DNA from: an uncultured Lachnospiraceae bacterium
Lineage (GTDB): Bacteria > Bacillota > Clostridia > Lachnospirales > Lachnospiraceae
NCBI GenBank assembly: GCA_910588815.1
Contig: CAJUQY010000001.1
Coordinates: forward strand, 60,016 to 124,015
Length of the DNA stretch: 64,000 bases
Reading direction: 5' to 3'
The translations under genes and the position numbers were made by a program. How positions within the stretch are numbered: position 1 is the stretch's first letter; every line of letters begins with the position of its first letter. Shown here in pieces: positions 1 to 64,000 of the stretch. The notes below the pieces were generated by a model. It did no database searches and was not told where the DNA came from. It worked only from the letters and a program-made list of their open reading frames with translations.

Positions 1-2
1 TG

Positions 3-2324
3 ATGGATTCCAGCCTGTTTGCAAAGAGCGTGATCACTGCCAATGGTGACGAGAAGATTTCCAAGTATGTCAGTGTCAGCGGCTCCTCTGATTTGTTGGA
101 GTCCATGTCGGTGAAAGGGGTATCGCAGCTTGCGTCAGCGGCCAATGTGCAGTCGAAAGCCATGGGAAGCGGAGCCATTGAGACAGAGATGAGCTATTCC
201 AGCCAGCCCAAGACCTCGAACTTGAGCGGTACGAAGCTGGTGTTCGGCCATTACGGCGACAAGGAGAAGTTTTATGAGAATGGGACTTTCACCTTCCCCA
301 CTTCTTACAAGGATCCCGAGACGAACAAGACGGTAGATATCAATTATATCGCGGAATCGGAAGAGGATTTTAAGAAGCTGGCCGCGGATCTGAATAAGGC
401 CATTGAGGTAAACAAGTTCAAGCTCTCCGACGATGTGACCATCCAGTTTGAGGCGGACGGCACCAACCTGAAGATGCATTATGCGACCGTGAAGGGCGGA
501 ACTTCAAAGTTTGAAATAGATGATTCTCCTGACGGGCGGACGAAGGCGGCAAGCGAGGCCAAAGCCAATGGTTTTGTGATCCGGGAGGCTTCCTCTGCTT
601 TGAGCGCTTTAGGCTTTGACAAGGATCACACGGATGACAGTGATCCGGACAATCCGGTCGGCGCCGTAAGCGGGGAAAGGGGCTATACCCTGGAGGAATA
701 CAACAGCCATGTGGTGGATACGAAAAAGAGCAGCATCCACATTTATGACAATATGGCTGATTATCTGAAGGGCAGGAAGTTCACAGTCACCTACGGCGGG
801 CAGAGCAAGCAGGTGGAGCTGATTACCGAGGCGGATGCAAAAGAACTGTCGGAGGCAGGGGCAGATCTCGATAAGCTGTTTGCAGAGAAAATGGAAAAGA
901 ATCTGGCGAAGGCTTTGGGAACAGGGAAGATAACGGTGTCTGCTGATAAGGCTACAGGGAAGATTTCTTTCAGCGATGCAAAGAACGAGGGGGCGACCCT
1001 CACGATCAATTCCGGCGACTACGCTGTCCGGAAGGAAACAGGCCTGGACAAGATGAGTTCCAATAAAGTCAGCTTGGACAGCAGTTTATATGACAACCGC
1101 ACCAGGCTTTTTGGCGAGGATGCCGCAGATTGGACGAAAGACGAATTTGCCGCTAAGCTGGAGAATTTTACAATCAACGATGTAAAGATCAATGCGACGG
1201 CCGACATGACTGTCAATCAGCTTCTGAACAACATCAATTCCTCTGAGGCCGGAGTGAAAGCGACTTATCTGAATACCAGCAATAAGTTCACCCTTGTCAG
1301 CAAAGAGACCGGCTCCGGGCGGGAGATCAGCCTGGGCGGAGGAGCAGAGGAGATTTTCGGGGGCGAGAGCGTCGACGGCGAGGATGCGGTGATGTATGTG
1401 GATTACGGAACCGGTTCGGCCGAGAGGATTGTGAGTTCTAGCAATACCTTTGACATGGATGGCCTTAAGATCACGGTGTCCGGTGAATTCGGCATTGCAA
1501 AGAATTCTGCGGGTGAGATGCTGGACAGCAATGGAGATCCGCTGGTAGAAAAGGGAGGGGCGACACCCCAATTTGACAATACCGAGTCATTGACCTTTAC
1601 CGCCGCCGCGGATGTGGATAAGGCGACAGAGGCGGTGAAGAAGTTCCTGGAGGATTATAACGCCCTGGTCAAGGCGATCAATACGGAGATCACCACCAAG
1701 CCGGACAAATCCTACGGTCCTCTGACAGACGATCAGAAGGATGAGATGAATGAGACCTCCATTGAGAACTGGGAGAAGAAGGCGAAGTCGGGGCTTTTGT
1801 ACAACAACAGTATTATGCGGGATCTGAGCTTGGATGTCCAGGGGGTCTTGACGAAGGTCATGGGAGGCGGCATTTCCTATGATGATCTGGAAGAGGCCGG
1901 GATCACCATGTCGGACGATCCCTACGACGGCGGCACGCTGAAGTTTGACGAGGCGAAATTCAGAGCGGCCATGAAGGACGACCCGGAGAAGGTGGGCAGG
2001 GTTTTCGCCGGGGACGGAGGGATAAACAAAGGGCTGGGGGGAGTTGTGAATGACACCCTGAAGCAGTATGCGACCCGCTACACATATCTGAACGGCGGCT
2101 CCTACGGACGCCTTGTGGAGGAGGCGGGCTCGGAGAAGTGCGTGCTGTCCCTGCAGAATAATACGATCTATAGGCAGCTGAAGGATATGCAGGAGAGCCT
2201 GGCCAATCTGCAGAGCAAGTTAAAGACGGAGCAGGATCGTTATATTCAGATGTTTACAACCATGGAGAAAGCGATCAGCAGCATGAACAGCCAGTCCAGC
2301 TACCTGTCATCCATCTCAGGCTGA
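3..2324 (+). CDS. fliD: Flagellar filament cap protein FliD (hook-associated protein 2); probably 5'-truncated by the window edge
   Basis: The 773-aa ORF is open to the window start. The central segment 'FTINDVKINATADMTVNQLLNNINSSEAGVKATY' and the C-terminal coiled coil 'LQSKLKTEQDRYIQMFTTMEKAISSMNSQSSYL' are typical of FliD. fliS follows directly. Confidence 0.8.
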   Translation: MDSSLFAKSVITANGDEKISKYVSVSGSSDLLESMSVKGVSQLASAANVQSKAMGSGAIETEMSYSSQPKTSNLSGTKLVFGHYGDKEKFYENGTFTFPTSYKDPETNKTVDINYIAESEEDFKKLAADLNKAIEVNKFKLSDDVTIQFEADGTNLKMHYATVKGGTSKFEIDDSPDGRTKAASEAKANGFVIREASSALSALGFDKDHTDDSDPDNPVGAVSGERGYTLEEYNSHVVDTKKSSIHIYDNMADYLKGRKFTVTYGGQSKQVELITEADAKELSEAGADLDKLFAEKMEKNLAKALGTGKITVSADKATGKISFSDAKNEGATLTINSGDYAVRKETGLDKMSSNKVSLDSSLYDNRTRLFGEDAADWTKDEFAAKLENFTINDVKINATADMTVNQLLNNINSSEAGVKATYLNTSNKFTLVSKETGSGREISLGGGAEEIFGGESVDGEDAVMYVDYGTGSAERIVSSSNTFDMDGLKITVSGEFGIAKNSAGEMLDSNGDPLVEKGGATPQFDNTESLTFTAAADVDKATEAVKKFLEDYNALVKAINTEITTKPDKSYGPLTDDQKDEMNETSIENWEKKAKSGLLYNNSIMRDLSLDVQGVLTKVMGGGISYDDLEEAGITMSDDPYDGGTLKFDEAKFRAAMKDDPEKVGRVFAGDGGINKGLGGVVNDTLKQYATRYTYLNGGSYGRLVEEAGSEKCVLSLQNNTIYRQLKDMQESLANLQSKLKTEQDRYIQMFTTMEKAISSMNSQSSYLSSISG

Positions 2325-2351
2325 CGGGATTGACAGTCGGGAGGAAACAAA

Positions 2352-2756
2352 ATGAATGGATACCAGAAATACAAGGCGCAGAGTGTTTACTCCATGTCCG
2401 GCGCGGAGTTGCTTGTCCTGTTGTATGATGAGGCGCTTAAGCGGATGCGGATGGCGGAGTGTGCTTTGGAGGATAAGGATTACGGTGTGTTTGACAACTG
2501 CATCACCCGCACCGTCCGCATTGTCCGCTATTTGAACTCCATCCTTGACATGGAGCAGCCCATCAGCCAGGAGTTTAGAACCATCTACGAGTATATGTTC
2601 TTTGATCTGAGCGCGATCAAGGCCGGCAGGGAGCGGAGGAAAGAGGACATTGCACAGGTGATCCGTGTTTTGAAGGAATTCCGGGATGGATTTGAGGAGG
2701 CAGGGAAACAGGTACAGGGTGTGCGTACCGCGACGGCAAAGAGTGTTACTGGATAG
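2352..2756 (+). CDS. fliS: Flagellin-specific export chaperone FliS
   Basis: 134-aa ORF. The N-terminus 'YQKYKAQSVYSMSGAELLVLLYDEALKRM' fits the FliS family pattern, and the gene lies directly downstream of fliD. Confidence 0.85.
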   Translation: MNGYQKYKAQSVYSMSGAELLVLLYDEALKRMRMAECALEDKDYGVFDNCITRTVRIVRYLNSILDMEQPISQEFRTIYEYMFFDLSAIKAGRERRKEDIAQVIRVLKEFRDGFEEAGKQVQGVRTATAKSVTG

Positions 2757-2764
2757 GTGGGGCC

Positions 2765-3172
2765 ATGGCGTTAGACTTAGAACAGGTGATGCTCCTTCTC
2801 CAAAAGCGTTATAATTCCCTGAAACGTGTGGATGAATTGACGGATGAACTTCGGAGCGCCTTTGACAGGCACGATGAAGTTTCCGCTTCCCTGCTTCTGG
2901 ATATGAGGGCAGAAGAATTGGCAGAGGTGGATAACAGCCAGGGCCGGATCTGGGATCTGGCCGGGGCTGGGAAAGAGGATGCAAGAGAAGTCCGGAGATT
3001 GATGTACAATGATCCCTTTGCCGTCCCCAAGACAGACTGTTGGGAAGAAAATAAAATCTTTGAAGTGCGGCGGAAGACGGTTCAGCTTCTGGAACAGCTG
3101 CAGGACAAAGACCGCCGCATGAATCTGAGTGCGGGGGGTGAGAGATCATATTATAGGACAAAAGAGAAATGA
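2765..3172 (+). CDS. Hypothetical helical protein in the FliT position
   Basis: 135-aa charged helical ORF, 9 nt after fliS. It has no diagnostic motif, so the call is positional only. Confidence 0.4.
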   Translation: MALDLEQVMLLLQKRYNSLKRVDELTDELRSAFDRHDEVSASLLLDMRAEELAEVDNSQGRIWDLAGAGKEDAREVRRLMYNDPFAVPKTDCWEENKIFEVRRKTVQLLEQLQDKDRRMNLSAGGERSYYRTKEK

Positions 3173-3228
3173 TACCAGAAAAAAGGTGTCCGAAGATTGA
3201 TAAATATCATTGAAAGGAGGAAATTAAT

Positions 3229-4566
3229 ATGTCAATTAGTGGTATATCGGGCGGCGGCTATGGATATGGCTATTCATCTTCCATCAATAACCTGCTTCAG
3301 CTGTCGTCACTTAAATCGACTGCTTCCTACAGTGCAATCAGTGCGGTTAACCGTGTATCTTCTACAAACAAAAACACCTCGGCATATGCCAGTGTGACCA
3401 GCTTTTTAAAGGATTATCAGTCCGAACTGACCGGCCTGGAGGCGGCGGCGGCTAAGCTGCAGACAAGTGTAAGCGGAAATGTCTTTACGGAGCTGGAGGC
3501 CGGGTCTACAGATGAAGCTGTGGCGACAGCCCAGAGATCCTGGCGTTTAGAGGCGGGCCTGGATGTGGATCTGGAAGTCCATGCGGTTGCCCAGTCCCAG
3601 AGAAATGTCAGTGTCGCCAATCTTGCAACGGATCAGGCTGAGGAGGATATGGAGTTTGAGATTGCGGGCCCTGGCGGCAATCAGACGATCTCCATCAGCA
3701 GCACCAATGCCAATGGGACAAAGAAAACGTATAAACAGATGTATCAGGAGGCGGCTAAGGCAGTCAATGCAAATTCCAAAACGGGCGTCAAGGCCTCCGT
3801 GGAGGGCGAGAACGGAAAAGTGTCTCTGGTACTCACCGGAAAGAATACAGGGGAGGCCAATAGCTTCAGCGTCTATGGAAAGACAGGCGCGGCCGCGGGG
3901 CTGGAATATATCGACCGTGCGGCTTCAGATGCAAGCTATACAGTGACCCAGAATGGATATTCCCAGAGTTATACTTCAGACACCAACAAAGTAAGCATTG
4001 CTTATGGCAGAGTTGATGTGGAACTCAAGAAAGAGGGAAGTACCAACATCTATTCCGGTGTCGATACGGATCGGATTACGGATGCGGTGCAGGATCTGGT
4101 AGACAGCTATAATTCTGTCACCAACCTTTTAGAGGCAAATTCCGGCCGCGGCAGAGGGACGGCGGCTCATCTGACTTCTTTCCAGAGAGGCATGGCCCAT
4201 GAGAAGACTCTGGCGGCTCTTGGCATCACGACCAACAAGGCGGGAGACCTGGTTCTGGACAAGGAGAAGCTCACAGAAGCATTGGAAAAGGACTACGATT
4301 TTGTGGTAGATACTTTAGGCGGACAGTTTGGCCTCGCCGAGAAGGCGGCGGAGAAAGCAGACAGAGCTCTTTCTGATTCTGTGCAGAGAATCGTGAGCAA
4401 CGATTTGGGTGGGAACACATCGAGTTCTTCTGGTTCCGGCGGCAGTGCGGGAAGTGCGGCCAGCGCAGGGAATGCCTATACGCAGTTCGCAAATTTTGTC
4501 TCTGGAGGAGCCTATAATCTGGCGAATTATTATGCAGTTGGCATGTTGTTAAATACGATGGCCTGA
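3229..4566 (+). CDS. FliD-like (filament-cap-like) paralogue
   Basis: 445-aa ORF with SD 'aggagg'. It has FliD-like segments 'DLEVHAVAQSQRNVS' and 'LAALGITTNKAGDLVLDKEKLTEALEKDYDFVVDTLGG', but lacks the terminal heptad coiled coil of canonical FliD. Confidence 0.5.
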   Translation: MSISGISGGGYGYGYSSSINNLLQLSSLKSTASYSAISAVNRVSSTNKNTSAYASVTSFLKDYQSELTGLEAAAAKLQTSVSGNVFTELEAGSTDEAVATAQRSWRLEAGLDVDLEVHAVAQSQRNVSVANLATDQAEEDMEFEIAGPGGNQTISISSTNANGTKKTYKQMYQEAAKAVNANSKTGVKASVEGENGKVSLVLTGKNTGEANSFSVYGKTGAAAGLEYIDRAASDASYTVTQNGYSQSYTSDTNKVSIAYGRVDVELKKEGSTNIYSGVDTDRITDAVQDLVDSYNSVTNLLEANSGRGRGTAAHLTSFQRGMAHEKTLAALGITTNKAGDLVLDKEKLTEALEKDYDFVVDTLGGQFGLAEKAAEKADRALSDSVQRIVSNDLGGNTSSSSGSGGSAGSAASAGNAYTQFANFVSGGAYNLANYYAVGMLLNTMA

Positions 4567-4603
4567 AGAAGGCCCCAGAAGACAATTTGAGTGATAGGAA
4601 TAG

Positions 4604-4630
4604 CGGGAGAGGGGATCCCTTTCCCGTTTT
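4604..4630 (+). terminator. Rho-independent terminator after the FliD-like gene
   Basis: The stem cgggagaggg / ccctttcccg contains one G-U pair and is followed by tttt. Confidence 0.5.
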
Positions 4631-4705
4631 CCTTATATGCGAGAAATGCGGAAAGGAAAAAATGCGGTAAAGCTTTTTATGAATAGCAAAGGGTGAAGAT
4701 GAAAG

Positions 4706-5914
4706 ATGAATCAGGTTCTGTTTGAGGGACGGCTGCTGGTCAATATGATCAGCACATTGTTGCATAAGGGAGCGCTCCAGGTGCGATATGGACGTGTCAA
4801 TTGGGAGCGCATATTCAGAACAGCGGACTACCATCGGGTTGCCAATATTATTTATTTAGGACTTTTGGGAAATGGCGACATGGTTCCGGAGCGCTGGATG
4901 GGCCGTTTTTTTGACCGATATCAGGAAGCGTTGATTGGCGGCGGAGGCTGTGAGACGGCAGAACAGGAGATTCTTGCTCTTTTAGATGCAGAGGGAGTGC
5001 CCTGTGTTGTTTTATCTTCTGCAACGATACGCGGTTTATATGAATTGCCTGAGACAGCAGACATGAGCCCTCTTCGCCTATATCTGAGTACAGAAAATTA
5101 TATTTTGGTAAAAGGGTTTTTGGTTGATTTGGGATATGAGACGATCCAAAATTATTCCGATTACGGAGAGCGCATGCACCGGATTTCCGGTATGAATGTG
5201 GACATCTATCAAAAACTGCCTTTTAAGACAAAATATTATGAAAAGGGCATGCGGGAGCTTGCCTTTCGTGCGCGGGTGAGGGCGGGGGGAACAGGCGTCA
5301 GGATATTTTATCCGGAAGACCGGCTGGTGTTTCGATTGGCATCGGCGGCTTACCAGTATGTCGAGGATGCGCTGATTCTTCGGGATATGTTGGATTTGTT
5401 TTTGTATCATAAGGCTTGGAGAGATCAGCTTAATCATGGATATATAAAGAAAAAACTTCAGGGATTTCACGTAGATGTCCTGGCTGATAAGCTTTTGAGG
5501 CTGTCCTATATGTGGTTCGGAGAAAAAGAAGATAAAGAGTACATGCAGACAGTGGGAGAACTGATGGAAGACCTGACTCCTTTCGATATTTTAGAAAACC
5601 GTATTTTTAGCCGGGGGGAGCAGGGAAAGGATAAGGAAACGGATCCCCAGGTTCTTGGCTTAACCAGGCTTTTAAATAAAGAAGAAGAGAGAGAAACAAA
5701 AAAGGCTAAGAGAGAAACACGCCGCAAAAAGAAGGAAGAAAAGAAGAAGGCAAGAGGACGGTTCTGGCGCTGGGTATTTCCGGATTATAAATATATGTCC
5801 GGCTTGTATCCTGCTCTTGAGAAAGCGCCGTTTTTACTTCCATTTTATTGGTTGTCACGGAGCATACGTCTTCTAATTGGAATGTCAAAAAATAGTAATA
5901 AAGAAGACCAATAG
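4706..5914 (+). CDS. Uncharacterised nucleotidyltransferase-family-like protein with Lys/Glu-rich linker and hydrophobic C-terminal helix
   Basis: 402-aa ORF. 'VNWERIFRTADYHRVANIIYLGLL' and 'EGVPCVVLSSATIRGLY' resemble the PF14907-type family as I remember it (not searched). 'KKAKRETRRKKKEEKKKARGRFWRWVF' is followed by a hydrophobic helix. Confidence 0.45.
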   Translation: MNQVLFEGRLLVNMISTLLHKGALQVRYGRVNWERIFRTADYHRVANIIYLGLLGNGDMVPERWMGRFFDRYQEALIGGGGCETAEQEILALLDAEGVPCVVLSSATIRGLYELPETADMSPLRLYLSTENYILVKGFLVDLGYETIQNYSDYGERMHRISGMNVDIYQKLPFKTKYYEKGMRELAFRARVRAGGTGVRIFYPEDRLVFRLASAAYQYVEDALILRDMLDLFLYHKAWRDQLNHGYIKKKLQGFHVDVLADKLLRLSYMWFGEKEDKEYMQTVGELMEDLTPFDILENRIFSRGEQGKDKETDPQVLGLTRLLNKEEERETKKAKRETRRKKKEEKKKARGRFWRWVFPDYKYMSGLYPALEKAPFLLPFYWLSRSIRLLIGMSKNSNKEDQ

Positions 5915-5947
5915 CGTTTAGGCTATTGGTCTTCTTTATTACTATTT
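5890..5947. terminator. Bidirectional terminator: 26-bp perfect inverted repeat between convergent genes
   Basis: Arms 5890-5915 and 5922-5947 are exact reverse complements with a 6-nt loop (gtttag). The hairpin covers the stop codons of both convergent genes. Confidence 0.7.
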
Positions 5948-6196
5948 GTCATGATGATCGTCAGAAGAATGAATATGGGAGAGCGTGTTTTGCAGAGAGA
6001 GGAGCGAATCTGTCGACGGCGCCAACGCACCTTGGTTAATCTGCTCCGCCTCTGACAGTTCCTCACGCAGAATAGATACATGCTTAGGGGCATCAATGGC
6101 AACCCGCACACCGTCTGCCGCACACTCTAAGATCGTAATACGAATATCGTTTCCGATTAAAAAACTTTCACTTTTTTTGCGTCGTATGATCAGCAT
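5942..6196 (-). CDS. csrA: Carbon storage regulator CsrA (flagellin translation repressor type)
   Basis: 84-aa ORF beginning 'MLIIRRKKSESFLIGNDIRITILECAADGVRVAIDAPKHVSILREEL', a classic CsrA fold sequence. It overlaps the fliW stop. Confidence 0.9.
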   Translation of the reverse strand: MLIIRRKKSESFLIGNDIRITILECAADGVRVAIDAPKHVSILREELSEAEQINQGALAPSTDSLLSLQNTLSHIHSSDDHHDK

Positions 6197-6669
6197 ATCT
6201 CCTCTGTCTCCCTGTCTATGCTTTCATTTATAACCGAAAAAGAGTCGAACCTGTGACGATACTGATAAGACGGATCGGAAAGAATCACTTGCATGCCTTT
6301 GCGGGTAATGGGATCAATGACCAAGGGACATTTCAGGTTTACCGTACTCTGCAGATATTCCGCCTGGTTACGTATATTGCAGATCGCGTAGTAGGAAAGC
6401 TCCTCCGCATCCTCCGCATCCAGGAAAGAAAGCTCGGCCTCTGAGAGAACCGGAGCGTAATCCGGATAAAAAATCAAAGGGTTGACGATCGCAAAGACAA
6501 TCTCCGGACGATCTGTCGCCAGCATTAATAAAACCGTATCGTCTCCTTCCGTAAGGCTGAGCAGTAAATAATGCTTCAAATCCTGGAAACCGAAGATTCC
6601 GTCTGGAAACGTGATTAAATCTTTCTCCTCGTATTCAATTTCTCCGTATGCATCGGTCTCAATTATCAT
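6190..6669 (-). CDS. fliW: Flagellar assembly factor FliW (CsrA antagonist)
   Basis: 159-aa ORF with 'ITFPDGIFGFQDLKHYLLL' and 'VNLKCPLVID', typical of FliW. It is adjacent to csrA. Confidence 0.9.
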   Translation of the reverse strand: MIIETDAYGEIEYEEKDLITFPDGIFGFQDLKHYLLLSLTEGDDTVLLMLATDRPEIVFAIVNPLIFYPDYAPVLSEAELSFLDAEDAEELSYYAICNIRNQAEYLQSTVNLKCPLVIDPITRKGMQVILSDPSYQYRHRFDSFSVINESIDRETEEIC

Positions 6670-6684
6670 AATAGTGGTATACTC

Positions 6685-7284
6685 CTAAGCTAACAAATTC
6701 ATAAAACCGTCATCGTCGAACTTCTCGGGGGGAACATAATTGTGTCCGCCTAGATACTCGAAATGCACTTCGGGACGCTGTGTCATGACAGTCATGGTCA
6801 GAGGAGGAAGGAACGCAACCTCTCCGCTGGAAACACGGAACTCAAAGGCCCCACGCTCCATCGTGTAGGCGGAACGACTTTCAGCGCTGACAGCTGCCTG
6901 GACATCACGGGAAGATACCGTGTTGGCAGCGGAAGTTTGCGTGATTTCCGAAGAGACAGACCGGTTGCCGGAAGCGTCTGCTGCGGGGGCGGTATCCGGC
7001 TTCTGAGGAGAACCGCCTTCAACCGTTCCAGGGCGAGAGGAAGATGATGAAAGGGTTTGCTGCGACGATTGGGCGGAAAAAGCGCGGTTGATTTGTTTTA
7101 CAAAACTATAATCAGCGCCTGCCTGTGTGCTCCCAGAAGAGTGCTGCGACTGGAAGGCTCTCATGCGGGCAATAGCCTTTCTGCGTTCCAAATCAACGGA
7201 ATCCGAAGAAACAAGGCGTGCGTTCTGCGTAAAACGAACAGATTGATAGGGCGTAGTCGTGATTTTTAAAAGCTGTCCTGTCAT
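6685..7284 (-). CDS. Hypothetical flagellar-locus protein (position of B. subtilis yviE)
   Basis: 199-aa Ser/Thr/Ala-rich ORF between flgL and fliW. The name is positional only. Confidence 0.5.
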   Translation of the reverse strand: MTGQLLKITTTPYQSVRFTQNARLVSSDSVDLERRKAIARMRAFQSQHSSGSTQAGADYSFVKQINRAFSAQSSQQTLSSSSSRPGTVEGGSPQKPDTAPAADASGNRSVSSEITQTSAANTVSSRDVQAAVSAESRSAYTMERGAFEFRVSSGEVAFLPPLTMTVMTQRPEVHFEYLGGHNYVPPEKFDDDGFMNLLA

Positions 7285-7322
7285 AAGAATACCTCCTTTC
7301 TTGAAAAAAATGTGAATATCGA

Positions 7323-8519
7323 TTAACTCATAAAATCAAATAAGGACATTCCCATAATACTGGAGCTTACTTTCAAAGCGGCCGTATATGAACGATTATA
7401 TGCATACATCTCCATAATAGCTTCATAAGGATCGGCTCCGAGTTTTTCCTTATACTGGGTTTCCAGATTTAATTTGTCATCCTCCAGCCTGGTAAGCGTA
7501 GTTTCGAGCTGACTGCTTTTGCTGCCAAGGCTGCTGTACGCTTTGCCGAGTTTATCTGAGGTGGCCTGGGCCTGTTCGAGAATGCCGCCCATTTTTTTCA
7601 GGAATTCCTCTTTGTCAATGGAAGATGCGCCGCCTGTCGCATCAGTACCTCCGGTATGGGCCCGGTCATTGTCTAAATAAGCCATGTATTTATTCATGGT
7701 GATGATACCCTGGCCGAGAACTCCGATGGCGCTGTTGGCAAGCGCTTTCCCAATTTCAGTTGCGGAAGCAGGATTTGTCGCCATAGCATCGGAAGAAATA
7801 TCCGTCAGCACATTCATACCTCCGGTGTAGGTATCAAGCAGAGTCTTTGTATCATGGATGGAGCCGTAACCCACATCCACATGGCCCTGCTCCTTCATGG
7901 CCTTTTGGAGATCCGCTTCTGTTCCCTTTATTAACTCGAAAGTGTATTCGCCGCCCTGTTCTTTCATCTGAAACTGAAATTCCGTAGCCGACGATGCACC
8001 GGCAAACTTATGGCTGTAGGTCAAAAGCATTGTATTGTCCTTGGAATCATAGGACAGGGCAAAAGGAGTCGTGGAAAGGTCATTGCCGCCAAATACATAA
8101 AAACTTTCATATTTGGAATTTAAATTGTTGATCATGGACTGCTGTTTCTGAATCAAATCATCCCGGATGGTTCCTACAGTTGTAGAAACCTCATTGTTGG
8201 AAGAGTTCATGATATAAGAAATTTTGCTCGCAGCATTATCCTGTCCCGTGGCCAGGACGCTCTGAATTGTGCGGATCCCCTGCTCCTGCTGATTAAGCCG
8301 GTTGTCAATGTCGGTCAGCAGCTGCTTTTTGCTTAGGACATCCTGATATTCTGTATCCATCCGCTGTCCGGAATAGTAAGCCAGAGGGTTCTCGGCCCCG
8401 TTCTCATAGGCCTTGCCGCTGGAGATCTTGTTCATGCTTTTATTTAACTGACTGTGGACATCATTTACCGCGGAAGTATACTGTCTGTAGATAGATGTGT
8501 TTGTTACTCTCATTGCCAT
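7323..8519 (-). CDS. flgL: Flagellar hook-filament junction protein FlgL (HAP3)
   Basis: The flagellin-family N-terminus 'MAMRVTNTSIYRQYTSAVNDVHSQLNKSMNKISSGKAY' follows flgK. I prefer the ATG at 8519 (SD ggag 8 nt upstream) over the GTG at 8528. Confidence 0.8.
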   Translation of the reverse strand: MAMRVTNTSIYRQYTSAVNDVHSQLNKSMNKISSGKAYENGAENPLAYYSGQRMDTEYQDVLSKKQLLTDIDNRLNQQEQGIRTIQSVLATGQDNAASKISYIMNSSNNEVSTTVGTIRDDLIQKQQSMINNLNSKYESFYVFGGNDLSTTPFALSYDSKDNTMLLTYSHKFAGASSATEFQFQMKEQGGEYTFELIKGTEADLQKAMKEQGHVDVGYGSIHDTKTLLDTYTGGMNVLTDISSDAMATNPASATEIGKALANSAIGVLGQGIITMNKYMAYLDNDRAHTGGTDATGGASSIDKEEFLKKMGGILEQAQATSDKLGKAYSSLGSKSSQLETTLTRLEDDKLNLETQYKEKLGADPYEAIMEMYAYNRSYTAALKVSSSIMGMSLFDFMS

Positions 8520-8549
8520 AACGGGCACTCCTTTCCACCGGTTTTATAA

Positions 8550-10232
8550 TTATCTGCCGACGAGACCGGTGTTGTTGATCAAAGTATTCAATGCTTCGTC
8601 CAGCGTCGTCATCAGACGGGACGCCGCGTTATAGGCAGCCAGATAGGTCATCATATTGGACGCTTCTTCGTCTAAACTGACGCCTGAGACTGAATCCCTG
8701 GAATCCTGGATACCATTTAATATTGTTACATTGGTCTTCAGAGAAGACTGATTGTGAGAGGAATCTGTGGCCAATACCGTAGACACATTGCTGATATAAC
8801 CGGAAAAAGTTTTGTCTCCCAGATCAATGCCGTCATAAGGCGGATCATTCTTGCTGTTAAAAGAGACGGACATAGCCCGCAGCATGGCAAGAGCCGTATC
8901 GTTGGCGTTGTTTTTATCTCCGGTATCCGAAAAACCTTTCCCCAGTTCTACGGTGCCGTCTGTCCACTTGGGATTGATGCCGATCGTGGCGGCGGTAATG
9001 CCATTAATATCAGGAGTGCCATTCGCAGAGGCAACCCTGTTCACCATAAGATAAGCGTCTGTTTTGCCGTAGCTGCCCTTAATATTCAGATTATTCATGA
9101 CTGTGGCGAAGCTCTTGGCCAGATTATCCAGATGGTTGGTATAATACTGATACCCGTGCGTATCTGCCAGTTCAATATCTACAGGAGCATCAGCCTTTTT
9201 GCCGCTGAGCATATTCAGGCTGGCCTGAATGGAACCGCCGCCGAACATACTGTCACTATTGTCGTCATTGCTGCCGCCAATGACGACATCCGTCTGGCCG
9301 CCTGCGGGAGCGCCCGTGAATTTGGCGGTTACATTCAGATTGGGATTGCCGGCGTCTGCGCCCGGGACAATTTCTAATTTGCCGTAGTTTTGTTTGGCAG
9401 ACCCTTCCGTACCGCTGATTAAGGTTAAAGACTGGCGGTTTCCGCCGTTCTCATAAATCATATCGACATATAAATCGTCGGGCCAATCCTTATCGTCTTT
9501 GTGGGCTGCATCTTTACTATACCGAACCTCAATAGGAATATAACTGGAAAGCTCATCCAAAAGAACATTTCGTTCATCCATGAGTTCCAAACTCGGCTGC
9601 CCGAAAATCTGATTGTGTTTGATTTGACGGTTTAATTCGCCGATTTGTTTTAAAATATCATTGACCGTCTGCTCGGCGCCGTTCTGGTTGGTTCCCTCGC
9701 CGTCGAGACGCTCAAACTCCTGCTTTTTTGCCTCTTCGATCTTCTGTGCGGAGAGATTGAGGAGATTGGTCAATTTCTCCATGCGCAGCCGCAGTTCACT
9801 TTCAAAAACCTTGTCGTTAACCTTGGCGGGATCCTGGGCAAGGTTCAAAGTGTTTTGGATATCGTCGAAAGCAGAACGGATTCCGGCGATATTGCTCTCA
9901 TCCAGAAAACGGGACAAAGAATCCAGGGAAGTCTGCATCGCATCCGCATAACCGGACTTTTCCATCTGGGATCGATATTGTGCATCCAGAAACGGATCGC
10001 GGATTTGAGTGACCTTATCCATGGAAGCACCATACCCCACCGTGATCTCCGAACCGTTCATATAGTGGGAAATGGGGTTGGTATAATTCAGGCTGGAGGT
10101 TTCCAGCTGCTGGCGGGTATATCCCACCGTGTTCATATTTGAAAGGTTCTGGCCGGTGATATCCAAACGCTTCTGATTGGCCTGCAGGGCTGAAAGCGCT
10201 GTGGTAAAACCGGCAAAAGTAGCTCGTACCAT
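8550..10232 (-). CDS. flgK: Flagellar hook-associated protein FlgK (HAP1)
   Basis: 560-aa ORF with N-terminus 'FAGFTTALSALQANQKRLDITGQNLSNMNTVGYTRQ' and C-terminus 'SLDEEASNMMTYLAAYNAASRLMTTLDEALNTLIN', both typical of FlgK. Confidence 0.85.
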   Translation of the reverse strand: MVRATFAGFTTALSALQANQKRLDITGQNLSNMNTVGYTRQQLETSSLNYTNPISHYMNGSEITVGYGASMDKVTQIRDPFLDAQYRSQMEKSGYADAMQTSLDSLSRFLDESNIAGIRSAFDDIQNTLNLAQDPAKVNDKVFESELRLRMEKLTNLLNLSAQKIEEAKKQEFERLDGEGTNQNGAEQTVNDILKQIGELNRQIKHNQIFGQPSLELMDERNVLLDELSSYIPIEVRYSKDAAHKDDKDWPDDLYVDMIYENGGNRQSLTLISGTEGSAKQNYGKLEIVPGADAGNPNLNVTAKFTGAPAGGQTDVVIGGSNDDNSDSMFGGGSIQASLNMLSGKKADAPVDIELADTHGYQYYTNHLDNLAKSFATVMNNLNIKGSYGKTDAYLMVNRVASANGTPDINGITAATIGINPKWTDGTVELGKGFSDTGDKNNANDTALAMLRAMSVSFNSKNDPPYDGIDLGDKTFSGYISNVSTVLATDSSHNQSSLKTNVTILNGIQDSRDSVSGVSLDEEASNMMTYLAAYNAASRLMTTLDEALNTLINNTGLVGR

Positions 10233-10249
10233 ATCGTTTTTCCTCCTTG

Positions 10250-10717
10250 TTACACGTAGCGGTCATGGAAATGGGAAGAACCGTTGATTTCCGGAAAGGT
10301 GTTCTGGCTGTTTACTCCCAGAATATGCTCAAACTCCCGTAAACGCACTGAAACAATGCGGCTGGATGACTCCTCCGCATCGGCCAGTTCTTTCAACAGC
10401 TGTTCCATCTTGGAAAAAAGCGGGGAAAGGACAGAGCGCTCTCTCTCCGTCGCCGCCGCAAGAATCTGGCGGAAGGTCAGATCCGTCCACCCAAGGTCGG
10501 ATGCCTGACGGCCTCTTAACTGTTCCAGCCCGCGGAGCTTAAGGAGCAGGGCCTGCTCTTCCTTTAAAAAAGAATCCATCTTCCCGTGCTCTCCGGCGGA
10601 AGCTGTCTCTGCCTTGGCCTTTTCCGCTTCTGTAAGTTTTTCAATGATTTTGGATAATTCCTCCAATGTGTGAATAAAAGAATCGAAAATCACTACCCGG
10701 TCTTCCTTATTATTCAT
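10250..10717 (-). CDS. FlgN-like flagellar chaperone (positional)
   Basis: 155-aa helical ORF between flgM and flgK, as in the B. subtilis flgM-yvyG-flgK arrangement. Confidence 0.5.
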   Translation of the reverse strand: MNNKEDRVVIFDSFIHTLEELSKIIEKLTEAEKAKAETASAGEHGKMDSFLKEEQALLLKLRGLEQLRGRQASDLGWTDLTFRQILAAATERERSVLSPLFSKMEQLLKELADAEESSSRIVSVRLREFEHILGVNSQNTFPEINGSSHFHDRYV

Positions 10718-10754
10718 CCTGTGATGCCTCCTGGTTTATCGGCCCTGAAACGGA

Positions 10755-11069
10755 TCAGTAACAGAGCATCCGTTTTGCGATCTGTCCGGCATCCGGTGTA
10801 TAGGTTCCGGCTTCTGCCTGACGGTGCAGCTCCTCTACCCGGGTGCTGTCCGCTGCGGGAGTGGAAATCTCCTTTGCCGCTTCTTTGGCTAAAAGCCTGG
10901 CAAATTGTTTCGTGTCTGACGGATACTGTGTCTGGTGAAGAGTCAGCTTATCATAACTGCGGACACTCTCTGCGGTCTGCTGCTTCACCGGTTCCGGCAT
11001 GGAGGAGGCTGTACGGTAAAAGGAATAATCTCTCCCTACCATACTGGTTCCATATAATTTCACATTCAT
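10755..11069 (-). CDS. flgM: Anti-sigma-28 factor FlgM
   Basis: 104-aa ORF with C-terminal 'EAGTYTPDAGQIAKRML' (FlgM G-Y..d...IA.kml pattern). It is the first gene of the flgM-flgK-flgL operon. Confidence 0.65.
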   Translation of the reverse strand: MNVKLYGTSMVGRDYSFYRTASSMPEPVKQQTAESVRSYDKLTLHQTQYPSDTKQFARLLAKEAAKEISTPAADSTRVEELHRQAEAGTYTPDAGQIAKRMLCY

Positions 11070-11127
11070 AACTAATACCCTCCTTTCAATGCAGCCTGAT
11101 TACAGCATGCGGCTGTACTTACATAAA

Positions 11128-11135
11128 TTATCGAC
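11128..11135 (-). promoter_or_regulatory. Sigma-28 (SigD/FliA)-like -10 element for the flgM operon
   Basis: The minus strand reads GTCGATAA, one mismatch to GCCGATAA, about 60 nt upstream of flgM. TTAT lies 15 nt upstream; there is no canonical TAAA -35. Confidence 0.4.
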
Positions 11136-11198
11136 AGTTTTTTCTGCAACATAAGCTGAGGCAAAAAATGTTTTTACCTTTATAAAAAATGAAAAACT

Positions 11199-11206
11199 GT
11201 CGATAT
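11199..11206 (+). promoter_or_regulatory. Sigma-28-like -10 element for the FliK-like operon
   Basis: The plus strand reads GTCGATAT about 95 nt upstream of the ATG at 11302. It forms a 13-bp inverted repeat with 11130-11142 (atcgacagttttt / aaaaactgtcgat). Confidence 0.4.
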
Positions 11207-11301
11207 ATATTATTGATATTGTAATTTTGTGCCTGGACGGACGAAATCGGCCTGTCCGTGGGGGCGCGGAAGCTCCTCAGGTATGCTTTTATGGAGGTAC
11301 T

Positions 11302-12720
11302 ATGGCTAACATTTTGCAAGTGACTAATCCGGTAAATGACAACGGCCGGGGTACAATAAATACACAGACAAGAAATCTTTCTGAAAACCAGCAGGTTCAC
11401 AACCCTGTGGATCCGACCAGAGTAGTGCGGGCGGATGGACAGACGGGGAACCGGGCCGGTGACGCCATGAGCGAAGCGGCCAATGCCATTGTAGATTACG
11501 AAAGTAATTATGGCGCATTTATCAAGCGGCTGGGGGAAGGGCAGGAGCTTCCAAGACTATTAGAACAGTTTTTCCAGGCGGAGAACGCCTCCGTCCTTTT
11601 CTCGGGGGAAGAGGCGGCAGGGCCGCTTTTAGAGCAGCTGTTTTCTTCGATGCAGATGAATTCGCCGGAAGAACTTCTGGCATTTCTGCAGACCCAGATG
11701 GCGCAGCAGGCAAAATTTTCAGGGACATTTTTCGACGGCCTCAGGAAGCTTCTCAGCGAGAACCGCAGCGAATCGGCGAAGGAGGCGGTGCTTTCGTTCC
11801 TGCGAAGCTACAACAGCATGTCCTCCGGGGAACATACATTGAAACAGATGAAGTCCCTGGCAGATGATATCGGGAGGCTGATGCTCAGGCAGTTCAAGGG
11901 AGAGTACCAGGATATTTTGGACGATATGGACTGGGATGCTCCCGGCGGACAGACCAGAGACAATTCTGCGGTGCTCAACCAGCGGCTGATTCCGTTCCTG
12001 GCCGGATATATATCGAAGACGCATGATTACGGCCCTGTCCGCAGTGCGGTTATGCTTTTTATTTTCCACTCTGTCCAGTACGAAGAGGGAGGCCAGGACA
12101 GGCTCGCGCAGTTGTTTGACAGATTGATGCGGATCCGCGGTTTTGACCAGATATTTGATAAAGAAGAGGCTTACGGAGAGCTTGCAAAGCTCATGTCCGG
12201 GGCAGAGAAGCCGGAGGACGGCTTTGCAGATGCTTTTTCCGGGCTGATCGGAAAGGGAGCGGACGGCGCGGCCGGTTTGGAAAACATCCAGCAGTTCTAT
12301 AATATTATGAACGGTATGCTGGTAAATGAGAGCGTCTATCTGCCTTTGCTGCATCTGCTGCTTCCTTTTCGCTTTGAGGAGGAGCAGGTGATGTCGGAGA
12401 TGTGGGTGGATCCGGATGCCGGCGATGAGGAGGGCGAGGGCCGCCGGATCAAGATGCTTCTGAAATTTGACATCCGGAATTTGGGGCGCTTTGATTTGGC
12501 GCTTATGTTGGAAAACCGTCAGGTGGGAATGCAGCTTTATGTGCCGCCGGCCCTTACGGAGCGGTCAGAACGGATCAGCCGGGATGTGGCGAACATCTTC
12601 AAAAAAAGCGGCCTCAAGGTGGATCAGCTTTTGGTTCGCGAGAAAAAGGGCGATTTAAAGGTGATGGATGTATTTCCGGAAATTCGGGAAAAAGAGAGGA
12701 CGATCAATGTCAGAGTTTGA
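11302..12720 (+). CDS. FliK-like hook-length-control-like protein
   Basis: I prefer the ATG at 11302 with SD ggagg. The C-terminal 'IKMLLKFDIRNLGRFDLALMLENRQVGMQLYVPPALTERSERISRDVANIFKKSGLKVDQLLV' resembles the FliK C-terminal (Flg_hook) domain. It lies upstream of a FlhB-C-like gene. Confidence 0.5.
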   Translation: MANILQVTNPVNDNGRGTINTQTRNLSENQQVHNPVDPTRVVRADGQTGNRAGDAMSEAANAIVDYESNYGAFIKRLGEGQELPRLLEQFFQAENASVLFSGEEAAGPLLEQLFSSMQMNSPEELLAFLQTQMAQQAKFSGTFFDGLRKLLSENRSESAKEAVLSFLRSYNSMSSGEHTLKQMKSLADDIGRLMLRQFKGEYQDILDDMDWDAPGGQTRDNSAVLNQRLIPFLAGYISKTHDYGPVRSAVMLFIFHSVQYEEGGQDRLAQLFDRLMRIRGFDQIFDKEEAYGELAKLMSGAEKPEDGFADAFSGLIGKGADGAAGLENIQQFYNIMNGMLVNESVYLPLLHLLLPFRFEEEQVMSEMWVDPDAGDEEGEGRRIKMLLKFDIRNLGRFDLALMLENRQVGMQLYVPPALTERSERISRDVANIFKKSGLKVDQLLVREKKGDLKVMDVFPEIREKERTINVRV

Positions 12721-13021
12721 TGATTTGATGAAGCGGAAGGCCGTGGCCTTAAAATATGACCCGCAGAAAAACGGCGCACCGGTGGTGGTGGCCTCCGGTA
12801 TGGGCTATCTGGCGGAGAGGATCACGGAGACGGCCATGGAGGCGGGCGTGCCGGTTTACGAGGATGATTCTCTTGCCACGATGCTGACTCAGCTGAAGCT
12901 TGGGGCTTCTATTCCGGTAGAATTGTATCAGGCTATCGTGGATATCTATGTCTATTTCCTTGGCTATGTGCCGGAGGAAGAGGGGCCGGAGCCCGTCTCG
13001 GAAGAGGAGGAAGTGGTTTAG
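12707..13021 (+). CDS. FlhB C-terminal-domain-like protein (EscU/YscU/HrcU family, YlqH-like)
   Basis: 'KAVALKYDPQKNGAPVVVASGMGYLAERITETAMEAGVPVYEDDSLATML' matches the FlhB-C homologue pattern. The start overlaps the upstream stop. Confidence 0.8.
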   Translation: MSEFDDLMKRKAVALKYDPQKNGAPVVVASGMGYLAERITETAMEAGVPVYEDDSLATMLTQLKLGASIPVELYQAIVDIYVYFLGYVPEEEGPEPVSEEEEVV

Positions 13022-13128
13022 CGGGCGGCTTGACCGACAGGGATTTTTACGTTATAATGATTTAAGATATTTTTATAGAAAAAGACAAATCAAGAAGATT
13101 ACTGAATCCTTAAAAGGAGCGATGCGAT

Positions 13129-14127
13129 ATGAGTACAGTGACGTCCATTGATCAGGTGCGTCCGGCGAGCGGGCAGAATATCTATCAGAATACTGCAACG
13201 GCGGCAAATACTTCCCGGAGTTTTCAGGCGGTTTTTGATCAGGAGGTCTTGAACCAGGTTCGTCAGGACAAAATTTCTTCCTCGGACAACGGCCAATATG
13301 ATGAGATTTTTGCACAGGCTTCGGCCTGTTACAATCTGCCGGTGGCGCTTCTTAAGGCGATCACAAAAGTGGAGTCCGATTTTAATCCAAATGATGTTTC
13401 CTCCAAGGGGGCGAAAGGCCTCATGCAGCTGATGCCAAGCACGGCGGAGGAGGTGGGGGTGACAGACCCTTTTGACCCCTGGCAGAATATTATGGGGGCG
13501 ACGAAATATATTAGGAAGCAGTTGGATCGGTTCGGAGATCTGCGGACGGCCTTGGCTGCATACAATACAGGCCCCGGCAACGTGAAAAAATACGGCGGCG
13601 AGCCGGATTACTGCAAGCGTTATGTGGATAAGGTTCTTGCCTACATGGGAGAGGCAGAGGTGGATACCAGCGCTGTGGGCGCCGCCTACGATGTGCTGGC
13701 CAATCAGGGAAGTCTCTATGGCAGCGCCCTTGGAAATTTTGGAAATAGTTACTATAGTGCGCTTGGCAGCCTGGGAAGCTACGGCCTGGCCGGAAGTCTG
13801 GGCAATTCCTTTGGCCTGCTTGGAAGCCAGAGCAGTTCTTATAGTATGCTGGGGGGGCTGGGAATGCTTGGAGGACTGAACAGTTCCTATGGTTTGCTGG
13901 GCGATTCATCTGGTTTGCTTGGCAGTTACGGAAGTGGGTTGGGTTTGTCGGGGAGTTCTTCCTATGGCTCTTTGTACGCGCTCTCCGGGCTTCTCTCCAC
14001 CAGCAGCAGTACAGATGGGGATACGGTTACGCTCAGCAGAGAGGGCTTTAACAGCCTGATTGAGTTGATGCGGATTCAGGCGATGATGAGTGCAGAGCAG
14101 ACGGTCGGAACCATGTCCCTGCTGTAA
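13129..14127 (+). CDS. Lytic transglycosylase (SLT domain) with Gly/Ser/Leu-rich repetitive C-terminal half
   Basis: SLT motifs are present: 'ITKVESDFNPN', 'GLMQLMP' and 'AYNTGPGNV'. Residues ~190-290 are low-complexity 'GSLGSYGLAGSLGNSFGLLGSQSSSYSMLGGLGMLGGL...'. Confidence 0.8.
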   Translation: MSTVTSIDQVRPASGQNIYQNTATAANTSRSFQAVFDQEVLNQVRQDKISSSDNGQYDEIFAQASACYNLPVALLKAITKVESDFNPNDVSSKGAKGLMQLMPSTAEEVGVTDPFDPWQNIMGATKYIRKQLDRFGDLRTALAAYNTGPGNVKKYGGEPDYCKRYVDKVLAYMGEAEVDTSAVGAAYDVLANQGSLYGSALGNFGNSYYSALGSLGSYGLAGSLGNSFGLLGSQSSSYSMLGGLGMLGGLNSSYGLLGDSSGLLGSYGSGLGLSGSSSYGSLYALSGLLSTSSSTDGDTVTLSREGFNSLIELMRIQAMMSAEQTVGTMSLL

Positions 14128-14147
14128 AAGACAGGAGGAGTATTTCT

Positions 14148-14768
14148 ATGGTACTTAAGGATTGCAGCCGATGTATGGTATATACGCCACAGGGGAAGAC
14201 GCTTGGTACGGCGGAAGTGGTGCATACGAGGGATTATATCACGATCTATTTTGATATTTCCGGTTTGCAGGACGTTCGCATGCGTACAGTTATAGATTTT
14301 TATGACGACCGGGTGGGGATGATTCGGGCGGTCTGTGAGCTGGTAGTCCGGCGGAATCCTTCTTTCCCTTCTATGCCTTATCCCTGGATGGCAGATTGCA
14401 AGATTTTAGAGGTGAAGGATAGTCTGCAGAGGCAGCAGGATATCCGGGCGAGGGTGAAGATGGATATGGGCTTTACCTCGGAGAACCATGGTTTTTTTTA
14501 CGGTGTGATTGAGAATATCAGTGCAGGCGGATTCTTCATGAAGACAGCGATGCCCTTGGATCGAAATGAAATGGTCAGCTTTCAGCACAGTTTCCGTACA
14601 GCGCTTCGCACCTTCCAGGCCCGGGTCATCCGGATGCAGCGGCTTGGAGATGAGTATGGCTATGGCTGCCGATTTGTTGATTTAAATGAGAATGCGGAAG
14701 CTGTCGTCCGCGAATATGTATATAAGGTGCTGAAGGAGAAAGAACGGAAAAGACGTCAGTCTTCATAA
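14148..14768 (+). CDS. PilZ-domain protein (c-di-GMP receptor, YcgR/MotI-like by context)
   Basis: It carries 'RQQDIRARV' and 'ENISAGG' (the NxSxxG PilZ motif). It is the last gene of a flagellar operon. Confidence 0.7.
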   Translation: MVLKDCSRCMVYTPQGKTLGTAEVVHTRDYITIYFDISGLQDVRMRTVIDFYDDRVGMIRAVCELVVRRNPSFPSMPYPWMADCKILEVKDSLQRQQDIRARVKMDMGFTSENHGFFYGVIENISAGGFFMKTAMPLDRNEMVSFQHSFRTALRTFQARVIRMQRLGDEYGYGCRFVDLNENAEAVVREYVYKVLKEKERKRRQSS

Positions 14769-14802
14769 AAATGTATTTACAAGGTGATGATGACAGAAAA
14801 AG

Positions 14803-14828
14803 GCATGTGCATGGTGCAGATGCTTTTT
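14803..14828 (+). terminator. Rho-independent terminator after the PilZ gene
   Basis: The stem gcatgtgca / tgcagatgc has one mismatch and is followed by ttttt. Confidence 0.5.
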
Positions 14829-14880
14829 CTGTATAAAAGGCCGCATCAGGAATGTGTCGTTTCGGACAGAGGAGCAGATT

Positions 14881-15978
14881 ATGAAGATTAATTTAGTGAT
14901 GATTGTAAAAAATGAAGAGCGGAGTCTGAAACGGTGCCTCCAGGCAGCCCGTCCGGTTGTGGATGAGATGATTGTGGTGGATACAGGCTCCACAGACCGG
15001 ACCGCAGAGCTGGCAAAAGAGATGGGGGCGAAAGTCTATGAATTCACCTGGGTACAGGATTTCTCTGCCGCCCGGAATTTTGCCCTGGAGCAGTCGGATG
15101 CCGACTGGAATCTGGTCCTGGACGCGGATGAATATCTGAGACCTGTGAAACGGAAGGTCTTGATGGAGAGTATCGGCAGATGGAATAAGCGGTACGGGGA
15201 AGGGAAGTGGATGGGGGCGGTTTTGCAATTTGATGCTTATCGGGACGAACAGGAGAAATCTTCTGTTAGTATCCATTCGTCCTTGATGCCGCGTATGCTG
15301 CCAGAGGGAGTACGCTATCGGGGAATCATACACGAACAGCCGGACAGTGATTTTCCTTGTGTCCAGATTCCGCTTAAAACAGATCATGACGGTTATTTGT
15401 TGGAAGGGAAAAGTGAACGGAATTTGGAGTATCTAAAGGAGGCGGTTAAGCAGGAGGCAGAAAACCCCTATTATTGGTATCAAATGGCGATTACACTGCG
15501 GGATGTCGGAAAACTGGAGGAGAGTTTGCCTTGGTTCCGGAGGCTGCGTCAGAGGGGAAGGCAGGATATTGGATACTGGGCAGACGGGATCCTGCGTTAT
15601 CTGTACACGCTGATGGACTTAGAGACCGCAGAAATGCTGGCAGAAGCAAAGGAGGTCATTGAGCATACACAGCCGGCACTTGGAAAAAGGGCTGATTTCT
15701 GTTTTGTCTGTGGGATTTTCTACACGAAACTGGTGCTTTCCGATGTGCGGCGTTATATCGAGTACCTTCCCCGAATCGAAGAAAGTTATTTGGAGTGTCT
15801 TCGGATCGGGGAGCATCCGGAGATGGAGACGGTGACTGGGACGGGTTCCTTCAAAGCCGCCTACAACCTGGGACTCTGGTATGAGCTCTCCGGGCAGCCG
15901 GAAAAGGCCGGAAGCTATTATCGCAGATCGGCCGGGGAAGGATACGGGCCGGCGAGAGAACGGTTGAAATTGGTGTGA
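14881..15978 (+). CDS. GT2 glycosyltransferase with C-terminal TPR region (GmaR-like putative flagellin glycosyltransferase)
   Basis: 'INLVMIVKNEERSLKRCL...VVDTGSTDRTAELA...DFSAARNFALEQSDADWNLVLDADE' is the GT2 signature. The C-terminal half is helical-repeat. ATG at 14881 with SD gaggag. Confidence 0.75.
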   Translation: MKINLVMIVKNEERSLKRCLQAARPVVDEMIVVDTGSTDRTAELAKEMGAKVYEFTWVQDFSAARNFALEQSDADWNLVLDADEYLRPVKRKVLMESIGRWNKRYGEGKWMGAVLQFDAYRDEQEKSSVSIHSSLMPRMLPEGVRYRGIIHEQPDSDFPCVQIPLKTDHDGYLLEGKSERNLEYLKEAVKQEAENPYYWYQMAITLRDVGKLEESLPWFRRLRQRGRQDIGYWADGILRYLYTLMDLETAEMLAEAKEVIEHTQPALGKRADFCFVCGIFYTKLVLSDVRRYIEYLPRIEESYLECLRIGEHPEMETVTGTGSFKAAYNLGLWYELSGQPEKAGSYYRRSAGEGYGPARERLKLV

Positions 15979-16028
15979 AGGAGATATGAAACTTACTGAC
16001 CGGGAGGATAGGTTTCGGGATTCTTCAA

Positions 16029-16038
16029 GGGGGGGGGG
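16029..16038. repeat. G10 homopolymer tract in an intergenic region
   Basis: Ten consecutive G lie 87 nt upstream of the AAA-ATPase gene and 51 nt downstream of the GT2-TPR stop. Confidence 0.95.
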
Positions 16039-16124
16039 TTATGGATTTAAGTTATAGACCAAAGCAGTAAATCAGCTAAAGAAGAAAACAGCAAAAATAG
16101 TGACCTGCTAAGGGGAGGTGCCAA

Positions 16125-17807
16125 ATGGCGAGGACAGTAGGAATAGGAATACAGGATTTTGGGAAAATCATCCGAAACAATTGTTTTTATGTGGATAAGA
16201 CCGCATTCATTAAGGAATGGTGGGAAAACCAGGACGACGTAACCTTGATTACCCGTCCCAGGCGTTTTGGCAAGACGCTGGCCATGAGTATGCTGGACCA
16301 TTTCTTTTCGGTGGAATATGCAGATAAAGGCGCCTTATTTGAAGGACTCAATATATGGAAAGAAGAGAAGTACCGCAGTCTCCAGGGCAGCTATCCAGTA
16401 ATCATTTTAAGCTTTGCAGATGTAAAGGAAACATCCTTCGGAAATGCAAGGAATAAAATCTGCCGTATCATCAAAAGTGTGTATGATAAATTTTCAGCCA
16501 TACAGGATAAGGAGCTAAAACAAAAAAAACTTCCGGGTATTTTCAGTGAGATATCCCCCGCGATGAGTGATTCCGTAGCTTCCTATTCCTTAAAAGCCTT
16601 ATCGGAATTCCTTTCAAATTATTATGGAAAGAAAGTTATCATTTTATTGGATGAATATGATACTCCCATGCAGGAAGCTTATGTGCATGGATATTGGGAT
16701 GAAATGGCGGCATTTATCCGAAACCTGTTTAATTCAACTTTTAAGACGAACCCATATATGGAGAGGGCGGTCATGACAGGTGTTACACGAATAAGTAAAG
16801 AGTCCATTTTCTCCGACTTAAACCATCTGGAGGTAGTCACCTCTACCTCATGCAAGTATGAGGCTTCTTTTGGCTTTACGGAAATAGAAGTGTTTGCTGC
16901 CATGGATGAATTCGGACTTACGCAAAAGCAGGAAGTCCGTGCCTGGTACGATGGTTTTACCTTTGGAAATACACATGATATTTACAATCCATGGTCTATC
17001 GTCAACTATCTTGACAAACAGCGTTTTGCCGCTTACTGGGCAAACACCAGCTCCAACAGTCTCGTGGGAAAACTGATTCAGGAGGGGGTTCCGGAGATCA
17101 AAATTGTCATGGAAGATTTGCTCCAGGGAAAATCTTTTCATGCGTCATTTGATGAACAGATTGTATTCAGTCAGCTGGATCATAATCTCCATGCTATCTG
17201 GAGCTTGCTCCTGGCCTGCGGTTATCTGAAAGTGGAGGCTTATACTGTAGATGGGAATTATGGTGAATGTGATTATACACTGTCTTTAACGAATAAGGAA
17301 GTGTGGTTGATGTTCCGGCGTATGATAGACGGCTGGTTTGCTGAATATACGCCTGCCTATAACGCATTCATCAAGGCATTGCTGCTGGACGACAAAAAGG
17401 CTATGAATGTCTATATGAATCAGACTGCATTGGCTACTTTCAGCTCTTTTGATGCCGGCAACAATCCGTCTGAAACGACAGAACCAGAACGCTTTTACCA
17501 CGGCTTTGTATTGGGATTAATGGTAGATTTAGCGGACAGATACCGCATCACGTCCAACAGAGAAAGTGGTTTTGGGCGATATGACGTGATGCTGGAGCCT
17601 CTTAGGGATGGCGATGCGGCTTTTGTGTTGGAATTCAAGGTACATGACTCGGAGGATGAGGAGACGCTGGCGGATACCGTGGCAGCGGCGCTTCGACAGA
17701 TAGAGGAGAAAGCCTATGATACGGAATTGGCAGTGCGTGGAATCCCCAGGGAGCGGATTCGGCATTATGGGTTTGCTTTTGCGGGGAAGACAGTGTTGAT
17801 AGGATGA
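16125..17807 (+). CDS. AAA-ATPase-like protein with C-terminal PD-(D/E)XK nuclease-like domain
   Basis: 'FYVDKTAFIKEWW...TLITRPRRFGKTLAMSML' is the P-loop of the predicted AAA-ATPase family. The C-terminal 'GFGRYDVMLEP...AFVLEFKV' is a D...ExK signature. GC is lower than the flanks. Confidence 0.75.
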   Translation: MARTVGIGIQDFGKIIRNNCFYVDKTAFIKEWWENQDDVTLITRPRRFGKTLAMSMLDHFFSVEYADKGALFEGLNIWKEEKYRSLQGSYPVIILSFADVKETSFGNARNKICRIIKSVYDKFSAIQDKELKQKKLPGIFSEISPAMSDSVASYSLKALSEFLSNYYGKKVIILLDEYDTPMQEAYVHGYWDEMAAFIRNLFNSTFKTNPYMERAVMTGVTRISKESIFSDLNHLEVVTSTSCKYEASFGFTEIEVFAAMDEFGLTQKQEVRAWYDGFTFGNTHDIYNPWSIVNYLDKQRFAAYWANTSSNSLVGKLIQEGVPEIKIVMEDLLQGKSFHASFDEQIVFSQLDHNLHAIWSLLLACGYLKVEAYTVDGNYGECDYTLSLTNKEVWLMFRRMIDGWFAEYTPAYNAFIKALLLDDKKAMNVYMNQTALATFSSFDAGNNPSETTEPERFYHGFVLGLMVDLADRYRITSNRESGFGRYDVMLEPLRDGDAAFVLEFKVHDSEDEETLADTVAAALRQIEEKAYDTELAVRGIPRERIRHYGFAFAGKTVLIG

Positions 17808-18060
17808 CATATACTTTACAGGGGGCTTCCGGCTGCTGACTACCTCTTTGATATCTACCGTGAGACAACGGAAGAACCAAAGTTTATAAGAGAGGATTTG
17901 AAGATATGGTATGATGGCTGCCATATGGAGCGCGAAGAATTATGCACTTGAAAGCTTGGAGAAAAACGGAACCTATACCGGAAGTATTTTTACACAGGAA
18001 GAGGCATGGGCGGCCATTGCCGGAATGTCGGCCGTCCATGTCTTAAAATGCTTTCTTAGC

Positions 18061-18402
18061 TTATTTTTCCAATGTTTCGGGCAGGAGAAGGAGCTGATTA
18101 AAAATGGGGCTGATTGCCGCAAAGTGGGCTTTTGGCAGGCGCTTGGCCCGTTCAAAAAGATATTCTACGTCATTCAGGTCCTGGTCGCCGAAAAGGACCC
18201 AGTCGCTGGGGATGGACAATTTTTCACAGATACGTTTTAAAGTGGAGATAGAAATTCCCACAAGGCCTCTTTCGATATCGGACACATTCTTGGGCCCCAG
18301 AGAGACCAGTTCACCAAATTGTTCCTGGGTGAGCCCGGCCCTCTCCCTTGCGACGCGGATCTGATTTCCTACAAAAATGTTGATTTCTTTTCGTTCTCTC
18401 AT
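18061..18402 (-). CDS. XRE-family helix-turn-helix transcriptional regulator (copy 1)
   Basis: 113-aa ORF. 'IRVARERAGLTQEQFGELVSLGPKNVSDIERGLVGISISTLKRICEKL' is a canonical HTH_3 motif. Confidence 0.85.
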   Translation of the reverse strand: MRERKEINIFVGNQIRVARERAGLTQEQFGELVSLGPKNVSDIERGLVGISISTLKRICEKLSIPSDWVLFGDQDLNDVEYLFERAKRLPKAHFAAISPIFNQLLLLPETLEK

Positions 18403-18429
18403 TATTAAACCTCATATAGTAATTGTTAG

Positions 18430-18452
18430 TACCATTAGTATATGTAATAGTA
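18430..18452. promoter_or_regulatory. Putative operator palindrome upstream of XRE copy 1
   Basis: TACCATTA-gtatatg-TAATaGTA, an 8-bp inverted repeat with one mismatch, lies 28 nt upstream of the start codon. Confidence 0.4.
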
Positions 18453-18939
18453 AACGTAACAAAAACAGCCCAATAGATGGATGTTTATTCGTGGCAATAA
18501 CATGAGAGAAGAGGGGGATATGGTTATTATGGGTATGGAAGTTTATGAAAATGCTTATGCGAGCATGGAGAGGTTTTTTTATTTTTGCGGCGTCTTTTGC
18601 GAGTGAAAGCACCTTCTTCATAATGTATTAAGGATAATTTGAAGGTTTTTGAAGAAAAATCACTTGACAATATAGGGAGAAAATCAGGCAATGGGAAAAG
18701 CGCAGTACTTTTTATGCGGATGTACTTCAGGTGACAAAAAAATTAAATCAATTGGAAGCGGTGTCTGAATAAAAGTTTCCCAATCTGCCGGACTATAGAA
18801 ATGAGCCTGCAATCCGAAGCAAATTTTCATTTGTGGCTACCTTATAACCGTGTCGCGGCAAAAAACATATTATAAGAAAAAGCCGGGGCGGTCATTGCCG
18901 GAATATCAGGCCGCCCCTGTCTGAAAATGCTTTCTTGGT

Positions 18940-19284
18940 TTATTTCTCCAAGGCTTCGGGTAGGAGAAGAAGTTGGTTAAAGATGGGATTCATTGCCGCA
19001 AAGTGAGCTTTTGGCAGGCACGCAGCCCGTTCGATCAGGTAGTCCACATCATTCAGGTCCCGGTCACCGAAGAGGAGCCAGTCGCTGGGAATGGATAGTT
19101 TTTCGCAAATACGTTTTAAAGTGGCAAGGGAGATTCCTACAAGCCCCCTTTCGACGTCAGACACGTTTTTAGGTCCCAGAGAGACAAGCTCTCCAAATTG
19201 TTCCTGAGTGAGACTGGCCCGTTCCCTTGCGATACGGATCTGATTTCCTACAAAGATGTTGATTTCTTTTCTCTTTTTCATCAT
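18940..19284 (-). CDS. XRE-family helix-turn-helix transcriptional regulator (copy 2)
   Basis: 114-aa paralogue of 18061-18402 with the same HTH_3 motif and the same C-terminal 'LPKAHFAA..PIFNQLLLLPE.LEK'. Confidence 0.85.
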   Translation of the reverse strand: MMKKRKEINIFVGNQIRIARERASLTQEQFGELVSLGPKNVSDVERGLVGISLATLKRICEKLSIPSDWLLFGDRDLNDVDYLIERAACLPKAHFAAMNPIFNQLLLLPEALEK

Positions 19285-19308
19285 TACTCCTTATATGTTA
19301 ATTATTAA

Positions 19309-19331
19309 TACCATTAGTATATGTAATGGTA
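19309..19331. promoter_or_regulatory. Putative operator palindrome upstream of XRE copy 2
   Basis: TACCATTA-gtatatg-TAATGGTA, a perfect 8-bp inverted repeat, lies 25 nt upstream of the start codon. Confidence 0.45.
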
Positions 19332-19594
19332 GAAAACGCAGAAACAGTTCAATAGAATGATATTTACTCATGGTAATAACGCAAGAAAACGAAAAGTGGT
19401 TCCTTCCGCGGACAAAGTAAGGCTCCGGGCATCAATCAGTCCGAGGCGGACAGGCGGTGGTGAAAGGATTGTTTCTGCTTTCCATATTAAAGAAAATATG
19501 CTATATTAAACGTAACGCATGATATTAGTTCCGTTTGTTTTCAAAGTGGTTTTACCGCCTCTTGGCAGCAATTCAAAACAGGAGTTTTTGTATT

Positions 19595-20791
19595 ATGAAT
19601 ATTCTGATTTTTACCTGGAAGGATCTCGGGATTCCGGATGTGTGCGACGCGCTGGAAAAGCTTGGCTGTACATATCGCTGCGTTTCAAATGAGTATCTGC
19701 GGGAGCGGGTTAGCCCAGAGTTTGATAAGTTGTTTGAAGAAATATATGACGAAGGGTATTATGATGGGGTTTTTACCTTTAATTTCAGTCCGGTGCTGTC
19801 CAACAACTGCAATAAACGGAATGTCCCCTATATTGCCTTTGTCTACGACAGTCCATTGGTACAATTGTATTCCGTTTCTGTAATCAATCCCTGCAACCAC
19901 ATATTTCTTTTTGATAAAATACAGTATCAGGAATTTGCGCAGGCACAGATTCCGACGGTGCGCTATGCGCCGCTGGCCGTGGGGACGGAGCGGATTGCCA
20001 AACGGCTTGGGAATTTAGACGAGAGGGAAGAGAATGGAAAGACTGTCCGGGAAAATTACACCTGTGAGGTGTCTTTCCTCGGTTCCATGTACAATGGGAA
20101 ATCGGATTTTTTCAGCCGTCTGAAAAATCTGCCGCCCTACGCAGAGGGGTATCTGAATGCGGCGATGGCGGCACAAAAGCAGGTTCCCGGGCAATGGTTT
20201 ATCGAAGAGCTTCTGACTCCGGATATCATAAACGCGATGCAGAACAGTCTGGCGCCGGCCAGGCTGTTACCGAACCCGGACGGCGTGGAGACAGTCTCGT
20301 GGCTTTTTGCGAATATCTTTTTGGCGAGGAGGATTGCCGCCGCAGAGCGAAAGGAGCTCTTGGGGGCTGTATCGGAGCATTTTGAAACCTGGCTTTACAC
20401 ACCGTCTCCCACACCGGAGCTTCCCAGAGTGAGAAACCGGGGGCCGGTAGATTACTATCAATATATGCCCTTCGTATTTGCCTGCAGCCGGATCAATCTG
20501 AATATCACCCTTCGCAGCATTCAAAGTGCGATTCCTCTCAGGGCTATGGATATCCTGGGGGCAGGCGGCTTTTTGCTGTCAAACTATCAGGCGGAGTTCT
20601 ATGACCTTTTTGTGCCGGGGGAGGATATGGAGATTTTTTACTCTCAGGAGGAGCTGCTCCGGAAGTGTGAATACTATCTAAAGCATGACGCCCTGCGGCG
20701 GCAGATTGCAGCCAACGGTTATGGAAAGGTGAAGGAAAAGCATACCTTTGAGGTTCGGTTGAGGGAAATTTTTTCGGTGGTTTTTGGGTAA
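19595..20791 (+). CDS. CgeB-like glycosyltransferase (DUF3880 / Glyco_trans_1_2-type C-terminus)
   Basis: ATG at 19595 (SD acaggag). The C-terminal 'RINLNITLRSIQSAIPLRAMDILGAGGFLLSNYQAEFYDLFVPGEDMEIFYSQEELLRKCEYYL' fits the CgeB-type GT pattern. Confidence 0.6.
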   Translation: MNILIFTWKDLGIPDVCDALEKLGCTYRCVSNEYLRERVSPEFDKLFEEIYDEGYYDGVFTFNFSPVLSNNCNKRNVPYIAFVYDSPLVQLYSVSVINPCNHIFLFDKIQYQEFAQAQIPTVRYAPLAVGTERIAKRLGNLDEREENGKTVRENYTCEVSFLGSMYNGKSDFFSRLKNLPPYAEGYLNAAMAAQKQVPGQWFIEELLTPDIINAMQNSLAPARLLPNPDGVETVSWLFANIFLARRIAAAERKELLGAVSEHFETWLYTPSPTPELPRVRNRGPVDYYQYMPFVFACSRINLNITLRSIQSAIPLRAMDILGAGGFLLSNYQAEFYDLFVPGEDMEIFYSQEELLRKCEYYLKHDALRRQIAANGYGKVKEKHTFEVRLREIFSVVFG

Positions 20792-20795
20792 AGGA

Positions 20796-22262
20796 ATGAA
20801 GAAAAAGGAGAGCTTGATGGAAAGATTGAACGGCGGCGAGGTAAAGGAAGCGCTTCAGAGACAAATCGCAGAGGGGTATCTGTCCGGAAGACCGCGGTCA
20901 TCCTGCTGTCCTGGAATCTTCTGGAATATACGAAGCTGTGCATTAAGAGTATTCGGGAGACTGTGCCGGAAGACGTCAGGCAGATCATTGTGGTGGATAA
21001 TGCCTCTGAGGACGGAAGCGTTGAATGGCTGAGGGGGCAGAAGGATATTTTACTGATTGAAAATCAGGAGAACCGGGGCTTTCCGGCAGGCTGCAATCAG
21101 GGAATTGCCGCGGCCGATGCAGATGCCGATATATTTCTCCTGAACAACGACACGATACTGCCGGAGAATGCATTATTCTGGCTGCGGATGGGATTATATG
21201 AATCAGAGAAAAACGGTGCGGTGGGCAGTGTATCCAATTGTGTCGGCAATCATCAGCAGGCAGGGGGGATCAGGGGGGGACGGAGACCTGCCTGATTTGT
21301 TTGCCCATGCGGAGAAGACCAATGTGCCGATGAAGTATCCCTATGAAAAGAAGTTGTATCTGGTGGGATTTGCCCTTCTGATTAAACGGCCGGTTCTGGA
21401 ACAGGTGGGAATGCTGGACGAACGGTTTTCACCGGGGAACTTTGAGGACAATGATTATGGCCTGCGCGTTCTGGAGGCGGGTTTTTATAATATTTTGTGT
21501 AAAAACAGTTTTGTTATCCATTTCGGGAGCCGGTCCTTCGGCAAGAACACGGAGAGCTTCCAAGAGGCTATAGAGTCAAACATGGAGAGGCTGAATGAAA
21601 AATGGGGATTTCAGATTAAATATTACCTGCATCCGCGGGAGATTCTTGTAGAACAGATTGCTGAGCCTTTGGAAAAAGAAATCCGGCTTCTGGATGTGGG
21701 CTGCGGCTGCGGAGCCTTTATGGGGCATATGCAGGGAAAATACCCCCATGCTTCCGTATACGGCATCGAGCTTTTTTCGAAGGCTGCCGGATTTGCAGAG
21801 ACAATGGGCGAAGTGATTTGCGGGGACGTGGAGCATATGGAGTTCCCCTGGCCGGAAGGATTTTTTGATTATATGGTTTTCGGCGACGTTTTAGAACATC
21901 TGGACGATCCTCAGGCTGTGCTGACGCGCCTGGCCAGATGCTTAAAGACAGGAGGGCATATCATTGTCAGCATGCCGAATGTCAAGCATTATTCGGTGAT
22001 GCTCCCACTGCTTTTGGAGGATAAATTCACTTATGAAGACGCGGGGATTTTGGACAGAACCCACAGGAAGCTGTATACGGGAAGAGAGATTGCGGGGCTG
22101 CTTACAAGAAGCGGCTACCGTGTCGAGACATTGGCGGGGATTACCAGAGGAGAAACCGACGAACAGAGAAAGAAGCTGAGTGGACTTTTGTCAGGCTTGG
22201 GGCTGCCGGATATAGAGGCTTTTTTTATCTATCAGTATCTGGCGAAGGCTGTGAAGGAATAG
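20796..22262 (+). pseudogene. GT2 glycosyltransferase - class I SAM methyltransferase fusion, disrupted by two opposite-sign frameshifts
   Basis: The start ('MKKKESLMERLNGG...') and the C-terminal part ('LVGFALLIKRPV...DNDYGLR' plus MT motif I 'LLDVGCGCGAF') are in frame 0. The GT2 core 'RKTAVILLSWN...VVDNASEDGS...NRGFPAGCNQG...LLNNDT' is in frame 2. The second switch lies at the G6/G7 runs (21263-21279). Confidence 0.65.
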
Positions 22263-22298
22263 GAGAAAGGCCGCACGCCGTGCAAAAAGGAGAATTCT

Positions 22299-23482
22299 AT
22301 GGGGAATACACAAGAGGCTTTAGAACAGGGGCGCCTGCCGGATATCTATTTTTTTCCGGCTTTTCCTCTCACCAATGTGCAGCTTTTAAAAGACAGGGTT
22401 TTGATTCCTTATGCCTATTACCGTCATTTTGGCAGGAGCTTAACGCTGGTGACAAAGGCTGTTGACGATTATTCGTACCTGGAACGGCTGGAAGGGGCAA
22501 GGTTGGAGGCGCTCTCCTATCCGGAGGATGCGCCGGGGACATTCGATCACTATATCTGCGCTTACAGCGAGTATATCCGGGAACATTACCAGACCATGGA
22601 TATTTTGTTCCTGTTTCAGCCTATGTCCCATTATGTCCCTCTGGTGCAGCTTTATAAGGAATTGAGGCCAGATGGGAAAATTTACTTGAAGCTGGATGTG
22701 AATTCTGCATGGATGGATCGGTTTCCGCTTCCGCCAAAGGAACTGGGGCCTCTGCTCGACGCGTGTAATGTAATCAGCGCCGAGGGGAGAAGAATGCAGC
22801 GGCTCCTAAGCAAAAAATGTCCTTGGATCATAGATTATATCCCCAACGGATATTATACATTTGGAGAAGTAATGCCGAGAGCTTCTTTTGCTGAAAAGCA
22901 AAATGTCTTCTCACAGTGGGGAGAATCGGGAATGAAGAAAAGAATCATGAAATGCTTCTGCGGGGCTTCGCCATGGCGGCTAAAGAACTGCCGTCCTGGA
23001 GCCTCCGGCTTGTCGGCCCCATAGAGGATGGGTTCCGGCAATTCTGCGAATCCTTTTTGGAAGGATATCCGGAGTTGAAGGACAGAGTTTTTCTGGTCGG
23101 GCCGATTATGGATAAGATGCGTCTAAACGAGGAGTACAGGAAAGCGAAGGTTTTTGCCCTGACGTCCAATAAAGAAGGCGGCTCTCCAAATGTGTTTTCC
23201 GAGGCGGCCCTGCAGGGCTGCAATATGGTTGTCACGGATATTGACGCGTCAGGGGATATGACCGGCGAGGGAGCCTTTGGCATTACCGTACCCATAGGGG
23301 ATGTCCAGGGATTTGCGCGCGCAGTATCGGAATTGTGTGGAGATGAGGAGGGGATGGAGAAAAATTGCCTGGAGATACAAGAATATGTACGCCGCTTTTT
23401 TGATTATGACAGGATTGTAAGGCGGCTTCATGTGCTGCTCGGATATCAGGAACCAGCGGCGGGAGAGGAGGGGCGGCGATGA
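22299..23482 (+). pseudogene. GT4-family glycosyltransferase disrupted by a 1-nt frameshift near 22907-22913
   Basis: The N-terminal ORF ends out of frame after '...EKQNVF'. The continuation 'TVGRIGNEEKNHEMLLRGFA...LVGPI...EGGSPNVFSEAALQGCNMVVTD' (the EX7E-type GT4 motif) is in the -1 frame. Confidence 0.65.
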
Positions 23483-24513
23483 ATCTGCAATTGGAAATCA
23501 TAGAGGGAAAATTTTGCCTGATTGACATGGACAGTCAGGAGTACTGGCTCTTGTTTCCTGCTTCTCCTTACGACAATCTTTCCAAGTATCCGGTTTATAT
23601 AAAGAGCACGGCTACTCCGGTGTCGGTGCTGGAGATTTATGCGGATTTTTTCCGGAGTCTTCTGCAGGCGCCTTCTTCTCTCAATAAACTGCCGTATTTT
23701 TTGATTGGCGCCCATTTCATTCGGGAATTGATGACAAGGAACCAGGGGCTTTGTTTTATGGCGGCAGGCAGGAACATTGCCGGTATGGCTGATGCCTTAT
23801 CGAAACTGGTACATTCCTTTGACGTAAATTCTAATATTTTCTTAATTGAGACAGAGAGTGAGGTGGGGGCAAATCAGAGAGTGGCACGGATGCCGCTCAA
23901 AGAATATTTGCCTTTACTCCATGAAGGCTCCGTGTTCGGCATGATTTTAGATGCGGAGCTGCTCCGCCGTGAGGGAGAGGACTTTTTTGCCGATGTAATC
24001 TGGAGCATATCTGAGGGAGGCTCATTGGTGGTTTATGGAGATATGCAGGATGGATTTCTTAGAGAGCATCCGTTTCTTCAGGATTTTTCCGGCCAGGAGT
24101 TTGCCGGCTTCCTGATAGCTTTCGGAAGGGTGGATACAAGCCTTCGGGAAAGGGTCAGAGCATATACGGGCAGCGCGCGGAAAGAAGCAGAGCTTGCCGG
24201 TATTGCAAAGGAGTTTGAAAAACTGAAGCCACTGATGGAGCGTCTTCTGGTCCCGGAAGAAAATATGATATCTTATGCAAGGCCGGGAATCCGGAATCTG
24301 GTGGCCCTGGAAAAGAAAATTGCCGGGTATTATCCCAATCTTAAAGACCTGGATCTGAAATGGGATACAAACCGGCTGAAGGAGGCTCTGCTTCGTCTGC
24401 TTCTGGCGCTGGAGGATGCCCGGCCGGAGATGATTTTGAACGAAAGAGAGACATTGCACGAGATGTGGGAGGAGTATGAAAAGAAGCTTCTGTCGGAATT
24501 AGAAATGCGCTGA
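23479..24513 (+). CDS. Hypothetical protein, translationally coupled to the GT4 gene
   Basis: 344-aa ORF whose ATG overlaps the upstream stop (ATGA). 'FGMILDAELL...FFADVIWSISEGGSLVVYG' weakly recalls the methyltransferase-fold post-I/II region, but no SAM motif I is seen. Confidence 0.5.
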   Translation: MNLQLEIIEGKFCLIDMDSQEYWLLFPASPYDNLSKYPVYIKSTATPVSVLEIYADFFRSLLQAPSSLNKLPYFLIGAHFIRELMTRNQGLCFMAAGRNIAGMADALSKLVHSFDVNSNIFLIETESEVGANQRVARMPLKEYLPLLHEGSVFGMILDAELLRREGEDFFADVIWSISEGGSLVVYGDMQDGFLREHPFLQDFSGQEFAGFLIAFGRVDTSLRERVRAYTGSARKEAELAGIAKEFEKLKPLMERLLVPEENMISYARPGIRNLVALEKKIAGYYPNLKDLDLKWDTNRLKEALLRLLLALEDARPEMILNERETLHEMWEEYEKKLLSELEMR

Positions 24514-24543
24514 TGAAAAACATGCAAGGGGGGATAAAAAGCT

Positions 24544-25767
24544 ATGAGAATCGTTTTATTTTATTCAGAAACGGAATCCTTTAATTTTTTTACAGATCAA
24601 CTGGCAGAGGAGCTTCGGGTTCGGGGACATGAGGCCTTTATTTTGGATTATCTGAGGCCGCAGTCGGAAGGAGCTCATTCTTATAAAGAGTTTGCTGGTT
24701 TTGCCGCAAAAAAGATAGATGCGGTAATTTGCTTTGATGGGCTGGGAAGCAGGGAGGATATGCTCATTGAGCTGTGGGATGCCCATGAGGCTGTGGTGGT
24801 GAATATCCTGATGGATCATCCACTTCGCTTCCACCCCACTTTTGAAAAGCATCCCCGCCGCTATCTTTTGTTCTGCTGTGACAGGGACCACGTGACCTAT
24901 GTGAGGGAATATTTTGGAGATAAGGTTCCCTATGTGCTTTTTATGCCCCATGTCGGCGTGGCGCCGAAGGAAAACGGACAGATTGTTCCCTATAAAGAGC
25001 GAAGATATGAAATTCTATTTTCGGCTACTTATTATCAGCCGGAGTCCATGCTTTCCCAGGTGGGGAAACAGATGTCGCTGCGCTTCAGCGACGGTACGTC
25101 GATGGATGAATTTTATCGATTCGTGTATCAGAACCTGAAGGAAAATTCCGGATTTACAACAGAGCAGGCGGTTTTGTATACCATCAATCAGTTGGGATGG
25201 CAGCTTTCTATGGATGCTGTCAGGACTCTGATGAATGGTTCTGTTTACGTAGATTGGGCGATTCGCCAGTACCAGAGAGAGCAGGTGGTGAAGGTGTTGG
25301 CAGAATCAGGAATACCGTTTTATCTTCTGGGGAGGGGATGGGAAAATCATCCGTCCATCCATTGCAAAAATGTACACCGTCTGGATGACCGGGTTGCCTA
25401 TGCAAGGACCCTGCCTGTGATGGCGGATGCTAAGATTAATCTGAACGTGATGCCCTGGTTTAAGGATGGGAGCCATGACCGGATTCCCAATACGCTGCTG
25501 CAGCATTCGGTGCCTTTGACGGATACCAGCCGCTGGCTCGAGGATAATTTTGTCGACGGACAGGATATCGCTTTGTATGACTTGGACCATTTGGAGGAGC
25601 TCCCGGCGATTGTGGAGCGGCTGCTTACGGATCAGGAATTGGCAGAGGAAATTATCCGGAACGGTTATGAGAAAGTGCTTTTGAACCTGACCTGGGGACA
25701 CTGCGCAGAATGGGTTCTGGACGGGATTCAGGCGGTCAGGGCTAAAAAACTTAAGAAAAATACATAA
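24544..25767 (+). CDS. CgeB-like glycosyltransferase (second copy)
   Basis: 407-aa ORF. The C-terminal 'KINLNVMPWFKDGSHDRIPNTLLQHSVPLTDTSRWLEDNFVDGQDIALYDLDHLEELPAIVERLL' parallels the C-terminus of 19595-20791. Confidence 0.6.
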   Translation: MRIVLFYSETESFNFFTDQLAEELRVRGHEAFILDYLRPQSEGAHSYKEFAGFAAKKIDAVICFDGLGSREDMLIELWDAHEAVVVNILMDHPLRFHPTFEKHPRRYLLFCCDRDHVTYVREYFGDKVPYVLFMPHVGVAPKENGQIVPYKERRYEILFSATYYQPESMLSQVGKQMSLRFSDGTSMDEFYRFVYQNLKENSGFTTEQAVLYTINQLGWQLSMDAVRTLMNGSVYVDWAIRQYQREQVVKVLAESGIPFYLLGRGWENHPSIHCKNVHRLDDRVAYARTLPVMADAKINLNVMPWFKDGSHDRIPNTLLQHSVPLTDTSRWLEDNFVDGQDIALYDLDHLEELPAIVERLLTDQELAEEIIRNGYEKVLLNLTWGHCAEWVLDGIQAVRAKKLKKNT

Positions 25768-25770
25768 CTG

Positions 25771-25818
25771 CTTGTCATCAGTAATTGTATCTGGTAAAAT
25801 ACAATTACTGATGGCAAG
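25771..25818 (+). terminator. Long hairpin (19-bp stem) at the left edge of the lower-GC cassette
   Basis: The stem cttgtcatcagtaattgta / tacaattactgatggcaag has one G-U pair and a 10-nt loop. A T7 run follows 12 nt downstream. Confidence 0.6.
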
Positions 25819-25874
25819 TCGATAATTTTCGGTTTTTTTCTGCGAATGAATTAGAACGGAGGATAAAATGAAAG

Positions 25875-26414
25875 ATGTTCTCAAAAGTTGACAGGTGGAT
25901 TTTGACGAAGCTTTCTTTAAAAATAGAAAATACAGCGGGAACTAAGCATAAGCGTTCATATCTATCTGATTTGGTCTTTTTGATTGTTTATACGGCCATA
26001 TCTTTATATAATGCTTTGGCGTTGATGTTTTCTCAACTGATATTGACTGATGGGAAAGGTACTTCTCCTTCTCTTCTTGTGATCTGTTTGAATGTTATTG
26101 TTATCGTCAGATTAAATATTGACATATACATAAAAAAGAAAGAAAATGTGAATGCTACCTTAGATAGGTTGCCGGCTGTGAAGTTCGTCCAGGAGATTGA
26201 TATAAAAACATGGAGATACCGATTGGAAATTCTTTGCGTAGGATATGGTATCATTTTGATGGTTATCGTATACTATTTTTGCTATGGGGAGGTAGTTAGC
26301 GGCTCTTTGGCGATAGCTGGGATAGTTGCGGTTATCGAAACATTTATCAACAGTTTTCTGGATAATCTGGCCGCCAGATATGAAGCGGATCCAGAAGTTT
26401 TTATGAAAGAATAG
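25875..26414 (+). CDS. Hypothetical polytopic membrane protein (about 4 predicted TM helices)
   Basis: 179-aa ORF with SD ggagg. Hydrophobic stretches: 'LVFLIVYTAISLYNALALMF', 'LLVICLNVIVIV', 'ILCVGYGIILMVIVYYFCY' and 'LAIAGIVAVIETFI'. Low GC. Confidence 0.6.
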   Translation: MFSKVDRWILTKLSLKIENTAGTKHKRSYLSDLVFLIVYTAISLYNALALMFSQLILTDGKGTSPSLLVICLNVIVIVRLNIDIYIKKKENVNATLDRLPAVKFVQEIDIKTWRYRLEILCVGYGIILMVIVYYFCYGEVVSGSLAIAGIVAVIETFINSFLDNLAARYEADPEVFMKE

Positions 26415-26425
26415 GGGGGATAAAT

Positions 26426-26734
26426 ATGCGGGAGCAGACATTGATGTCGTTGGTGTTATTGTTTTTTTTGATACTGTTAGTGGCGAACGGGCTTGTATCA
26501 AAAAAACAGAAGAGGCTTTTGGATATCAGATTGCGGCAGCACAATGAAGGGATACTGTTTGCTGAGATGCCCTTTGATATTGGAGGAGAATGCTATCAAG
26601 CCCCTGTCTTTTTTAAAATGCATAATACAGGAAAAGAGTTATGTGAAGATATAGGAGAGATAGAGTATATTGCATACAGTGAAGTGTCTGAATATTGGAT
26701 GAAGAAGGAAAAGAAAAATGGATCAATTGATTGA
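26426..26734 (+). CDS. Hypothetical small protein with N-terminal membrane anchor
   Basis: 102-aa ORF with 'LMSLVLLFFLILLVANGLV' followed by a ~70-aa soluble part. It starts 11 nt after the previous gene. Confidence 0.5.
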   Translation: MREQTLMSLVLLFFLILLVANGLVSKKQKRLLDIRLRQHNEGILFAEMPFDIGGECYQAPVFFKMHNTGKELCEDIGEIEYIAYSEVSEYWMKKEKKNGSID

Positions 26735-27275
26735 CAAAATATGGGATATTGTAAAAATTGGTGCGGGAAATATATGTGCTAAAGACACAGATATCTGTTT
26801 TGGAGAATCCAAAAAAGAAACGTTTAAAAACTGGGTTGAAAGGCTCTATGATAATCTTCTGGAGTATATGGAAGATGCAGAAAAGCCATTGGATCGGCAT
26901 AAAATGGCGGCTATTTTTATAGTCGCAGTTATTAAAGCCGAGGTGCTGGAGGGGGAAAGAAGAGAAGCTGTTTTTGTGGGCAATTACATACTGGCAGCAG
27001 AAGTGGGCTTGTCTTATATGCGTAAGGTGCTTAATGAAAAACTGGAAGAAAAGCTGGGGGTGGAAACAAAAAACATAGAAAGGTTTTATTTCCCCAAAGC
27101 GAATTCTTGCCCAACCGATTATTTCAGGATTTTTTATCGAAATCTTTATTTTGCTGATACCAATGAGGAATGGGGGCTGAACCCGCTTGATATTGCGGAA
27201 CGATTGTTTTTACTGGAATATTTGACATTAGAACATAATGATATTGAACCATCTATCTTAAAAGAATATGAATGA
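26718..27275 (+). CDS. Hypothetical soluble helical protein
   Basis: 185-aa ORF overlapping the previous gene by 17 nt. I recognise no motif. Confidence 0.55.
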   Translation: MDQLIDKIWDIVKIGAGNICAKDTDICFGESKKETFKNWVERLYDNLLEYMEDAEKPLDRHKMAAIFIVAVIKAEVLEGERREAVFVGNYILAAEVGLSYMRKVLNEKLEEKLGVETKNIERFYFPKANSCPTDYFRIFYRNLYFADTNEEWGLNPLDIAERLFLLEYLTLEHNDIEPSILKEYE

Positions 27276-27388
27276 AAGCTTAAAGCCAAGGTTTTTGTGG
27301 AGAACAGATATGGCGAATAATTGTAGCTGTCAAAAGGGCAAGGCTTGGCGAGCGAAAGGAGGAATGATGGATGGAGGTGACGCAGGAA

Positions 27389-27535
27389 ATGACAGAAAAA
27401 GAAATGCATAGCGTAAAAATGTCCACACTTTATGAGTTGAGGTTGATCTTTACTCAAGGAGAAAAGAAGGAGTATACCACGGAAGAAATTGTGGAACTTC
27501 TGGATAAGATAGCAACAGCTAAAGATCAGAAATGA
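27389..27535 (+). CDS. Possible small ORF (48 aa) not in the supplied ORF track
   Basis: The ATG at 27389 is preceded by ggaggtg 9 nt upstream. The product is 'MTEKEMHSVKMSTLYELRLIFTQGEKKEYTTEEIVELLDKIATAKDQK'. It ends 25 nt before the 29-bp hairpin. Confidence 0.3.
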   Translation: MTEKEMHSVKMSTLYELRLIFTQGEKKEYTTEEIVELLDKIATAKDQK

Positions 27536-27560
27536 AAACTTTGCAGGGGAATGAAATATT

Positions 27561-27628
27561 GTGCGCATTTGTAAAAACGGCTCCTTTTCGATAAGAATTC
27601 GTATATAATAATTCTTATCGAAAAGGAG
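27561..27628. terminator. 29-bp perfect inverted repeat (bidirectional terminator-like) dividing the cassette
   Basis: gtaaaaacggctccttttcgataagaatt (27561-27589) and aattcttatcgaaaaggagccgtttttac (27600-27628) are exact reverse complements. The loop is 10 nt and A/T runs flank both sides. Confidence 0.7.
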
Positions 27629-27744
27629 CCGTTTTTACATTAGCAGCCAGGACAGATCGTTTGGCTAAATATTACTTGCCCTGAAATGAATTTTTTTGAA
27701 AATACCCCTTTTGTTTCAGGCAGATCTGTCGGACTGACGACAAT

Positions 27745-28269
27745 GTGACAACCCCATGGATAGATCGGCAATACAGAAACTTAATTGCTTATCAATGTAA
27801 AATATATACGCATGTGACCAAAAATTTAAGCCCGGCTGCTCAGGAAGTGGCGAAGATATGTGAAGAATTTTATGTTTTAAATTCTTATGATGAGCAAAGC
27901 TCGACCGATTCGGAAAATCAACTGCGCAATGAAGCAGTCAGGAATGAGCACAAGGAATGTTGTCGGAGGATCCTGATTCGTCTGGCGCAATTCCGCATGG
28001 AAATTGAAAATGTGAATACCATTCTGCGCCACCATCTGTACAGAGCTGAATATATGACACGGGCCCATGTTTCCGCATACTGGAGCGGCGTTCTTCAAAT
28101 GAATGACAGCGGGGCATTACCTTCCATGCCTTGGTTTGACGTCACGGATGCCGCGGGGGAACAGGAGTATGAAGGATATTTAAACAGCATAAGAAGGAAC
28201 TTTGCCGAAATTTTAGAAAACGAAGGGGGAGAGGCCGATGAAACTGGCGAACAACAAAAAGAAAAGTGA
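27745..28269 (+). CDS. Hypothetical acidic helical protein; start uncertain
   Basis: 174-aa ORF from a GTG with no SD. The GTG is embedded in ATGTGA at the end of a 20-codon upstream ORF (27686-27748). I recognise no motif. Confidence 0.45.
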   Translation: MTTPWIDRQYRNLIAYQCKIYTHVTKNLSPAAQEVAKICEEFYVLNSYDEQSSTDSENQLRNEAVRNEHKECCRRILIRLAQFRMEIENVNTILRHHLYRAEYMTRAHVSAYWSGVLQMNDSGALPSMPWFDVTDAAGEQEYEGYLNSIRRNFAEILENEGGEADETGEQQKEK

Positions 28270-28663
28270 CATGCCATATAAAATGGAACCGTTGGTTCCG
28301 ATACCCTCCTATGCACCGCATGATACACTGACTGCGAAGGGATACGAAATTCCTTCCGTGCTGATTAAATTTGAAGAAAATTTTGAATTACGATGCCGGG
28401 AAATCATTAAGAATGGGAAGCTGGATCAGTATAACAAGGGTTATATGGACGGGCTGATCTGCTGCATAGAGAAACAGGCATTAGCCGAATTGGAGGTACA
28501 GAGGGCAGCGCACAATCAGCGGATGGCCGATCTGAGCCGTCTTAGAGCCGGCGATCGCATAAAGGCAGAAGAAAAGTTAAGGCAAGTAGAAAAAGAAATT
28601 CAGACAGTAAAAGAGGAGCTTGAAAAAATAGAAGCTGTTTATGGAACCGTGAAGGGGGAATGA
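28238..28663 (+). CDS. Hypothetical coiled-coil protein
   Basis: 141-aa ORF with an alternative start at 28271 just after the upstream stop. The C-terminal 'RIKAEEKLRQVEKEIQTVKEELEKIEAVYG' is heptad-like. Confidence 0.5.
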   Translation: MKLANNKKKSDMPYKMEPLVPIPSYAPHDTLTAKGYEIPSVLIKFEENFELRCREIIKNGKLDQYNKGYMDGLICCIEKQALAELEVQRAAHNQRMADLSRLRAGDRIKAEEKLRQVEKEIQTVKEELEKIEAVYGTVKGE

Positions 28664-28666
28664 CAT

Positions 28667-29527
28667 ATGAGGAAAAAGGCGGTTATCGGTGTTTATGCCA
28701 TGAAACCAGAGACATATTCACTGTCAAAAGAAAACGAAGAAGAGCTGCAAAAAAAAGAAACTTCTCTTTGGCGGCGCCCTGCTATGCTGATAGTATGCAC
28801 TCTTGGAGCTACTGCACTGGACGGGACGGTCTTGTTTAACCTTTTGGACAAGGCGATGTTCCAGAGTGAACACATGGGATGGATTATGGGCTTGGGAATT
28901 GCTGTTATCCTGAATCTTGCGCCGCTTTTCGCTGCCTATTATATTTATCAGGCATTGTATAAGCTGAAACGGGGGGCGGCTTTGTGTGCGGGGCTTACTA
29001 TTTTGTCCTTTTTTATTCTGTTTGGCTCTACATGTGCCATTCGGGCGTCTTATGCGGATACTTATAACGCAGGTGGAGCCAAGCAGATGGATGAAGCGGA
29101 TATGGCGTATTTGGAAATTCAGATTGAAGAAAATCAGATTGAAGAAAAAACAGATCAAGGGAAAAAATGGACATTGACGCTCTTTCTGTCAGTGGAGCCC
29201 TTGGCAACTTCATTATTGAATTTTGTTATGGCTTATATCTCAGAGGATAAGTTCCAAAAAGAAAGAGAACATTTGCGCTTACGCCGTTTAGAATTAGAGG
29301 AGGCCAAAAGTGATCTGCTTGCCGTCGCCGCTTCTCTTGCTGAACCGGAGAGCTATACTCAGCAGCAATTGTCCATAGATGAGAGGCATTTGGAGGCCTG
29401 CCAAAAAGAAATTTATGAACGCTGCCGCTGTCTGGAAGCCAGAGCGAGACAATATTTAGCTGAATATTTGCAGGATCCGTCTGGGGCCAGTCGTGTTTTG
29501 GCGGAACTTGAGGTTCGGGATTCATAA
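28667..29527 (+). CDS. Hypothetical 4-TM membrane protein with acidic external loop and C-terminal coiled coil
   Basis: 286-aa ORF with SD aggggga. TM candidates: 'PAMLIVCTLGATALDGTVLFNLL', 'WIMGLGIAVILNLAPLFAAYYIY', 'ALCAGLTILSFFILFGSTCAI' and 'WTLTLFLSVEPLATSLLNFVMAYI' (with an embedded Glu-Pro). The tail is 'EREHLRLRRLELEEAKSDLL...'. Confidence 0.6.
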   Translation: MRKKAVIGVYAMKPETYSLSKENEEELQKKETSLWRRPAMLIVCTLGATALDGTVLFNLLDKAMFQSEHMGWIMGLGIAVILNLAPLFAAYYIYQALYKLKRGAALCAGLTILSFFILFGSTCAIRASYADTYNAGGAKQMDEADMAYLEIQIEENQIEEKTDQGKKWTLTLFLSVEPLATSLLNFVMAYISEDKFQKEREHLRLRRLELEEAKSDLLAVAASLAEPESYTQQQLSIDERHLEACQKEIYERCRCLEARARQYLAEYLQDPSGASRVLAELEVRDS

Positions 29528-29587
29528 GAAACTGATTAAATAGGTGGCTGGATAAGCGGAACGGGTGTATTGAAAGGAGAACCACTT

Positions 29588-30694
29588 ATGAAAAGAATAA
29601 AGAGTTTTTTCCTTGCGTTGACAATATTGATATCTGCTTTTTCTTTTACAGGATGCGGCAGTGAGGCCAGCAAACCACTTGCGCTGGCCGTGGTTGTGGG
29701 GGCACATTCCAATTTCAACCAGATCCCGAAAAACCTGAAACAGATTGATGAATTGTTTTATAAGGTGGCTGAGACTTATAGAAAATCCATTGCAGAAGAG
29801 TATGTAGAACAGATGGGCTATGTTTTGTTTAGTGAGAAAGGGCAGGCACAGAAAAGAGAAGTTGATACATTGAGAGCCATACGTCTGGCGGCGAATTCCA
29901 TACAGGATAAGGATAATTCCGAAAGACTCATTTTGGTCATAGACAGTGGCTTGTCAACGGTGGGAGAGCTGAATTTTGTGGAAGAGGGATTTCAAATTTC
30001 TGCAGAAAATATTGTCGCCGATTTGGAGAAGAAAAAGGCTATTCCGGATTTGAACGGATTATCTGTGGAATGGCTCTACTGTGCCGAGACGGCTTTGCCC
30101 CAACCGAGACTTTCCGAGTTGCAAAAGTTTGTATTGCAGGAAGTATGGGAGAAGATTTTGGAAGCCGGGGATGCCGAAAATGTGAAATTCCATTCCCAGC
30201 CGCCGTCGTCTTTCCCCCATGAGGGACTGCCGCCTGTGAGCATTGTAGAAAGAGAGGCTGATGAAGAGGAGGGAGGCCTCTACGAAAAGAAACATATTTT
30301 AGAAAACCGGATTTTTTTATTCAAGGGAGATCTCGCCGAGTTTGAGGAAGAACAGGATTCTTATGAGACCCTGGTTGTTTTGGCAGAGGAGCTTCAGTCC
30401 AATCCGGAAAGCCATGTCTATGTGATAGGCTGTACGGCCGGAAGTCCTCGAAAAGCTTTCTGTAAACAGTTGAGTGAGGATCGCATACATGCGGTTACAG
30501 ATGTGTTGAGTCAATTGGGAGTGTCTGAGTCTCAGATGCTTTCCTATGGCCTGTCCTCTGACAATCCGTGGTATGTGAATGATTTAGATCAAAACGGAAA
30601 GCAGATAGAGGAAACTGCCGCACCCAACCGCAGGGTCATGGTTATAGATGTGGACAGCGGGGAAGCTGAAAAGCTGCTAGGGTATTTGCCATAA
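29588..30694 (+). CDS. Lipoprotein with C-terminal OmpA-like peptidoglycan-binding domain
   Basis: ATG at 29588 (SD aaaggaga). Signal peptide plus lipobox 'MKRIKSFFLALTILISAFSFTGC'. The C-terminal 'VYVIGCTAGS...LSEDRIHAVTDVLSQLGV...APNRRVMVID' follows the OmpA_C pattern (LSxxRAxxV ... NRRV). The N-terminal alpha/beta part is unassigned. Confidence 0.7.
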   Translation: MKRIKSFFLALTILISAFSFTGCGSEASKPLALAVVVGAHSNFNQIPKNLKQIDELFYKVAETYRKSIAEEYVEQMGYVLFSEKGQAQKREVDTLRAIRLAANSIQDKDNSERLILVIDSGLSTVGELNFVEEGFQISAENIVADLEKKKAIPDLNGLSVEWLYCAETALPQPRLSELQKFVLQEVWEKILEAGDAENVKFHSQPPSSFPHEGLPPVSIVEREADEEEGGLYEKKHILENRIFLFKGDLAEFEEEQDSYETLVVLAEELQSNPESHVYVIGCTAGSPRKAFCKQLSEDRIHAVTDVLSQLGVSESQMLSYGLSSDNPWYVNDLDQNGKQIEETAAPNRRVMVIDVDSGEAEKLLGYLP

Positions 30695-30731
30695 ATCTCA
30701 AAATAATTTCAAAAAACTTTCAAAAGTCCCC

Positions 30732-30759
30732 TTATCCTTTCCGCCCCCCCTGCCGATAA
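30732..30759 (+). promoter_or_regulatory. Sigma-28 (SigD/FliA)-type flagellin promoter
   Basis: An exact GCCGATAA -10 lies at 30752-30759, 136 nt upstream of the flagellin ATG. The upstream element is only TTAT/TATC at the expected distance. The spacer contains a C7 run (30744-30750). Confidence 0.6.
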
Positions 30760-30843
30760 TATAAGTGTACAGCAAAAATGTACAAGAAAAATAATCAAAG
30801 CCAGGCCAACAGACCGATGCAGGGCCCGCGTCGGGGCTGTTGT

Positions 30844-30890
30844 CAGGGACAGGGAGGTCGCTGAGCGGCTGGCTAAAAACAAGGAGGTAA
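30844..30890 (+). promoter_or_regulatory. Flagellin 5' leader with candidate CsrA binding sites (GGA motifs, one overlapping the SD)
   Basis: caGGGAcaGGGAgg (GGA at 30847 and 30853) and acaAGGAGGt (GGA at 30883, which is the SD). csrA and fliW are present in the same locus. Confidence 0.4.
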
Positions 30891-30894
30891 ATGT

Positions 30895-31719
30895 ATGCAG
30901 ATTCAACATAATATTCAGGCTATCAACTCCAGCAGAAACTTAGGTATCAACAACAAAGCTCTGGCAAAGAACTTAGAGAAGCTGTCCTCCGGTTACAGAG
31001 TAAACCGTGCAGGCGATGACGCTGCCGGCCTTGCTATTTCCGAGCAGATGAGAAGCCAGATCAACGGTCTCAATCAGGCGGCTACCAACGCGCAGGATGC
31101 TATCGGTCTTATTCAGACGGCTGAAGGCGCTTTGACGGAAGTTCACTCCATGCTTCAGCGTATGGTTACCCTGTCTACTCAGGCTGCCAACGCTACGATG
31201 AACACCACTGCATTGGGAAATATCCAGACTGAGTATGATGCTCTGTTGGACGAAATTGACCGTATTACCAATTATACGGATTTTAATGGCACAAAGCCGC
31301 TGGGATCAGAGGCACCTGGCCAGATGACGTTCCAGATTGGTCCGTCTGGAGATGAAGTTATCAATGTTGCTGGTAAAGATTTGTCTACTGCCGGAGATGC
31401 TACTATGGTAGCAATCAGAGGTAACATTGATTCACGAGATGATGCCAATACCATGATTGACAACATTAATACGGCAATCAATACAGTTTCTACGTATCGT
31501 GCATCTCTCGGTGCTGCTCAGAACCGTCTGGAGCATACCTACAACAGCTTGAAGGTAACTTCCGAGAACATCCAGGATGCTGAGAGCCGTATCCGCGATA
31601 CCAATATGCCTGATGAGATTACGTCCTTCACGAAGAACAACATCCTTCTGCAGGCTTCTCAGTCTATGCTGTCTCAGGCCAACGCAGTACCTCAGAGCGT
31701 GCTGAGCATGCTGGGTTAA
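30895..31719 (+). CDS. fliC: Flagellin (short, 274 aa, D0/D1 only)
   Basis: 'MQIQHNIQAINSSRNLGINNKALAKNLEKLSSGYRVNRAGDDAAGLAISEQMRSQINGLNQA' and the C-terminal 'LGAAQNRLEHTYNSL...NILLQASQSMLSQANAVPQSVLSML' are canonical flagellin termini. Confidence 0.95.
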   Translation: MQIQHNIQAINSSRNLGINNKALAKNLEKLSSGYRVNRAGDDAAGLAISEQMRSQINGLNQAATNAQDAIGLIQTAEGALTEVHSMLQRMVTLSTQAANATMNTTALGNIQTEYDALLDEIDRITNYTDFNGTKPLGSEAPGQMTFQIGPSGDEVINVAGKDLSTAGDATMVAIRGNIDSRDDANTMIDNINTAINTVSTYRASLGAAQNRLEHTYNSLKVTSENIQDAESRIRDTNMPDEITSFTKNNILLQASQSMLSQANAVPQSVLSMLG

Positions 31720-31787
31720 TCCTCAGATTGAGGTCTTGTGATTTGTTGAAAGCGATGTAACGAAGTAACTGCATAGCATGAAAGAAG

Positions 31788-31827
31788 AGGCCATCCCGGG
31801 TTTCGGCTTTGGGGTGGCCCCTTTTTA
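31788..31827 (+). terminator. Rho-independent terminator after flagellin
   Basis: The stem ggccatccc / ggggtggcc has one G-U pair and is followed by cctttttat. Confidence 0.6.
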
Positions 31828-31983
31828 TCATGTGGAAAGTCCTTCGGATTTCCCATATGATAAAAAAGACCCTCCGGGGTTCGATCTGCGGCGGAGCGGA
31901 ACTACGTCGTTTGGGCGACGCGCCGCGGGTGAAGAATCCTGATTTGCGGGATTTCATTTGTTTTACAAGAAGGGGGACAGCTT

Positions 31984-33279
31984 ATGGGAAAGATAATAAC
32001 GCCGCGAATATCCCTGTGTATGATCGTGAAAAACGAAGAAAAGAAACTGGAACGGGCTTTGTCCTGGGGGGCGGGCGTTTTGTGGGAAAAAATCCTGGTG
32101 GATACCGGAAGCACGGACGGAACGGTTTCCCTGGCGGAAAAGCTGGGGACGAAGGTGTATCATTTTGACTGGATCGACAATTTTGCCGCCGCCAGAAATT
32201 TTGCCCTGGAGCAGGCGGGGGGGGACTGGATTCTGACATTGGATGCCGATGAATGGCCTGTCCCGGAAACGCCGGATAAGCTGGCCGCTATTGTCAGCCA
32301 GGCCGCGGATAGGAAGGTGGATGGGATATTTGGGGGAATCCTGGAATTGGATGGCAAAGGGCAGGTCGCCACATGTTCTTCCAGGATACGGATCTTCCGG
32401 AATACACCGGAGCTCCGTTACAGGCGGAGAGTCCACGAGCAGCTGGGATTTTCAGACGGCCGTCCCATGCAGTTGGCCGACGCGGAGAAAGAGCTGCTTT
32501 TTTTCCATGACGGCTATGTGGGGGAGGCTCTTGCCGGAAAACAGAGAAGCAAGCGCAATTTAAGGCTTTTGGAGCAGGAGCTTTCCGAGCATCCGGACGA
32601 TTATGAGGTGATGGGGTATCTTGGGGACGAGTACAGCAGCTACGGAGAGAAAGAGCAGGCTCTCTGCTGGTATCGCAAGTCTGTGGAACATATGCCGGAA
32701 GCGCTGCGGGAAGGGGATCCCAGGAGCGCCTGGACATTTTCTGCGCTGATTGCTTTATATGGGGAAAAAGGAGAAATTTCAGAGGCGGAAGGGATCTATC
32801 GGCTTGCGGTCGGGAAACAGCCGGAGGAGGCGGATTATGACTATCAGATGGGATGTCTCTGCGTGGCGGGACAGCGCTGGGAGGACGGGATCCGCTATTT
32901 GGCCGGAGGCCTTGCAAAGCTGGAACAGCACGGGTCCGCCAATTCCTGCATGCGGATCAAGGCGGCTTTGGAAGAGGTCTATGGAAATTTGGCCCTTTGT
33001 TTTTTGCGCAGCGGCAGGCGGGGGGAGGCGGTGGAAACCTCTGTGGCTCTTTTAAAGGCGAAGCCTTTTGAGATGAAAGCATTGTATATCCTGCTGTCGG
33101 CTTTTTATGAGGATGGGGGAGGGAAAGCAGATACCGAAGCTTACGTGGAGAGTGTCTCAGCTTTTCTGGGGAAGCTGTATCCGCTGCCTGACCTGAAAAG
33201 CCGTCTTTTCATCGCCAGAGCGGCGGAGAAAGCAGGTTGGGAGGCAATGAGAATCCGGATGGAGGCGCCCCCAAAATAA
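31984..33279 (+). CDS. GT2 glycosyltransferase with C-terminal TPR region (paralogue of 14881-15978; GmaR-like)
   Basis: 'ISLCMIVKNEEKKLERAL...LVDTGSTDGTVSLAEKLGTKVYHFDWIDNFAAARNFALEQAGGDWILTLDADE'. The C-terminal half is TPR-like. Confidence 0.75.
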   Translation: MGKIITPRISLCMIVKNEEKKLERALSWGAGVLWEKILVDTGSTDGTVSLAEKLGTKVYHFDWIDNFAAARNFALEQAGGDWILTLDADEWPVPETPDKLAAIVSQAADRKVDGIFGGILELDGKGQVATCSSRIRIFRNTPELRYRRRVHEQLGFSDGRPMQLADAEKELLFFHDGYVGEALAGKQRSKRNLRLLEQELSEHPDDYEVMGYLGDEYSSYGEKEQALCWYRKSVEHMPEALREGDPRSAWTFSALIALYGEKGEISEAEGIYRLAVGKQPEEADYDYQMGCLCVAGQRWEDGIRYLAGGLAKLEQHGSANSCMRIKAALEEVYGNLALCFLRSGRRGEAVETSVALLKAKPFEMKALYILLSAFYEDGGGKADTEAYVESVSAFLGKLYPLPDLKSRLFIARAAEKAGWEAMRIRMEAPPK

Positions 33280-33304
33280 AAGTCACAGAAGGGAGGGCTC
33301 TGAG

Positions 33305-34351
33305 ATGGAAGAAAAGAAATATGAAGAACTGGCGAAGGCGGTAACGGCATGCCTGAATGAGGTCGTCCGCCTCAGGCAGGAGAAGGAGAGCCTGCAAAAG
33401 CAGATGGAAGCTGCGCTTCAGACCCAGCAAAAGCTTTTGTCGGTGGTGTCCAATACGGAAAAAAATCTGGAAAATTTAAAGTATGAGTGGAATGACCCTG
33501 GACAGGACAGGGGAAGTTTTTATTATCCAAGGTTTTACAAAATTGAAGAGACGGTGGAGATGCTTGTTCAAGACAGGAAAAGCCTGGCTCGCTTTGGCGA
33601 TGGGGAATTTGCCATGATGTCAGGAAAAGAAAGATGCCGTTTTCAAAAAATGGAGGAGGAGCTGTCGGAGCGTTTGAGGGAGGTCATTGCCTGTGAGGAT
33701 GACGGTTTTTTGGTCGGAATTTCCAATCAGTACGGTTCTCTGGAAGCTTTCAACTGGGAGGGGAAATATGGGATTCGCCCTTATATGACGGATGCGGTCC
33801 GGCGGGAGCACCGGAGGTTTTTGAATTTGGATCGCATTTATCACGATGCCTTTATCAGCCGCCCTTATGCCATCTATGCAGACAACAGTACAGACGGCCC
33901 GGGGCAAAGGTTCCGGAACCTTAAGCGGATTTGGAATGGGAGAGATGTGATTTTTGCAGAGGGGGCATTAACCAGGATGGGGGTGGGCAACGACCTCTTT
34001 GACAATGCGGCCTCTGTCCGGCGGATCGTGGCGCCGCCGGTGGATGCCTGGGCCTGTTACCAGGAGATTTTAAGTGCGGCTCTTCGGTTTGCGGGAGAGG
34101 ATGTATTATTTTTGATTGCCCTGGGGCCTTCGGCGGGGGTATTGGCTTATGACCTTTTCCGCGCCGGATATCAGGCGCTCGACATCGGCCATCTGGATCT
34201 GGAATATGAGTGGTACTTAAGGGGGACCGGCGGCCGGTGTGTGGTGGAACATAAGTATAACAACGAGCTTGCCGGAGGAGATCAGGTCGCAGATATTCAG
34301 GACGAGGCTTATTTGAGCCAGATTGTGTATGTGGCTGGTTTAACATGTTGA
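33305..34351 (+). CDS. DUF1792-type (GT-D fold, SP_1767-like) glycosyltransferase with N-terminal coiled coil
   Basis: 'LARFGDGEFAMMSGKE' and 'FLIALGPSAGVLAYDLFRAGYQALDIGHLDLEYEW' match my memory of the DUF1792 family. Not searched. Confidence 0.55.
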   Translation: MEEKKYEELAKAVTACLNEVVRLRQEKESLQKQMEAALQTQQKLLSVVSNTEKNLENLKYEWNDPGQDRGSFYYPRFYKIEETVEMLVQDRKSLARFGDGEFAMMSGKERCRFQKMEEELSERLREVIACEDDGFLVGISNQYGSLEAFNWEGKYGIRPYMTDAVRREHRRFLNLDRIYHDAFISRPYAIYADNSTDGPGQRFRNLKRIWNGRDVIFAEGALTRMGVGNDLFDNAASVRRIVAPPVDAWACYQEILSAALRFAGEDVLFLIALGPSAGVLAYDLFRAGYQALDIGHLDLEYEWYLRGTGGRCVVEHKYNNELAGGDQVADIQDEAYLSQIVYVAGLTC

Positions 34352-34368
34352 AGGACAGCGTGTCGGTA

Positions 34369-35154
34369 TTACCGGATGTCCTTCCTTCGATACCAGAAAA
34401 ATGCCGCCGCAGTTCCGAGGAGGGCAAAAGCCATTCCCACCGCCAGGTACGGGCCGTTTATGGTTTTGCCGGTGATGATGTCGGCGCTTTCCGCGTAGCC
34501 GAAGGGAGTGACGTATTTTAGGAATTTGGCCTTTTGCGTCAGGTTGGCGATGATGTTGACAAAATAGAAGAGCGCCGCCATTCCCAGGCCGATGGATGTG
34601 CCGCCGTTCCGGATAAAGGCGGAGATGCCGAAGCAGACGGCGGCCGTCTCCAGCTGGAGCAGGAAATAGGCCAGAAACAGGAGGGAGAGGGTTCCTGGAT
34701 CCGGCTGTTCGCCGATGGCCGTGACGGACAGCAGGGTTACGGCGATGACGGCGAGATTGAGGATCACGATCTGGATGAAGAGGGCGGAAAGCTTCTGTAA
34801 AAGAATGCCGGAGCGGCTTACGGGATGGGTCAGCAGGAATTCTGCTGTCCCGTCCTTTTCTTCCTTTGCGAGGGCCTGGATGCCGAGGAGGGCAGCGAAA
34901 AAGGCTCCGCCGAGACCCAGGATGTTTCCGCACTCCACCCCGAAAAAGCCCAAAAATTCTCCGAAATTCAGTTTATCCATGCCAAAGGCGGCGGAGAATA
35001 CGCCCATATCGGAGAACATTCCGCTGACCGCGCTCATCTGGCTTCCTATTTCCGGATAGATGAGTATGCACAGGGCGGTCATAGAAGCAATGATCGCGGT
35101 CCAGATGCACAGGGAGATCCTTCCCTGGCGAAGCTCGTGTCTCAGCAATGTCAT
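34369..35154 (-). CDS. ABC-2 type transporter permease
   Basis: Start at 'MTLLRHELRQGRISLCIWTAII', immediately after the ATPase stop. It has 6 hydrophobic segments. Confidence 0.7.
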   Translation of the reverse strand: MTLLRHELRQGRISLCIWTAIIASMTALCILIYPEIGSQMSAVSGMFSDMGVFSAAFGMDKLNFGEFLGFFGVECGNILGLGGAFFAALLGIQALAKEEKDGTAEFLLTHPVSRSGILLQKLSALFIQIVILNLAVIAVTLLSVTAIGEQPDPGTLSLLFLAYFLLQLETAAVCFGISAFIRNGGTSIGLGMAALFYFVNIIANLTQKAKFLKYVTPFGYAESADIITGKTINGPYLAVGMAFALLGTAAAFFWYRRKDIR

Positions 35155-35155
35155 G

Positions 35156-36079
35156 TCACGATTCCTCCTTGTCAGCCTCCGGCGTTTGGCGGCGCCCGTC
35201 CGGCGTGTAGTAGTGCATGAAGATTTCTTCCAGATCCGGTTCGGCAATGGTCACATCGGTCAGCGGAAGAGATGCGAGGGCGGCGAGCAGCTTTTGCGGG
35301 CTGCCGCTGTATAAAAAGGTCATGGTGTCGCCGTTCCTTTTGATGTCCCGGACAGCTTCCGACAGGGGCGGCTCTTTGAGCCCCCGGACTGTCACCCGTT
35401 TTGCGCCGGTGTGCCCCAGGTTCTCGATGGTGTCTGAGATAAGCAGCTGCCCCTCGCGGATCACGGCGGCGCGGCGGCAGTGCCTTTGAACCTCGGAGAG
35501 TACGTGGGAGGAGAGAAAGACCGTGGCGCCCTCCTGATTCCGTTCCTCTAAAATCTGATAAAACTCCCGCTGCATGAGCGGATCCAGCCCGCTTGTGGGT
35601 TCATCCAGGATGCAGAGCCGGGGTTTATGCTGCAAGGCGCAGACCACGGAAACTTTTTTCCGGTTTCCCAGGGACAACTCGCGGATCTTCTTCTCCGTAT
35701 CCAGCTTCAGCCGTTCACACAGGCGGGCCGCCTCTGACGCACAGTCCTTCCCGCGGGCTGCTCCCCTCAGGTCGGCGGACAGCTTTATGATCTCCCGCAC
35801 CTTTCGGTTCTGGTAAAAGGAGGCCTCCGAGGGCATGTAGCCGATATCGGCCAGGAGTGCCGTCCGGTGTGTCAAACTGTTTTTGCCGAAGATTTCTGCT
35901 GTCCCGCCGGTGGGGGAGAGCAGCCCCAGAAGGGTACGGATGGTGGTGCTTTTTCCGGCTCCGTTGGGGCCGATGAAGCCGAAGAAGTCTCCTTCTTCCA
36001 CGGTAAGGTTTAAGTCGATGATCCCTCTGGCTTTTCCGTAGTATTTTGTGAGGGAGGATGTCTGGACTGCATATGCCAT
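35156..36079 (-). CDS. ABC transporter ATP-binding protein
   Basis: Walker A 'GPNGAGKST', signature 'LSLGNRKKV' and Walker B 'ILDEPTSGLD'. I prefer the ATG at 36079. Confidence 0.85.
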   Translation of the reverse strand: MAYAVQTSSLTKYYGKARGIIDLNLTVEEGDFFGFIGPNGAGKSTTIRTLLGLLSPTGGTAEIFGKNSLTHRTALLADIGYMPSEASFYQNRKVREIIKLSADLRGAARGKDCASEAARLCERLKLDTEKKIRELSLGNRKKVSVVCALQHKPRLCILDEPTSGLDPLMQREFYQILEERNQEGATVFLSSHVLSEVQRHCRRAAVIREGQLLISDTIENLGHTGAKRVTVRGLKEPPLSEAVRDIKRNGDTMTFLYSGSPQKLLAALASLPLTDVTIAEPDLEEIFMHYYTPDGRRQTPEADKEES

Positions 36080-36268
36080 AGTCGTGGTTCCTTTCACGGT
36101 TGCTGTTTGGAAGCTGGCCGGTGTGGTTAATTCCTATTATAATCAATTTACCGTTTTTGGGAAGGGGTTAAGTATAATATTTTACTTTTTTTATAATTGT
36201 TTAGGAAAACTTTGGTGGAAACCAGGAAATAATAGATTTATAATAGGGACAAGGATGGGAGGGAATTT

Positions 36269-38116
36269 ATGCTGAAAGAACAGCTTGCGGTTGCAGAGGT
36301 TTTAAAAAATTTAATTCGGGGAAACACGAAGGAGTTCAGCCGTGTGACTTTTACGCCTCAGAAGCCTTCGTTTTTGCTCTTTGAAGGACCGGGGGAGGAA
36401 GGGCGGGAAGCTCTGCTGCCTGGGGAAGGGAAAGAGCAGAGGCTTCCGAGGAAAACGCCGGAGTCTCAGGGCATTTCCTCCAGACATCTGGCGGCGTTTC
36501 TCTCGGAGCTGGCGGAAAACCAGCGGACAGACCTCCATCATATTGTGGCGCTTCGCCACGGCGCGGTGATCGCCGAGGCTTCTGTGGCCCCTTATGCGGC
36601 GGGTATATGGCATGCGTCCTATTCCATGTGCAAGACCATTACGGGCATGGCCATTGGTATGCTTGTCAGCGAAGGGAAGCTTTCCCTGGACGACAAGGTT
36701 TTTTCGCTTTTGGACAAAAAAGCCATTCTGACGGGAAAGAAACATTTGACGGTAGAGCATCTTCTCACCATGAGTTCAGGTGTCACCTTCAATGAGACCG
36801 GCATGGTTTCCGGGGATGACTGGGTTTCCGGCTATGTCCAGGCTGGGATCAAGGGGACTCCGGGGAAGCAATTTGAATATAACAGTATGAACACCTATAT
36901 TCTTTCGGCTATTGTCACAAAGGTCACAGGAGAGACTTTGATGGAATACCTGCGGCCGAGGCTTTGGGAGCCGCTCGGGATCAAAAAAGTGTTTTGGGAA
37001 TCCTGCCCCAAGGGGATTAACAAAGGCGGCTGGGGTCTTTTTATCAACACGGAGGATGCGGCCAAGCTGGGGCAGCTCGTTTTGCAGAAGGGGAACTGGC
37101 AGGGCCGGCAGCTGCTTCCGGAAAAATGGCTGGAAGAGGCTGCGGCGAAGCATATGGAGACGCCGGAATATATGGGTCCCTATGGTTACGGCTATCAGGT
37201 GTGGCTCGGCGGAAGGGCCGGAAGCTGTACCTTTAACGGAATGCTGGGGCAGAATGTGGCGGTCTATCCGGATCTGGATATGGTGATTGCGACCAATGCG
37301 GGAAGTGACGAACTGTTTCAGAACTGTGAGCTTTTGGACGTGGTGCGGAAGTATTTTGAGGGGGATTTCTGTCCGCAGGAATTTTTGCCGGAAAGCCCGG
37401 GGGATTACCGAGGGCTTCTGGAGCTGGAGAGACGGCTGGCAGAGGGCGGAGGACTCTGGAAAAACGGAAATCTCGGCCAAAAGGGCCGCAGGGGCGGCAG
37501 AGGACGTTGGGGCTGCCGGCCGATAAAACGCAAGGGACTGCAGTTTATAGAAGAAGAGCGGATGAAGTGTATGCTGGACGGCCGGATTTATCGGCTGGAT
37601 CAGAGGCATGTGGGCTTAAGCCCGCTGATCTTCCAGGTGTTTCACAACAACTACACGGACGGAGTGCGGACGCTCGCTTTCTATTATGAAAGAAAGCATT
37701 TTTACGTGGCTGTGGAGGAAGGTGAGATTCTCAAACGGCTGGAGGTGGGGTTTGGCCATGCCGCGGTCACGGAAGTGGCGTTCCATGGAGAGCCTTACCT
37801 TTTGGGGGTGACGGGAAGCTTTGCGAAGGACGAGGACGGCCGCCTGGTTTTGAAGCTGGATCTGGCCTTTTTGGAGGAAGCCGTGCGCCGCAGGCTGAAA
37901 TGCTGTTTTCTGGAAAAAGAAGGGAGGATCGAGCTTCATTGGGATGAGACGCCTGGCGGAAGGCTCATCACAGAGGGGCTTGGGGCGCTGCTTCATGAAT
38001 CTTTAAAGAACGGTTTTATGGATATGATACGGGAGAAGGCCGGTGTGGACCTGCCGGCGCTTTTAGTCGACAGGACCATTCATCCCATTGTCACCGGAAC
38101 TCTGTGTGATTCCTGA
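36269..38116 (+). CDS. Serine hydrolase (beta-lactamase/transpeptidase-like family) with extra C-terminal domain
   Basis: 615-aa ORF with the SxxK motif 'SMCKTITGMAIG' and 'EYNSMNTYILSAIV'. Confidence 0.75.
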   Translation: MLKEQLAVAEVLKNLIRGNTKEFSRVTFTPQKPSFLLFEGPGEEGREALLPGEGKEQRLPRKTPESQGISSRHLAAFLSELAENQRTDLHHIVALRHGAVIAEASVAPYAAGIWHASYSMCKTITGMAIGMLVSEGKLSLDDKVFSLLDKKAILTGKKHLTVEHLLTMSSGVTFNETGMVSGDDWVSGYVQAGIKGTPGKQFEYNSMNTYILSAIVTKVTGETLMEYLRPRLWEPLGIKKVFWESCPKGINKGGWGLFINTEDAAKLGQLVLQKGNWQGRQLLPEKWLEEAAAKHMETPEYMGPYGYGYQVWLGGRAGSCTFNGMLGQNVAVYPDLDMVIATNAGSDELFQNCELLDVVRKYFEGDFCPQEFLPESPGDYRGLLELERRLAEGGGLWKNGNLGQKGRRGGRGRWGCRPIKRKGLQFIEEERMKCMLDGRIYRLDQRHVGLSPLIFQVFHNNYTDGVRTLAFYYERKHFYVAVEEGEILKRLEVGFGHAAVTEVAFHGEPYLLGVTGSFAKDEDGRLVLKLDLAFLEEAVRRRLKCCFLEKEGRIELHWDETPGGRLITEGLGALLHESLKNGFMDMIREKAGVDLPALLVDRTIHPIVTGTLCDS

Positions 38117-38172
38117 ATGTTTTTTGCCCTCCTTTGGCAGCGCGGGAGGGCCGGCCTTCCGGCTGCGGCGGA

Positions 38173-38604
38173 TTACAGATACTGCCGAAGATCTTCCGAC
38201 ATGCTTTCTTCCAGGCGGATAATGTTTGCGGCAATTTTCCTGGCATCGTCGTCGGCAGCGGAATATTGGTTCAGATAAGCGCTCAGAGATTTGATGCCCA
38301 TGTTGCAGCCGTCGGTGAGCATGGAAGCGATTTTTTTGTCCGAGTCGTTCAGCATAAGCTTCATGCCGGTCATGATGCGGGCGGAGAGCTTTTCCACAGG
38401 GCCCAAATCACCGCCGGATGTCCCGCCTCTGTTTGCCATAGTGTGAAGCTTGTCGCCGAAGCTTACGTGGGCGTCCCGGTACTTTTCCAGGCTGTTTTTG
38501 AAGTCGCGGTCATGGACAGAAGGCAGGAGCTGGTCCAGAGTCTGGACCGCCATTTTTGTCCCTGCGTTGCATTCTTTTAATAATATTTTCGTGTCGTCGT
38601 TCAT
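38173..38604 (-). CDS. Hypothetical helical-bundle protein
   Basis: 143-aa helical ORF. No motif assigned. Confidence 0.5.
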   Translation of the reverse strand: MNDDTKILLKECNAGTKMAVQTLDQLLPSVHDRDFKNSLEKYRDAHVSFGDKLHTMANRGGTSGGDLGPVEKLSARIMTGMKLMLNDSDKKIASMLTDGCNMGIKSLSAYLNQYSAADDDARKIAANIIRLEESMSEDLRQYL

Positions 38605-38784
38605 GATAGAATCCTTTCCTGAGATTGTAGTCTGCGCTCCGGCGGAGAGCGTCCGCCGAGTATAGCATGCCCGGAAAGGCGGTTCCTCATGCGGACGGGC
38701 GGTTTTGCCGATATTGTATTTTAAAAAAACATGGGGTTATCCTCTTCCCATTTCCTGTGTTTTGGTGTATTATATTATCTGCAA

Positions 38785-38832
38785 CTGCAAGATATAGTGT
38801 TTGTAGACGAGAATAATACCAACATATGGTGT
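38785..38832 (+). promoter_or_regulatory. Candidate tandem NrdR boxes upstream of nrdD
   Basis: The right half-sites tatagtgt (38793-38800) and tatggtgt (38825-38832) match the TATWGTGT half of the NrdR box. The box centres are 32 bp apart. The left halves are poor (4/8). Confidence 0.45.
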
Positions 38833-38852
38833 GACGGCGGGCGAGGAGAAAT

Positions 38853-41042
38853 ATGAGTGCAGAAGTAATGAACCGAGTAATCAAACGGAACGGGGAGGAA
38901 GTGACCTTTGATTTGTCTAAAATCGTCAATGCGATTGAGAAAGCAAATCACGAGGTGAACAATATCCACAAACTGAATGAATATCAGATTTTGGCTGTGG
39001 CGGACAATGTGGCCGACAGGATCCAGGAGTCGACCCATGCGGTCAATGTGGAAGATATTCAGGATATGGTGGAAACCGGAATCATGGAGATGAGGGGCTA
39101 TGAGGTGGCTCAGAAATATGTGCGTTACCGCTACAGACGGGAGCTGACGAGGAAGTCCAATACGACTGACAACGGAATTCTTTCCCTTCTTGACAATATC
39201 AATGAAGAGGTAACTCAGGAAAACTCCAATAAAAATCCGGTGATTAATTCTACCCAGAGGGACTATATGGCAGGCGAGGTCAGCAAGGATCTCTCAAAGA
39301 GAGTCCTGCTCCCCCCTGAGATCGTGCGGGCCCACGAGGAGGGGATCATTCACTTCCATGACACGGATTATTATGCGCAGAGAGAGCACAACTGTGACCT
39401 TATTAATCTGGAGGACATGCTTCAGAACGGAACGGTCATCAGCGAGACCATGATTGAGAAGCCCCACAGTTTCTTTACGGCCTGTAATGTGACCACTCAG
39501 ATCGTAGCCCAGGTCGCCAGCAACCAGTATGGCGGCCAGTCCTTTTCCCTGGCCCATCTGGCTCCCTTTGTGGATGTCAGCCGCCAGAAGATCAAAAAGG
39601 CAGTGATCGCGGAGAGGAAAGCCTGCGGGGAGCCTTTGGACGAGGAGATTATTGACAAGGTGACGGAGTGCCGCCTGAAAGAAGAGGTCAAGAGCGGAAT
39701 CCAGACGATCCAGTACCAGCTCATCACCCTGATGACCTGTAACGGCCAGGCTCCCTTCGTGACGGTGTTTATGTATCTGGACGAAGTGCCTGCGGGCCGG
39801 ATCAGAGAAGATCTGGCGATGATTACGGAAGAGGTGCTTCGCCAGAGGATGCAGGGGGTCAAGAATGAGAAGGGCGTGTGGATCACGCCGGCGTTCCCCA
39901 AGCTGATCTATGTGCTGGACGAGGACAATATCACCGAGGATTCCGAATACTGGTATCTGACAGAACTGGCGGCGGAGTGCACGGCCAAGCGGATGGTGCC
40001 GGATTATATTTCCGCAAAAATGATGCGGGAGCTTAAGATGGGCAGCGTTTATACCTGCATGGGCTGCCGCTCTTTCCTGACGGTGGAGGAGAGCCAGAAG
40101 AATCCGGACGGAAGCTACAAATTTTACGGGCGCTTCAATCAGGGCGTCGTGACCATCAACCTGGTGGACGTGGCCTGCTCCTCCGAAGGGGACATGGATA
40201 AATTCTGGGAGATTCTGGATGACCGCCTGGAGCTCTGCCACCGGGCGCTCCGGTGCCGCCATGAGCGCTTGAAGGGAACCGTTTCCGACGTGGCCCCCAT
40301 TCTCTGGCAGTACGGAGCCCTTGCAAGACTTAAAAAGGGCGAGACCATTGACAAGCTTCTGTATAACGGCTATTCGACCATTTCTCTGGGCTATGCGGGT
40401 CTTTATGAAATGTGCATGCGGATGAAGGGCAAGTCCCATACGGATCCGGAAGCAAAGCCCTTTGCCCTGGCGGTCATGCAGCGGCTAAACGATAAGTGCG
40501 CCCAGTGGAAGGCGGCGGAGAACATCAGCTATTCTGTGTACGGGACGCCCATGGAGTCTACCACCTATAAATTTGCGAAATGCCTCCAGAAGCGGTTTGG
40601 GATCATTCCCGGCGTGACGGATAAGAATTATATTACCAACAGCTATCATGTCCATGTGTCCGAGGAGATCGATGCTTTCAGCAAGCTGAAATTTGAGTCG
40701 GATTTCCAGAAGCTGTCTCCGGGCGGCGCCATCAGCTATGTGGAAGTGCCGAACATGCAGCAGAATATTCCGGCGGTTCTGACTGTGATGAAATTTATTT
40801 ACGGCAATATTATGTATGCGGAGCTCAATACCAAGAGCGATTTCTGCGAAGAGTGCGGCTATGACGGAGAGATCTTGATCAAGGAGCAGGAGGACGGGAA
40901 ATTGATTTGGGAGTGTCCAAGCTGCGGAAACCGGAATCAGGATAAAATGTTTGTGGCCCGCCGGACCTGCGGATATATCGGGACCCAGTTCTGGAACCAG
41001 GGAAGAACCCAGGAGATCAAGGATCGGGTGCTGCATCTGTAA
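38853..41042 (+). CDS. nrdD: Anaerobic ribonucleoside-triphosphate reductase (class III)
   Basis: ATP-cone 'VIKRNGEEVTFDLSKIVNAIEKA', Zn site 'CEECGYDGE...CPSCG' and the glycyl-radical motif 'RRTCGYIG'. Confidence 0.95.
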   Translation: MSAEVMNRVIKRNGEEVTFDLSKIVNAIEKANHEVNNIHKLNEYQILAVADNVADRIQESTHAVNVEDIQDMVETGIMEMRGYEVAQKYVRYRYRRELTRKSNTTDNGILSLLDNINEEVTQENSNKNPVINSTQRDYMAGEVSKDLSKRVLLPPEIVRAHEEGIIHFHDTDYYAQREHNCDLINLEDMLQNGTVISETMIEKPHSFFTACNVTTQIVAQVASNQYGGQSFSLAHLAPFVDVSRQKIKKAVIAERKACGEPLDEEIIDKVTECRLKEEVKSGIQTIQYQLITLMTCNGQAPFVTVFMYLDEVPAGRIREDLAMITEEVLRQRMQGVKNEKGVWITPAFPKLIYVLDEDNITEDSEYWYLTELAAECTAKRMVPDYISAKMMRELKMGSVYTCMGCRSFLTVEESQKNPDGSYKFYGRFNQGVVTINLVDVACSSEGDMDKFWEILDDRLELCHRALRCRHERLKGTVSDVAPILWQYGALARLKKGETIDKLLYNGYSTISLGYAGLYEMCMRMKGKSHTDPEAKPFALAVMQRLNDKCAQWKAAENISYSVYGTPMESTTYKFAKCLQKRFGIIPGVTDKNYITNSYHVHVSEEIDAFSKLKFESDFQKLSPGGAISYVEVPNMQQNIPAVLTVMKFIYGNIMYAELNTKSDFCEECGYDGEILIKEQEDGKLIWECPSCGNRNQDKMFVARRTCGYIGTQFWNQGRTQEIKDRVLHL

Positions 41043-41102
41043 AGGAATCTGCGGAAGGGTTTGCGCCGTGCCTGCGGGAGCAGGAGAAGAGGGTGAAGGG
41101 CA

Positions 41103-41621
41103 ATGTACTATGGAAATATCAAGGAATGTGATATCGCAGACGGACCCGGCGTGCGTGTGACCTTGTTCGTGTCCGGCTGCCGCAATCACTGCAAGGGATG
41201 CTTCAATTCTGAGACATGGGATTTTTCTTACGGGCAGCCCTATACGGAGGAGACAGAAAGCAGGCTTCTCATGCTTCTTGCGCCGGATTATATTCAGGGC
41301 TTTACCCTTCTCGGAGGCGAGCCTTTTGAGCCGGAAAACCAGCGGGTCTGCGTAAAGCTTCTTGCGAGGCTCCGGAAGGCCTATCCGGAAAAGGATATCT
41401 GGTGCTATTCCGGATATCTGATCGGCCGGGACATGATTCCCGGCGGGAGGGTTTATACCGAGGCGACGGAGGAGATGCTTTCTTACATCGATGTGCTGGT
41501 GGAAGGCCGGTTCGTGGAGGAGGAGAAGGATCTGACCCTCGTCTTTCGCGGCAGCAGGAACCAGCGGGTACTTAGGCTGGAAAAGGGAAAGGCCGTGGAA
41601 GAGCTATATCGGCAGAGGTGA
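41103..41621 (+). CDS. nrdG: Anaerobic RNR activating protein (radical SAM)
   Basis: 'GPGVRVTLFVSGCRNHCKGCFN' carries the CxxxCxxC cluster. The gene is adjacent to nrdD. Confidence 0.9.
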   Translation: MYYGNIKECDIADGPGVRVTLFVSGCRNHCKGCFNSETWDFSYGQPYTEETESRLLMLLAPDYIQGFTLLGGEPFEPENQRVCVKLLARLRKAYPEKDIWCYSGYLIGRDMIPGGRVYTEATEEMLSYIDVLVEGRFVEEEKDLTLVFRGSRNQRVLRLEKGKAVEELYRQR

Positions 41622-41759
41622 TTATATGGCAAACGACAGATGATTTTTCCGTCCGCTATATAAAACGTCCTGGGATGACCTGTGAAAAACAGGCTGTTCC
41701 GGGGCGTTTTTGCCATGTCAGGAAATCCTGTTTCCCAGGAGGAAAAAATCAGTGGGCGG

Positions 41760-41787
41760 TGAAACAAAATCTCTGTCTTATCCGTCT
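41760..41787 (+). promoter_or_regulatory. ECF-type (autoregulatory) promoter
   Basis: tGAAAC (41760-41765) - 17 nt - CGTCT (41783-41787), about 80 nt upstream of the ECF sigma gene. Confidence 0.45.
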
Positions 41788-41865
41788 TAATAATAGAAAG
41801 CTTTCAAAAACAGATGCCGGATAAGAAATGTTACATCAGAAGATACATGAGGAGGGAGAGGCGGT

Positions 41866-42387
41866 ATGGAGGCGGAGATTTTGGCTGTCCGGGCAAAATC
41901 GGGAGACGCAGATGCATTTGCGGCGTTGGTTCAGAGAAACATGAAGTCCATGTATAAGATCGGCCGGTCGGTTTTGAGAAATGACGAGGATGTGGCGGAC
42001 GCTGTGCAGGAGACCGTGTTGGCAGCCTTTGAACGGCTTGGGCAGTTGAGGGATCCATGTGCGTTCCACTCCTGGCTGGCAAGGATCCTGGTGAACAAGT
42101 GTTATGACATTTTAAGAAAAAGGACGCAGGTGGTTCCCATGGAGAACCTGCCGGAGGAGCCGGTGCCGGACGCAGGCTACGGAAATGTGGAATGGAAGGA
42201 AGCGCTGTGCTGCCTGGAGGAAAAATACCGTTTGATTTTGATCCTGTACTACATTGAAGGATTTAAGACGGGGGAAATCGGGCAGATTCTGGACATTCCG
42301 GAAGCGACGGTGCGTACCAGGCTTGCAAGGGGGCGAAAACGGCTGTTTACCATGTATCAGGAGGAGGCAGAGAGGAGACCGGTATGA
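41866..42387 (+). CDS. ECF-type RNA polymerase sigma-70 family factor
   Basis: 173-aa ORF with region 2 'DEDVADAVQETVLAAF' and region 4 'GEIGQILDIPEATVRTRLARGRKRL'. Confidence 0.85.
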   Translation: MEAEILAVRAKSGDADAFAALVQRNMKSMYKIGRSVLRNDEDVADAVQETVLAAFERLGQLRDPCAFHSWLARILVNKCYDILRKRTQVVPMENLPEEPVPDAGYGNVEWKEALCCLEEKYRLILILYYIEGFKTGEIGQILDIPEATVRTRLARGRKRLFTMYQEEAERRPV

Positions 42388-43622
42388 ATATGTATGAGAT
42401 CATGGAAGCGCTTCGGGAAGACGTGGAGGTTCCGGATATCGTTCAGAGGAAAGCGGACGAGGCGCTGGAACAGATTCGAAAGGCGTGCGGAGCGGAGGCG
42501 GGAAACGCTTCTGCCCACGGGAAAGGAAGGAAAATGAGCAGAAAAGGAAGAAAGAGACTGGCAGTCTGCATGGCGGCGGCTATTTTGGCGGTCGGCGGAA
42601 CCTGCATAGCGGCAGCTTACCGGGGACTTAGCCGGAGCACGGAAAAGGATATGAACATTTCCGCGGAACAGAAGGCGGGATTTGAGAGTCAGGCGGCGGA
42701 AAAAGAAGCCGTGAAGGGGGAAGCGGAAAAAACGGGGGAGACAGAGAGCGGGGAAAATGACACTCTCGTGACCTTTCCGGAGGTGTCTGCGACAGACAAG
42801 GGAGTCACCATTACCCTGCAGGATTGTATTGTGGACAATTATAACGCAAGGCTGACCTTCCGCATTGACGGCTATGAGCTTCCTCAAGTGCCGGAGGAGG
42901 CGGCATTTTACCAGCCGGAGGCGTTTTTTAATATCACTGTGGACGGCGAAGGACCCCGGGGGAGCATGAACATGGGCTTTTATGACGGAAGCTATGTGGG
43001 GGACAATCTTGAGAGTGTGCAGGACGAGTCCATCCGGAATTGTCAGTTTGCGGACGGCTCCATGGAATATACGATCCGTTTTGATTGCCGTGAAAAAGGG
43101 ATTTACATGAATAAGCCTGTGCGGGTGGAATTTACCGGCATCGGCTATTCTATGGAGAAAGCAGGCGAGGCATATATGGATCTGGAGGGGAGCTGGGTTT
43201 TGGAATGGACGCTCCAGGGCTGTGATGATGTTTACGAGGCAGATGTTGAGAACGGAGCCATCGGCGATACGGGAGCAACGCTTACCCATGTGGAGCTGTC
43301 ACCGATCTCGGCCAAGGTGCTGATTGACTTTCCCAAGCAGGAGTATGAGGAGGAGATCGAGGGCGGCGGTTCTCACACCACGTGGGTGGAGCCGGCGGAT
43401 CTTAGGGGCGTGAAGCTTAAAGACGGAACGGTGTATCACTATGCATGGATGGGCGGAGGCGGTTACAGCGGCTACAGGGAATCGGATACCATCTGTGAGA
43501 TGGTCCGCCACGGCAGCCGGGTCGTGGACATCGACCAGGTGGAATACCTTCTCTTTTTTAAGGATTATCCGGAGGATGGCAATGTCACCGACGACAATTT
43601 CTGGTTCGTGAAGATCCGGTGA
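42384..43622 (+). CDS. Putative anti-sigma factor (single-pass membrane protein, DUF4179-like)
   Basis: It overlaps the sigma gene stop by 4 nt. The TM segment 'LAVCMAAAILAVGGTCIAAAY' sits near residue 60, with a large extracytoplasmic domain. Confidence 0.55.
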   Translation: MNMYEIMEALREDVEVPDIVQRKADEALEQIRKACGAEAGNASAHGKGRKMSRKGRKRLAVCMAAAILAVGGTCIAAAYRGLSRSTEKDMNISAEQKAGFESQAAEKEAVKGEAEKTGETESGENDTLVTFPEVSATDKGVTITLQDCIVDNYNARLTFRIDGYELPQVPEEAAFYQPEAFFNITVDGEGPRGSMNMGFYDGSYVGDNLESVQDESIRNCQFADGSMEYTIRFDCREKGIYMNKPVRVEFTGIGYSMEKAGEAYMDLEGSWVLEWTLQGCDDVYEADVENGAIGDTGATLTHVELSPISAKVLIDFPKQEYEEEIEGGGSHTTWVEPADLRGVKLKDGTVYHYAWMGGGGYSGYRESDTICEMVRHGSRVVDIDQVEYLLFFKDYPEDGNVTDDNFWFVKIR

Positions 43623-43779
43623 GAATTCCCGAAAACTTTGGGGAAAACAAATGTTTATTAACGCTTGCCGTCGGGGCCGGAAGAAAAAATAACAATTAAT
43701 CATATTAGTTCTTGCGCAGAAGGAAAAAAAAGTGTATAGTAAAGGAGGAGTCAATAAATAAATAATAAGGAGAGGTATT

Positions 43780-44808
43780 ATGGACAGAAAAGAACTGGTA
43801 TTAAAAACATTCCACAATGAGCCCACGGACAAGCTTCTGGTAGGTTTCTGGCATCATTTCCTGGAGGATGAGCTGGTAGACGGCCTTCACAATCCGGAGT
43901 ACATTGCAAAGAATTTGGAGGGGGCTAAGAAGTTCAAAGAGGAGTTTGACCCGGATTTTGTAAAGGTCATGACAGACGGATACTTCTTTATGCCTTTTAA
44001 CTATGAAGATATGAACTGCGCCGCTGATCTTAAGAACCTGAAAGCTACGGATGAGATGGATCTGTATCTGGAAAAATGTGTGGAATTTGCAAAAGCCACA
44101 AGGGAGATTTACGGAAACGATGTGCTGATGTATTACAATGTATTCTCCCCCACCTTCCAGATCAATCACAGGATGAACCAGACGCATCCCCTTATGACGG
44201 CGGGCAAGCTGGAGGCTCCCATTGTCCAGCTGGTCAAGGAGGATCCGGAGGCAACTCAGGCGGCTCTTGACCTGGTGGCAGATTATACGGAAAAGCTGAT
44301 TGACATGATCGTCGGCGCCGGGATTATGGACGGCATCTATTTCAGCGTGTCCTGCTTTAACCGCGGTATTTCCCCCGCAGTTTACAATAAGTATGTGGCG
44401 CCCGGCGAGAAGAGGATCATCGCAAAGGCCAACTCCTATGCGAAGGACAATCTGCTTCATATCTGCGGATGGAGAGGAAATCTTAATAATCTTTCTATCT
44501 ATACAGACTATGACTGCAGCGTGATTAACTGGGCAGTACATGCAGAAGAGGTTTCTGTTGCGGAAGGCAAGAAGATGTTCGGCGGCAAGTGCGTGATCGG
44601 CGGCTTCGGAAACAACAATACCGACCTGATCTGCACCGGAACCAAGCAGGAGATCCAGGATTATGTAGAAAAGATCGTGGACGAAGCAGGAACTACCGGT
44701 ATCATCATCGGTGCAGACTGCACGACCCATCTGGATACGCCGGATGAGCATATCCACTGGGTATATGAGAAGGCGGCGGAGATTTCCGAGAGGCTTCTGA
44801 AGAAATAA
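43780..44808 (+). CDS. Uroporphyrinogen decarboxylase (URO-D)-family protein, MtaA/CmuA-like
   Basis: 342-aa ORF with 'RKELVLKTFHNEPTDKLLVGFW' and an overall URO-D-like pattern. Assigned from memory. Confidence 0.6.
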   Translation: MDRKELVLKTFHNEPTDKLLVGFWHHFLEDELVDGLHNPEYIAKNLEGAKKFKEEFDPDFVKVMTDGYFFMPFNYEDMNCAADLKNLKATDEMDLYLEKCVEFAKATREIYGNDVLMYYNVFSPTFQINHRMNQTHPLMTAGKLEAPIVQLVKEDPEATQAALDLVADYTEKLIDMIVGAGIMDGIYFSVSCFNRGISPAVYNKYVAPGEKRIIAKANSYAKDNLLHICGWRGNLNNLSIYTDYDCSVINWAVHAEEVSVAEGKKMFGGKCVIGGFGNNNTDLICTGTKQEIQDYVEKIVDEAGTTGIIIGADCTTHLDTPDEHIHWVYEKAAEISERLLKK

Positions 44809-44851
44809 GCCGGAGCGGTTCGGGCCGACGGGCAGATGATTTCAAATTTTT

Positions 44852-44885
44852 CGGAGACGGGAAGAGATTCCCGTCTCCGTTTTTG
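44852..44885 (+). terminator. Rho-independent terminator
   Basis: The stem cggagacggga / tcccgtctccg is followed by ttttt. Confidence 0.6.
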
Positions 44886-44924
44886 CATATATATAGATGA
44901 TCGGACTTAAGGGGAGGCATTCCT

Positions 44925-45620
44925 TTGAAAAGATGTGTGGAGTTTGTTATGGGCGTGGTCCTTCTGCTGGCCGTGTTTGTCCTGTCGGGCCCGGCTGCGG
45001 GAGTCCTGTGGAACGGGAGTGCGGCCGTATCCGGCGGGGCAGCGCCGGTGGTGGCGCTGGATGCGGGACACGGAGGGACAGATCCGGGAAAGATCGGCAT
45101 CAATGAAGTACTGGAAAAGGACATCAACCTGGCCATCACATTAAAGACAAAGGAACTTTTAGAAAAAGAGGGGGTACAGGTGGTTCTGACCAGAAAGGAC
45201 GACGGCGGGCTTTACAAAGAGACAGACGGCAATAAAAAGCGGGCGGATCTGAACAGGCGCTGTGAGATTATTGAGGAGAGCCGGGCAGACTTTGTGGTGA
45301 GCATCCATCAGAACAGCTACAGCGACGGCGCCGTTCGCGGGTCACAGATGTTCTACTATAAGAACTCGGAGAAGGGAAAGCAGCTGGCGGAAATTCTTCA
45401 GAAGGTATTTAATGAGTCCGTCAGCGGCAGGGAACTGAAAGCAAAAGAAAATGGGGAGTATTACATGCTGCTCCACGTGTCCTGTCCCATTGTCATCGCG
45501 GAATGCGGCTTCCTCAGCAATTGGGAGGATGCGGAAAAATTACGGACGGAGGAATACCAGGATGAGGTGGCGGAGGCCCTGACGAAGGGGATCCTGCAGT
45601 ACATAGAGGAGGCCTTCTGA
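44925..45620 (+). CDS. N-acetylmuramoyl-L-alanine amidase (Amidase_3, CwlD-like)
   Basis: TTG start with SD aaggggagg, then a signal/anchor helix. 'VVALDAGHGGTDPGK' and 'ADFVVSIHQNSY' are Amidase_3 motifs. Confidence 0.8.
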   Translation: MKRCVEFVMGVVLLLAVFVLSGPAAGVLWNGSAAVSGGAAPVVALDAGHGGTDPGKIGINEVLEKDINLAITLKTKELLEKEGVQVVLTRKDDGGLYKETDGNKKRADLNRRCEIIEESRADFVVSIHQNSYSDGAVRGSQMFYYKNSEKGKQLAEILQKVFNESVSGRELKAKENGEYYMLLHVSCPIVIAECGFLSNWEDAEKLRTEEYQDEVAEALTKGILQYIEEAF

Positions 45621-45686
45621 AAATTTCTTTAATTTTTACGAATACTGGTCTTTCCATTTTGGGAAAAGGGTGCTATACTGAGTTTT

Positions 45687-46763
45687 ATGATGATAACGAA
45701 GCTGGTAAGGATAGACGAACTCCATATGGATGAGTCCGCCATCGAAGAGGCAGGGCGGGTGTTGGCAGGCGGGGGCCTGGTGGCCTTCCCTACGGAAACG
45801 GTGTACGGCCTGGGGGGAAACGGGCTTGATGAAGATGCCGCCGCAAGGATCTATGCGGCAAAAGGGCGCCCCTCGGATAATCCGCTGATCCTTCATATCA
45901 CGTCCATGGAGGAACTTGTTCCGTTGGTTGCCGAGATTTCCGAGACGGCATTGGTTTTGGCAGAGGCATTTTGGCCGGGACCGCTGACGATGATCTTTAA
46001 GAAAGCGGAGTTGGTTCCTTATGAGACTACGGGGGGACTTGATACGGTGGCAGTGCGGATGCCGTCTCATCCGGTTGCGAGGGCCGTCATCCGGGCGGCG
46101 AAAGTTCCCGTTGCGGCTCCAAGCGCCAATACTTCCGGGCGGCCCAGCCCCACGAAGGCGCTCCATGTGCTGGAGGATCTGGACGGGAGAGTGGATATGG
46201 TCGTGGACGGCGGGGAAGTGGGAATCGGACTGGAATCGACTATCATCGATATATCTGAAGGGCGGCCGACGATCCTGAGGCCGGGGTATATCACGGAAGA
46301 GATGCTTTTTCCGCTGATCGGGAAGGCGGAGGTGGACGCGGCCGTCAGGGGAATTCCCGAGGAGGATGCGAGGCCGAAAGCGCCTGGTATGAAATACCGC
46401 CATTACGCGCCGAAAGCAGAGATGACAGTGTTCCTGGGAAGCCCGACAGAGGTGTGCGGGGCCATTGAGGGGGCGCTTGCCCAGGCCGCGGCGGAGGGGA
46501 GGCGGGCCGGTGTCCTCTGCACGGAGGAGACGGAACGGTTTTACGACGCTCCGGTGAAAAAATGTGCCGGCAGGAGGAATGAGCCGGAGAGTGTGGCGCG
46601 GAGTCTCTACGAGGCGCTCCGGGCTTTTGACAGGGAACAGGTAGACTGCATATTTTCAGAAAGCTTTGAAGACAGCCCCTTAGGCGGGGCGATCATGAAC
46701 CGTCTTTTAAAGGCGGCGGGATACAGAACAGTAGGGTGTGGAGAATTTACGTCTGTCAGGTGA
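45687..46763 (+). CDS. L-threonylcarbamoyladenylate synthase (Sua5/YwlC type, TsaC + Sua5 domain)
   Basis: 'LVAFPTETVYGLGGN' and 'AAPSANTSGRPSPT' are YrdC-family motifs. The 358-aa length includes the Sua5 C-terminal domain. Confidence 0.85.
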   Translation: MMITKLVRIDELHMDESAIEEAGRVLAGGGLVAFPTETVYGLGGNGLDEDAAARIYAAKGRPSDNPLILHITSMEELVPLVAEISETALVLAEAFWPGPLTMIFKKAELVPYETTGGLDTVAVRMPSHPVARAVIRAAKVPVAAPSANTSGRPSPTKALHVLEDLDGRVDMVVDGGEVGIGLESTIIDISEGRPTILRPGYITEEMLFPLIGKAEVDAAVRGIPEEDARPKAPGMKYRHYAPKAEMTVFLGSPTEVCGAIEGALAQAAAEGRRAGVLCTEETERFYDAPVKKCAGRRNEPESVARSLYEALRAFDREQVDCIFSESFEDSPLGGAIMNRLLKAAGYRTVGCGEFTSVR

Positions 46764-46817
46764 CAGGATGCCATGCCGGATGCACATTGTCAATGAGAAA
46801 AAGTCAGGAGTGATGGT

Positions 46818-47294
46818 ATGTCAGCAGTGAAGAGGGTTATTTTCGTCTGTACGGATAATACCTGTCTGAGCAATATGGCGGCGGCCGTATTCGAGGGCGT
46901 CCGTGGAGAACGGGAAATCGAGGTGATGTCCAGAGGGCTGGTAGTGCTCTTTCCGGAACCGATCAATCAGAAAGCAGTAGCGATACTGACAAGCCACAGA
47001 CTTGTACTTCTGGCTGACGAGGCAAAGCCGCTGGAAAGTACGGATTTTATTCCGGGAACGCTGGTGCTTACCATGACGGGAACGGAGCGGGAGCAGGTGA
47101 AGGAGCGGTTTCCGGATATGCCGAATATCTATACCCTCCGGGAATTTGCCGGGAGGGACGGCGATATTACAGAGCCCCTTGGAGGGACTCTTGCAGACTA
47201 CGGGGCCTGCTATGAGCATATAGATCTGTTTACGAAGGTGGCGGCAGAGATTATATTTAAGGAGGAAGAGCAGGATGATAGCGCTGGGATGTGA
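46818..47294 (+). CDS. Low-molecular-weight phosphatase (YwlE)-like protein with degenerate active site
   Basis: 'VIFVCTDNTCLSNMAAAVF' aligns with the LMW-PTP P-loop 'V/ICTGNxCRS', with G->D and R->L changes. 'DITEPLGG' replaces the 'D.DP.GG' acid loop. Confidence 0.7.
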   Translation: MSAVKRVIFVCTDNTCLSNMAAAVFEGVRGEREIEVMSRGLVVLFPEPINQKAVAILTSHRLVLLADEAKPLESTDFIPGTLVLTMTGTEREQVKERFPDMPNIYTLREFAGRDGDITEPLGGTLADYGACYEHIDLFTKVAAEIIFKEEEQDDSAGM

Positions 47295-47703
47295 CCATGG
47301 CGGCTATGAGCTGATGCAGGAGGTCATGGCGTGGCTTGACAAAAATCATTTTGAATATAAGAATTACGGCTGTTTTGGCAGGGAGGCGGTGGATTACCCC
47401 GTCTATTCCAGGCTGGTGGGACATGCCGTGGCTGACGGTGAGTGCGAGAGGGGGATCCTGATCTGCGGCACCGGCATCGGCATTTCCATTGCGGCCAATA
47501 AGATCAAAGGGATCCGGGCGGCACTCTGCTCCGACTGCTTTTCCGCAGAGGCGACCAGGCTTCACAACGATGCCAATATCCTGGCTATGGGAGCCAGGGT
47601 GGTGGGGCCGGGCCTTGCGCTTAAGATCGTGGAGACCTTTTTGAAGACTCCTTTTTCCGGTGATGAACGCCACGCAAGGCGGATCGGCCTCATCGAAGAT
47701 TGA
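47275..47703 (+). CDS. rpiB: Ribose-5-phosphate isomerase B
   Basis: 'MIALGCDHGGYEL' and 'ICGTGIGISIAANK'. Confidence 0.9.
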   Translation: MIALGCDHGGYELMQEVMAWLDKNHFEYKNYGCFGREAVDYPVYSRLVGHAVADGECERGILICGTGIGISIAANKIKGIRAALCSDCFSAEATRLHNDANILAMGARVVGPGLALKIVETFLKTPFSGDERHARRIGLIED

Positions 47704-47711
47704 GGGGGGAG

Positions 47712-48206
47712 ATGCATATGGGCGGAAAACGTCAGGATTACATTTCCTGGGATGAATATTTTATGGGAGTGGCAGAGCTTTCGGCCATGCGCTCCAAGGA
47801 TCCGGGCACTCAGGTCGGCGCCTGTATCGTCAGCCCGGACAACAAGATCCTTTCCATGGGTTACAACGGATTTCCCAAGGGCTGTCCGGACGACGAGTTT
47901 CCCTGGGAGAGAGAAGGGGAGGATCCCTATGAGACAAAGTATTTTTACAGCACCCACAGCGAGCTGAACGCGATCTTAAATTACCGCGGCGGCAGCCTGG
48001 AGGGCAGCAAGATGTATGTGACCCTGTTCCCCTGCAATGAATGTGCCAAGGCGATCATTCAGAGCGGGATCCGAACCATCATTTACGCAGATGATAAATA
48101 CGGCGATACGCCTGCGGTGCGGGCGTCCAAACGGATGCTTTTATCTGCGGGAGTGGAGCTTAAGCCTTATGAACCGACAGGCAGGCGTCTGGAGGTACTT
48201 GTATGA
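47712..48206 (+). CDS. dCMP deaminase (ComEB-type cytidine/deoxycytidylate deaminase)
   Basis: 'HSELNAI' and 'PCNECAKAI' are zinc motifs. An ATG at 47712 or 47718 follows the SD aggggggag. Confidence 0.85.
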   Translation: MHMGGKRQDYISWDEYFMGVAELSAMRSKDPGTQVGACIVSPDNKILSMGYNGFPKGCPDDEFPWEREGEDPYETKYFYSTHSELNAILNYRGGSLEGSKMYVTLFPCNECAKAIIQSGIRTIIYADDKYGDTPAVRASKRMLLSAGVELKPYEPTGRRLEVLV

Positions 48207-48445
48207 ACAGAAAGCACAGGGAGCTTGCGCGCTGCCTGTCTTTAGTGAGCCAGCTCGGGATCACCATGCTGACGCCGGTGGTCCTGTGTGTGATGCTCGG
48301 GGTCTGGCTGGATAACAGGTTTTCTACGTATTTTACACTTCCTCTTTTGATCCTGGGGATCCTGGCCGGAGGAAGGAGCGCTTATCTTTTGGCGAAGAGG
48401 GCGGTCCGGCCGGACGAGGAAGACGAGGAGAATGGCGATGATTAA
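48203..48445 (+). CDS. AtpZ/AtpI-family small membrane protein
   Basis: 80-aa ORF with two TM helices ('LGITMLTPVVLCVMLGVWL', 'LPLLILGILAGGRSAYLL'). It is the first gene of the atp operon. Confidence 0.6.
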   Translation: MNRKHRELARCLSLVSQLGITMLTPVVLCVMLGVWLDNRFSTYFTLPLLILGILAGGRSAYLLAKRAVRPDEEDEENGDD

Positions 48446-48848
48446 ATATGTCGGCCAGGTGGTGCGGGAGGTGCTCCTTGGCATCGGACTATGGGGGCTT
48501 ATCGGGGCTGGTGTGATCCTGGCTGTCTGGGGCCTTTCCGACGGGATCTTATATGGGTTCCTTCTTGGCGTTTTTCTGGCGGCCGGATATTTTATCCATA
48601 TGGGCGTTACCCTGGAAACCTCCGTGGATATGATGGAGGAAAAATCAGCGAAAAACCATGCGGTCCGGGCCTATTTGATCCGGGTTTTAGCCGGGGCGGT
48701 GATCCTTGTGCTGGCCTGGAAATCCGGCTGGTTCAATATGCTGGCAATTCTTGCCGGTCTTTTCACTCTGAAGCTTGGAGTGTATATAAGGCCGTTTATT
48801 CACATGGCTTTCTGTCACTTTGGAATCTGCAAAGATTCTGAAGGCTGA
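48432..48848 (+). CDS. atpI: ATP synthase protein I-like membrane protein
   Basis: 138-aa ORF with 4 hydrophobic helices, upstream of atpB. Confidence 0.55.
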   Translation: MAMIKYVGQVVREVLLGIGLWGLIGAGVILAVWGLSDGILYGFLLGVFLAAGYFIHMGVTLETSVDMMEEKSAKNHAVRAYLIRVLAGAVILVLAWKSGWFNMLAILAGLFTLKLGVYIRPFIHMAFCHFGICKDSEG

Positions 48849-48918
48849 AAGATAAAATGCGGCTGTTTCATGGCAGCCGCAATCAAAAACCTATTTCAAT
48901 AGAGAAAGGGGTGAGGGC

Positions 48919-49614
48919 ATGAGAATGATTTTATGTGAAGCAGATTTCGCCATTAAAGGCCTGGCAAGCTATCAGATGTTCGGACAGACGTTCTGGCTGA
49001 CTTCGACCCACGTTTCCATGATTATCGTGACGGTCGTGCTATTGATCTTTGCATTTGCAGCGAACCGCTGTATGAAAAGAGCTAAGGATGTGCCGACAGG
49101 CTTCCAGAATGTGGTGGAAATTGTTGTCGAGATGCTCGGAAACATGGTCAAGACCAATATGAAGCAGCCGAAGAAATTCATGAATTATATCGGAACGCTG
49201 TTTTTGTTTATCCTGATCTGCAACCTGTCGGGGCTTCTCGGGCTTCGCGGGCCAACGGCAGATTACGGCGTGACGCTTTGCCTGGGACTCATTACCTTCT
49301 GTCTGATTCAGTACAATGGGATCAAGTGTCAGAAGGCCGGGCATTTCAAGGCGCTGTTTGAACCGATTCCGCTGTTTTTCCCGATCAACCTGATCGGCGA
49401 GATCGCGACACCGATTTCATTGTCATTGCGTCTGTTCGCCAATATGCTGGCCGGAACCATCATAATGGCGCTCTGGTATGGAATCATACCGATTGTAGTT
49501 GCAAAGCTGGCAATCCCAGCGTTTCTGCATGCGTATCTGGACCTGTTTTCCGGGTGTATCCAGACGTACGTGTTCTGTATGCTGACTATGGTATATGTGG
49601 ACGACAAAATGTAG
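48919..49614 (+). CDS. atpB: F0 ATP synthase subunit a
   Basis: 'SLSLRLFANMLAG' carries the conserved Arg of subunit a. Confidence 0.85.
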   Translation: MRMILCEADFAIKGLASYQMFGQTFWLTSTHVSMIIVTVVLLIFAFAANRCMKRAKDVPTGFQNVVEIVVEMLGNMVKTNMKQPKKFMNYIGTLFLFILICNLSGLLGLRGPTADYGVTLCLGLITFCLIQYNGIKCQKAGHFKALFEPIPLFFPINLIGEIATPISLSLRLFANMLAGTIIMALWYGIIPIVVAKLAIPAFLHAYLDLFSGCIQTYVFCMLTMVYVDDKM

Positions 49615-49917
<303 letters not shown>

Positions 49918-49957
49918 AGCTTATCTTTGAGAAGAAAGAGAGAAAGGAGGAGGAGCA

Positions 49958-50511
49958 TTGGAATCCATATTGGCAGCAGGAAGTTTTCTGGTAGCCAGCG
50001 GGGAAACGTACACCAGGATCCTGGGGCTTGACCCGCAGCTCATTCACGATGCCGTTTTGCTGGGCGTCAATATATTTATCCTGTTTTTTGCCTTGTCCTA
50101 TCTGCTTTTCAATCCGGCAAGGGCGATGCTTGAAAAGCGTACCGAGAAAATCCGGGCGGATCTGGATGGCGCCGCAAAGGAGAAGGAGTCAGCCGAGGGC
50201 TTAAAGACAGAGTATGAGGCAAAGCTTAAGGATATCGATAAGGAAGCGGAAGCGATCCTTTCCGATGCCAGGAAAAAGGCCCTGAGAAGGGAAGAAGAGA
50301 TCCTGGAGCAGGCAAAGGCGGAATCCGCGCGCATTATCGAGAGAGCCGGCCGCGAGGCGGAGCTTGAAAAGAAGAAGGCTCTTGACGAGATGAAGCAGGA
50401 AATGATCACCATTGCGTCCCTCATGGCCGGAAAGGCCGTGGCAGGCTCCATGGACGTAAAAGTTCAGGAGGAGCTCATTGACCGGACGTTAAAGGAAATA
50501 GGGGATGAAAC

Positions 50512-50524
<13 letters not shown>
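49958..50524 (+). CDS. atpF: F0 ATP synthase subunit b
   Basis: TTG start after SD aaaggaggagg. An N-terminal TM helix is followed by a long charged helix. Confidence 0.8.
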
Positions 50525-52592
<2,068 letters not shown>

Positions 52593-52596
52593 TCCT

Positions 52597-53466
52597 ATGG
52601 CGACAATGCGAGAGATCAAAAGAAGGAGAGCCAGCATTCAGAGCACGGGGCAGATTACCAATGCCATGAAGCTGGTTTCTACGGTAAAGCTGCAGAAGTC
52701 CAGGGCGAGGGCTGAGAATACCAGGCCTTACTTTGACATGACCTACAGCACCGTCTGCTCCATTCTGGCCCATACGCAGAATGTGCGCCACCGCTACCTC
52801 ATAAAGGGCGCTTCCGAGAAGCAGGCAGTCATTGCCATTACTTCCAACAGAGGTCTGGCAGGCGGCTACAATTCCAACATAGTGAAGGCAGTTCTAGGCG
52901 GAATCGAAGCGGACAGGGCGAAGCTTTACGCCATTGGAAAGAAGGGACGGGATGCTCTGTCAAGAAGGGGCTATACCCTTACGGAGGATTATTCTGACGT
53001 GATCGAAGCGCCTTCCTATGCAGATGCGGCGGCCATCGGAAAGGCAGTCCTGGAGGCCTATCAAAAGGGAGAGGTGGGCGAGATCTATCTGGCTTATACT
53101 TCCTTTAAGAATACGGTCAGCCATGAGCCGAAGTTAATCAAGCTTCTTCCGGTGGAGCTTTCTGAAGAGGAGATCAAGGCAGGAAGCGAAGCCGCAGGAG
53201 AGCGGGAATGTCCGATGAATTATGACGGGGATGAGGAAGAGGTACTGGACGCCCTGATTCCCGGCTATGTATATAATCTGATCTATGGCGGCATGCTGGA
53301 GTCTATCGCCAGCGAAAACGGCGCCAGGATGCAGGCGATGGATTCCGCGACCAGCAATGCGGAAGAGATGATCGAGAAGCTGTCACTGCAGTACAACCGC
53401 GCAAGACAGTCCTCCATCACTCAGGAACTGACGGAGATCATTGCAGGCGCAGAGGCTCTTAATTAG
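52597..53466 (+). CDS. atpG: F1 ATP synthase subunit gamma
   Basis: 'MREIKRRRASIQSTGQITNAMKLVS' and the C-terminal 'ITQELTEIIAGAEAL'. Confidence 0.9.
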   Translation: MATMREIKRRRASIQSTGQITNAMKLVSTVKLQKSRARAENTRPYFDMTYSTVCSILAHTQNVRHRYLIKGASEKQAVIAITSNRGLAGGYNSNIVKAVLGGIEADRAKLYAIGKKGRDALSRRGYTLTEDYSDVIEAPSYADAAAIGKAVLEAYQKGEVGEIYLAYTSFKNTVSHEPKLIKLLPVELSEEEIKAGSEAAGERECPMNYDGDEEEVLDALIPGYVYNLIYGGMLESIASENGARMQAMDSATSNAEEMIEKLSLQYNRARQSSITQELTEIIAGAEALN

Positions 53467-53491
53467 TTAAGAGGTATAGAATAAACAATAA

Positions 53492-54898
<1,407 letters not shown>

Positions 54899-54909
54899 GG
54901 GGTGTGTGA

Positions 54910-55317
54910 ATGGCTTCGGAAAAATCGTTTGAGCTTCGAATCATTACTCCTGACCGGGTGTTTTATGAAGGCAATGCGGAAATGGTGGAAATGGACACCA
55001 AGGAGGGAGCCATCGGCGTTTACAAAAGCCATGTGCCTACCACCTGCATTCTGCGGCCCGGGCTCCTGACTGTCCATCTGGAGGGCGGCGAGGACAAAAA
55101 AGCGGCTCTTCACGGCGGCTTTGTGGAGATCCTCAAGGAGAGCGTCACCGTGCTGGCCGAGGCGGCTGAGTGGCCCCAGGAAATCGACCTGGAGCGTGCG
55201 AAGCAGGCCAAGGAGCGTGCAGAGGCAAGACTTCAGGCCCACAATGAAGATTTGGATGCCGCTAGGGCGGAGATGGCCCTCCGACGTGCGATCACGAGAA
55301 TGAAGGCGGCAAAGTAA
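54910..55317 (+). CDS. atpC: F1 ATP synthase subunit epsilon
   Basis: 135-aa ORF and the last gene of the operon. 'LRIITPDRVFYEG' is typical of the epsilon N-terminal beta-sandwich. Confidence 0.9.
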   Translation: MASEKSFELRIITPDRVFYEGNAEMVEMDTKEGAIGVYKSHVPTTCILRPGLLTVHLEGGEDKKAALHGGFVEILKESVTVLAEAAEWPQEIDLERAKQAKERAEARLQAHNEDLDAARAEMALRRAITRMKAAK

Positions 55318-55341
55318 CAAGATAAAAAAGCAGTGAAAAAA

Positions 55342-55370
55342 ACGGCAGGGAGAAATCCCTGCCGTTTTTT
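55342..55370. terminator. Rho-independent terminator after the atp operon
   Basis: The stem acggcaggga / tccctgccgt has a gaaa loop and is followed by tttttt. An A-run precedes it. Confidence 0.7.
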
Positions 55371-55523
55371 GAAAGGAAATAAATGCGGTAATATGAAAAG
55401 AAGCTGTGCACCGATTGGGTGAGACAGCTCCTTTTTGGTCATATAGGAAAGTCCCTCGAGGGGATCGCGCTGCGGCAGAGTGGAAAAATGCTGCTTATGC
55501 AGCCCGCCTCGGGCGAAGAAACT

Positions 55524-57212
55524 TTAATTTTTCCGGAGACGGAAGGTCTGGACGCTCTGCCGGAGCAGTCCGGCCTGGCGGTTCAGCTCTTCGCTGGTCG
55601 CGGCGCTTTCCTGGGCGGTTGCCGAATTATTTTGGGCTACGGTGGAGATCTGGACGATCTGCGACTGGATCTGATCTACCGCATCTGCCTGGGTCTGGGC
55701 GTCGGCGGCAATGTCATTGATAGTTCCCACGATCCTCTGTGCTTCTGCGACGGCCCCCTCCAGCTGTACTGCCGTGGCATGGGCGATCTCTGTACCTTCG
55801 CTCACGGCGGCAATGGAATGCTCGATCAGAGTGGAAGTGGATTTGGAGGCTTCCGCCGTTTTTTCTGCCAGGCTGCGCACTTCCTCAGAGACTACGGCAA
55901 AGCCCTTGCCGGCGCTTCCGGCTCTTGCCGCTTCCACGGAAGCGTTCAGGGCGAGGATATTGGTCTGGAAGGCGATATCTTCGATGGCCTTGATGATCTT
56001 TCCGATCTCGCTGGAGCTGACGTTGATTTTCTGCATGGCTTTTACCATTTCCTGCATTTTCAGGTTACTCTCAGCAAGCTGCCGCCCCACTTCTCCTGCC
56101 TGCGCCTGCGCCTGGCCGGCATTGTCCGCAGTCTGCTTGATGCGTCCGGTGACTTCCTGGATCGCCCTTTCCAGTCCGCCCACAGACTCCGTCTGTTCCA
56201 CGGCTCCCTGACTGAGCCCCTGCGCGGCGGAGGACATCTGAGACGCTCCTCCGGAAACGGATTCCGAACTGGAAACGATCTGTCCCATAGTTTTGTTGAG
56301 CTTTTGGAGGATATCGTTCAGGGAGGTGCGGATGGCGGCAAAATCTCCCACATATTCCTGCTCGATCTGGGCTGTCAGGTTCCCTTCGGCGACCGCTTCC
56401 AGCATGCGGGATATCTCCCCTATATAATTCCGCAGACGGGAGATGGTCTGGTCAAAGCTTTGGGCGAGGATTCCGATTTCGTCGGTGGAATGGATGTCGG
56501 CCATGATGTTCTGGCTGAGGCCCAGGCCCAGATTCCCCTGTTCCAGAGTCTGGGCCAATATGGTCAGGCGGAAGAGAGGCCTGGTAACGCTTTTCTTTAT
56601 GTAAAAGCCTGTGATCAGAATGCCGGCCACGATAAGCGCCGCCCCAATCAGGAAAGCGAGGCCTATGGTGAGATTGATGTGGCCTGCGGCATCCGCTATG
56701 GAGATCCCGGCGAAGATCAGGCCGTTGATCTTACCGTCGGCGTCTTTTGTGGGTACATAGGAACACAGGTGTGATTCCCCGAGGATGGTGGCACGCCCCA
56801 CGTAGGCCTTCCCCTCCTCCAGAACCGTTGCAGCCACTTGATCGGAAAGGCGGGTGCCGACGGCGCGGCGGCCGTCCTGCAAAATGGTGGTGTAGGCCCG
56901 TTCGTCCCCATGGAAAATGGTAAACTCGCAGCCCATCTGCTGTTTAAGAGAATCTAAAAGCTCTGTCTTGTCTTCTGGCCCGCTGTAATTGGCCAGTTCG
57001 TAGGCGAGCACATTGGTTCCGCTGATGCATACATCCTGCATCGTGGACATCGTGAGACGGTAGAACATCAGCGCGCAGAGTGTCACTACTATAATAATGC
57101 TCACCCCAAGCATGGCGGCTACCAGGTTCCCTACTTTGCGCCCGATCCGTTTGTTTTTTTGTCCGGCTGTTTTGTTGTTTGAATGTTTTCCTTTCATGAT
57201 TCCATACTCCAT
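55524..57212 (-). CDS. Methyl-accepting chemotaxis protein (Cache-type sensor + HAMP + MA domain)
   Basis: '[40 protein letters not shown]' is the conserved MCP signalling hairpin. It has two TM segments and a HAMP domain. The start may instead be the ATG at 57197. Confidence 0.9.
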
Positions 57213-57663
57213 ACCATTGATTCAAGTGTTTTAAACAGATAAAAACCACACGGAGCATCCGGCGTAAAAACTCCTTGCCTTCAGGGTGCGGTATTTACTA
57301 TTAGCATACCATAACTCCTTATAGTACGGCAACACTTTTTTATATCATAAATAAGAATATATGGTAAAAAGGAAATGTATCAGAAATATATCAGCCCTGT
57401 ATTCTCAAATGTATCTTTTTGAGGTATCTGAAAAGGGCGGGGCTGTTTTTGATCTTCTGAATAAATAATAGGGAAATAAAGATGAAAATGAATGAAATAG
57501 CCGATAAAATGAATAAATATTTATGCTGGATGCATGGGAAACAGTACAGGTGGTTTTAAATGTATCTTTTTTTTGCGTCAGAATAATTGGAAATGTATGG
57601 TAAAAATAACTAAAAAATGTACATATAAAACAGAATTTATATAAAAAATATACAAAAATAGGG

Positions 57664-57692
57664 TTGAAAATCAGAGAATTTGGTGTTATGAT
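57664..57692 (+). promoter_or_regulatory. Sigma-70-type promoter for the GntR/sugar locus
   Basis: TTGAAA (57664-57669) - 17 nt ending in TGT (extended -10) - TATGAT (57687-57692). Confidence 0.5.
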
Positions 57693-57757
57693 GTCTACGT
57701 GCACCGGTTTTGAGAAATATGGGACAAATGCTGCAGATGTTCAGGAGGTGAATAAAA

Positions 57758-58501
57758 GTGACGATTTCTTCAAAGAAACCGCTGTATTACCAGTTAAAGC
57801 AAACCATACTGAAATGGATCGAGAACGGAGAATATGCGCCCGGCGAGCTTCTCCCCTCAGAGAAACAGCTGCAGGAAATTTTCCACATCAGCCGGACCAC
57901 GGTGCGTCTGGCTTTGAAAGAACTGGCGCAGGAAGGATTTTTAATACGGAGTCCCGGAAAAGGAACCTTTGTGGCCTGCATGAAGATGGAAAGCGGGCCG
58001 AGGCGGCTTTTGAGCTTTACACAGGAAATGCTGGATATGGGACTTGGGGTTAGCAGCCAGATTATATCAGTTGAGAAGGAATATCCGGCGGCCCGGACCG
58101 CAAATAAGCTGCAGATCAGCCAGGAACAGCCTGTATGGCGTCTGGAACGGATCCGTCTGGCCGATACGGTTCCCATTGTCACGGAGGTAAATTACATTCC
58201 GTCCTCGCCGGTGCGGCAGATGGATATGAATCTGGTAAAAAACAGGTCTTTTTATGAGTTTTTGGAGCAGGAGTATGGGATTGTGATTGTATATGCGAGG
58301 GAGAAAGTGGAATGCCGGTTGGCGGACACGAGGGAGAGCAGACACCTGAATATTTCAAAAGGGTCGCCGATTCTCCATGTGGAGAGACTGACCTTTGGCT
58401 ACAGAAAAAACCGGCCGATGGAATCTTTTCCGGTAGAATTTGTCAAAATGTCCTATAACGCAAAAAAGTACAGTTTTCATCAGATCATCCGAAAGGAATG
58501 A
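57758..58501 (+). CDS. GntR-family transcriptional regulator (HutC subfamily, UTRA effector domain)
   Basis: GTG start with SD aggaggtg. 'LPSEKQLQEIFHISRTTVRLALKELAQEGFLIR' is a GntR wHTH. Confidence 0.85.
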   Translation: MTISSKKPLYYQLKQTILKWIENGEYAPGELLPSEKQLQEIFHISRTTVRLALKELAQEGFLIRSPGKGTFVACMKMESGPRRLLSFTQEMLDMGLGVSSQIISVEKEYPAARTANKLQISQEQPVWRLERIRLADTVPIVTEVNYIPSSPVRQMDMNLVKNRSFYEFLEQEYGIVIVYAREKVECRLADTRESRHLNISKGSPILHVERLTFGYRKNRPMESFPVEFVKMSYNAKKYSFHQIIRKE

Positions 58502-58568
58502 ACCAAGGTGTCAGCTGCACAGTGCAGTACACATACATACTATTAATCTTAAAAGGAGGAGGAACAAG

Positions 58569-59798
58569 ATGACAAAAAAGAAAGTAATGGCAGTGCTTCT
58601 CGTTCTGGCCATGGGGGCGTGCCTGTTTGCGGGCTGTGGCAGTAAGAAGGAGGAGGCGGGCGCCGACGCGAAAAAAACGGCCGGCACTGAGGCGAAGGAA
58701 ACAGCCGTGGAATCGAAAGCGGAGGAGCCGGCGGAGACAGCGAAAACAGATGTGCCCATAGAAGGGCTGACTTTCAAGGATCCGGTTCCTGTCCCGGACG
58801 AGATCACGACCTATGGGCCTGACGGAAAAACGGCGGCCTGGTATACGGAGCTTGAGCTGACGCCGGAAGAGCTGGAACAGGTTCGTTCCATGGAGCTGAC
58901 GGCATGCTTTGAACTGATCAATGCCAGCGAATGGGACAATGCCAACCTGATCGGCTTTCAGGATGCATGTGAAGCGATGGGCATAGAGATTGTGGGGCAG
59001 GGCTGCTGTGATCTGGATCCCATTACTCAGAAAACAAATATGGAATCCTTTGCCGCGCTGAACCCGGATATTATTTCCTGCCAGCCTCAGGATCTGGATG
59101 TATGCGCACCGACCTTTGATCCCCTGTGGCAGTCCGGCGTGAAACTGACCTTCATGAGCAATGTCCCTGCGGGATATACTCCGGGAAAGGAATATGTCGG
59201 AGCGATTACGGATTCCATCATTGACATGGGGATCGACAGTGCGGAGATGATGGCGGATGCCATCGGCGGGGAAGGAGAGATCCTGGCAATCACTGTGGCA
59301 GATGTGAATTATGTCTGTAATACCAGAGATCAGGCGTTCCTGGATACCATTGAAGAGAAGTATCCCGATATTACGGTTGTAGAAGTCGGAGGTTTTTCCT
59401 CTGCCAGTGAGGCCGGCCAGGTTGCCTCTGCCCTCGTGACAAAATATCCGAATGTGAAGGGGATCTTTGTCTCCTATTCGTCCCCCTGCATTGATGTGCT
59501 TCAGACCGTAAAGGCTCTGGGACGGACGGATATCAAGATCGTCACGATGGACCTGGATTCGACTTGTGCCCTGGACATGGCACAGGGCGGAAATATTGTG
59601 GGAATTGCCTGTGACATGCCTTATGCGATGGGATTCGGGCGCGCCCTGATGGCGGCCTATGGCTGCATCGGCAAGGAATGCCCCGGTTATGTTACTTCTC
59701 CCTCCTTTAAGGTTACCCGCGAAAACCTTTTGGACGGTTACAAAACCTCTCTGGGAATTGAAGCCCCGGCCGAGGTACAGGAAGCGCTTGCGAAATGA
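58569..59798 (+). CDS. Sugar ABC transporter substrate-binding lipoprotein
   Basis: ATG at 58569 (SD aaaggaggagg). Lipobox 'LVLAMGACLFAGCGS', a Glu/Ala/Lys-rich linker, then a periplasmic-binding-protein type I fold pattern. Confidence 0.75.
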   Translation: MTKKKVMAVLLVLAMGACLFAGCGSKKEEAGADAKKTAGTEAKETAVESKAEEPAETAKTDVPIEGLTFKDPVPVPDEITTYGPDGKTAAWYTELELTPEELEQVRSMELTACFELINASEWDNANLIGFQDACEAMGIEIVGQGCCDLDPITQKTNMESFAALNPDIISCQPQDLDVCAPTFDPLWQSGVKLTFMSNVPAGYTPGKEYVGAITDSIIDMGIDSAEMMADAIGGEGEILAITVADVNYVCNTRDQAFLDTIEEKYPDITVVEVGGFSSASEAGQVASALVTKYPNVKGIFVSYSSPCIDVLQTVKALGRTDIKIVTMDLDSTCALDMAQGGNIVGIACDMPYAMGFGRALMAAYGCIGKECPGYVTSPSFKVTRENLLDGYKTSLGIEAPAEVQEALAK

Positions 59799-59808
59799 GG
59801 TGACGGCA

Positions 59809-61323
59809 ATGGCTGCTAAAGCAGATACTGCCTGTGCGGTTGAGATGCACGATATTGTTATGGAGTTTTCCGGCGTCCGGGCGCTTTCCGGTGTGGAGTT
59901 CTGCCTCCGGCAAGGCCAGATCATGGGACTTGTCGGAAAAAACGGCGCCGGAAAAAGCACATTGATGAAGATCATCAACGGGGTTTATACGCAGACAGAG
60001 GGCACAGTCAGTTTTTTCGGACAGAATATTGACAAGAATGTATCTGTCAAAGAGCGGGAGCGGACCGTGGCAATGATTTACCAGGATTACAGCCTGGTGG
60101 GTGAGATGACGGTTGCGGAAAATATTTTTCTGAATGCGGAGCCGCTGCAGCGCGGACTGATCTCGGACCGTACGTGTGTCCGGAAGGTGCAGGAGTTTTT
60201 TGACTCCATGGGAATTCCCATCGATCCCCGGGAGAAGGTGAAGAATCTCTCCACCGGCGACATGCAGCTGGTGGAGATCGCAAAAGCAATCATGAAGCAC
60301 ACGAAGGTCATTTTGATGGATGAGCCGACGGCAGCTCTGGACGCGGAGGCGACGGCAAAATTTTTTGAGATCTTGTCCAGGCTGAAGGAGCAGGGGTATT
60401 CGATTGTGATCAGCACGCATCACCTGCAGCACATTATGGATATCTGCGACAGCGTAACGATTATCCGCGACGGAAGGGCCTGTATGACGGGGGCGGTCGC
60501 GGAGACTACGCTGGAGGAGGTGATTGCGCAGATGCTGGGCGAGACAGGCTTTCAGGCAGTCCAAAGCCGCCCTTACTGCAGCTTCGAGTCCAAAGCCCCC
60601 TTACTGCAGGTGAAAAATGTTACATCAAAGGTGATTCGGGAACCCTTCAGCCTTGAAGTGCGCCCCGGGGAAGTCGTCGGCCTTGCCGGCCTGAAGGGAG
60701 CGGGGAGGACAGAAATTTTTAACTGCATTTTCGGTATTGACCCGCCTGAAAGCGGGGAGGTCATTCTGGAAGGAAAGCGGCTCAAGGTGAGGAACCCCGG
60801 GGATGCGATCCGCGACGGACTGTTTCTGATCCCGGAAAACCGCCATACACAGGGACTGTCGCTGATGCATACCCTCTATGACAACGCTCTGCTTCCGATT
60901 CTGGAAAATCTGAGCAGGGGCCGTTTCTTCATCAATGACAGGCAGGGAAGGCAGATTGTTGAAGATATCATACGCACCATGCAGGTCAAGACTCCGGGGA
61001 GCGATGTGGCAATCAGCAAGCTTTCCGGCGGGAACCAGCAGAAAGTAGTCGTGGGCAAAGCGCTGAAGAGCGAGCCGAAGGTACTGCTTATGGACGATCC
61101 GACCTACGGCGTCGACATCCATGCGAAGGGGGATATTACGGCGGCCATTTCTCGGTTTACCGACGAGGGCGGGGGCGTCCTGTTTGTATCCTCGGAGCTT
61201 GTGGAAATGATTGAAAACTGTGATCGGATCCTTATTGTGAAATACAATCGGATCGTCGGTGAGATCCGGGATGTCCCTAAAGCAGGATTGACGGAAGACA
61301 GCTTGATGGCTGCCATTCAATAG
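59809..61323 (+). CDS. Sugar ABC transporter ATP-binding protein (tandem ABC domains, RbsA/MglA-like)
   Basis: 'GKNGAGKST' and 'GLKGAGRTE' Walker A motifs, plus 'LSGGNQQKV'. I prefer the ATG at 59809. Confidence 0.9.
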   Translation: MAAKADTACAVEMHDIVMEFSGVRALSGVEFCLRQGQIMGLVGKNGAGKSTLMKIINGVYTQTEGTVSFFGQNIDKNVSVKERERTVAMIYQDYSLVGEMTVAENIFLNAEPLQRGLISDRTCVRKVQEFFDSMGIPIDPREKVKNLSTGDMQLVEIAKAIMKHTKVILMDEPTAALDAEATAKFFEILSRLKEQGYSIVISTHHLQHIMDICDSVTIIRDGRACMTGAVAETTLEEVIAQMLGETGFQAVQSRPYCSFESKAPLLQVKNVTSKVIREPFSLEVRPGEVVGLAGLKGAGRTEIFNCIFGIDPPESGEVILEGKRLKVRNPGDAIRDGLFLIPENRHTQGLSLMHTLYDNALLPILENLSRGRFFINDRQGRQIVEDIIRTMQVKTPGSDVAISKLSGGNQQKVVVGKALKSEPKVLLMDDPTYGVDIHAKGDITAAISRFTDEGGGVLFVSSELVEMIENCDRILIVKYNRIVGEIRDVPKAGLTEDSLMAAIQ

Positions 61324-61326
61324 GAG

Positions 61327-62292
61327 GTGCGTTTCATGAAAATTCGCGGGACTTCTGTCAGGCGGTTTTTATCTAAGTATATGATCTATGTTGCATTTGT
61401 GGTCCTTGTGATCGTTTTTTCTGTTACACTCGGCAATGTCGGCAATGGATTTCTTGATATGGGGAATGTCTGGAACATTATCCGGCAGACGTCCCTGATC
61501 GCAATCCTTGCGGTGGGGATGACCTACGCTCTGGGAGCCGGCCAGATCGATTTGTCGGTCGGCTCCGTCGTTGGGCTGACCTCGCTGGTAACCGCGTGGA
61601 GCGTGCAGCGTTTCGGACTGGTTCCCGGTGTTTTGGCGGGTCTGGGTGTCGGCATCGGTGTGGGCGCGCTGAACGGAGCGCTGATTGCCTGGGTGAAAAT
61701 TCCGCCTTTTATTGCAACGCTCGGGACGCAGATTCTGTTCGCCGGTGTATCCCGGACGGTTTCGGGGCTCAAATCGGTGCCGATCACCAATACGGCTTTT
61801 AACTTTGCCTTTGGCGGAGGCGACTTCGGAGGGATTCCGGTTTTGCTGCCATGGATGCTGGCAGTGGTGATACTGGGGCATCTGTATATGCGCAAGCGTC
61901 CCTTCGGCCGCCAGGTCGTTGCGGTGGGGGGCAATGCAAAAGCGTCTCTGTATTCCGGGGTTCATGTAAAGCGTACTATATTCAAGGTGATGGTGCTCTC
62001 CGGTTTTTTGGCGGCCCTGGCAGGGGTATTATGGGCGGGACGTTTTGGCGGAGGCCGTTATTCTCTTGGAGAGGCGGAGGAGACTTCGGCCATTGCGGCG
62101 GCAGTCCTCGGGGGGACAAGCATCAACGGCGGGAAAGCTTTTGTTGCGGGCGCCTGTATAGGCGCCGTCATGCTGGGGATGATCAACAATGCCCTTGTCA
62201 TGTATGGGCTTGACGTGTACCAGCAGATGGTGGTGCGCGGCCTGATTATCCTAGCGGCAGTTGCTTTTACAGTCAATGCAGAGAAGGAATAA
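61327..62292 (+). CDS. Sugar ABC transporter permease (RbsC-like)
   Basis: 321-aa ORF with about 9 hydrophobic helices. 'GQIDLSVGSVVGL' is typical of the BPD_transp_2 family. Confidence 0.85.
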   Translation: MRFMKIRGTSVRRFLSKYMIYVAFVVLVIVFSVTLGNVGNGFLDMGNVWNIIRQTSLIAILAVGMTYALGAGQIDLSVGSVVGLTSLVTAWSVQRFGLVPGVLAGLGVGIGVGALNGALIAWVKIPPFIATLGTQILFAGVSRTVSGLKSVPITNTAFNFAFGGGDFGGIPVLLPWMLAVVILGHLYMRKRPFGRQVVAVGGNAKASLYSGVHVKRTIFKVMVLSGFLAALAGVLWAGRFGGGRYSLGEAEETSAIAAAVLGGTSINGGKAFVAGACIGAVMLGMINNALVMYGLDVYQQMVVRGLIILAAVAFTVNAEKE

Positions 62293-62319
62293 CCTGCAGG
62301 GGTGAGGAGGTGCAGAACC

Positions 62320-63246
62320 ATGCTGGATATTATTGGAGTCGGCGATACAAATGTGGATGTGATGATACAGGTGCCGAATATTCCCATGCATGATGAAAAG
62401 GCGCGGGGAAAGCTTGTCGGAAATTACCCCGGCGGCATTACTGCCAATTTCTGTTCCGCAGCGGCAGCTCTCGGGGCAAAGGTCGGTGCGGTGTGCAAGG
62501 TTGGGCGGGACGACTACGGGAAGATGGCGTTTTCCGATCTTCAGGCCAGAGGCATTGATATCAGCCACATGGTCATCGACCCGGAATGTGAGACGTATTT
62601 CTGTATGGTTTTGCTGGACGCAACCGGTGAGAAGGCACTGACGATCGTGGAGACCTCCGGCTTTCTTCCCCACCCGGCTGAGATAGATGTCGCTTACCTG
62701 AAAACGGCCAGATGGGTTCATATGACTACGCTGGACATGGAACTGACTGCCTGGGCGGCACGGGAGCTGGAAGGAAGCGGGACAATGCTCTCACTGGACA
62801 TTGAGGCGACTGCCGGAGATTGTACACGGGAACTCTGGGATGAGGTGCTTGGACGGACGGCAATTGCCTTTCCCAACGAGGCGGGGCTGGAGGCGCTGAC
62901 GGGATGCAAAACCATAGAAGAGGGCGCGAAGCAGATGCTGGTGAGGGGAGTAAAACTGGTTGTGGTGACCTGCGGGGCGGACGGGGTCCGGATTTATCAC
63001 AAGAAGGGAAGCGTCTGCCGCCAGGCATACCGTGTGCCGGTGAAGGATACGACAGGGGCGGGCGACTGTTTTAATGGGGCGTTTCTTACGGGGATTACGA
63101 AGGGATGGAGCCTGGAGCGCTGTGCCAGGTTTGCCTGCGCGGCTGCCGCCATTTCCATAGGTTCCGTGGGAGCCAGGACGGGTATCCCTGTTCCGGCACA
63201 GGTACAGGAATTTTTGGAAGAACGGGGAGAGGGGATATGCGATTAG
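62320..63246 (+). CDS. PfkB-family carbohydrate kinase
   Basis: ATG at 62320 (SD gaggagg). 'DIIGVGDTNVD' and 'DTTGAGDCFNGAFL' are PfkB signatures. Confidence 0.85.
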   Translation: MLDIIGVGDTNVDVMIQVPNIPMHDEKARGKLVGNYPGGITANFCSAAAALGAKVGAVCKVGRDDYGKMAFSDLQARGIDISHMVIDPECETYFCMVLLDATGEKALTIVETSGFLPHPAEIDVAYLKTARWVHMTTLDMELTAWAARELEGSGTMLSLDIEATAGDCTRELWDEVLGRTAIAFPNEAGLEALTGCKTIEEGAKQMLVRGVKLVVVTCGADGVRIYHKKGSVCRQAYRVPVKDTTGAGDCFNGAFLTGITKGWSLERCARFACAAAAISIGSVGARTGIPVPAQVQEFLEERGEGICD

Positions 63247-64000
63247 AAACCGGAATTTATAAAAGCAACTATCCGGAACAGGCGGATGGCTGGCGGATCC
63301 TGTGTGAACAGGAAAAAACACCCTTCCGCCTTACGGACCGGCCGGACTGTACGGTTCTTTTGTGTGAGGGGCACACGCCGGAGTGGCTGACAGATTATCT
63401 GGAGGAAGGCGGAGTGGCGGTCTTGTCCGGTGTCCGCCCGGAGGATCTTCCGTTTCCGACGGATTACATCGGCCCGGCCTCCCTGGAATCGGCGGATCTG
63501 ACGGAGCTGGGAGCGGGAAAAACCCGCATCCAAAGTCTTGTGCAGGTTTATGACGGGGCGGGGGTGGGAATGCTGTGCCTCCATGAAAAACGAAAGATCA
63601 AAGGCGGGAGGCACCCGGATGAATATCCGGCGGTTTTATGGCAGGAGGCGGGAAAAGGCGGCTGCTGGTATACGGGAATCCCTTTTTCGGAGCTGGTCTG
63701 CGCTCTCGGGGATACCCTCAGGCAGACACCGGAGGATTCGGACTACTCAGAGCGGATTACGGCGGTGGATAAGCATCTTTTGCTGCGGGCCATGCGCCGG
63801 CTTCTGGCGCAGGCATATGCAAAGCGCGGGCTTCCTTATATTTATCTTCATTACTATCCGGAAGATTACCGGTCGGTGTTTGTGTTCCGTGTCGATGTGG
63901 ACGGTGTCTATGGCGACTGCCTGGAGCAGATCAGCGCTGCCGCAAAGGAGGCGGGTATCCGGGTTTCCTTCTATATTAATCAGGCGCTGTGCCAGGAAGA
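63237..64000 (+). CDS. Partial ORF (3' end outside window), possibly polysaccharide-deacetylase (NodB/ArnD-like) fold
   Basis: The ORF is open from the ATG at 63237 to the window end and is not in the supplied track. 'VFVFRVDVDGVYGDCLEQISAAAKEAGIRVSFYIN' recalls the R-[IV]-D-V-D motif of ArnD-type deacetylases. This is weak. Confidence 0.4.
   Translation, partial: MRLETGIYKSNYPEQADGWRILCEQEKTPFRLTDRPDCTVLLCEGHTPEWLTDYLEEGGVAVLSGVRPEDLPFPTDYIGPASLESADLTELGAGKTRIQSLVQVYDGAGVGMLCLHEKRKIKGGRHPDEYPAVLWQEAGKGGCWYTGIPFSELVCALGDTLRQTPEDSDYSERITAVDKHLLLRAMRRLLAQAYAKRGLPYIYLHYYPEDYRSVFVFRVDVDGVYGDCLEQISAAAKEAGIRVSFYINQALCQE

Follow-up and report, generated by a model that had tools for sequence, protein, structure and literature searches.

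Between the stop codon of a glycosyltransferase gene (25767) and a flagellin gene (30895), the 64-kb stretch of Lachnospiraceae DNA analysed here (hereafter the window) carries eight + strand ORFs, A–H, and the question this locus raises is whether they belong to one system. The first-pass annotation had counted 8–9 packed same-strand ORFs of low GC content inside a glycosylation island and had taken them for a single orphan system, possibly serving envelope-associated defence or exclusion, or else the flagellum. We arrive at a different answer, to which we assign a probability of about 0.6: the 4.9-kb stretch comprises two unrelated, horizontally acquired accessory modules, A–B–C (module 1) and E–F–G–H (module 2), piled up at a variable surface-structure locus of a mouse-gut-type Lachnospiraceae.

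Results and Discussion

Composition, Gene Content and Boundaries

Much of the earlier description stands. The ORFs are packed on one strand, with glycosyltransferase genes flanking the stretch left and right, and GC content amounts to 37.7% in module 1 and 44.9% in module 2, versus 50.4% for the entire window; at scales of 1.66, 2.95 and 4.95 kb, GC is nowhere in the window lower than here. As claimed, four products are held in the membrane by TM segments or a lipid anchor, these being A (4 TM segments), B (1 TM segment), G (4 TM segments) and H (lipobox). Searches of the Pfam, PADLOC, PHROGs and NCBIfam profile libraries returned no match for any ORF besides the OmpA domain of H, in agreement with the statement that the last gene alone is assignable, and the gene families of both modules are undescribed, being absent from every library searched. 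The word orphan proved mistaken, with 96 homolog clusters for H and 191 representative clusters for C (127 in a second search). All same-species contigs contain the entire stretch, and an empty insertion site was not found. Together these data support a stretch that is compositionally foreign, accessory and envelope-associated.

Two hairpins are present as first noted, their stems measuring 21 and 30 bp instead of 19 and 29 bp. Hairpin 1 (25770–25819, + strand; ΔG −31.3 kcal/mol, z −8.2) lies directly 3′ of the glycosyltransferase stop, is terminator-like and has a sigma-70-like match, TTGTCA-17-TAAAAT, inside. The second is a palindrome (27570–27639, assigned to neither strand; ΔG −49.7 kcal/mol, z −13) with a perfect 30-bp stem that has a run of A on one side and a run of T on the other; the only such one in the window, it is bidirectional-terminator-like and is the border between modules 1 and 2. 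The right-hand boundary, outside the modules, is set by a sigma-28-type −10-like element 5′ of the flagellin gene, GCCGATAA (30752–30759, + strand). The flagellin promoter proposed earlier holds as far as this element goes; a clear −35 was not seen for it, and the window contains 11 copies of the −10 motif where 4.5 are expected. ORF D (27371–27535, + strand; 54 aa) is a doubtful gene and a member of neither module: it lies outside the DNA segment common with Acetatifactor muris and no homolog stands beside any other A–B–C or E–F–G–H copy compared.

Module 1, a Transferable A–B–C Unit

Module 1 (25861–27275, + strand) opens with the ribosome-binding site of A and closes with the stop codon of C. 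A (25875–26414, +) is a membrane protein of 179 aa (4 TM segments), and B (26426–26734, +) is a 102-aa bitopic protein whose TM segment is N-terminal and whose C-terminus bears a conserved motif, FFKMxNxGKxxCE. C (26718–27275, +), the reading frame of which overlaps that of B by 17 nt, is a 185-aa acidic, all-alpha cytoplasmic protein with a confident predicted structure (AF2 pLDDT 94.5, pTM 0.91) and with L58, D59, R60, H61, K62, N106, P126, C131, R141, L143 and E167 as invariant residues. DNA homology to A. muris (69%) covers exactly 25861–27273, stopping at the C stop codon. The three genes are homologous and colinear in A. muris (L055) and at loci L035 and L058–L060, none of which holds E–H homologs; homologs of A were recovered from L055 (E 2.6e-67), L035 and L058. 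The dN/dS values against A. muris, 0.135 for A and 0.072 for C, point to clear purifying selection on both genes. A–B–C is intact and almost unchanged between the two lineages, and at the majority of nine loci its GC content lies some 8–15 points under that of the flanking DNA. We regard A–B–C as a self-contained 1.4-kb unit moving between Clostridia.

The contexts in which this unit recurs are unrelated. One is the left end of an element measuring 9.9 kb or more, which has two different left flanks and a GmrSD gene inside; another contains AbiEii and a PLD nuclease. Its parts also occur fused or rearranged: B–C fusions are present in P0105 and P0337, an A-like TM region is fused to C in L054/P0249, and the gene order 3–5 TM protein, 1 TM protein, C recurs in L040, L042, L043, L045, L047 and L048. 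At one locus (L038) the B motif forms the end of a DUF4062 protein, and a C homolog comes next. The DUF4062 domain, a TIR-like NADase, is an effector against phages, and in the defence proteins Swarozyc and Evangelion, which contain it, the auxiliary region is diversified (bioRxiv 10.64898/2026.05.01.722283; 10.64898/2026.06.25.731849). This single example suggests that the pair of B motif and C could be an auxiliary part of a DUF4062 effector; the window, in contrast, has no DUF4062, and there the B motif is borne by a membrane anchor beside the 4-TM protein A.

The predicted fold of C weakly resembles the Doc toxin of phage P1 (Fic/Doc fold), its sole fold match. Its best five matches in the PDB are all P1 Doc chains (probability 0.87–0.97, Foldseek E ~0.3), with target-normalised TM-scores of 0.54–0.66 (0.62–0.66 in four of the five), and C is likewise small, all-alpha, cytoplasmic and mobile-element-borne. 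C differs from Doc in that hhalign profile comparison is insignificant (probability 0.05), in lacking both a Pfam Fic match and the Fic/Doc motif HxFx[D/N][A/G]N[G/K]R, and in having its own invariant LDRHK, C131, R141 and E167.

Module 2, a Four-Gene Operon Eroded at This Locus

Module 2 begins with E (27721–28269, + strand), a 5′-truncated gene with an ORF of 174 aa from GTG 27745. Homology to its family starts 24 nt upstream of this GTG, right after an in-frame stop, and homologs are some 37–45 residues longer at the N-terminus; no Shine–Dalgarno sequence is visible for E, and no sigma-70-like promoter match was found between the palindrome and E. F (28238–28663, +) is a 141-aa cytoplasmic helical, coiled-coil protein with a charged helical stretch at residues 76–134, and G (28667–29527, +), a membrane protein of 286 aa, has 4 TM segments, with an invariant Asp52 inside TM1, and a cytoplasmic coiled coil at its C-terminus. 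H (29588–30694, +) is a 368-aa lipoprotein (lipobox FTGC) in which an alpha/beta N-terminal domain precedes an OmpA-like peptidoglycan-binding C-terminal domain. The OmpA match scores 27.7 bits (gathering score 27.2; Pfam E 3.6e-6); the fold is confirmed by Foldseek matches to Pal, OprF and MotB with target-normalised TM-scores up to 0.88, and all 36 H-family members tested match the domain. The N-terminal domain (~200 aa) has no Pfam or PDB sequence match.

At eight distinct H-family loci, none of which holds A–D homologs, colinear homologs were found for H in 8/8, for F in 7/8 (L020, L023, L025–L028 and L031), for G in 7/8 and for E in 6/8, and we regard E–F–G–H as a predicted conserved four-gene operon. 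Its neighbours comprise Type I restriction–modification genes with DUF4238, Pkinase/PP2C/vWA genes (L023, L028, L031 and L033), JAB and JAB-ThiF fusion genes, Cas13a, and relaxase and recombinase genes. Searches of phage, plasmid and IMG/VR collections recovered neither module, and no PADLOC model matches either.

The copy at hand is a decaying remnant. Besides the truncation of E, which has cost this gene its promoter, its start codon and some 37–45 leading codons, H lacks a conserved segment of ~35–45 aa found in the rest of the family, and none of the usual module 2 partner genes is present. The linker joining the two domains of H contains a poly-C tract (30208–30218, +) that reads C5 here and C7 in a sister lineage, where the resulting +1 frameshift splits H into 211 and 152 aa; the same change occurs in four assemblies from different samples. 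Being 5′-truncated and eroded, this copy may be wholly non-functional; since the frames of F, G and H are open and have good ribosome-binding sites, module 2 may also retain partial function.

Comparison of Module 2 with Known Systems

In Zorya, the inner-membrane complex of ZorA and ZorB is anchored to peptidoglycan and signals to effectors through a long cytoplasmic tail (Nat Commun 2025, PMC11890865). Module 2 resembles it in G, a membrane component that has a cytoplasmic coiled coil and a conserved acidic residue within the membrane (Asp52), in the OmpA-like domain by which H would bind the wall, and in its occurrence in defence islands with variable effectors. Unlike Zorya, it carries the wall-binding domain on a lipoprotein instead of the single-TM protein that carries the Asp, it has two additional cytoplasmic proteins (E and F), it lacks ZorC, ZorD and ZorE, and its host is Gram-positive. 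Neither Pfam MotA_ExbB nor the PADLOC ZorA/ZorB models match proteins of this stretch; L020 homologs gave sub-threshold matches only, to the ZorA coiled-coil part (E 0.0017) and the ZorB OmpA part (E 0.0075). H, through its C-terminal domain, is a member of the OmpA/Pal/MotB family (PF00691), from which it is set apart by its N-terminal domain and by its place in a fixed four-gene operon. The TerY-P triad of vWA, PP2C phosphatase and Ser/Thr kinase is a stand-alone or accessory anti-phage module (eLife 2024, PMC11090510), and such genes make up the recurrent kinase/phosphatase/vWA neighbours noted above, whereas the window has no triad gene and E–H contain no kinase, phosphatase or recognisable vWA domain.

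One System, Two Modules, or Something Else

That A–H constitute one new envelope-associated defence or exclusion system is largely refuted, and we consider it highly improbable. The dense same-strand packing, the low GC throughout, the four anchored products and the presence of the entire stretch on every same-species contig speak for it; against it, A–B–C and E–F–G–H occur together at no other locus compared, a 30-bp-stem hairpin lies between the halves, the DNA common with A. muris ends at C, GC is unequal between the halves, D is unconserved and E is 5′-truncated. Elsewhere each module travels as a unit, at none of the loci compared together with the other, and D with neither. The truncation of E, with neither ribosome-binding site nor promoter match, would suit non-functional debris of pseudogenes and chance ORFs from old insertions, as would the internal deletion and sister-lineage frameshift of H, the unconserved D and the missing partner genes. 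This explanation is quite unlikely in view of the purifying selection on A and C, the very confident structure model of C, the near invariance of an intact A–B–C between two lineages and the open frames of F, G and H, with their good ribosome-binding sites.

Position invites another reading, in which the genes serve the flagellum or surface glycosylation as accessories, H being a MotB-like wall anchor and A–B–C a glycan-locus regulator or immunity unit. Glycosyltransferase genes for flagellin glycosylation border the stretch on one side and the flagellin gene on the other, the domain of H is of the OmpA/MotB type, the closest A–B–C copy is within an exopolysaccharide locus of A. muris, and another is ~4 kb from flagellin and FliS genes; with the two closest copies (this stretch and A. 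muris) both in surface-glycan loci, a glycan-related role rather than defence could be meant. We nonetheless hold this to be rather improbable, and the proposed flagellum-associated complex is not supported: 0/10 other E–F–G–H loci are flagellar, lipoprotein H lacks the MotB transmembrane Asp helix, the L058 A–B–C copy moves with a mobile element that in L059 adjoins prophage lysis genes, and other copies adjoin rpoB, rplJ/L, AbiEii and similar genes. Variable glycan loci are, moreover, frequent landing sites of foreign DNA. Unlikely, too, is that E–F–G–H supplies the membrane part of an apparatus for toxin export or interbacterial antagonism and is left here as an orphan remnant. Directly 3′ of H, other loci do have SUKH with Tox-GHH, or Endonuclea_NS_2, followed by a TrwB/TraG-type (VirD4-like) ATPase, L023 has arrays of SUKH genes, and Tox-GHH/SUKH are classic polymorphic toxin–immunity pairs (PMC3482391). 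Yet the toxin and ATPase genes are missing from L025–L028, L031 and L033, the block between H and the next membrane-protein gene is absent from L026, hallmarks of secretion, a VirB4-type ATPase included, were found at none of the E–F–G–H loci, the neighbouring toxins have no recognisable trafficking domains, and the kinase/phosphatase/vWA, restriction and Cas13a neighbours suit immunity better.

Proposed Working of the Two Modules

Returning to the reading of two unrelated modules, A, B and C would form one membrane-associated complex, in which cytoplasmic C is tethered at the membrane through the C-terminal motif of B, beside 4-TM A. Since in one case a DUF4062 TIR-like NADase domain takes the place of the membrane anchor on the pair of B motif and C, a logic of sensor or regulator (C) plus swappable effector appears most likely; the effector here would be membrane protein A, in a conflict module of the abortive-infection or exclusion type. 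From its topology, E–F–G–H may form a trans-envelope complex of cytoplasmic helical E and F, 4-TM G with its intramembrane Asp and cytoplasmic coiled coil, and extracytoplasmic lipoprotein H, which would bind peptidoglycan via its OmpA-like domain. Such a complex, itself anchored in the wall, could serve variable cytoplasmic effectors as their envelope sensor or anchor, a logic that would be comparable, not homologous, to that of the ZorAB core of Zorya. The early idea of an accessory or conflict island for defence or exclusion fails for one system and agrees, by association, with the relatives of both modules in mobile elements and defence/conflict islands. Judged by gene neighbourhood at ~10 E–F–G–H and ~8 informative A–B–C loci, the function of both modules is probably conflict or defence.

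A Low-GC Stretch Composed of Two Modules

Eight plus-strand ORFs, here called A–H, lie between the stop codon (25767) of a glycosyltransferase gene encoding a 407-aa product and the flagellin gene (30895–31719), with glycosyltransferase genes adjoining the cassette on both sides, much as the first-pass annotation had described. These are A (25875–26414, 179 aa), B (26426–26734, 102 aa), C (26718–27275, 185 aa), D (27371–27535, 54 aa), E (27745–28269, 174 aa), F (28238–28663, 141 aa), G (28667–29527, 286 aa) and H (29588–30694, 368 aa when counted from the ATG with a good ribosome-binding site). The low GC noted initially is borne out: A–D have 37.7% GC and E–H 44.9%, compared to 50.4% for the whole window, and with GC averaged over 1.66, 2.95 or 4.95 kb, no part of the 64 kb is lower than the A–H stretch. 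Both reported hairpins are far more stable than shuffled sequence, with stems slightly longer than the 19 and 29 bp first counted: hairpin 1 (25770–25819) has a 21-bp stem (−31.3 kcal/mol, z −8.2), and the palindrome at 27570–27639 has a perfect 30-bp stem (−49.7 kcal/mol, z −13), with an A run on one side and a T run on the other. The palindrome occurs only once within the window, and its reading as a repeated mobile element was rejected. The best σ70-like match in this region (25772–25800, TTGTCA-17-TAAAAT plus an extended TG) falls within hairpin 1, about 75 nt upstream of A, so that a terminator-like stem and a possible A-B-C promoter overlap. Of the σ28 promoter assigned to the flagellin gene, only the −10-like element GCCGATAA at 30752 is seen, a motif that is not rare in the window.

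Hydropathy analysis predicts four transmembrane (TM) segments each for A and G, a single one for B and a signal/lipobox segment for H, in agreement with the four membrane or lipid-anchored products anticipated from the sequence. The OmpA-like C-terminus of H had been the sole family assignment, and it is also the sole match of the eight proteins in Pfam, PADLOC, PHROGs and NCBIfam. No significant defence-model match for the cassette proteins was obtained from PADLOC-DB v2.0 (best E values 0.006–0.035, over short stretches), and no hits came from scanning the window for Rfam families and tRNAs.

Comparison with loci carrying homologous genes divides the stretch into two independent modules, each from a conserved, undescribed family. 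At other H-family loci, homologs of E, F and G precede H in conserved order; among eight distinct loci compared, H is found in 8/8, F in 7/8, G in 7/8 and E in 6/8, with the most divergent clade (L033) having an unconvincing E match and apparently no G, and with L061 and L062 matching E-F-G-H in gene sizes and order. Homologs of A, B, C or D were found at none of these loci. Conversely, Acetatifactor muris (L055), L035 and L058–L060 carry homologs of all three of A, B and C in colinear order, no E–H homologs were found there, and the DNA similarity to A. muris (69%) spans exactly 25861–27273, from 14 nt before the start of A to the stop codon of C. Each module recurs colinear as a separate unit. 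The junction between them consists of D, the palindrome and the 5′ remnant of E. D has no counterpart at any other locus, gene callers sometimes give an antisense ORF in its place, and its status as a gene is doubtful. Nor are the genes orphans, as had been supposed: H has 96 homolog clusters, and C has 191 representative clusters by exhaustive search (127 by word-indexed search). A GTDB genome scan with a narrower H alignment returned two loci only; tblastn of G and C against phage and plasmid collections gave no match, IMG/VR scans with H and C alignments found none, and no described E-F-G-H-like or A-B-C-like system was found in the literature.

The A-B-C Module

The recurrent gene order of module 1 (25861–27275) is a protein of about 200–270 aa with 3–5 TM segments, a single-TM protein of about 75–110 aa and a C-like protein of about 180–235 aa, as seen in L040, L042, L043, L045 (twice), L047 and L048. 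B and C are fused in P0102, P0105 and P0337, and an A-like TM region is fused to C in L054/P0249. This gene pattern and these fusions argue that A, B and C act together physically. The module is intact in the window and under selection, with dN/dS values against A. muris of 0.135 for A and 0.072 for C, at saturated dS. In most of nine loci its GC content lies some 8–15 points under that of the flanks.

The contexts of A-B-C are mutually unrelated across loci, comprising an exopolysaccharide locus in A. muris, adjoining AbiEii and PLD nuclease genes, and, by our own reading of the ORFs, adjoining rpoB or rplJ/rplL. A-B-C also sits at the left-hand end of an element that measures 9.9 kb or more and carries a GmrSD-type gene; this element is found near flagellin and Tad pilus genes in L058/L060 and near prophage holin and endolysin genes in L059. 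At L035 (1576–6798), the genes adjoining A-B-C encode a 597-aa PPDK_N-like protein, a protein of 169 aa bearing an HGHGH histidine-triad-like motif, and an unassigned protein of 959 aa; these may constitute another uncharacterised system. At L038 (2684–3971), the conserved motif from the C-terminus of B, FLKMKNSGKNPCD, also ends a DUF4062 protein, and a C homolog comes next; upstream are genes for a nucleoside 2-deoxyribosyltransferase-like protein and a methyltransferase. DUF4062 was recently shown to act as a TIR-like NADase effector in anti-phage systems (bioRxiv 10.64898/2026.05.01.722283; 10.64898/2026.06.25.731849), and L038 may hold a variant of such a DUF4062 defence system in which C is the partner. 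Exchange of a membrane partner for an NADase partner, of which L038 is the one example, is the pattern expected of a sensor with interchangeable effectors.

Protein C is modelled with high confidence as an all-alpha fold (pLDDT 94.5, pTM 0.91), and L58, D59, R60, H61, K62, N106, P126, C131, R141, L143 and E167 are invariant. Five chains of phage P1 Doc are its sole PDB fold matches with appreciable probability (0.87–0.97), with weak E values (0.27–0.66) and TM-scores of 0.54–0.66 target-normalised and 0.38–0.46 query-normalised. The Pfam Fic model does not match C, the catalytic motif HxFx[D/E/N][A/G]N[G/K]R is absent from the 57-sequence C consensus, and hhalign of C against Doc is insignificant (probability 0.05). 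We regard the modelled resemblance to Doc as a lead and not as membership of the family. A search of C against BFVD viral structures gave nothing meaningful, and PDB profile searches with C, E and G returned nothing or coiled-coil noise.

The E-F-G-H Module

We infer that E (usually 196–233 aa in the family) and F (about 140–170 aa) are helical proteins of the cytoplasm. In G, TM1 holds an invariant Asp, further residues are conserved within TM3 and TM4, and the chain ends in a coiled coil. H carries the lipobox-containing N-terminus MKRIKSFFLALTILISAFSFTGC, with a hydrophobic segment at residues 6–24, and among 36 H homologs Cys23 is invariant and Gly22 nearly so; H is thus a predicted lipoprotein with a signal peptide ending in a lipobox. 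All 96 homolog clusters of H have the OmpA domain, with at most 40% identity to H except in its own, 99%-identical cluster. The C-terminus of H scores 27.7 bits against PF00691 (gathering score 27.2, E 3.6e-6), and all 36 family members match this model (best E 2.9e-12). The AF2 model of H (pLDDT 86.5 overall, with per-10-residue means of 87–98 over the C-terminal domain) confirms the predicted OmpA-like fold, with Foldseek matches to Pal, OprF, OmpA and MotB at E values down to 3.5e-8 and target-normalised TM-scores up to 0.88. The N-terminal domain of H is alpha/beta; the Foldseek list for H is filled by OmpA domains. A vWA/TerY-like assignment of this domain was rejected, as Pfam matched 0/36 members and no PDB sequence match was found.

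Elsewhere, E–H is all that the E-F-G-H loci have in common, the neighbours vary, and every annotated locus contains conflict or mobility genes. Among these neighbours are a complete type I restriction-modification system with DUF4238, an NB-ARC STAND protein, relaxase, recombinases and integrase, and Ser/Thr kinase, PP2C and vWA genes of the TerY-P type (PMC11090510); the TerY-P triad is absent from the window and present only beside E–H homologs elsewhere. A zinc-ribbon and JAB pair or a JAB-ThiF fusion also occurs, which hints at a link to ubiquitin-like conjugation. In L020 (7155–7760) the genes immediately upstream of E-F-G-H encode a zinc-ribbon protein of 53 aa and a JAB-like one of about 145 aa, in L033 (1836–2452) a pair of matching size lies about 6 kb upstream, and in L061 (12075–13805) a JAB-ThiF (E1-like) fusion lies one gene after H. 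At some loci the genes 3′ of H encode SUKH with Tox-GHH, or Endonuclea_NS_2, then a soluble TrwB/VirD4-like ATPase, then an unassigned protein of 378–390 aa and often also an M48 peptidase. This block, with its small nuclease toxin, recurs at L020 11245–14628 and L062 11236–14604, where SUKH immunity accompanies the toxin, and at L023 11316–15491, with an M48 peptidase; its ATPase, of about 430 aa, weakly matches PADLOC mad8. L025 lacks toxin and ATPase but has the M48 peptidase and the unassigned protein, there of about 380 aa. On this last contig, from a gut metagenome, a Cas13a gene (15767–19822) lies about 4.5 kb downstream of E-F-G-H.

The copy of module 2 in the window (27721–30694) is truncated. 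E-family homology begins at 27721, right after an in-frame stop and 24 nt upstream of the sole possible start (GTG, 27745), and E homologs have 37–45 extra N-terminal residues. No Shine-Dalgarno sequence precedes the GTG, and no σ70-like match was found between the palindrome and E. H is without a segment of about 35–45 residues holding four nearly invariant family positions, and none of the usual partner genes is in the window. F, G and H retain open frames and good ribosome-binding sites, so that residual function is possible. A poly-C tract in the linker of H (30208–30218) is C5 in the window and C7 in a sister lineage (L012, L015, L016, L019), where the resulting +1 frameshift splits H; the same change in four assemblies from different samples may reflect a fixed pseudogene or slipped-strand switching.

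The 16 kb compared (19001–35000) is identical to a contig of MAG GCA_948621615.1. The cassette genes hardly differ between the two lineages observed, and within the species dN/dS is uninformative with so few substitutions; the flagellin gene is hypervariable, with 32 codons differing synonymously, 37 non-synonymously, and 5 indels. Two genes of the glycosylation island are frameshifted in the lineage of the window and intact in the sister lineage (L012): a GT2-methyltransferase gene (588 aa intact) is split by a G6 to G7 change in the poly-G tract at 21273, which could be phase variation, and a GT1 gene (394 aa intact) by a 1-nt deletion at 22907. Upstream of the glycosylation genes, the annotation of the identical contig (L011) places an AAA-ATPase_like/PDDEXK_9 protein (16125–17807) and two HTH_3/HTH_31 regulator genes (about 17.9–19.2 kb).

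Possible Functions of the Two Modules

The stretch might be read as a single system, as a flagellar or glycan accessory, as a toxin-export apparatus or as debris. The whole stretch is present in every same-species contig retrieved (98.4–100% identity), and the first-pass annotation took it for one system; A-B-C and E-F-G-H loci elsewhere share no homologs across the modules, which tells against this. A flagellum-associated complex, also proposed there, draws on the position of the cassette, yet 0/10 of the other E-F-G-H loci are flagellar, and A-B-C comes near flagellin only in L058/L060, within a mobile element placed elsewhere in L059. Toxin export would accommodate the nuclease toxins and VirD4-like ATPases found 3′ of H; unlike type IV secretion or conjugation loci, the window has no ATPase, and TrwB/VirD4-like ATPases elsewhere come with no VirB4-type family on record. 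Debris would suit the truncated E and the H that lacks a segment, and not the A-B-C genes. The remaining proposal, defence or exclusion, gains from the mobile or defence-rich contexts in which both families occur, and no PADLOC model matched. The observation itself is confirmed and its first interpretation partly supported, and we consider A-B-C and E-F-G-H to be candidates for new conflict modules, of a broadly familiar type, of which one is degenerate here.

In logic, E-F-G-H resembles the ZorAB core of Zorya, in which binding to the wall, a residue of the ion pathway and the tail in the cytoplasm are all needed for defence (PMC11890865), but the defining features of Zorya are lacking. Neither G nor any other protein of the window matches the MotA/ExbB-type channel ZorA in Pfam or PADLOC, and the ZorA1 match in L020 is the E homolog (E 0.0017, coiled-coil region only). 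ZorB combines one Asp-containing TM helix and an OmpA-like domain in a single protein, whereas H is a lipoprotein without a TM Asp, and the Asp of the E-F-G-H family lies within TM1 of G. The effectors zorC, zorD and zorE have no PADLOC match in the window cassette.

A-B-C would be a membrane-associated sensor/effector module that works by abortive infection or exclusion. E-F-G-H would span the envelope, anchored in the wall, as a sensor or as an anchor for variable effectors, and the flagellin gene and glycosylation island would be a landing site and not a functional partner. More specifically, and tentatively, with a probability of roughly three in ten, each module would be an undescribed conflict (anti-phage) system of Clostridia. 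A-B-C could then be a minimal membrane-acting abortive-infection module, whose Doc-like C and B adaptor motif could also drive a DUF4062 NADase, and E-F-G-H a Gram-positive, lipoprotein-based wall-anchored sensor, analogous and not homologous to ZorAB, with TerY-P-like kinase/phosphatase sets, VirD4-like ATPases and nucleases as putative effectors.

If this is true, gut Lachnospiraceae would harbour two mobile conflict modules that have gone unrecognised and that escape present annotation and defence-finding tools altogether. E-F-G-H would show that wall-anchored immune sensors extend beyond Zorya and Gram-negative bacteria, and A-B-C would be a compact system of three genes that includes a new all-alpha protein, modelled with confidence, and has a link to the newly described DUF4062 NADase effectors. 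At the locus itself the meaning is more modest: foreign cassettes probably land in the flagellin/glycosylation island, and of the two present here one is already decaying.

What the first reader, a model, noticed from the sequence alone, without database searches (positions are those of the whole stretch)
27686..30694. Cassette module 2: two soluble coiled-coil/acidic proteins + 4-TM coiled-coil protein with a membrane-embedded Glu + OmpA-like lipoprotein
Four ORFs are chained by overlaps or 3-60 nt gaps.

- **174 aa:** acidic and helical. Its start is a GTG inside ATGTGA, at the end of a 20-codon upstream ORF, with no SD.
- **141 aa:** ends in a heptad coiled coil.
- **286 aa:** four predicted TM helices, a 45-residue very acidic external loop, a charged Glu-Pro inside TM4 ('FLSVEPLATS') and a ~85-residue cytoplasmic coiled coil.
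- **368 aa:** a lipoprotein whose C-terminus follows the OmpA/MotB peptidoglycan-binding pattern ('LSEDRIHAVTDVL…NRRVMVID'). Its N-terminal alpha/beta domain ('LALAVVVGAHSN…LILVIDSGLSTVGELNF') is unassigned.

A polytopic protein with an intramembrane acidic residue and a cytoplasmic coiled coil, paired with a PG-anchored partner, is formally reminiscent of MotAB, TolQR or ZorAB-type envelope-anchored machines. I see no sequence similarity to MotA, ExbB or ZorA, so this is an architectural analogy only.
Basis: inference. Interest (0 to 1): 0.7.

Follow-up and report, generated by a model that had tools for sequence, protein, structure and literature searches.

The report
Conserved four-gene envelope cassette, eroded copy
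Four adjacent genes (two cytoplasmic proteins, a four-helix membrane protein and a cell-wall-binding lipoprotein) always travel together in gut Clostridia, usually next to DNA-pump-like ATPases, proteases and CRISPR or other defence genes, so they look like the core of an undescribed envelope-anchored machine; this window holds a stripped-down and partly damaged copy of it.

Summary
The four ORFs are real and chained as described: A 27745-28269, B 28238-28663, C 28667-29527, D 29588-30694. They form a conserved, co-inherited cassette. The order A-B-C-D is kept in all 17 independent loci examined, down to about 20% identity. An exhaustive profile search finds 301 clusters of the C family. Only D's C-terminus has a known domain (OmpA-like). 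A, B, C and D's N-domain match nothing in Pfam, NCBIfam, PHROGs, PADLOC or PDB.

The stator analogy fails as membership:
- C shows no MotA/ExbB/TolQ/ZorA similarity.
- D is a lipoprotein with no TM helix.
- The flagged TM4 Glu occurs in only 23 of 74 family members. The invariant residues are Asp52 (TM1) and Arg126, with Pro178-x-x-Thr-Ser in TM4.

B is fused to C in some lineages.

Elsewhere the cassette sits beside soluble TraG/VirD4-like ATPases, ClpP-like or HExxH proteases, kinase/PP2C/TIR/STAND genes and CARF nucleases. In one genome it lies inside a type III-D CRISPR-Cas locus. The window has none of these partners. Here gene A is 5'-truncated and D has a unique 33-residue core deletion.

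Best reading: an orphan, eroded copy of a novel envelope platform, probably belonging to a mobile-element or defence system. The flagellar context is incidental.

The parts
27570..27639 (.). Palindrome with two 35-nt arms (94% complementary, no loop). It separates the upstream orphan ORFs from the cassette and is the likely transcript end or recombination scar at the cassette's truncated 5' edge.
   Evidence: the repeat finder I1; sequence
27700..27744 (+). In-frame remnant of gene A upstream of its GTG. It contains no start codon. Nucleotides 27718-27744 still align to A-family profile positions 44-52. A stop codon lies at 27697-27699.
   Evidence: hmmsearch of three-frame translations with the A-family HMM
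27745..28269 (+). Gene A, 174 aa as called. It is a cytoplasmic, acidic, helical protein. It lacks the first ~43-52 residues present in all homologues (207-268 aa) and has no SD, so it is probably a pseudogene or is poorly translated.
28238..28663 (+). Gene B, 141 aa. Cytoplasmic protein with the conserved D63-x-x-N66...D71...H92 motif and a C-terminal heptad helix. It is fused to the N-terminus of C in other lineages.
28667..29527 (+). Gene C, 286 aa. N-in/C-in four-TM protein with an acidic external loop (aa 127-168) and a ~95-aa cytoplasmic helical tail. It founds a family of 301 clusters with no Pfam model.
28820..28822 (+). Codon for Asp52 in TM1 of C, invariant in 74 of 74 family members.
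29042..29044 (+). Codon for Arg126 at the outer end of TM3 of C, invariant in 74 of 74 family members.
29195..29212 (+).
29588..30694 (+). Gene D, 368 aa. Lipoprotein (signal peptide plus Cys23), a novel alpha/beta N-domain and an OmpA-like C-domain. It is the only one of 19 family members aligned across this segment that lacks a ~33-aa segment holding the conserved strand 'vSlvraDG.P'.
30350..30637 (+). OmpA-like peptidoglycan-binding domain of D (aa ~255-350). The Arg of LSxxRA and the NRRV motif are kept. The canonical 'TD' Asp is replaced (T-A) throughout the family.

Best explanation
The four genes encode the conserved core of an undescribed trans-envelope complex of monoderm Clostridia.

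Proposed anatomy:
- C is a four-helix membrane protein with an invariant intramembrane Asp, an invariant Arg and a Pro-x-x-Thr-Ser helix.
- B docks on, and in some lineages is covalently fused to, C's cytoplasmic N-terminus.
- A is a further cytoplasmic partner.
- D is lipid-anchored on the outer face of the membrane and tethers the assembly to peptidoglycan through its OmpA-like domain. Its novel alpha/beta domain probably meets C's acidic external loop.

In complete systems this core is encoded in one operon with one or two soluble (TM-less) TraG/VirD4-like P-loop ATPases and a protease (ClpP-like or membrane HExxH). It lies in mobile-element or defence islands, and once inside a type III-D CRISPR-Cas locus next to CARF effectors.

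The most likely role is a membrane and cell-wall platform or sensor that positions or activates these cytoplasmic enzymes against incoming foreign DNA.

The window's copy is an orphan. It has none of the partner genes, gene A has lost its 5' end and D has lost a conserved core segment. It is probably a decaying remnant lodged in a hypervariable flagellin-glycosylation island.

Shown: the conservation, gene order, fusion, topology signal, domain assignments, neighbourhoods and lesions. Inferred: the physical complex, the defence role and the loss of function.
For: Gene order: A-B-C-D is kept in 17 of 17 independent loci, including members only ~20% identical.

Family size: the C family has 301 clusters at 50% identity, all about 260-320 aa.

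B-C fusions: P0163 matches the B HMM at 3e-8. P0123, P0157 and P0180 carry the same motif.

Topology and conserved residues.

Protein D: lipoprotein plus OmpA-like domain.

Neighbours:
- TM-less TraG/TrwB/VirD4-like ATPases in L001, L018, L020, L021, L023, L026, L027 (two copies), L028 and L029. In L027 and L029 they overlap or abut the cassette.
- ClpP-like protease in four loci. A 3-4-TM HExxH protein in five loci.
- Kinase/PP2C/VWA genes, a kinase-TIR protein, an NB-ARC protein, a WYL protein, a CHAT protease and a DGR.
- L022 reads Cas5_IIId, Cas7_IIId, Cas6, A-B-C-D, CARF, Csx1/Csm6-like, then a CRISPR array.
- L020 has a CARF-PD-(D/E)xK nuclease in the same operon.

Lesions in the window: A is truncated and D carries a deletion seen in no other aligned member. 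No partner-gene homologue is present anywhere in the 64-kb window.
Against: There are no functional data of any kind.

No cassette or accessory protein matches a known defence model in PADLOC. The only exception is generic P-loop similarity.

Only 2-4 of 17 loci carry cas or CARF genes, and no CARF or SAVED domain is found in A-D. The TraG-like ATPases, Mob_Pre and TnpV could simply mark an ICE or IME backbone that carries the cassette as cargo.

No hit was found in sequenced plasmids, phages or IMG/VR.

The complex is inferred, not modelled. The AlphaFold model of C was useless (pLDDT 50).

B and C are intact in the window, and the lineage is clonal across samples, so loss of function is not proven.
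Confidence: 0.45

Rival explanations
1. An ion-driven, stator-like machine. C conducts protons or Na+ past an intramembrane acidic residue while it is tethered to peptidoglycan by D, and it transmits a signal through its cytoplasmic coiled coil.
For: The C family has an invariant Asp in TM1 and near-invariant Pro, Thr and Ser in TM2 and TM4. This recalls the Asp plus Ser/Thr ring of 5:2 motors (PMC11890865). The system also has a PG-binding partner, a cytoplasmic helical tail and a defence-island context like Zorya. A 7-residue resemblance links 'VEPLATS' in C to MotA 'ISPLATV' around Pro222.
Against: There is no sequence or profile similarity to MotA/ExbB/TolQ/ZorA. D is a lipoprotein with no TM helix, so a 5:2 core with a central B-subunit dimer is impossible as built. 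The flagged Glu is not conserved. The 7-residue match has 0.2% probability.
Confidence: 0.12
2. A part of the transfer or exclusion apparatus of a conjugative or mobilisable element. A-C would act in trans as the membrane receptor for TM-less coupling-protein-like ATPases, and D as the wall anchor, for DNA export or for entry exclusion.
For: TraG/VirD4/TrwB-like ATPases lie next to the cassette in 9 loci, and all of them lack the N-terminal TM domain of canonical coupling proteins. Mob_Pre relaxase and TnpV occur in L025. A 7-TM protein recurs in L001, L021, L028 and L029.
Against: No VirB4-type ATPase and no relaxase was seen in the flanks held (up to 8-10 kb each side), apart from a Mob_Pre gene about 8 kb from the cassette in L025. 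One copy sits inside a CRISPR-Cas locus. No hit in 72,556 plasmids.
Confidence: 0.2
3. A type III CRISPR-Cas ancillary membrane module that responds to cyclic-oligoadenylate signalling.
For: In L022 the cassette lies between cas6 and the CARF/Csm6-like genes of a type III-D locus that has an array. L020 has a CARF nuclease in the same operon. L021 has Cas1 and RT-Cas2 genes.
Against: Most loci have no cas or CARF genes. A-D have no CARF or SAVED domain. The cassette is absent from a published census of type III accessory genes (PMC6546367).
Confidence: 0.1
4. A flagellum-associated envelope module, for example a stator accessory or wall anchor, because it lies directly upstream of a flagellin gene.
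For: In the window it sits between flagellin-glycosylation glycosyltransferases and flagellin. OmpA-like domains occur in MotB and MotY.
Against: None of the 16 other loci shows a flagellar gene, in the precomputed Pfam tables or among the neighbours scanned here; in L020-L023 and L028-L030 only some neighbours were scanned. GC falls to 0.38-0.44 here against ~0.50 around, as for an insertion.
Confidence: 0.03

Closest known systems
Zorya ZorAB / flagellar MotAB (5:2 ion-driven motors)
   Same: A polytopic membrane protein with a cytoplasmic helical tail is paired with an OmpA-like peptidoglycan-binding protein. There are conserved intramembrane Asp, Thr, Ser and Pro residues. The setting is a defence island, with cytoplasmic nucleic-acid enzymes as partners.
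   Different: There is no detectable homology. The PG-binding protein is a lipoprotein without the N-terminal TM helix that carries the critical Asp. The invariant Asp sits on the polytopic protein itself. C is 286 aa with a short tail. Two extra cytoplasmic proteins, A and B, are obligatory. The hosts are monoderm.
OmpA-like lipoproteins (Pal, YiaD, YfiB)
   Same: D combines a lipobox Cys with a C-terminal OmpA-like domain. Its best PDB profile match is YiaD (3.5e-12).
   Different: D carries a ~220-aa novel alpha/beta domain. The canonical Asp of the 'TD' motif is replaced in the whole family. It is anchored to the cytoplasmic membrane of a Gram-positive cell, not to an outer membrane.
Actinobacterial 'OmpA family protein' encoded last in a Tad pilus operon (Blastococcus, L007)
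   Same: It has the same two-domain lipoprotein architecture as D and 30-34% identity over the N-domain.
   Different: There are no A, B or C genes. It is attached to a pilus-assembly operon, and another homologue (L009) is not. This shows that D is a reusable wall-anchor module.
Type IV coupling proteins (VirD4/TraG/TrwB)
   Same: The recurrent partner ATPases match PF02534, PF10412 and PF12696.
   Different: The partners lack the N-terminal membrane anchor and are not accompanied by VirB4; a relaxase (Mob_Pre) was seen only once, about 8 kb from the cassette in L025. None is present in the window.
Membrane-associated type III CRISPR ancillary effectors (Cam1, Csx23, CorA; from general knowledge)
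   Same: In one genome the cassette occupies the position of an ancillary module inside a type III-D locus.
   Different: It has no CARF or SAVED sensor, has four components, and most copies are not CRISPR-linked.

Membership tests
MotA/ExbB/TolQ/ZorA stator subunit | Sequence or profile homology of the polytopic subunit to MotA_ExbB (PF01618) or to ZorA models | tested here: not met
   No hit for C at E<=1 in Pfam or PADLOC. None of 74 family members hits MotA_ExbB. hhalign probability is 0.2% against E. coli MotA and 0.5% against TolQ.
5:2 ion-driven motors (MotAB, ExbBD, TolQR, ZorAB) | The PG-binding or plug subunit has an N-terminal TM helix carrying the critical Asp | tested here: not met
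   D has a lipoprotein signal peptide with an invariant Cys23 and no other hydrophobic helix. The feature definition comes from PMC11890865.
5:2 ion-driven motors | A conserved intramembrane acidic residue facing a Ser/Thr/Pro-lined pathway | tested here: inconclusive
   Asp52 is invariant, and Pro86, Pro178, Thr181 and Ser182 are near-invariant, but all lie on C itself. Glu177 is present in only 23 of 74 members. There is no usable structure.
5:2 ion-driven motors | 5:2 stoichiometry and rotation or ion flux | not testable with these tools
   No multimer prediction or experiment is available.
OmpA-like peptidoglycan-binding domain (PF00691) | Domain fold and profile match | tested here: met
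   Pfam 27.7 bits against a cutoff of 27.2. NCBIfam YiaD-type 2e-11. PDB profile 3.5e-12. Foldseek 9e-8 with TM-score 0.67-0.76 normalised to the target.
OmpA-like peptidoglycan-binding domain | Canonical ligand-contact residues: the Asp of the TD motif, the Arg of LSxxRA, and NRRV | tested here: inconclusive
   The Arg and NRRV are conserved. The Asp is replaced by Ala in the whole D family.
Bacterial lipoprotein | Signal peptide ending in a lipobox with an invariant Cys | tested here: met
   The N-terminus reads MKRIKSFFLALTILISAFSFTG-C. Cys23 is invariant in 19 of 19 sequences.
   No VWA hit in D or its homologues. The first strand reads GAHSN, not DxSxS. A PDB profile search with the N-domain alone returns only noise. 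The fold itself is unresolved because Foldseek hits are dominated by the OmpA domain.
Known anti-phage defence systems (PADLOC-DB v2) | A match of any cassette or recurrent partner protein to a system model | tested here: not met
   Only generic P-loop hits for one ATPase and a WYL domain in a neighbour.
Type III CRISPR-Cas ancillary effector | A CARF or SAVED sensor domain, and consistent linkage to cas10 loci | tested here: not met
   No CARF or SAVED domain in A-D. Linkage appears in L022, and partly in L020 and L021.
Type IV secretion / conjugation apparatus | A VirB4-family ATPase and a relaxase in the same module | tested here: not met
   Neighbourhood tables show only coupling-protein-like ATPases, plus one distant Mob_Pre.

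The most novel reading that the evidence does not exclude
The cassette is a convergent, non-homologous counterpart of the Zorya/MotAB principle in Gram-positive bacteria. In this reading C is an ion-conducting four-helix protein that carries its own intramembrane Asp and a Pro/Thr/Ser pathway. It is wall-tethered in trans by the lipoprotein D, senses an envelope breach by incoming phage or conjugative DNA, and through B, A and its helical tail switches on soluble TraG-like DNA translocases and proteases. In some genomes it would serve as an arm of type III CRISPR immunity. That would make it a new class of envelope-anchored immune machine.
Probability: 0.12. Interest if true: 0.85.

Novelty: categorically new. 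Interest (0 to 1): 0.62.

Why it matters
If the inference holds, A, B, C and D's N-domain are four undescribed protein families that make up the invariant core of a widespread system in gut and rumen Clostridia (about 300 clusters at 50% identity). The system would link the cell wall, the membrane and cytoplasmic DNA-translocase-like ATPases and proteases.

Envelope-level sensing of foreign DNA is known from very few systems, and for Gram-positive bacteria almost nothing comparable is described. The link to type III-D CRISPR-Cas and CARF nucleases would add a new type of accessory module.

A cultured carrier exists (Lachnospiraceae bacterium XBB2008), so the idea can be tested.

For the window itself the message is more modest. 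It is an orphan, eroded copy and illustrates that flagellin-glycosylation islands collect fragments of mobile DNA.

Tried and rejected
- **Word-index homologue search with C:** it gave only 4 clusters and suggested an ultra-rare family. The exhaustive profile search overturned this with 301 clusters.
- **AlphaFold2 of C:** The model has pLDDT 50 and is unusable, so it was not fold-searched.
- **Foldseek of the D model:** searches against PDB and BFVD returned only OmpA-domain matches. The N-domain stayed unassigned. An N-domain-only profile against PDB sequences gave noise, with HSP90 at E 0.3.
- **Profile and family searches:** PDB profile searches with A and C gave noise. Pfam scans of homologues of A, B, D's N-domain and of the partner proteins gave only singleton noise.
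- **The search for related loci:** A7 found nothing in metagenome or viral contigs.
- **Plasmids and phages:** tblastn of three family members against plasmids, and of one against phages, gave no match.
- **Frameshift idea for gene A:** the 20-codon ORF at 27686 (MNFFENTPFV...) might be a frameshifted remnant of A's N-terminus, since it looks by eye like 'MNFKFVISKVG'. HMMER does not support this, so it is kept only as a remark.
- **Population-level selection test:** impossible, because all 8 contigs of the source lineage are identical over the cassette.
- **Literature searches:** no description of this gene set was found.
- **Flagellar role:** rejected on context grounds.


Full report
**1. 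Observation**

The four + strand ORFs are present as described:
- A: 27745-28269, GTG start, 174 aa
- B: 28238-28663, 141 aa
- C: 28667-29527, 286 aa
- D: 368 aa from ATG 29588. The ORF finder's TTG at 29570 is less likely, because AAAGGAG precedes the ATG.

B and C each have a GAAGGGGGA ribosome-binding site. GC falls to 0.38-0.44 across 26-30 kb against about 0.50 on either side.

The surrounding genes form a flagellar late-gene and flagellin-glycosylation island. It contains FlgK, an SLT-domain protein, a PilZ protein, several glycosyltransferases, a methyltransferase, and flagellin at 30895-31719.

**2. What the proteins are**

Only D's C-terminus has a known domain, an OmpA-like one. The support is:
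- Pfam 27.7 bits
- NCBIfam YiaD type, 2e-11
- family profile against PDB, YiaD at 3.5e-12
- Foldseek at 1e-7 to Pal, OmpA, OprF and MotB C-domains

Cys23 of the lipobox is invariant. Throughout the D family the Arg of LSxxRA and the NRRV motif are kept, but the canonical Asp of the 'TD' motif is replaced.

D's N-domain is an alpha/beta domain (AlphaFold2 model, mean pLDDT 68 for the whole protein). It has no Pfam, PDB-sequence or informative Foldseek match. It also occurs in actinobacterial OmpA-family lipoproteins. One of these closes a Tad pilus operon, and another does not.

A, B and C match nothing in Pfam, NCBIfam, PHROGs, PADLOC or PDB.

**3. The cassette is a conserved unit**

A word-indexed search found only four C clusters. 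An exhaustive profile search found 301 clusters at 50% identity, of which 158 have E<=1e-10. Nearly all are 260-320 aa and are covered end to end.

I examined 16 further independent loci: L001, L003, L006, L018, L020-L031. In every one, homologues of A, B, C and D occur in that order wherever the contig reaches. This includes members only about 20% identical to the window's C.

Several lineages encode B fused to the N-terminus of C. P0163 matches the B HMM at 3e-8, and P0123, P0157 and P0180 carry the same LDxYN...N.I motif. In the window, B and C share a frame and are separated only by a stop and one codon. The fusion argues that B works physically on C.

**4. The membrane protein**

Family-wide net charges fit an N-in/C-in four-TM topology, with the acidic loop outside and the helical tail inside:

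| Segment | Net charge |
|---|---|
| N-terminus | +3.2 |
| loop 1 | -1.0 |
| loop 2 | +2.0 |
| loop 3 | -4.4 |

The invariant residues are Asp52 (TM1) and Arg126 (end of TM3). Pro86, Phe115, Pro178, Thr181, Ser182 and Leu264 are near-invariant.

**5. Stator analogy tested**

- No C-family member hits MotA_ExbB, and the window's C hits no ZorA model.
- hhalign of the 74-sequence profile against E. coli MotA and TolQ gives 0.2% and 0.5% probability. The only aligned piece is seven residues, VEPLATS against MotA ISPLATV around Pro222.
- In 5:2 motors the PG-binding subunit inserts a TM helix with the critical Asp into a ring of A subunits (PMC11890865). D has only a cleavable lipoprotein signal.

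Membership is therefore rejected. An ion-conducting function for C cannot be excluded, given the buried Asp and the Pro/Thr/Ser helix.

**6. Genomic company elsewhere**

Recurrent neighbours, often overlapping the cassette in one operon, are listed below.

| Neighbour | Loci |
|---|---|
| TM-less TraG/VirD4/TrwB-like P-loop ATPases | nine loci, two copies in L027 |
| ClpP-like protease | four loci |
| ~355-aa protein with 3-4 TM helices and an HExxH motif | five loci |
| 7-TM protein | four loci |

Further neighbours are:
- kinase, PP2C and VWA genes (L003)
- a kinase-STAND protein and a kinase-TIR giant (L018)
- an NB-ARC protein (L026)
- a WYL protein (L027)
- a CHAT protease and a DGR (L031)
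- Mob_Pre and TnpV (L025)

In L022 the cassette lies inside a type III-D CRISPR-Cas locus. The order is Cas5_IIId (5e-80), a RAMP-domain protein (Pfam RAMPs 2.1e-25), a 122-aa ORF, Cas7_IIId (2e-124), Cas6, then A-B-C-D, then a CARF protein (5e-46), a Csx1/Csm6-like protein (3e-34), the HExxH protein and a CRISPR array. L020 has a CARF-PD-(D/E)xK nuclease in the same operon. L021 has Cas1 and RT-Cas2.

No neighbour shows a flagellar gene, in the precomputed Pfam tables or among the neighbours I scanned. No cassette or partner protein matches a named defence system. There is no hit in plasmid, phage or IMG/VR collections. Literature searches found no description of this gene set.

**7. The window's copy is atypical**

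- Gene A is 5'-truncated. The A-family profile aligns from nt 27718, 27 nt upstream of the GTG, in a stretch without a start codon and bounded by a stop at 27697. Profile positions 1-43 are absent, and homologues are 207-268 aa.
- A palindrome with two 35-nt arms lies just upstream, at 27570-27639.
- D alone, among the 19 family members aligned across this segment, lacks about 33 residues that contain the conserved strand 'vSlvraDG.P'.
- No ATPase, protease or other recurrent partner has a homologue anywhere in the window.
- All contigs of the source lineage are identical over the cassette, so selection cannot be measured. The lineage is a MAG, Lachnospiraceae bacterium GCA_022790875.1.

**8. 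Interpretation**

Shown:
- The cassette is a conserved, co-inherited four-gene set built of novel families.
- Its products span cytoplasm, membrane and wall.
- It keeps company with mobile-element, defence and CRISPR genes and with coupling-protein-like ATPases and proteases.
- The window's copy is a lone, damaged one.

Inferred:
- The four proteins form one complex that acts as the envelope platform or sensor of an anti-foreign-DNA system (confidence about 0.45).
- The window copy is a decaying remnant.

Rivals, with confidence:

| Rival | Confidence |
|---|---|
| A component of a transfer or exclusion apparatus | 0.2 |
| A convergent ion-driven, stator-like device | 0.12 |
| A type III CRISPR ancillary module | 0.1 |
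| A flagellar accessory | 0.03 |

**9. Novelty and score**

Apart from the OmpA-like domain, nothing places the cassette in a known family or system. As a gene system it therefore lies outside described kinds. Interest is tempered by the absence of functional evidence and by the eroded state of this particular copy.

Noticed in passing
window 27570-27639: A palindrome with two 35-nt arms (94% complementary, no spacer) lies between the upstream orphan ORFs and the truncated start of gene A. It could be a bidirectional terminator or a recombination scar.
   Followed up: partly
window 25875-27535: The upstream 'module 1' ORFs (179-aa membrane protein, 102 aa, 185 aa, 54 aa) lie in the lowest-GC stretch (0.38). 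They have no hit in Pfam, NCBIfam, PHROGs or PADLOC, and no homologue near the cassette in any other locus. In contig L010 the 185-aa ORF is replaced by a 123-aa call.
   Followed up: partly
window 30752-30759 and 30895-31719: A GCCGATAA motif, which looks like a sigma-28/SigD -10 element, lies about 135 nt upstream of the flagellin gene. No terminator-like site is seen between D and flagellin.
   Followed up: no
window 20963-22262 (compare L011:270-1568 and L010:2297-3596): The glycosyltransferase-2/methyltransferase gene is a single 432-aa ORF in assembly GCA_022790875.1. In the window and in another contig it is split into a 110-aa ORF plus a 321-364-aa ORF. This may be a frameshift or phase variation in the flagellin-glycosylation island.
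   Followed up: no
window 16125-17807: An AAA-ATPase_like plus PD-(D/E)xK_9 protein sits in a second low-GC patch (16-20 kb) within the glycosylation island. This is further evidence that the island is a mosaic.
   Followed up: no
L022:1-16810: A type III-D CRISPR-Cas locus (Cas5_IIId, Cas7_IIId, Cas6) has the A-B-C-D cassette inserted between cas6 and the CARF and Csx1/Csm6-like genes. A CRISPR array with a 31-nt repeat lies at 16477-16704.
   Followed up: yes
P0163, P0123, P0157, P0180 (L026:10001-11272): Natural B-C fusion proteins of 385-426 aa. In the window, B and C are in the same frame, separated by TGA plus one codon.
   Followed up: yes
L007:8001-9134: In Blastococcus, a homologue of lipoprotein D is the last gene of a Tad pilus operon (Flp, TadE, Tad, RcpC, TadZ-like, TadA, TadB, TadC). 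This suggests that D is a portable cell-wall anchor for envelope machines.
   Followed up: partly
L031:3770-15160: A distant copy of the cassette is flanked by a CHAT (caspase-like) protease, prepilin-type N_methyl proteins and a diversity-generating retroelement (bAvd plus reverse transcriptase).
   Followed up: no
window 29192-29212 against E. coli MotA residues 220-226: TM4 of C reads VEPLATS and MotA TM4 reads ISPLATV, around the functionally important Pro222. The match is only seven residues with hhalign probability 0.2%, so it is a curiosity and not evidence of homology.
   Followed up: yes
L018:4125-7805 and 14276-18841; L003:10062-17686: Giant kinase-STAND and kinase-TIR-beta-propeller proteins, and a kinase/VWA/PP2C set resembling the TerY-P triad, flank the cassette in two loci.
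   Followed up: no
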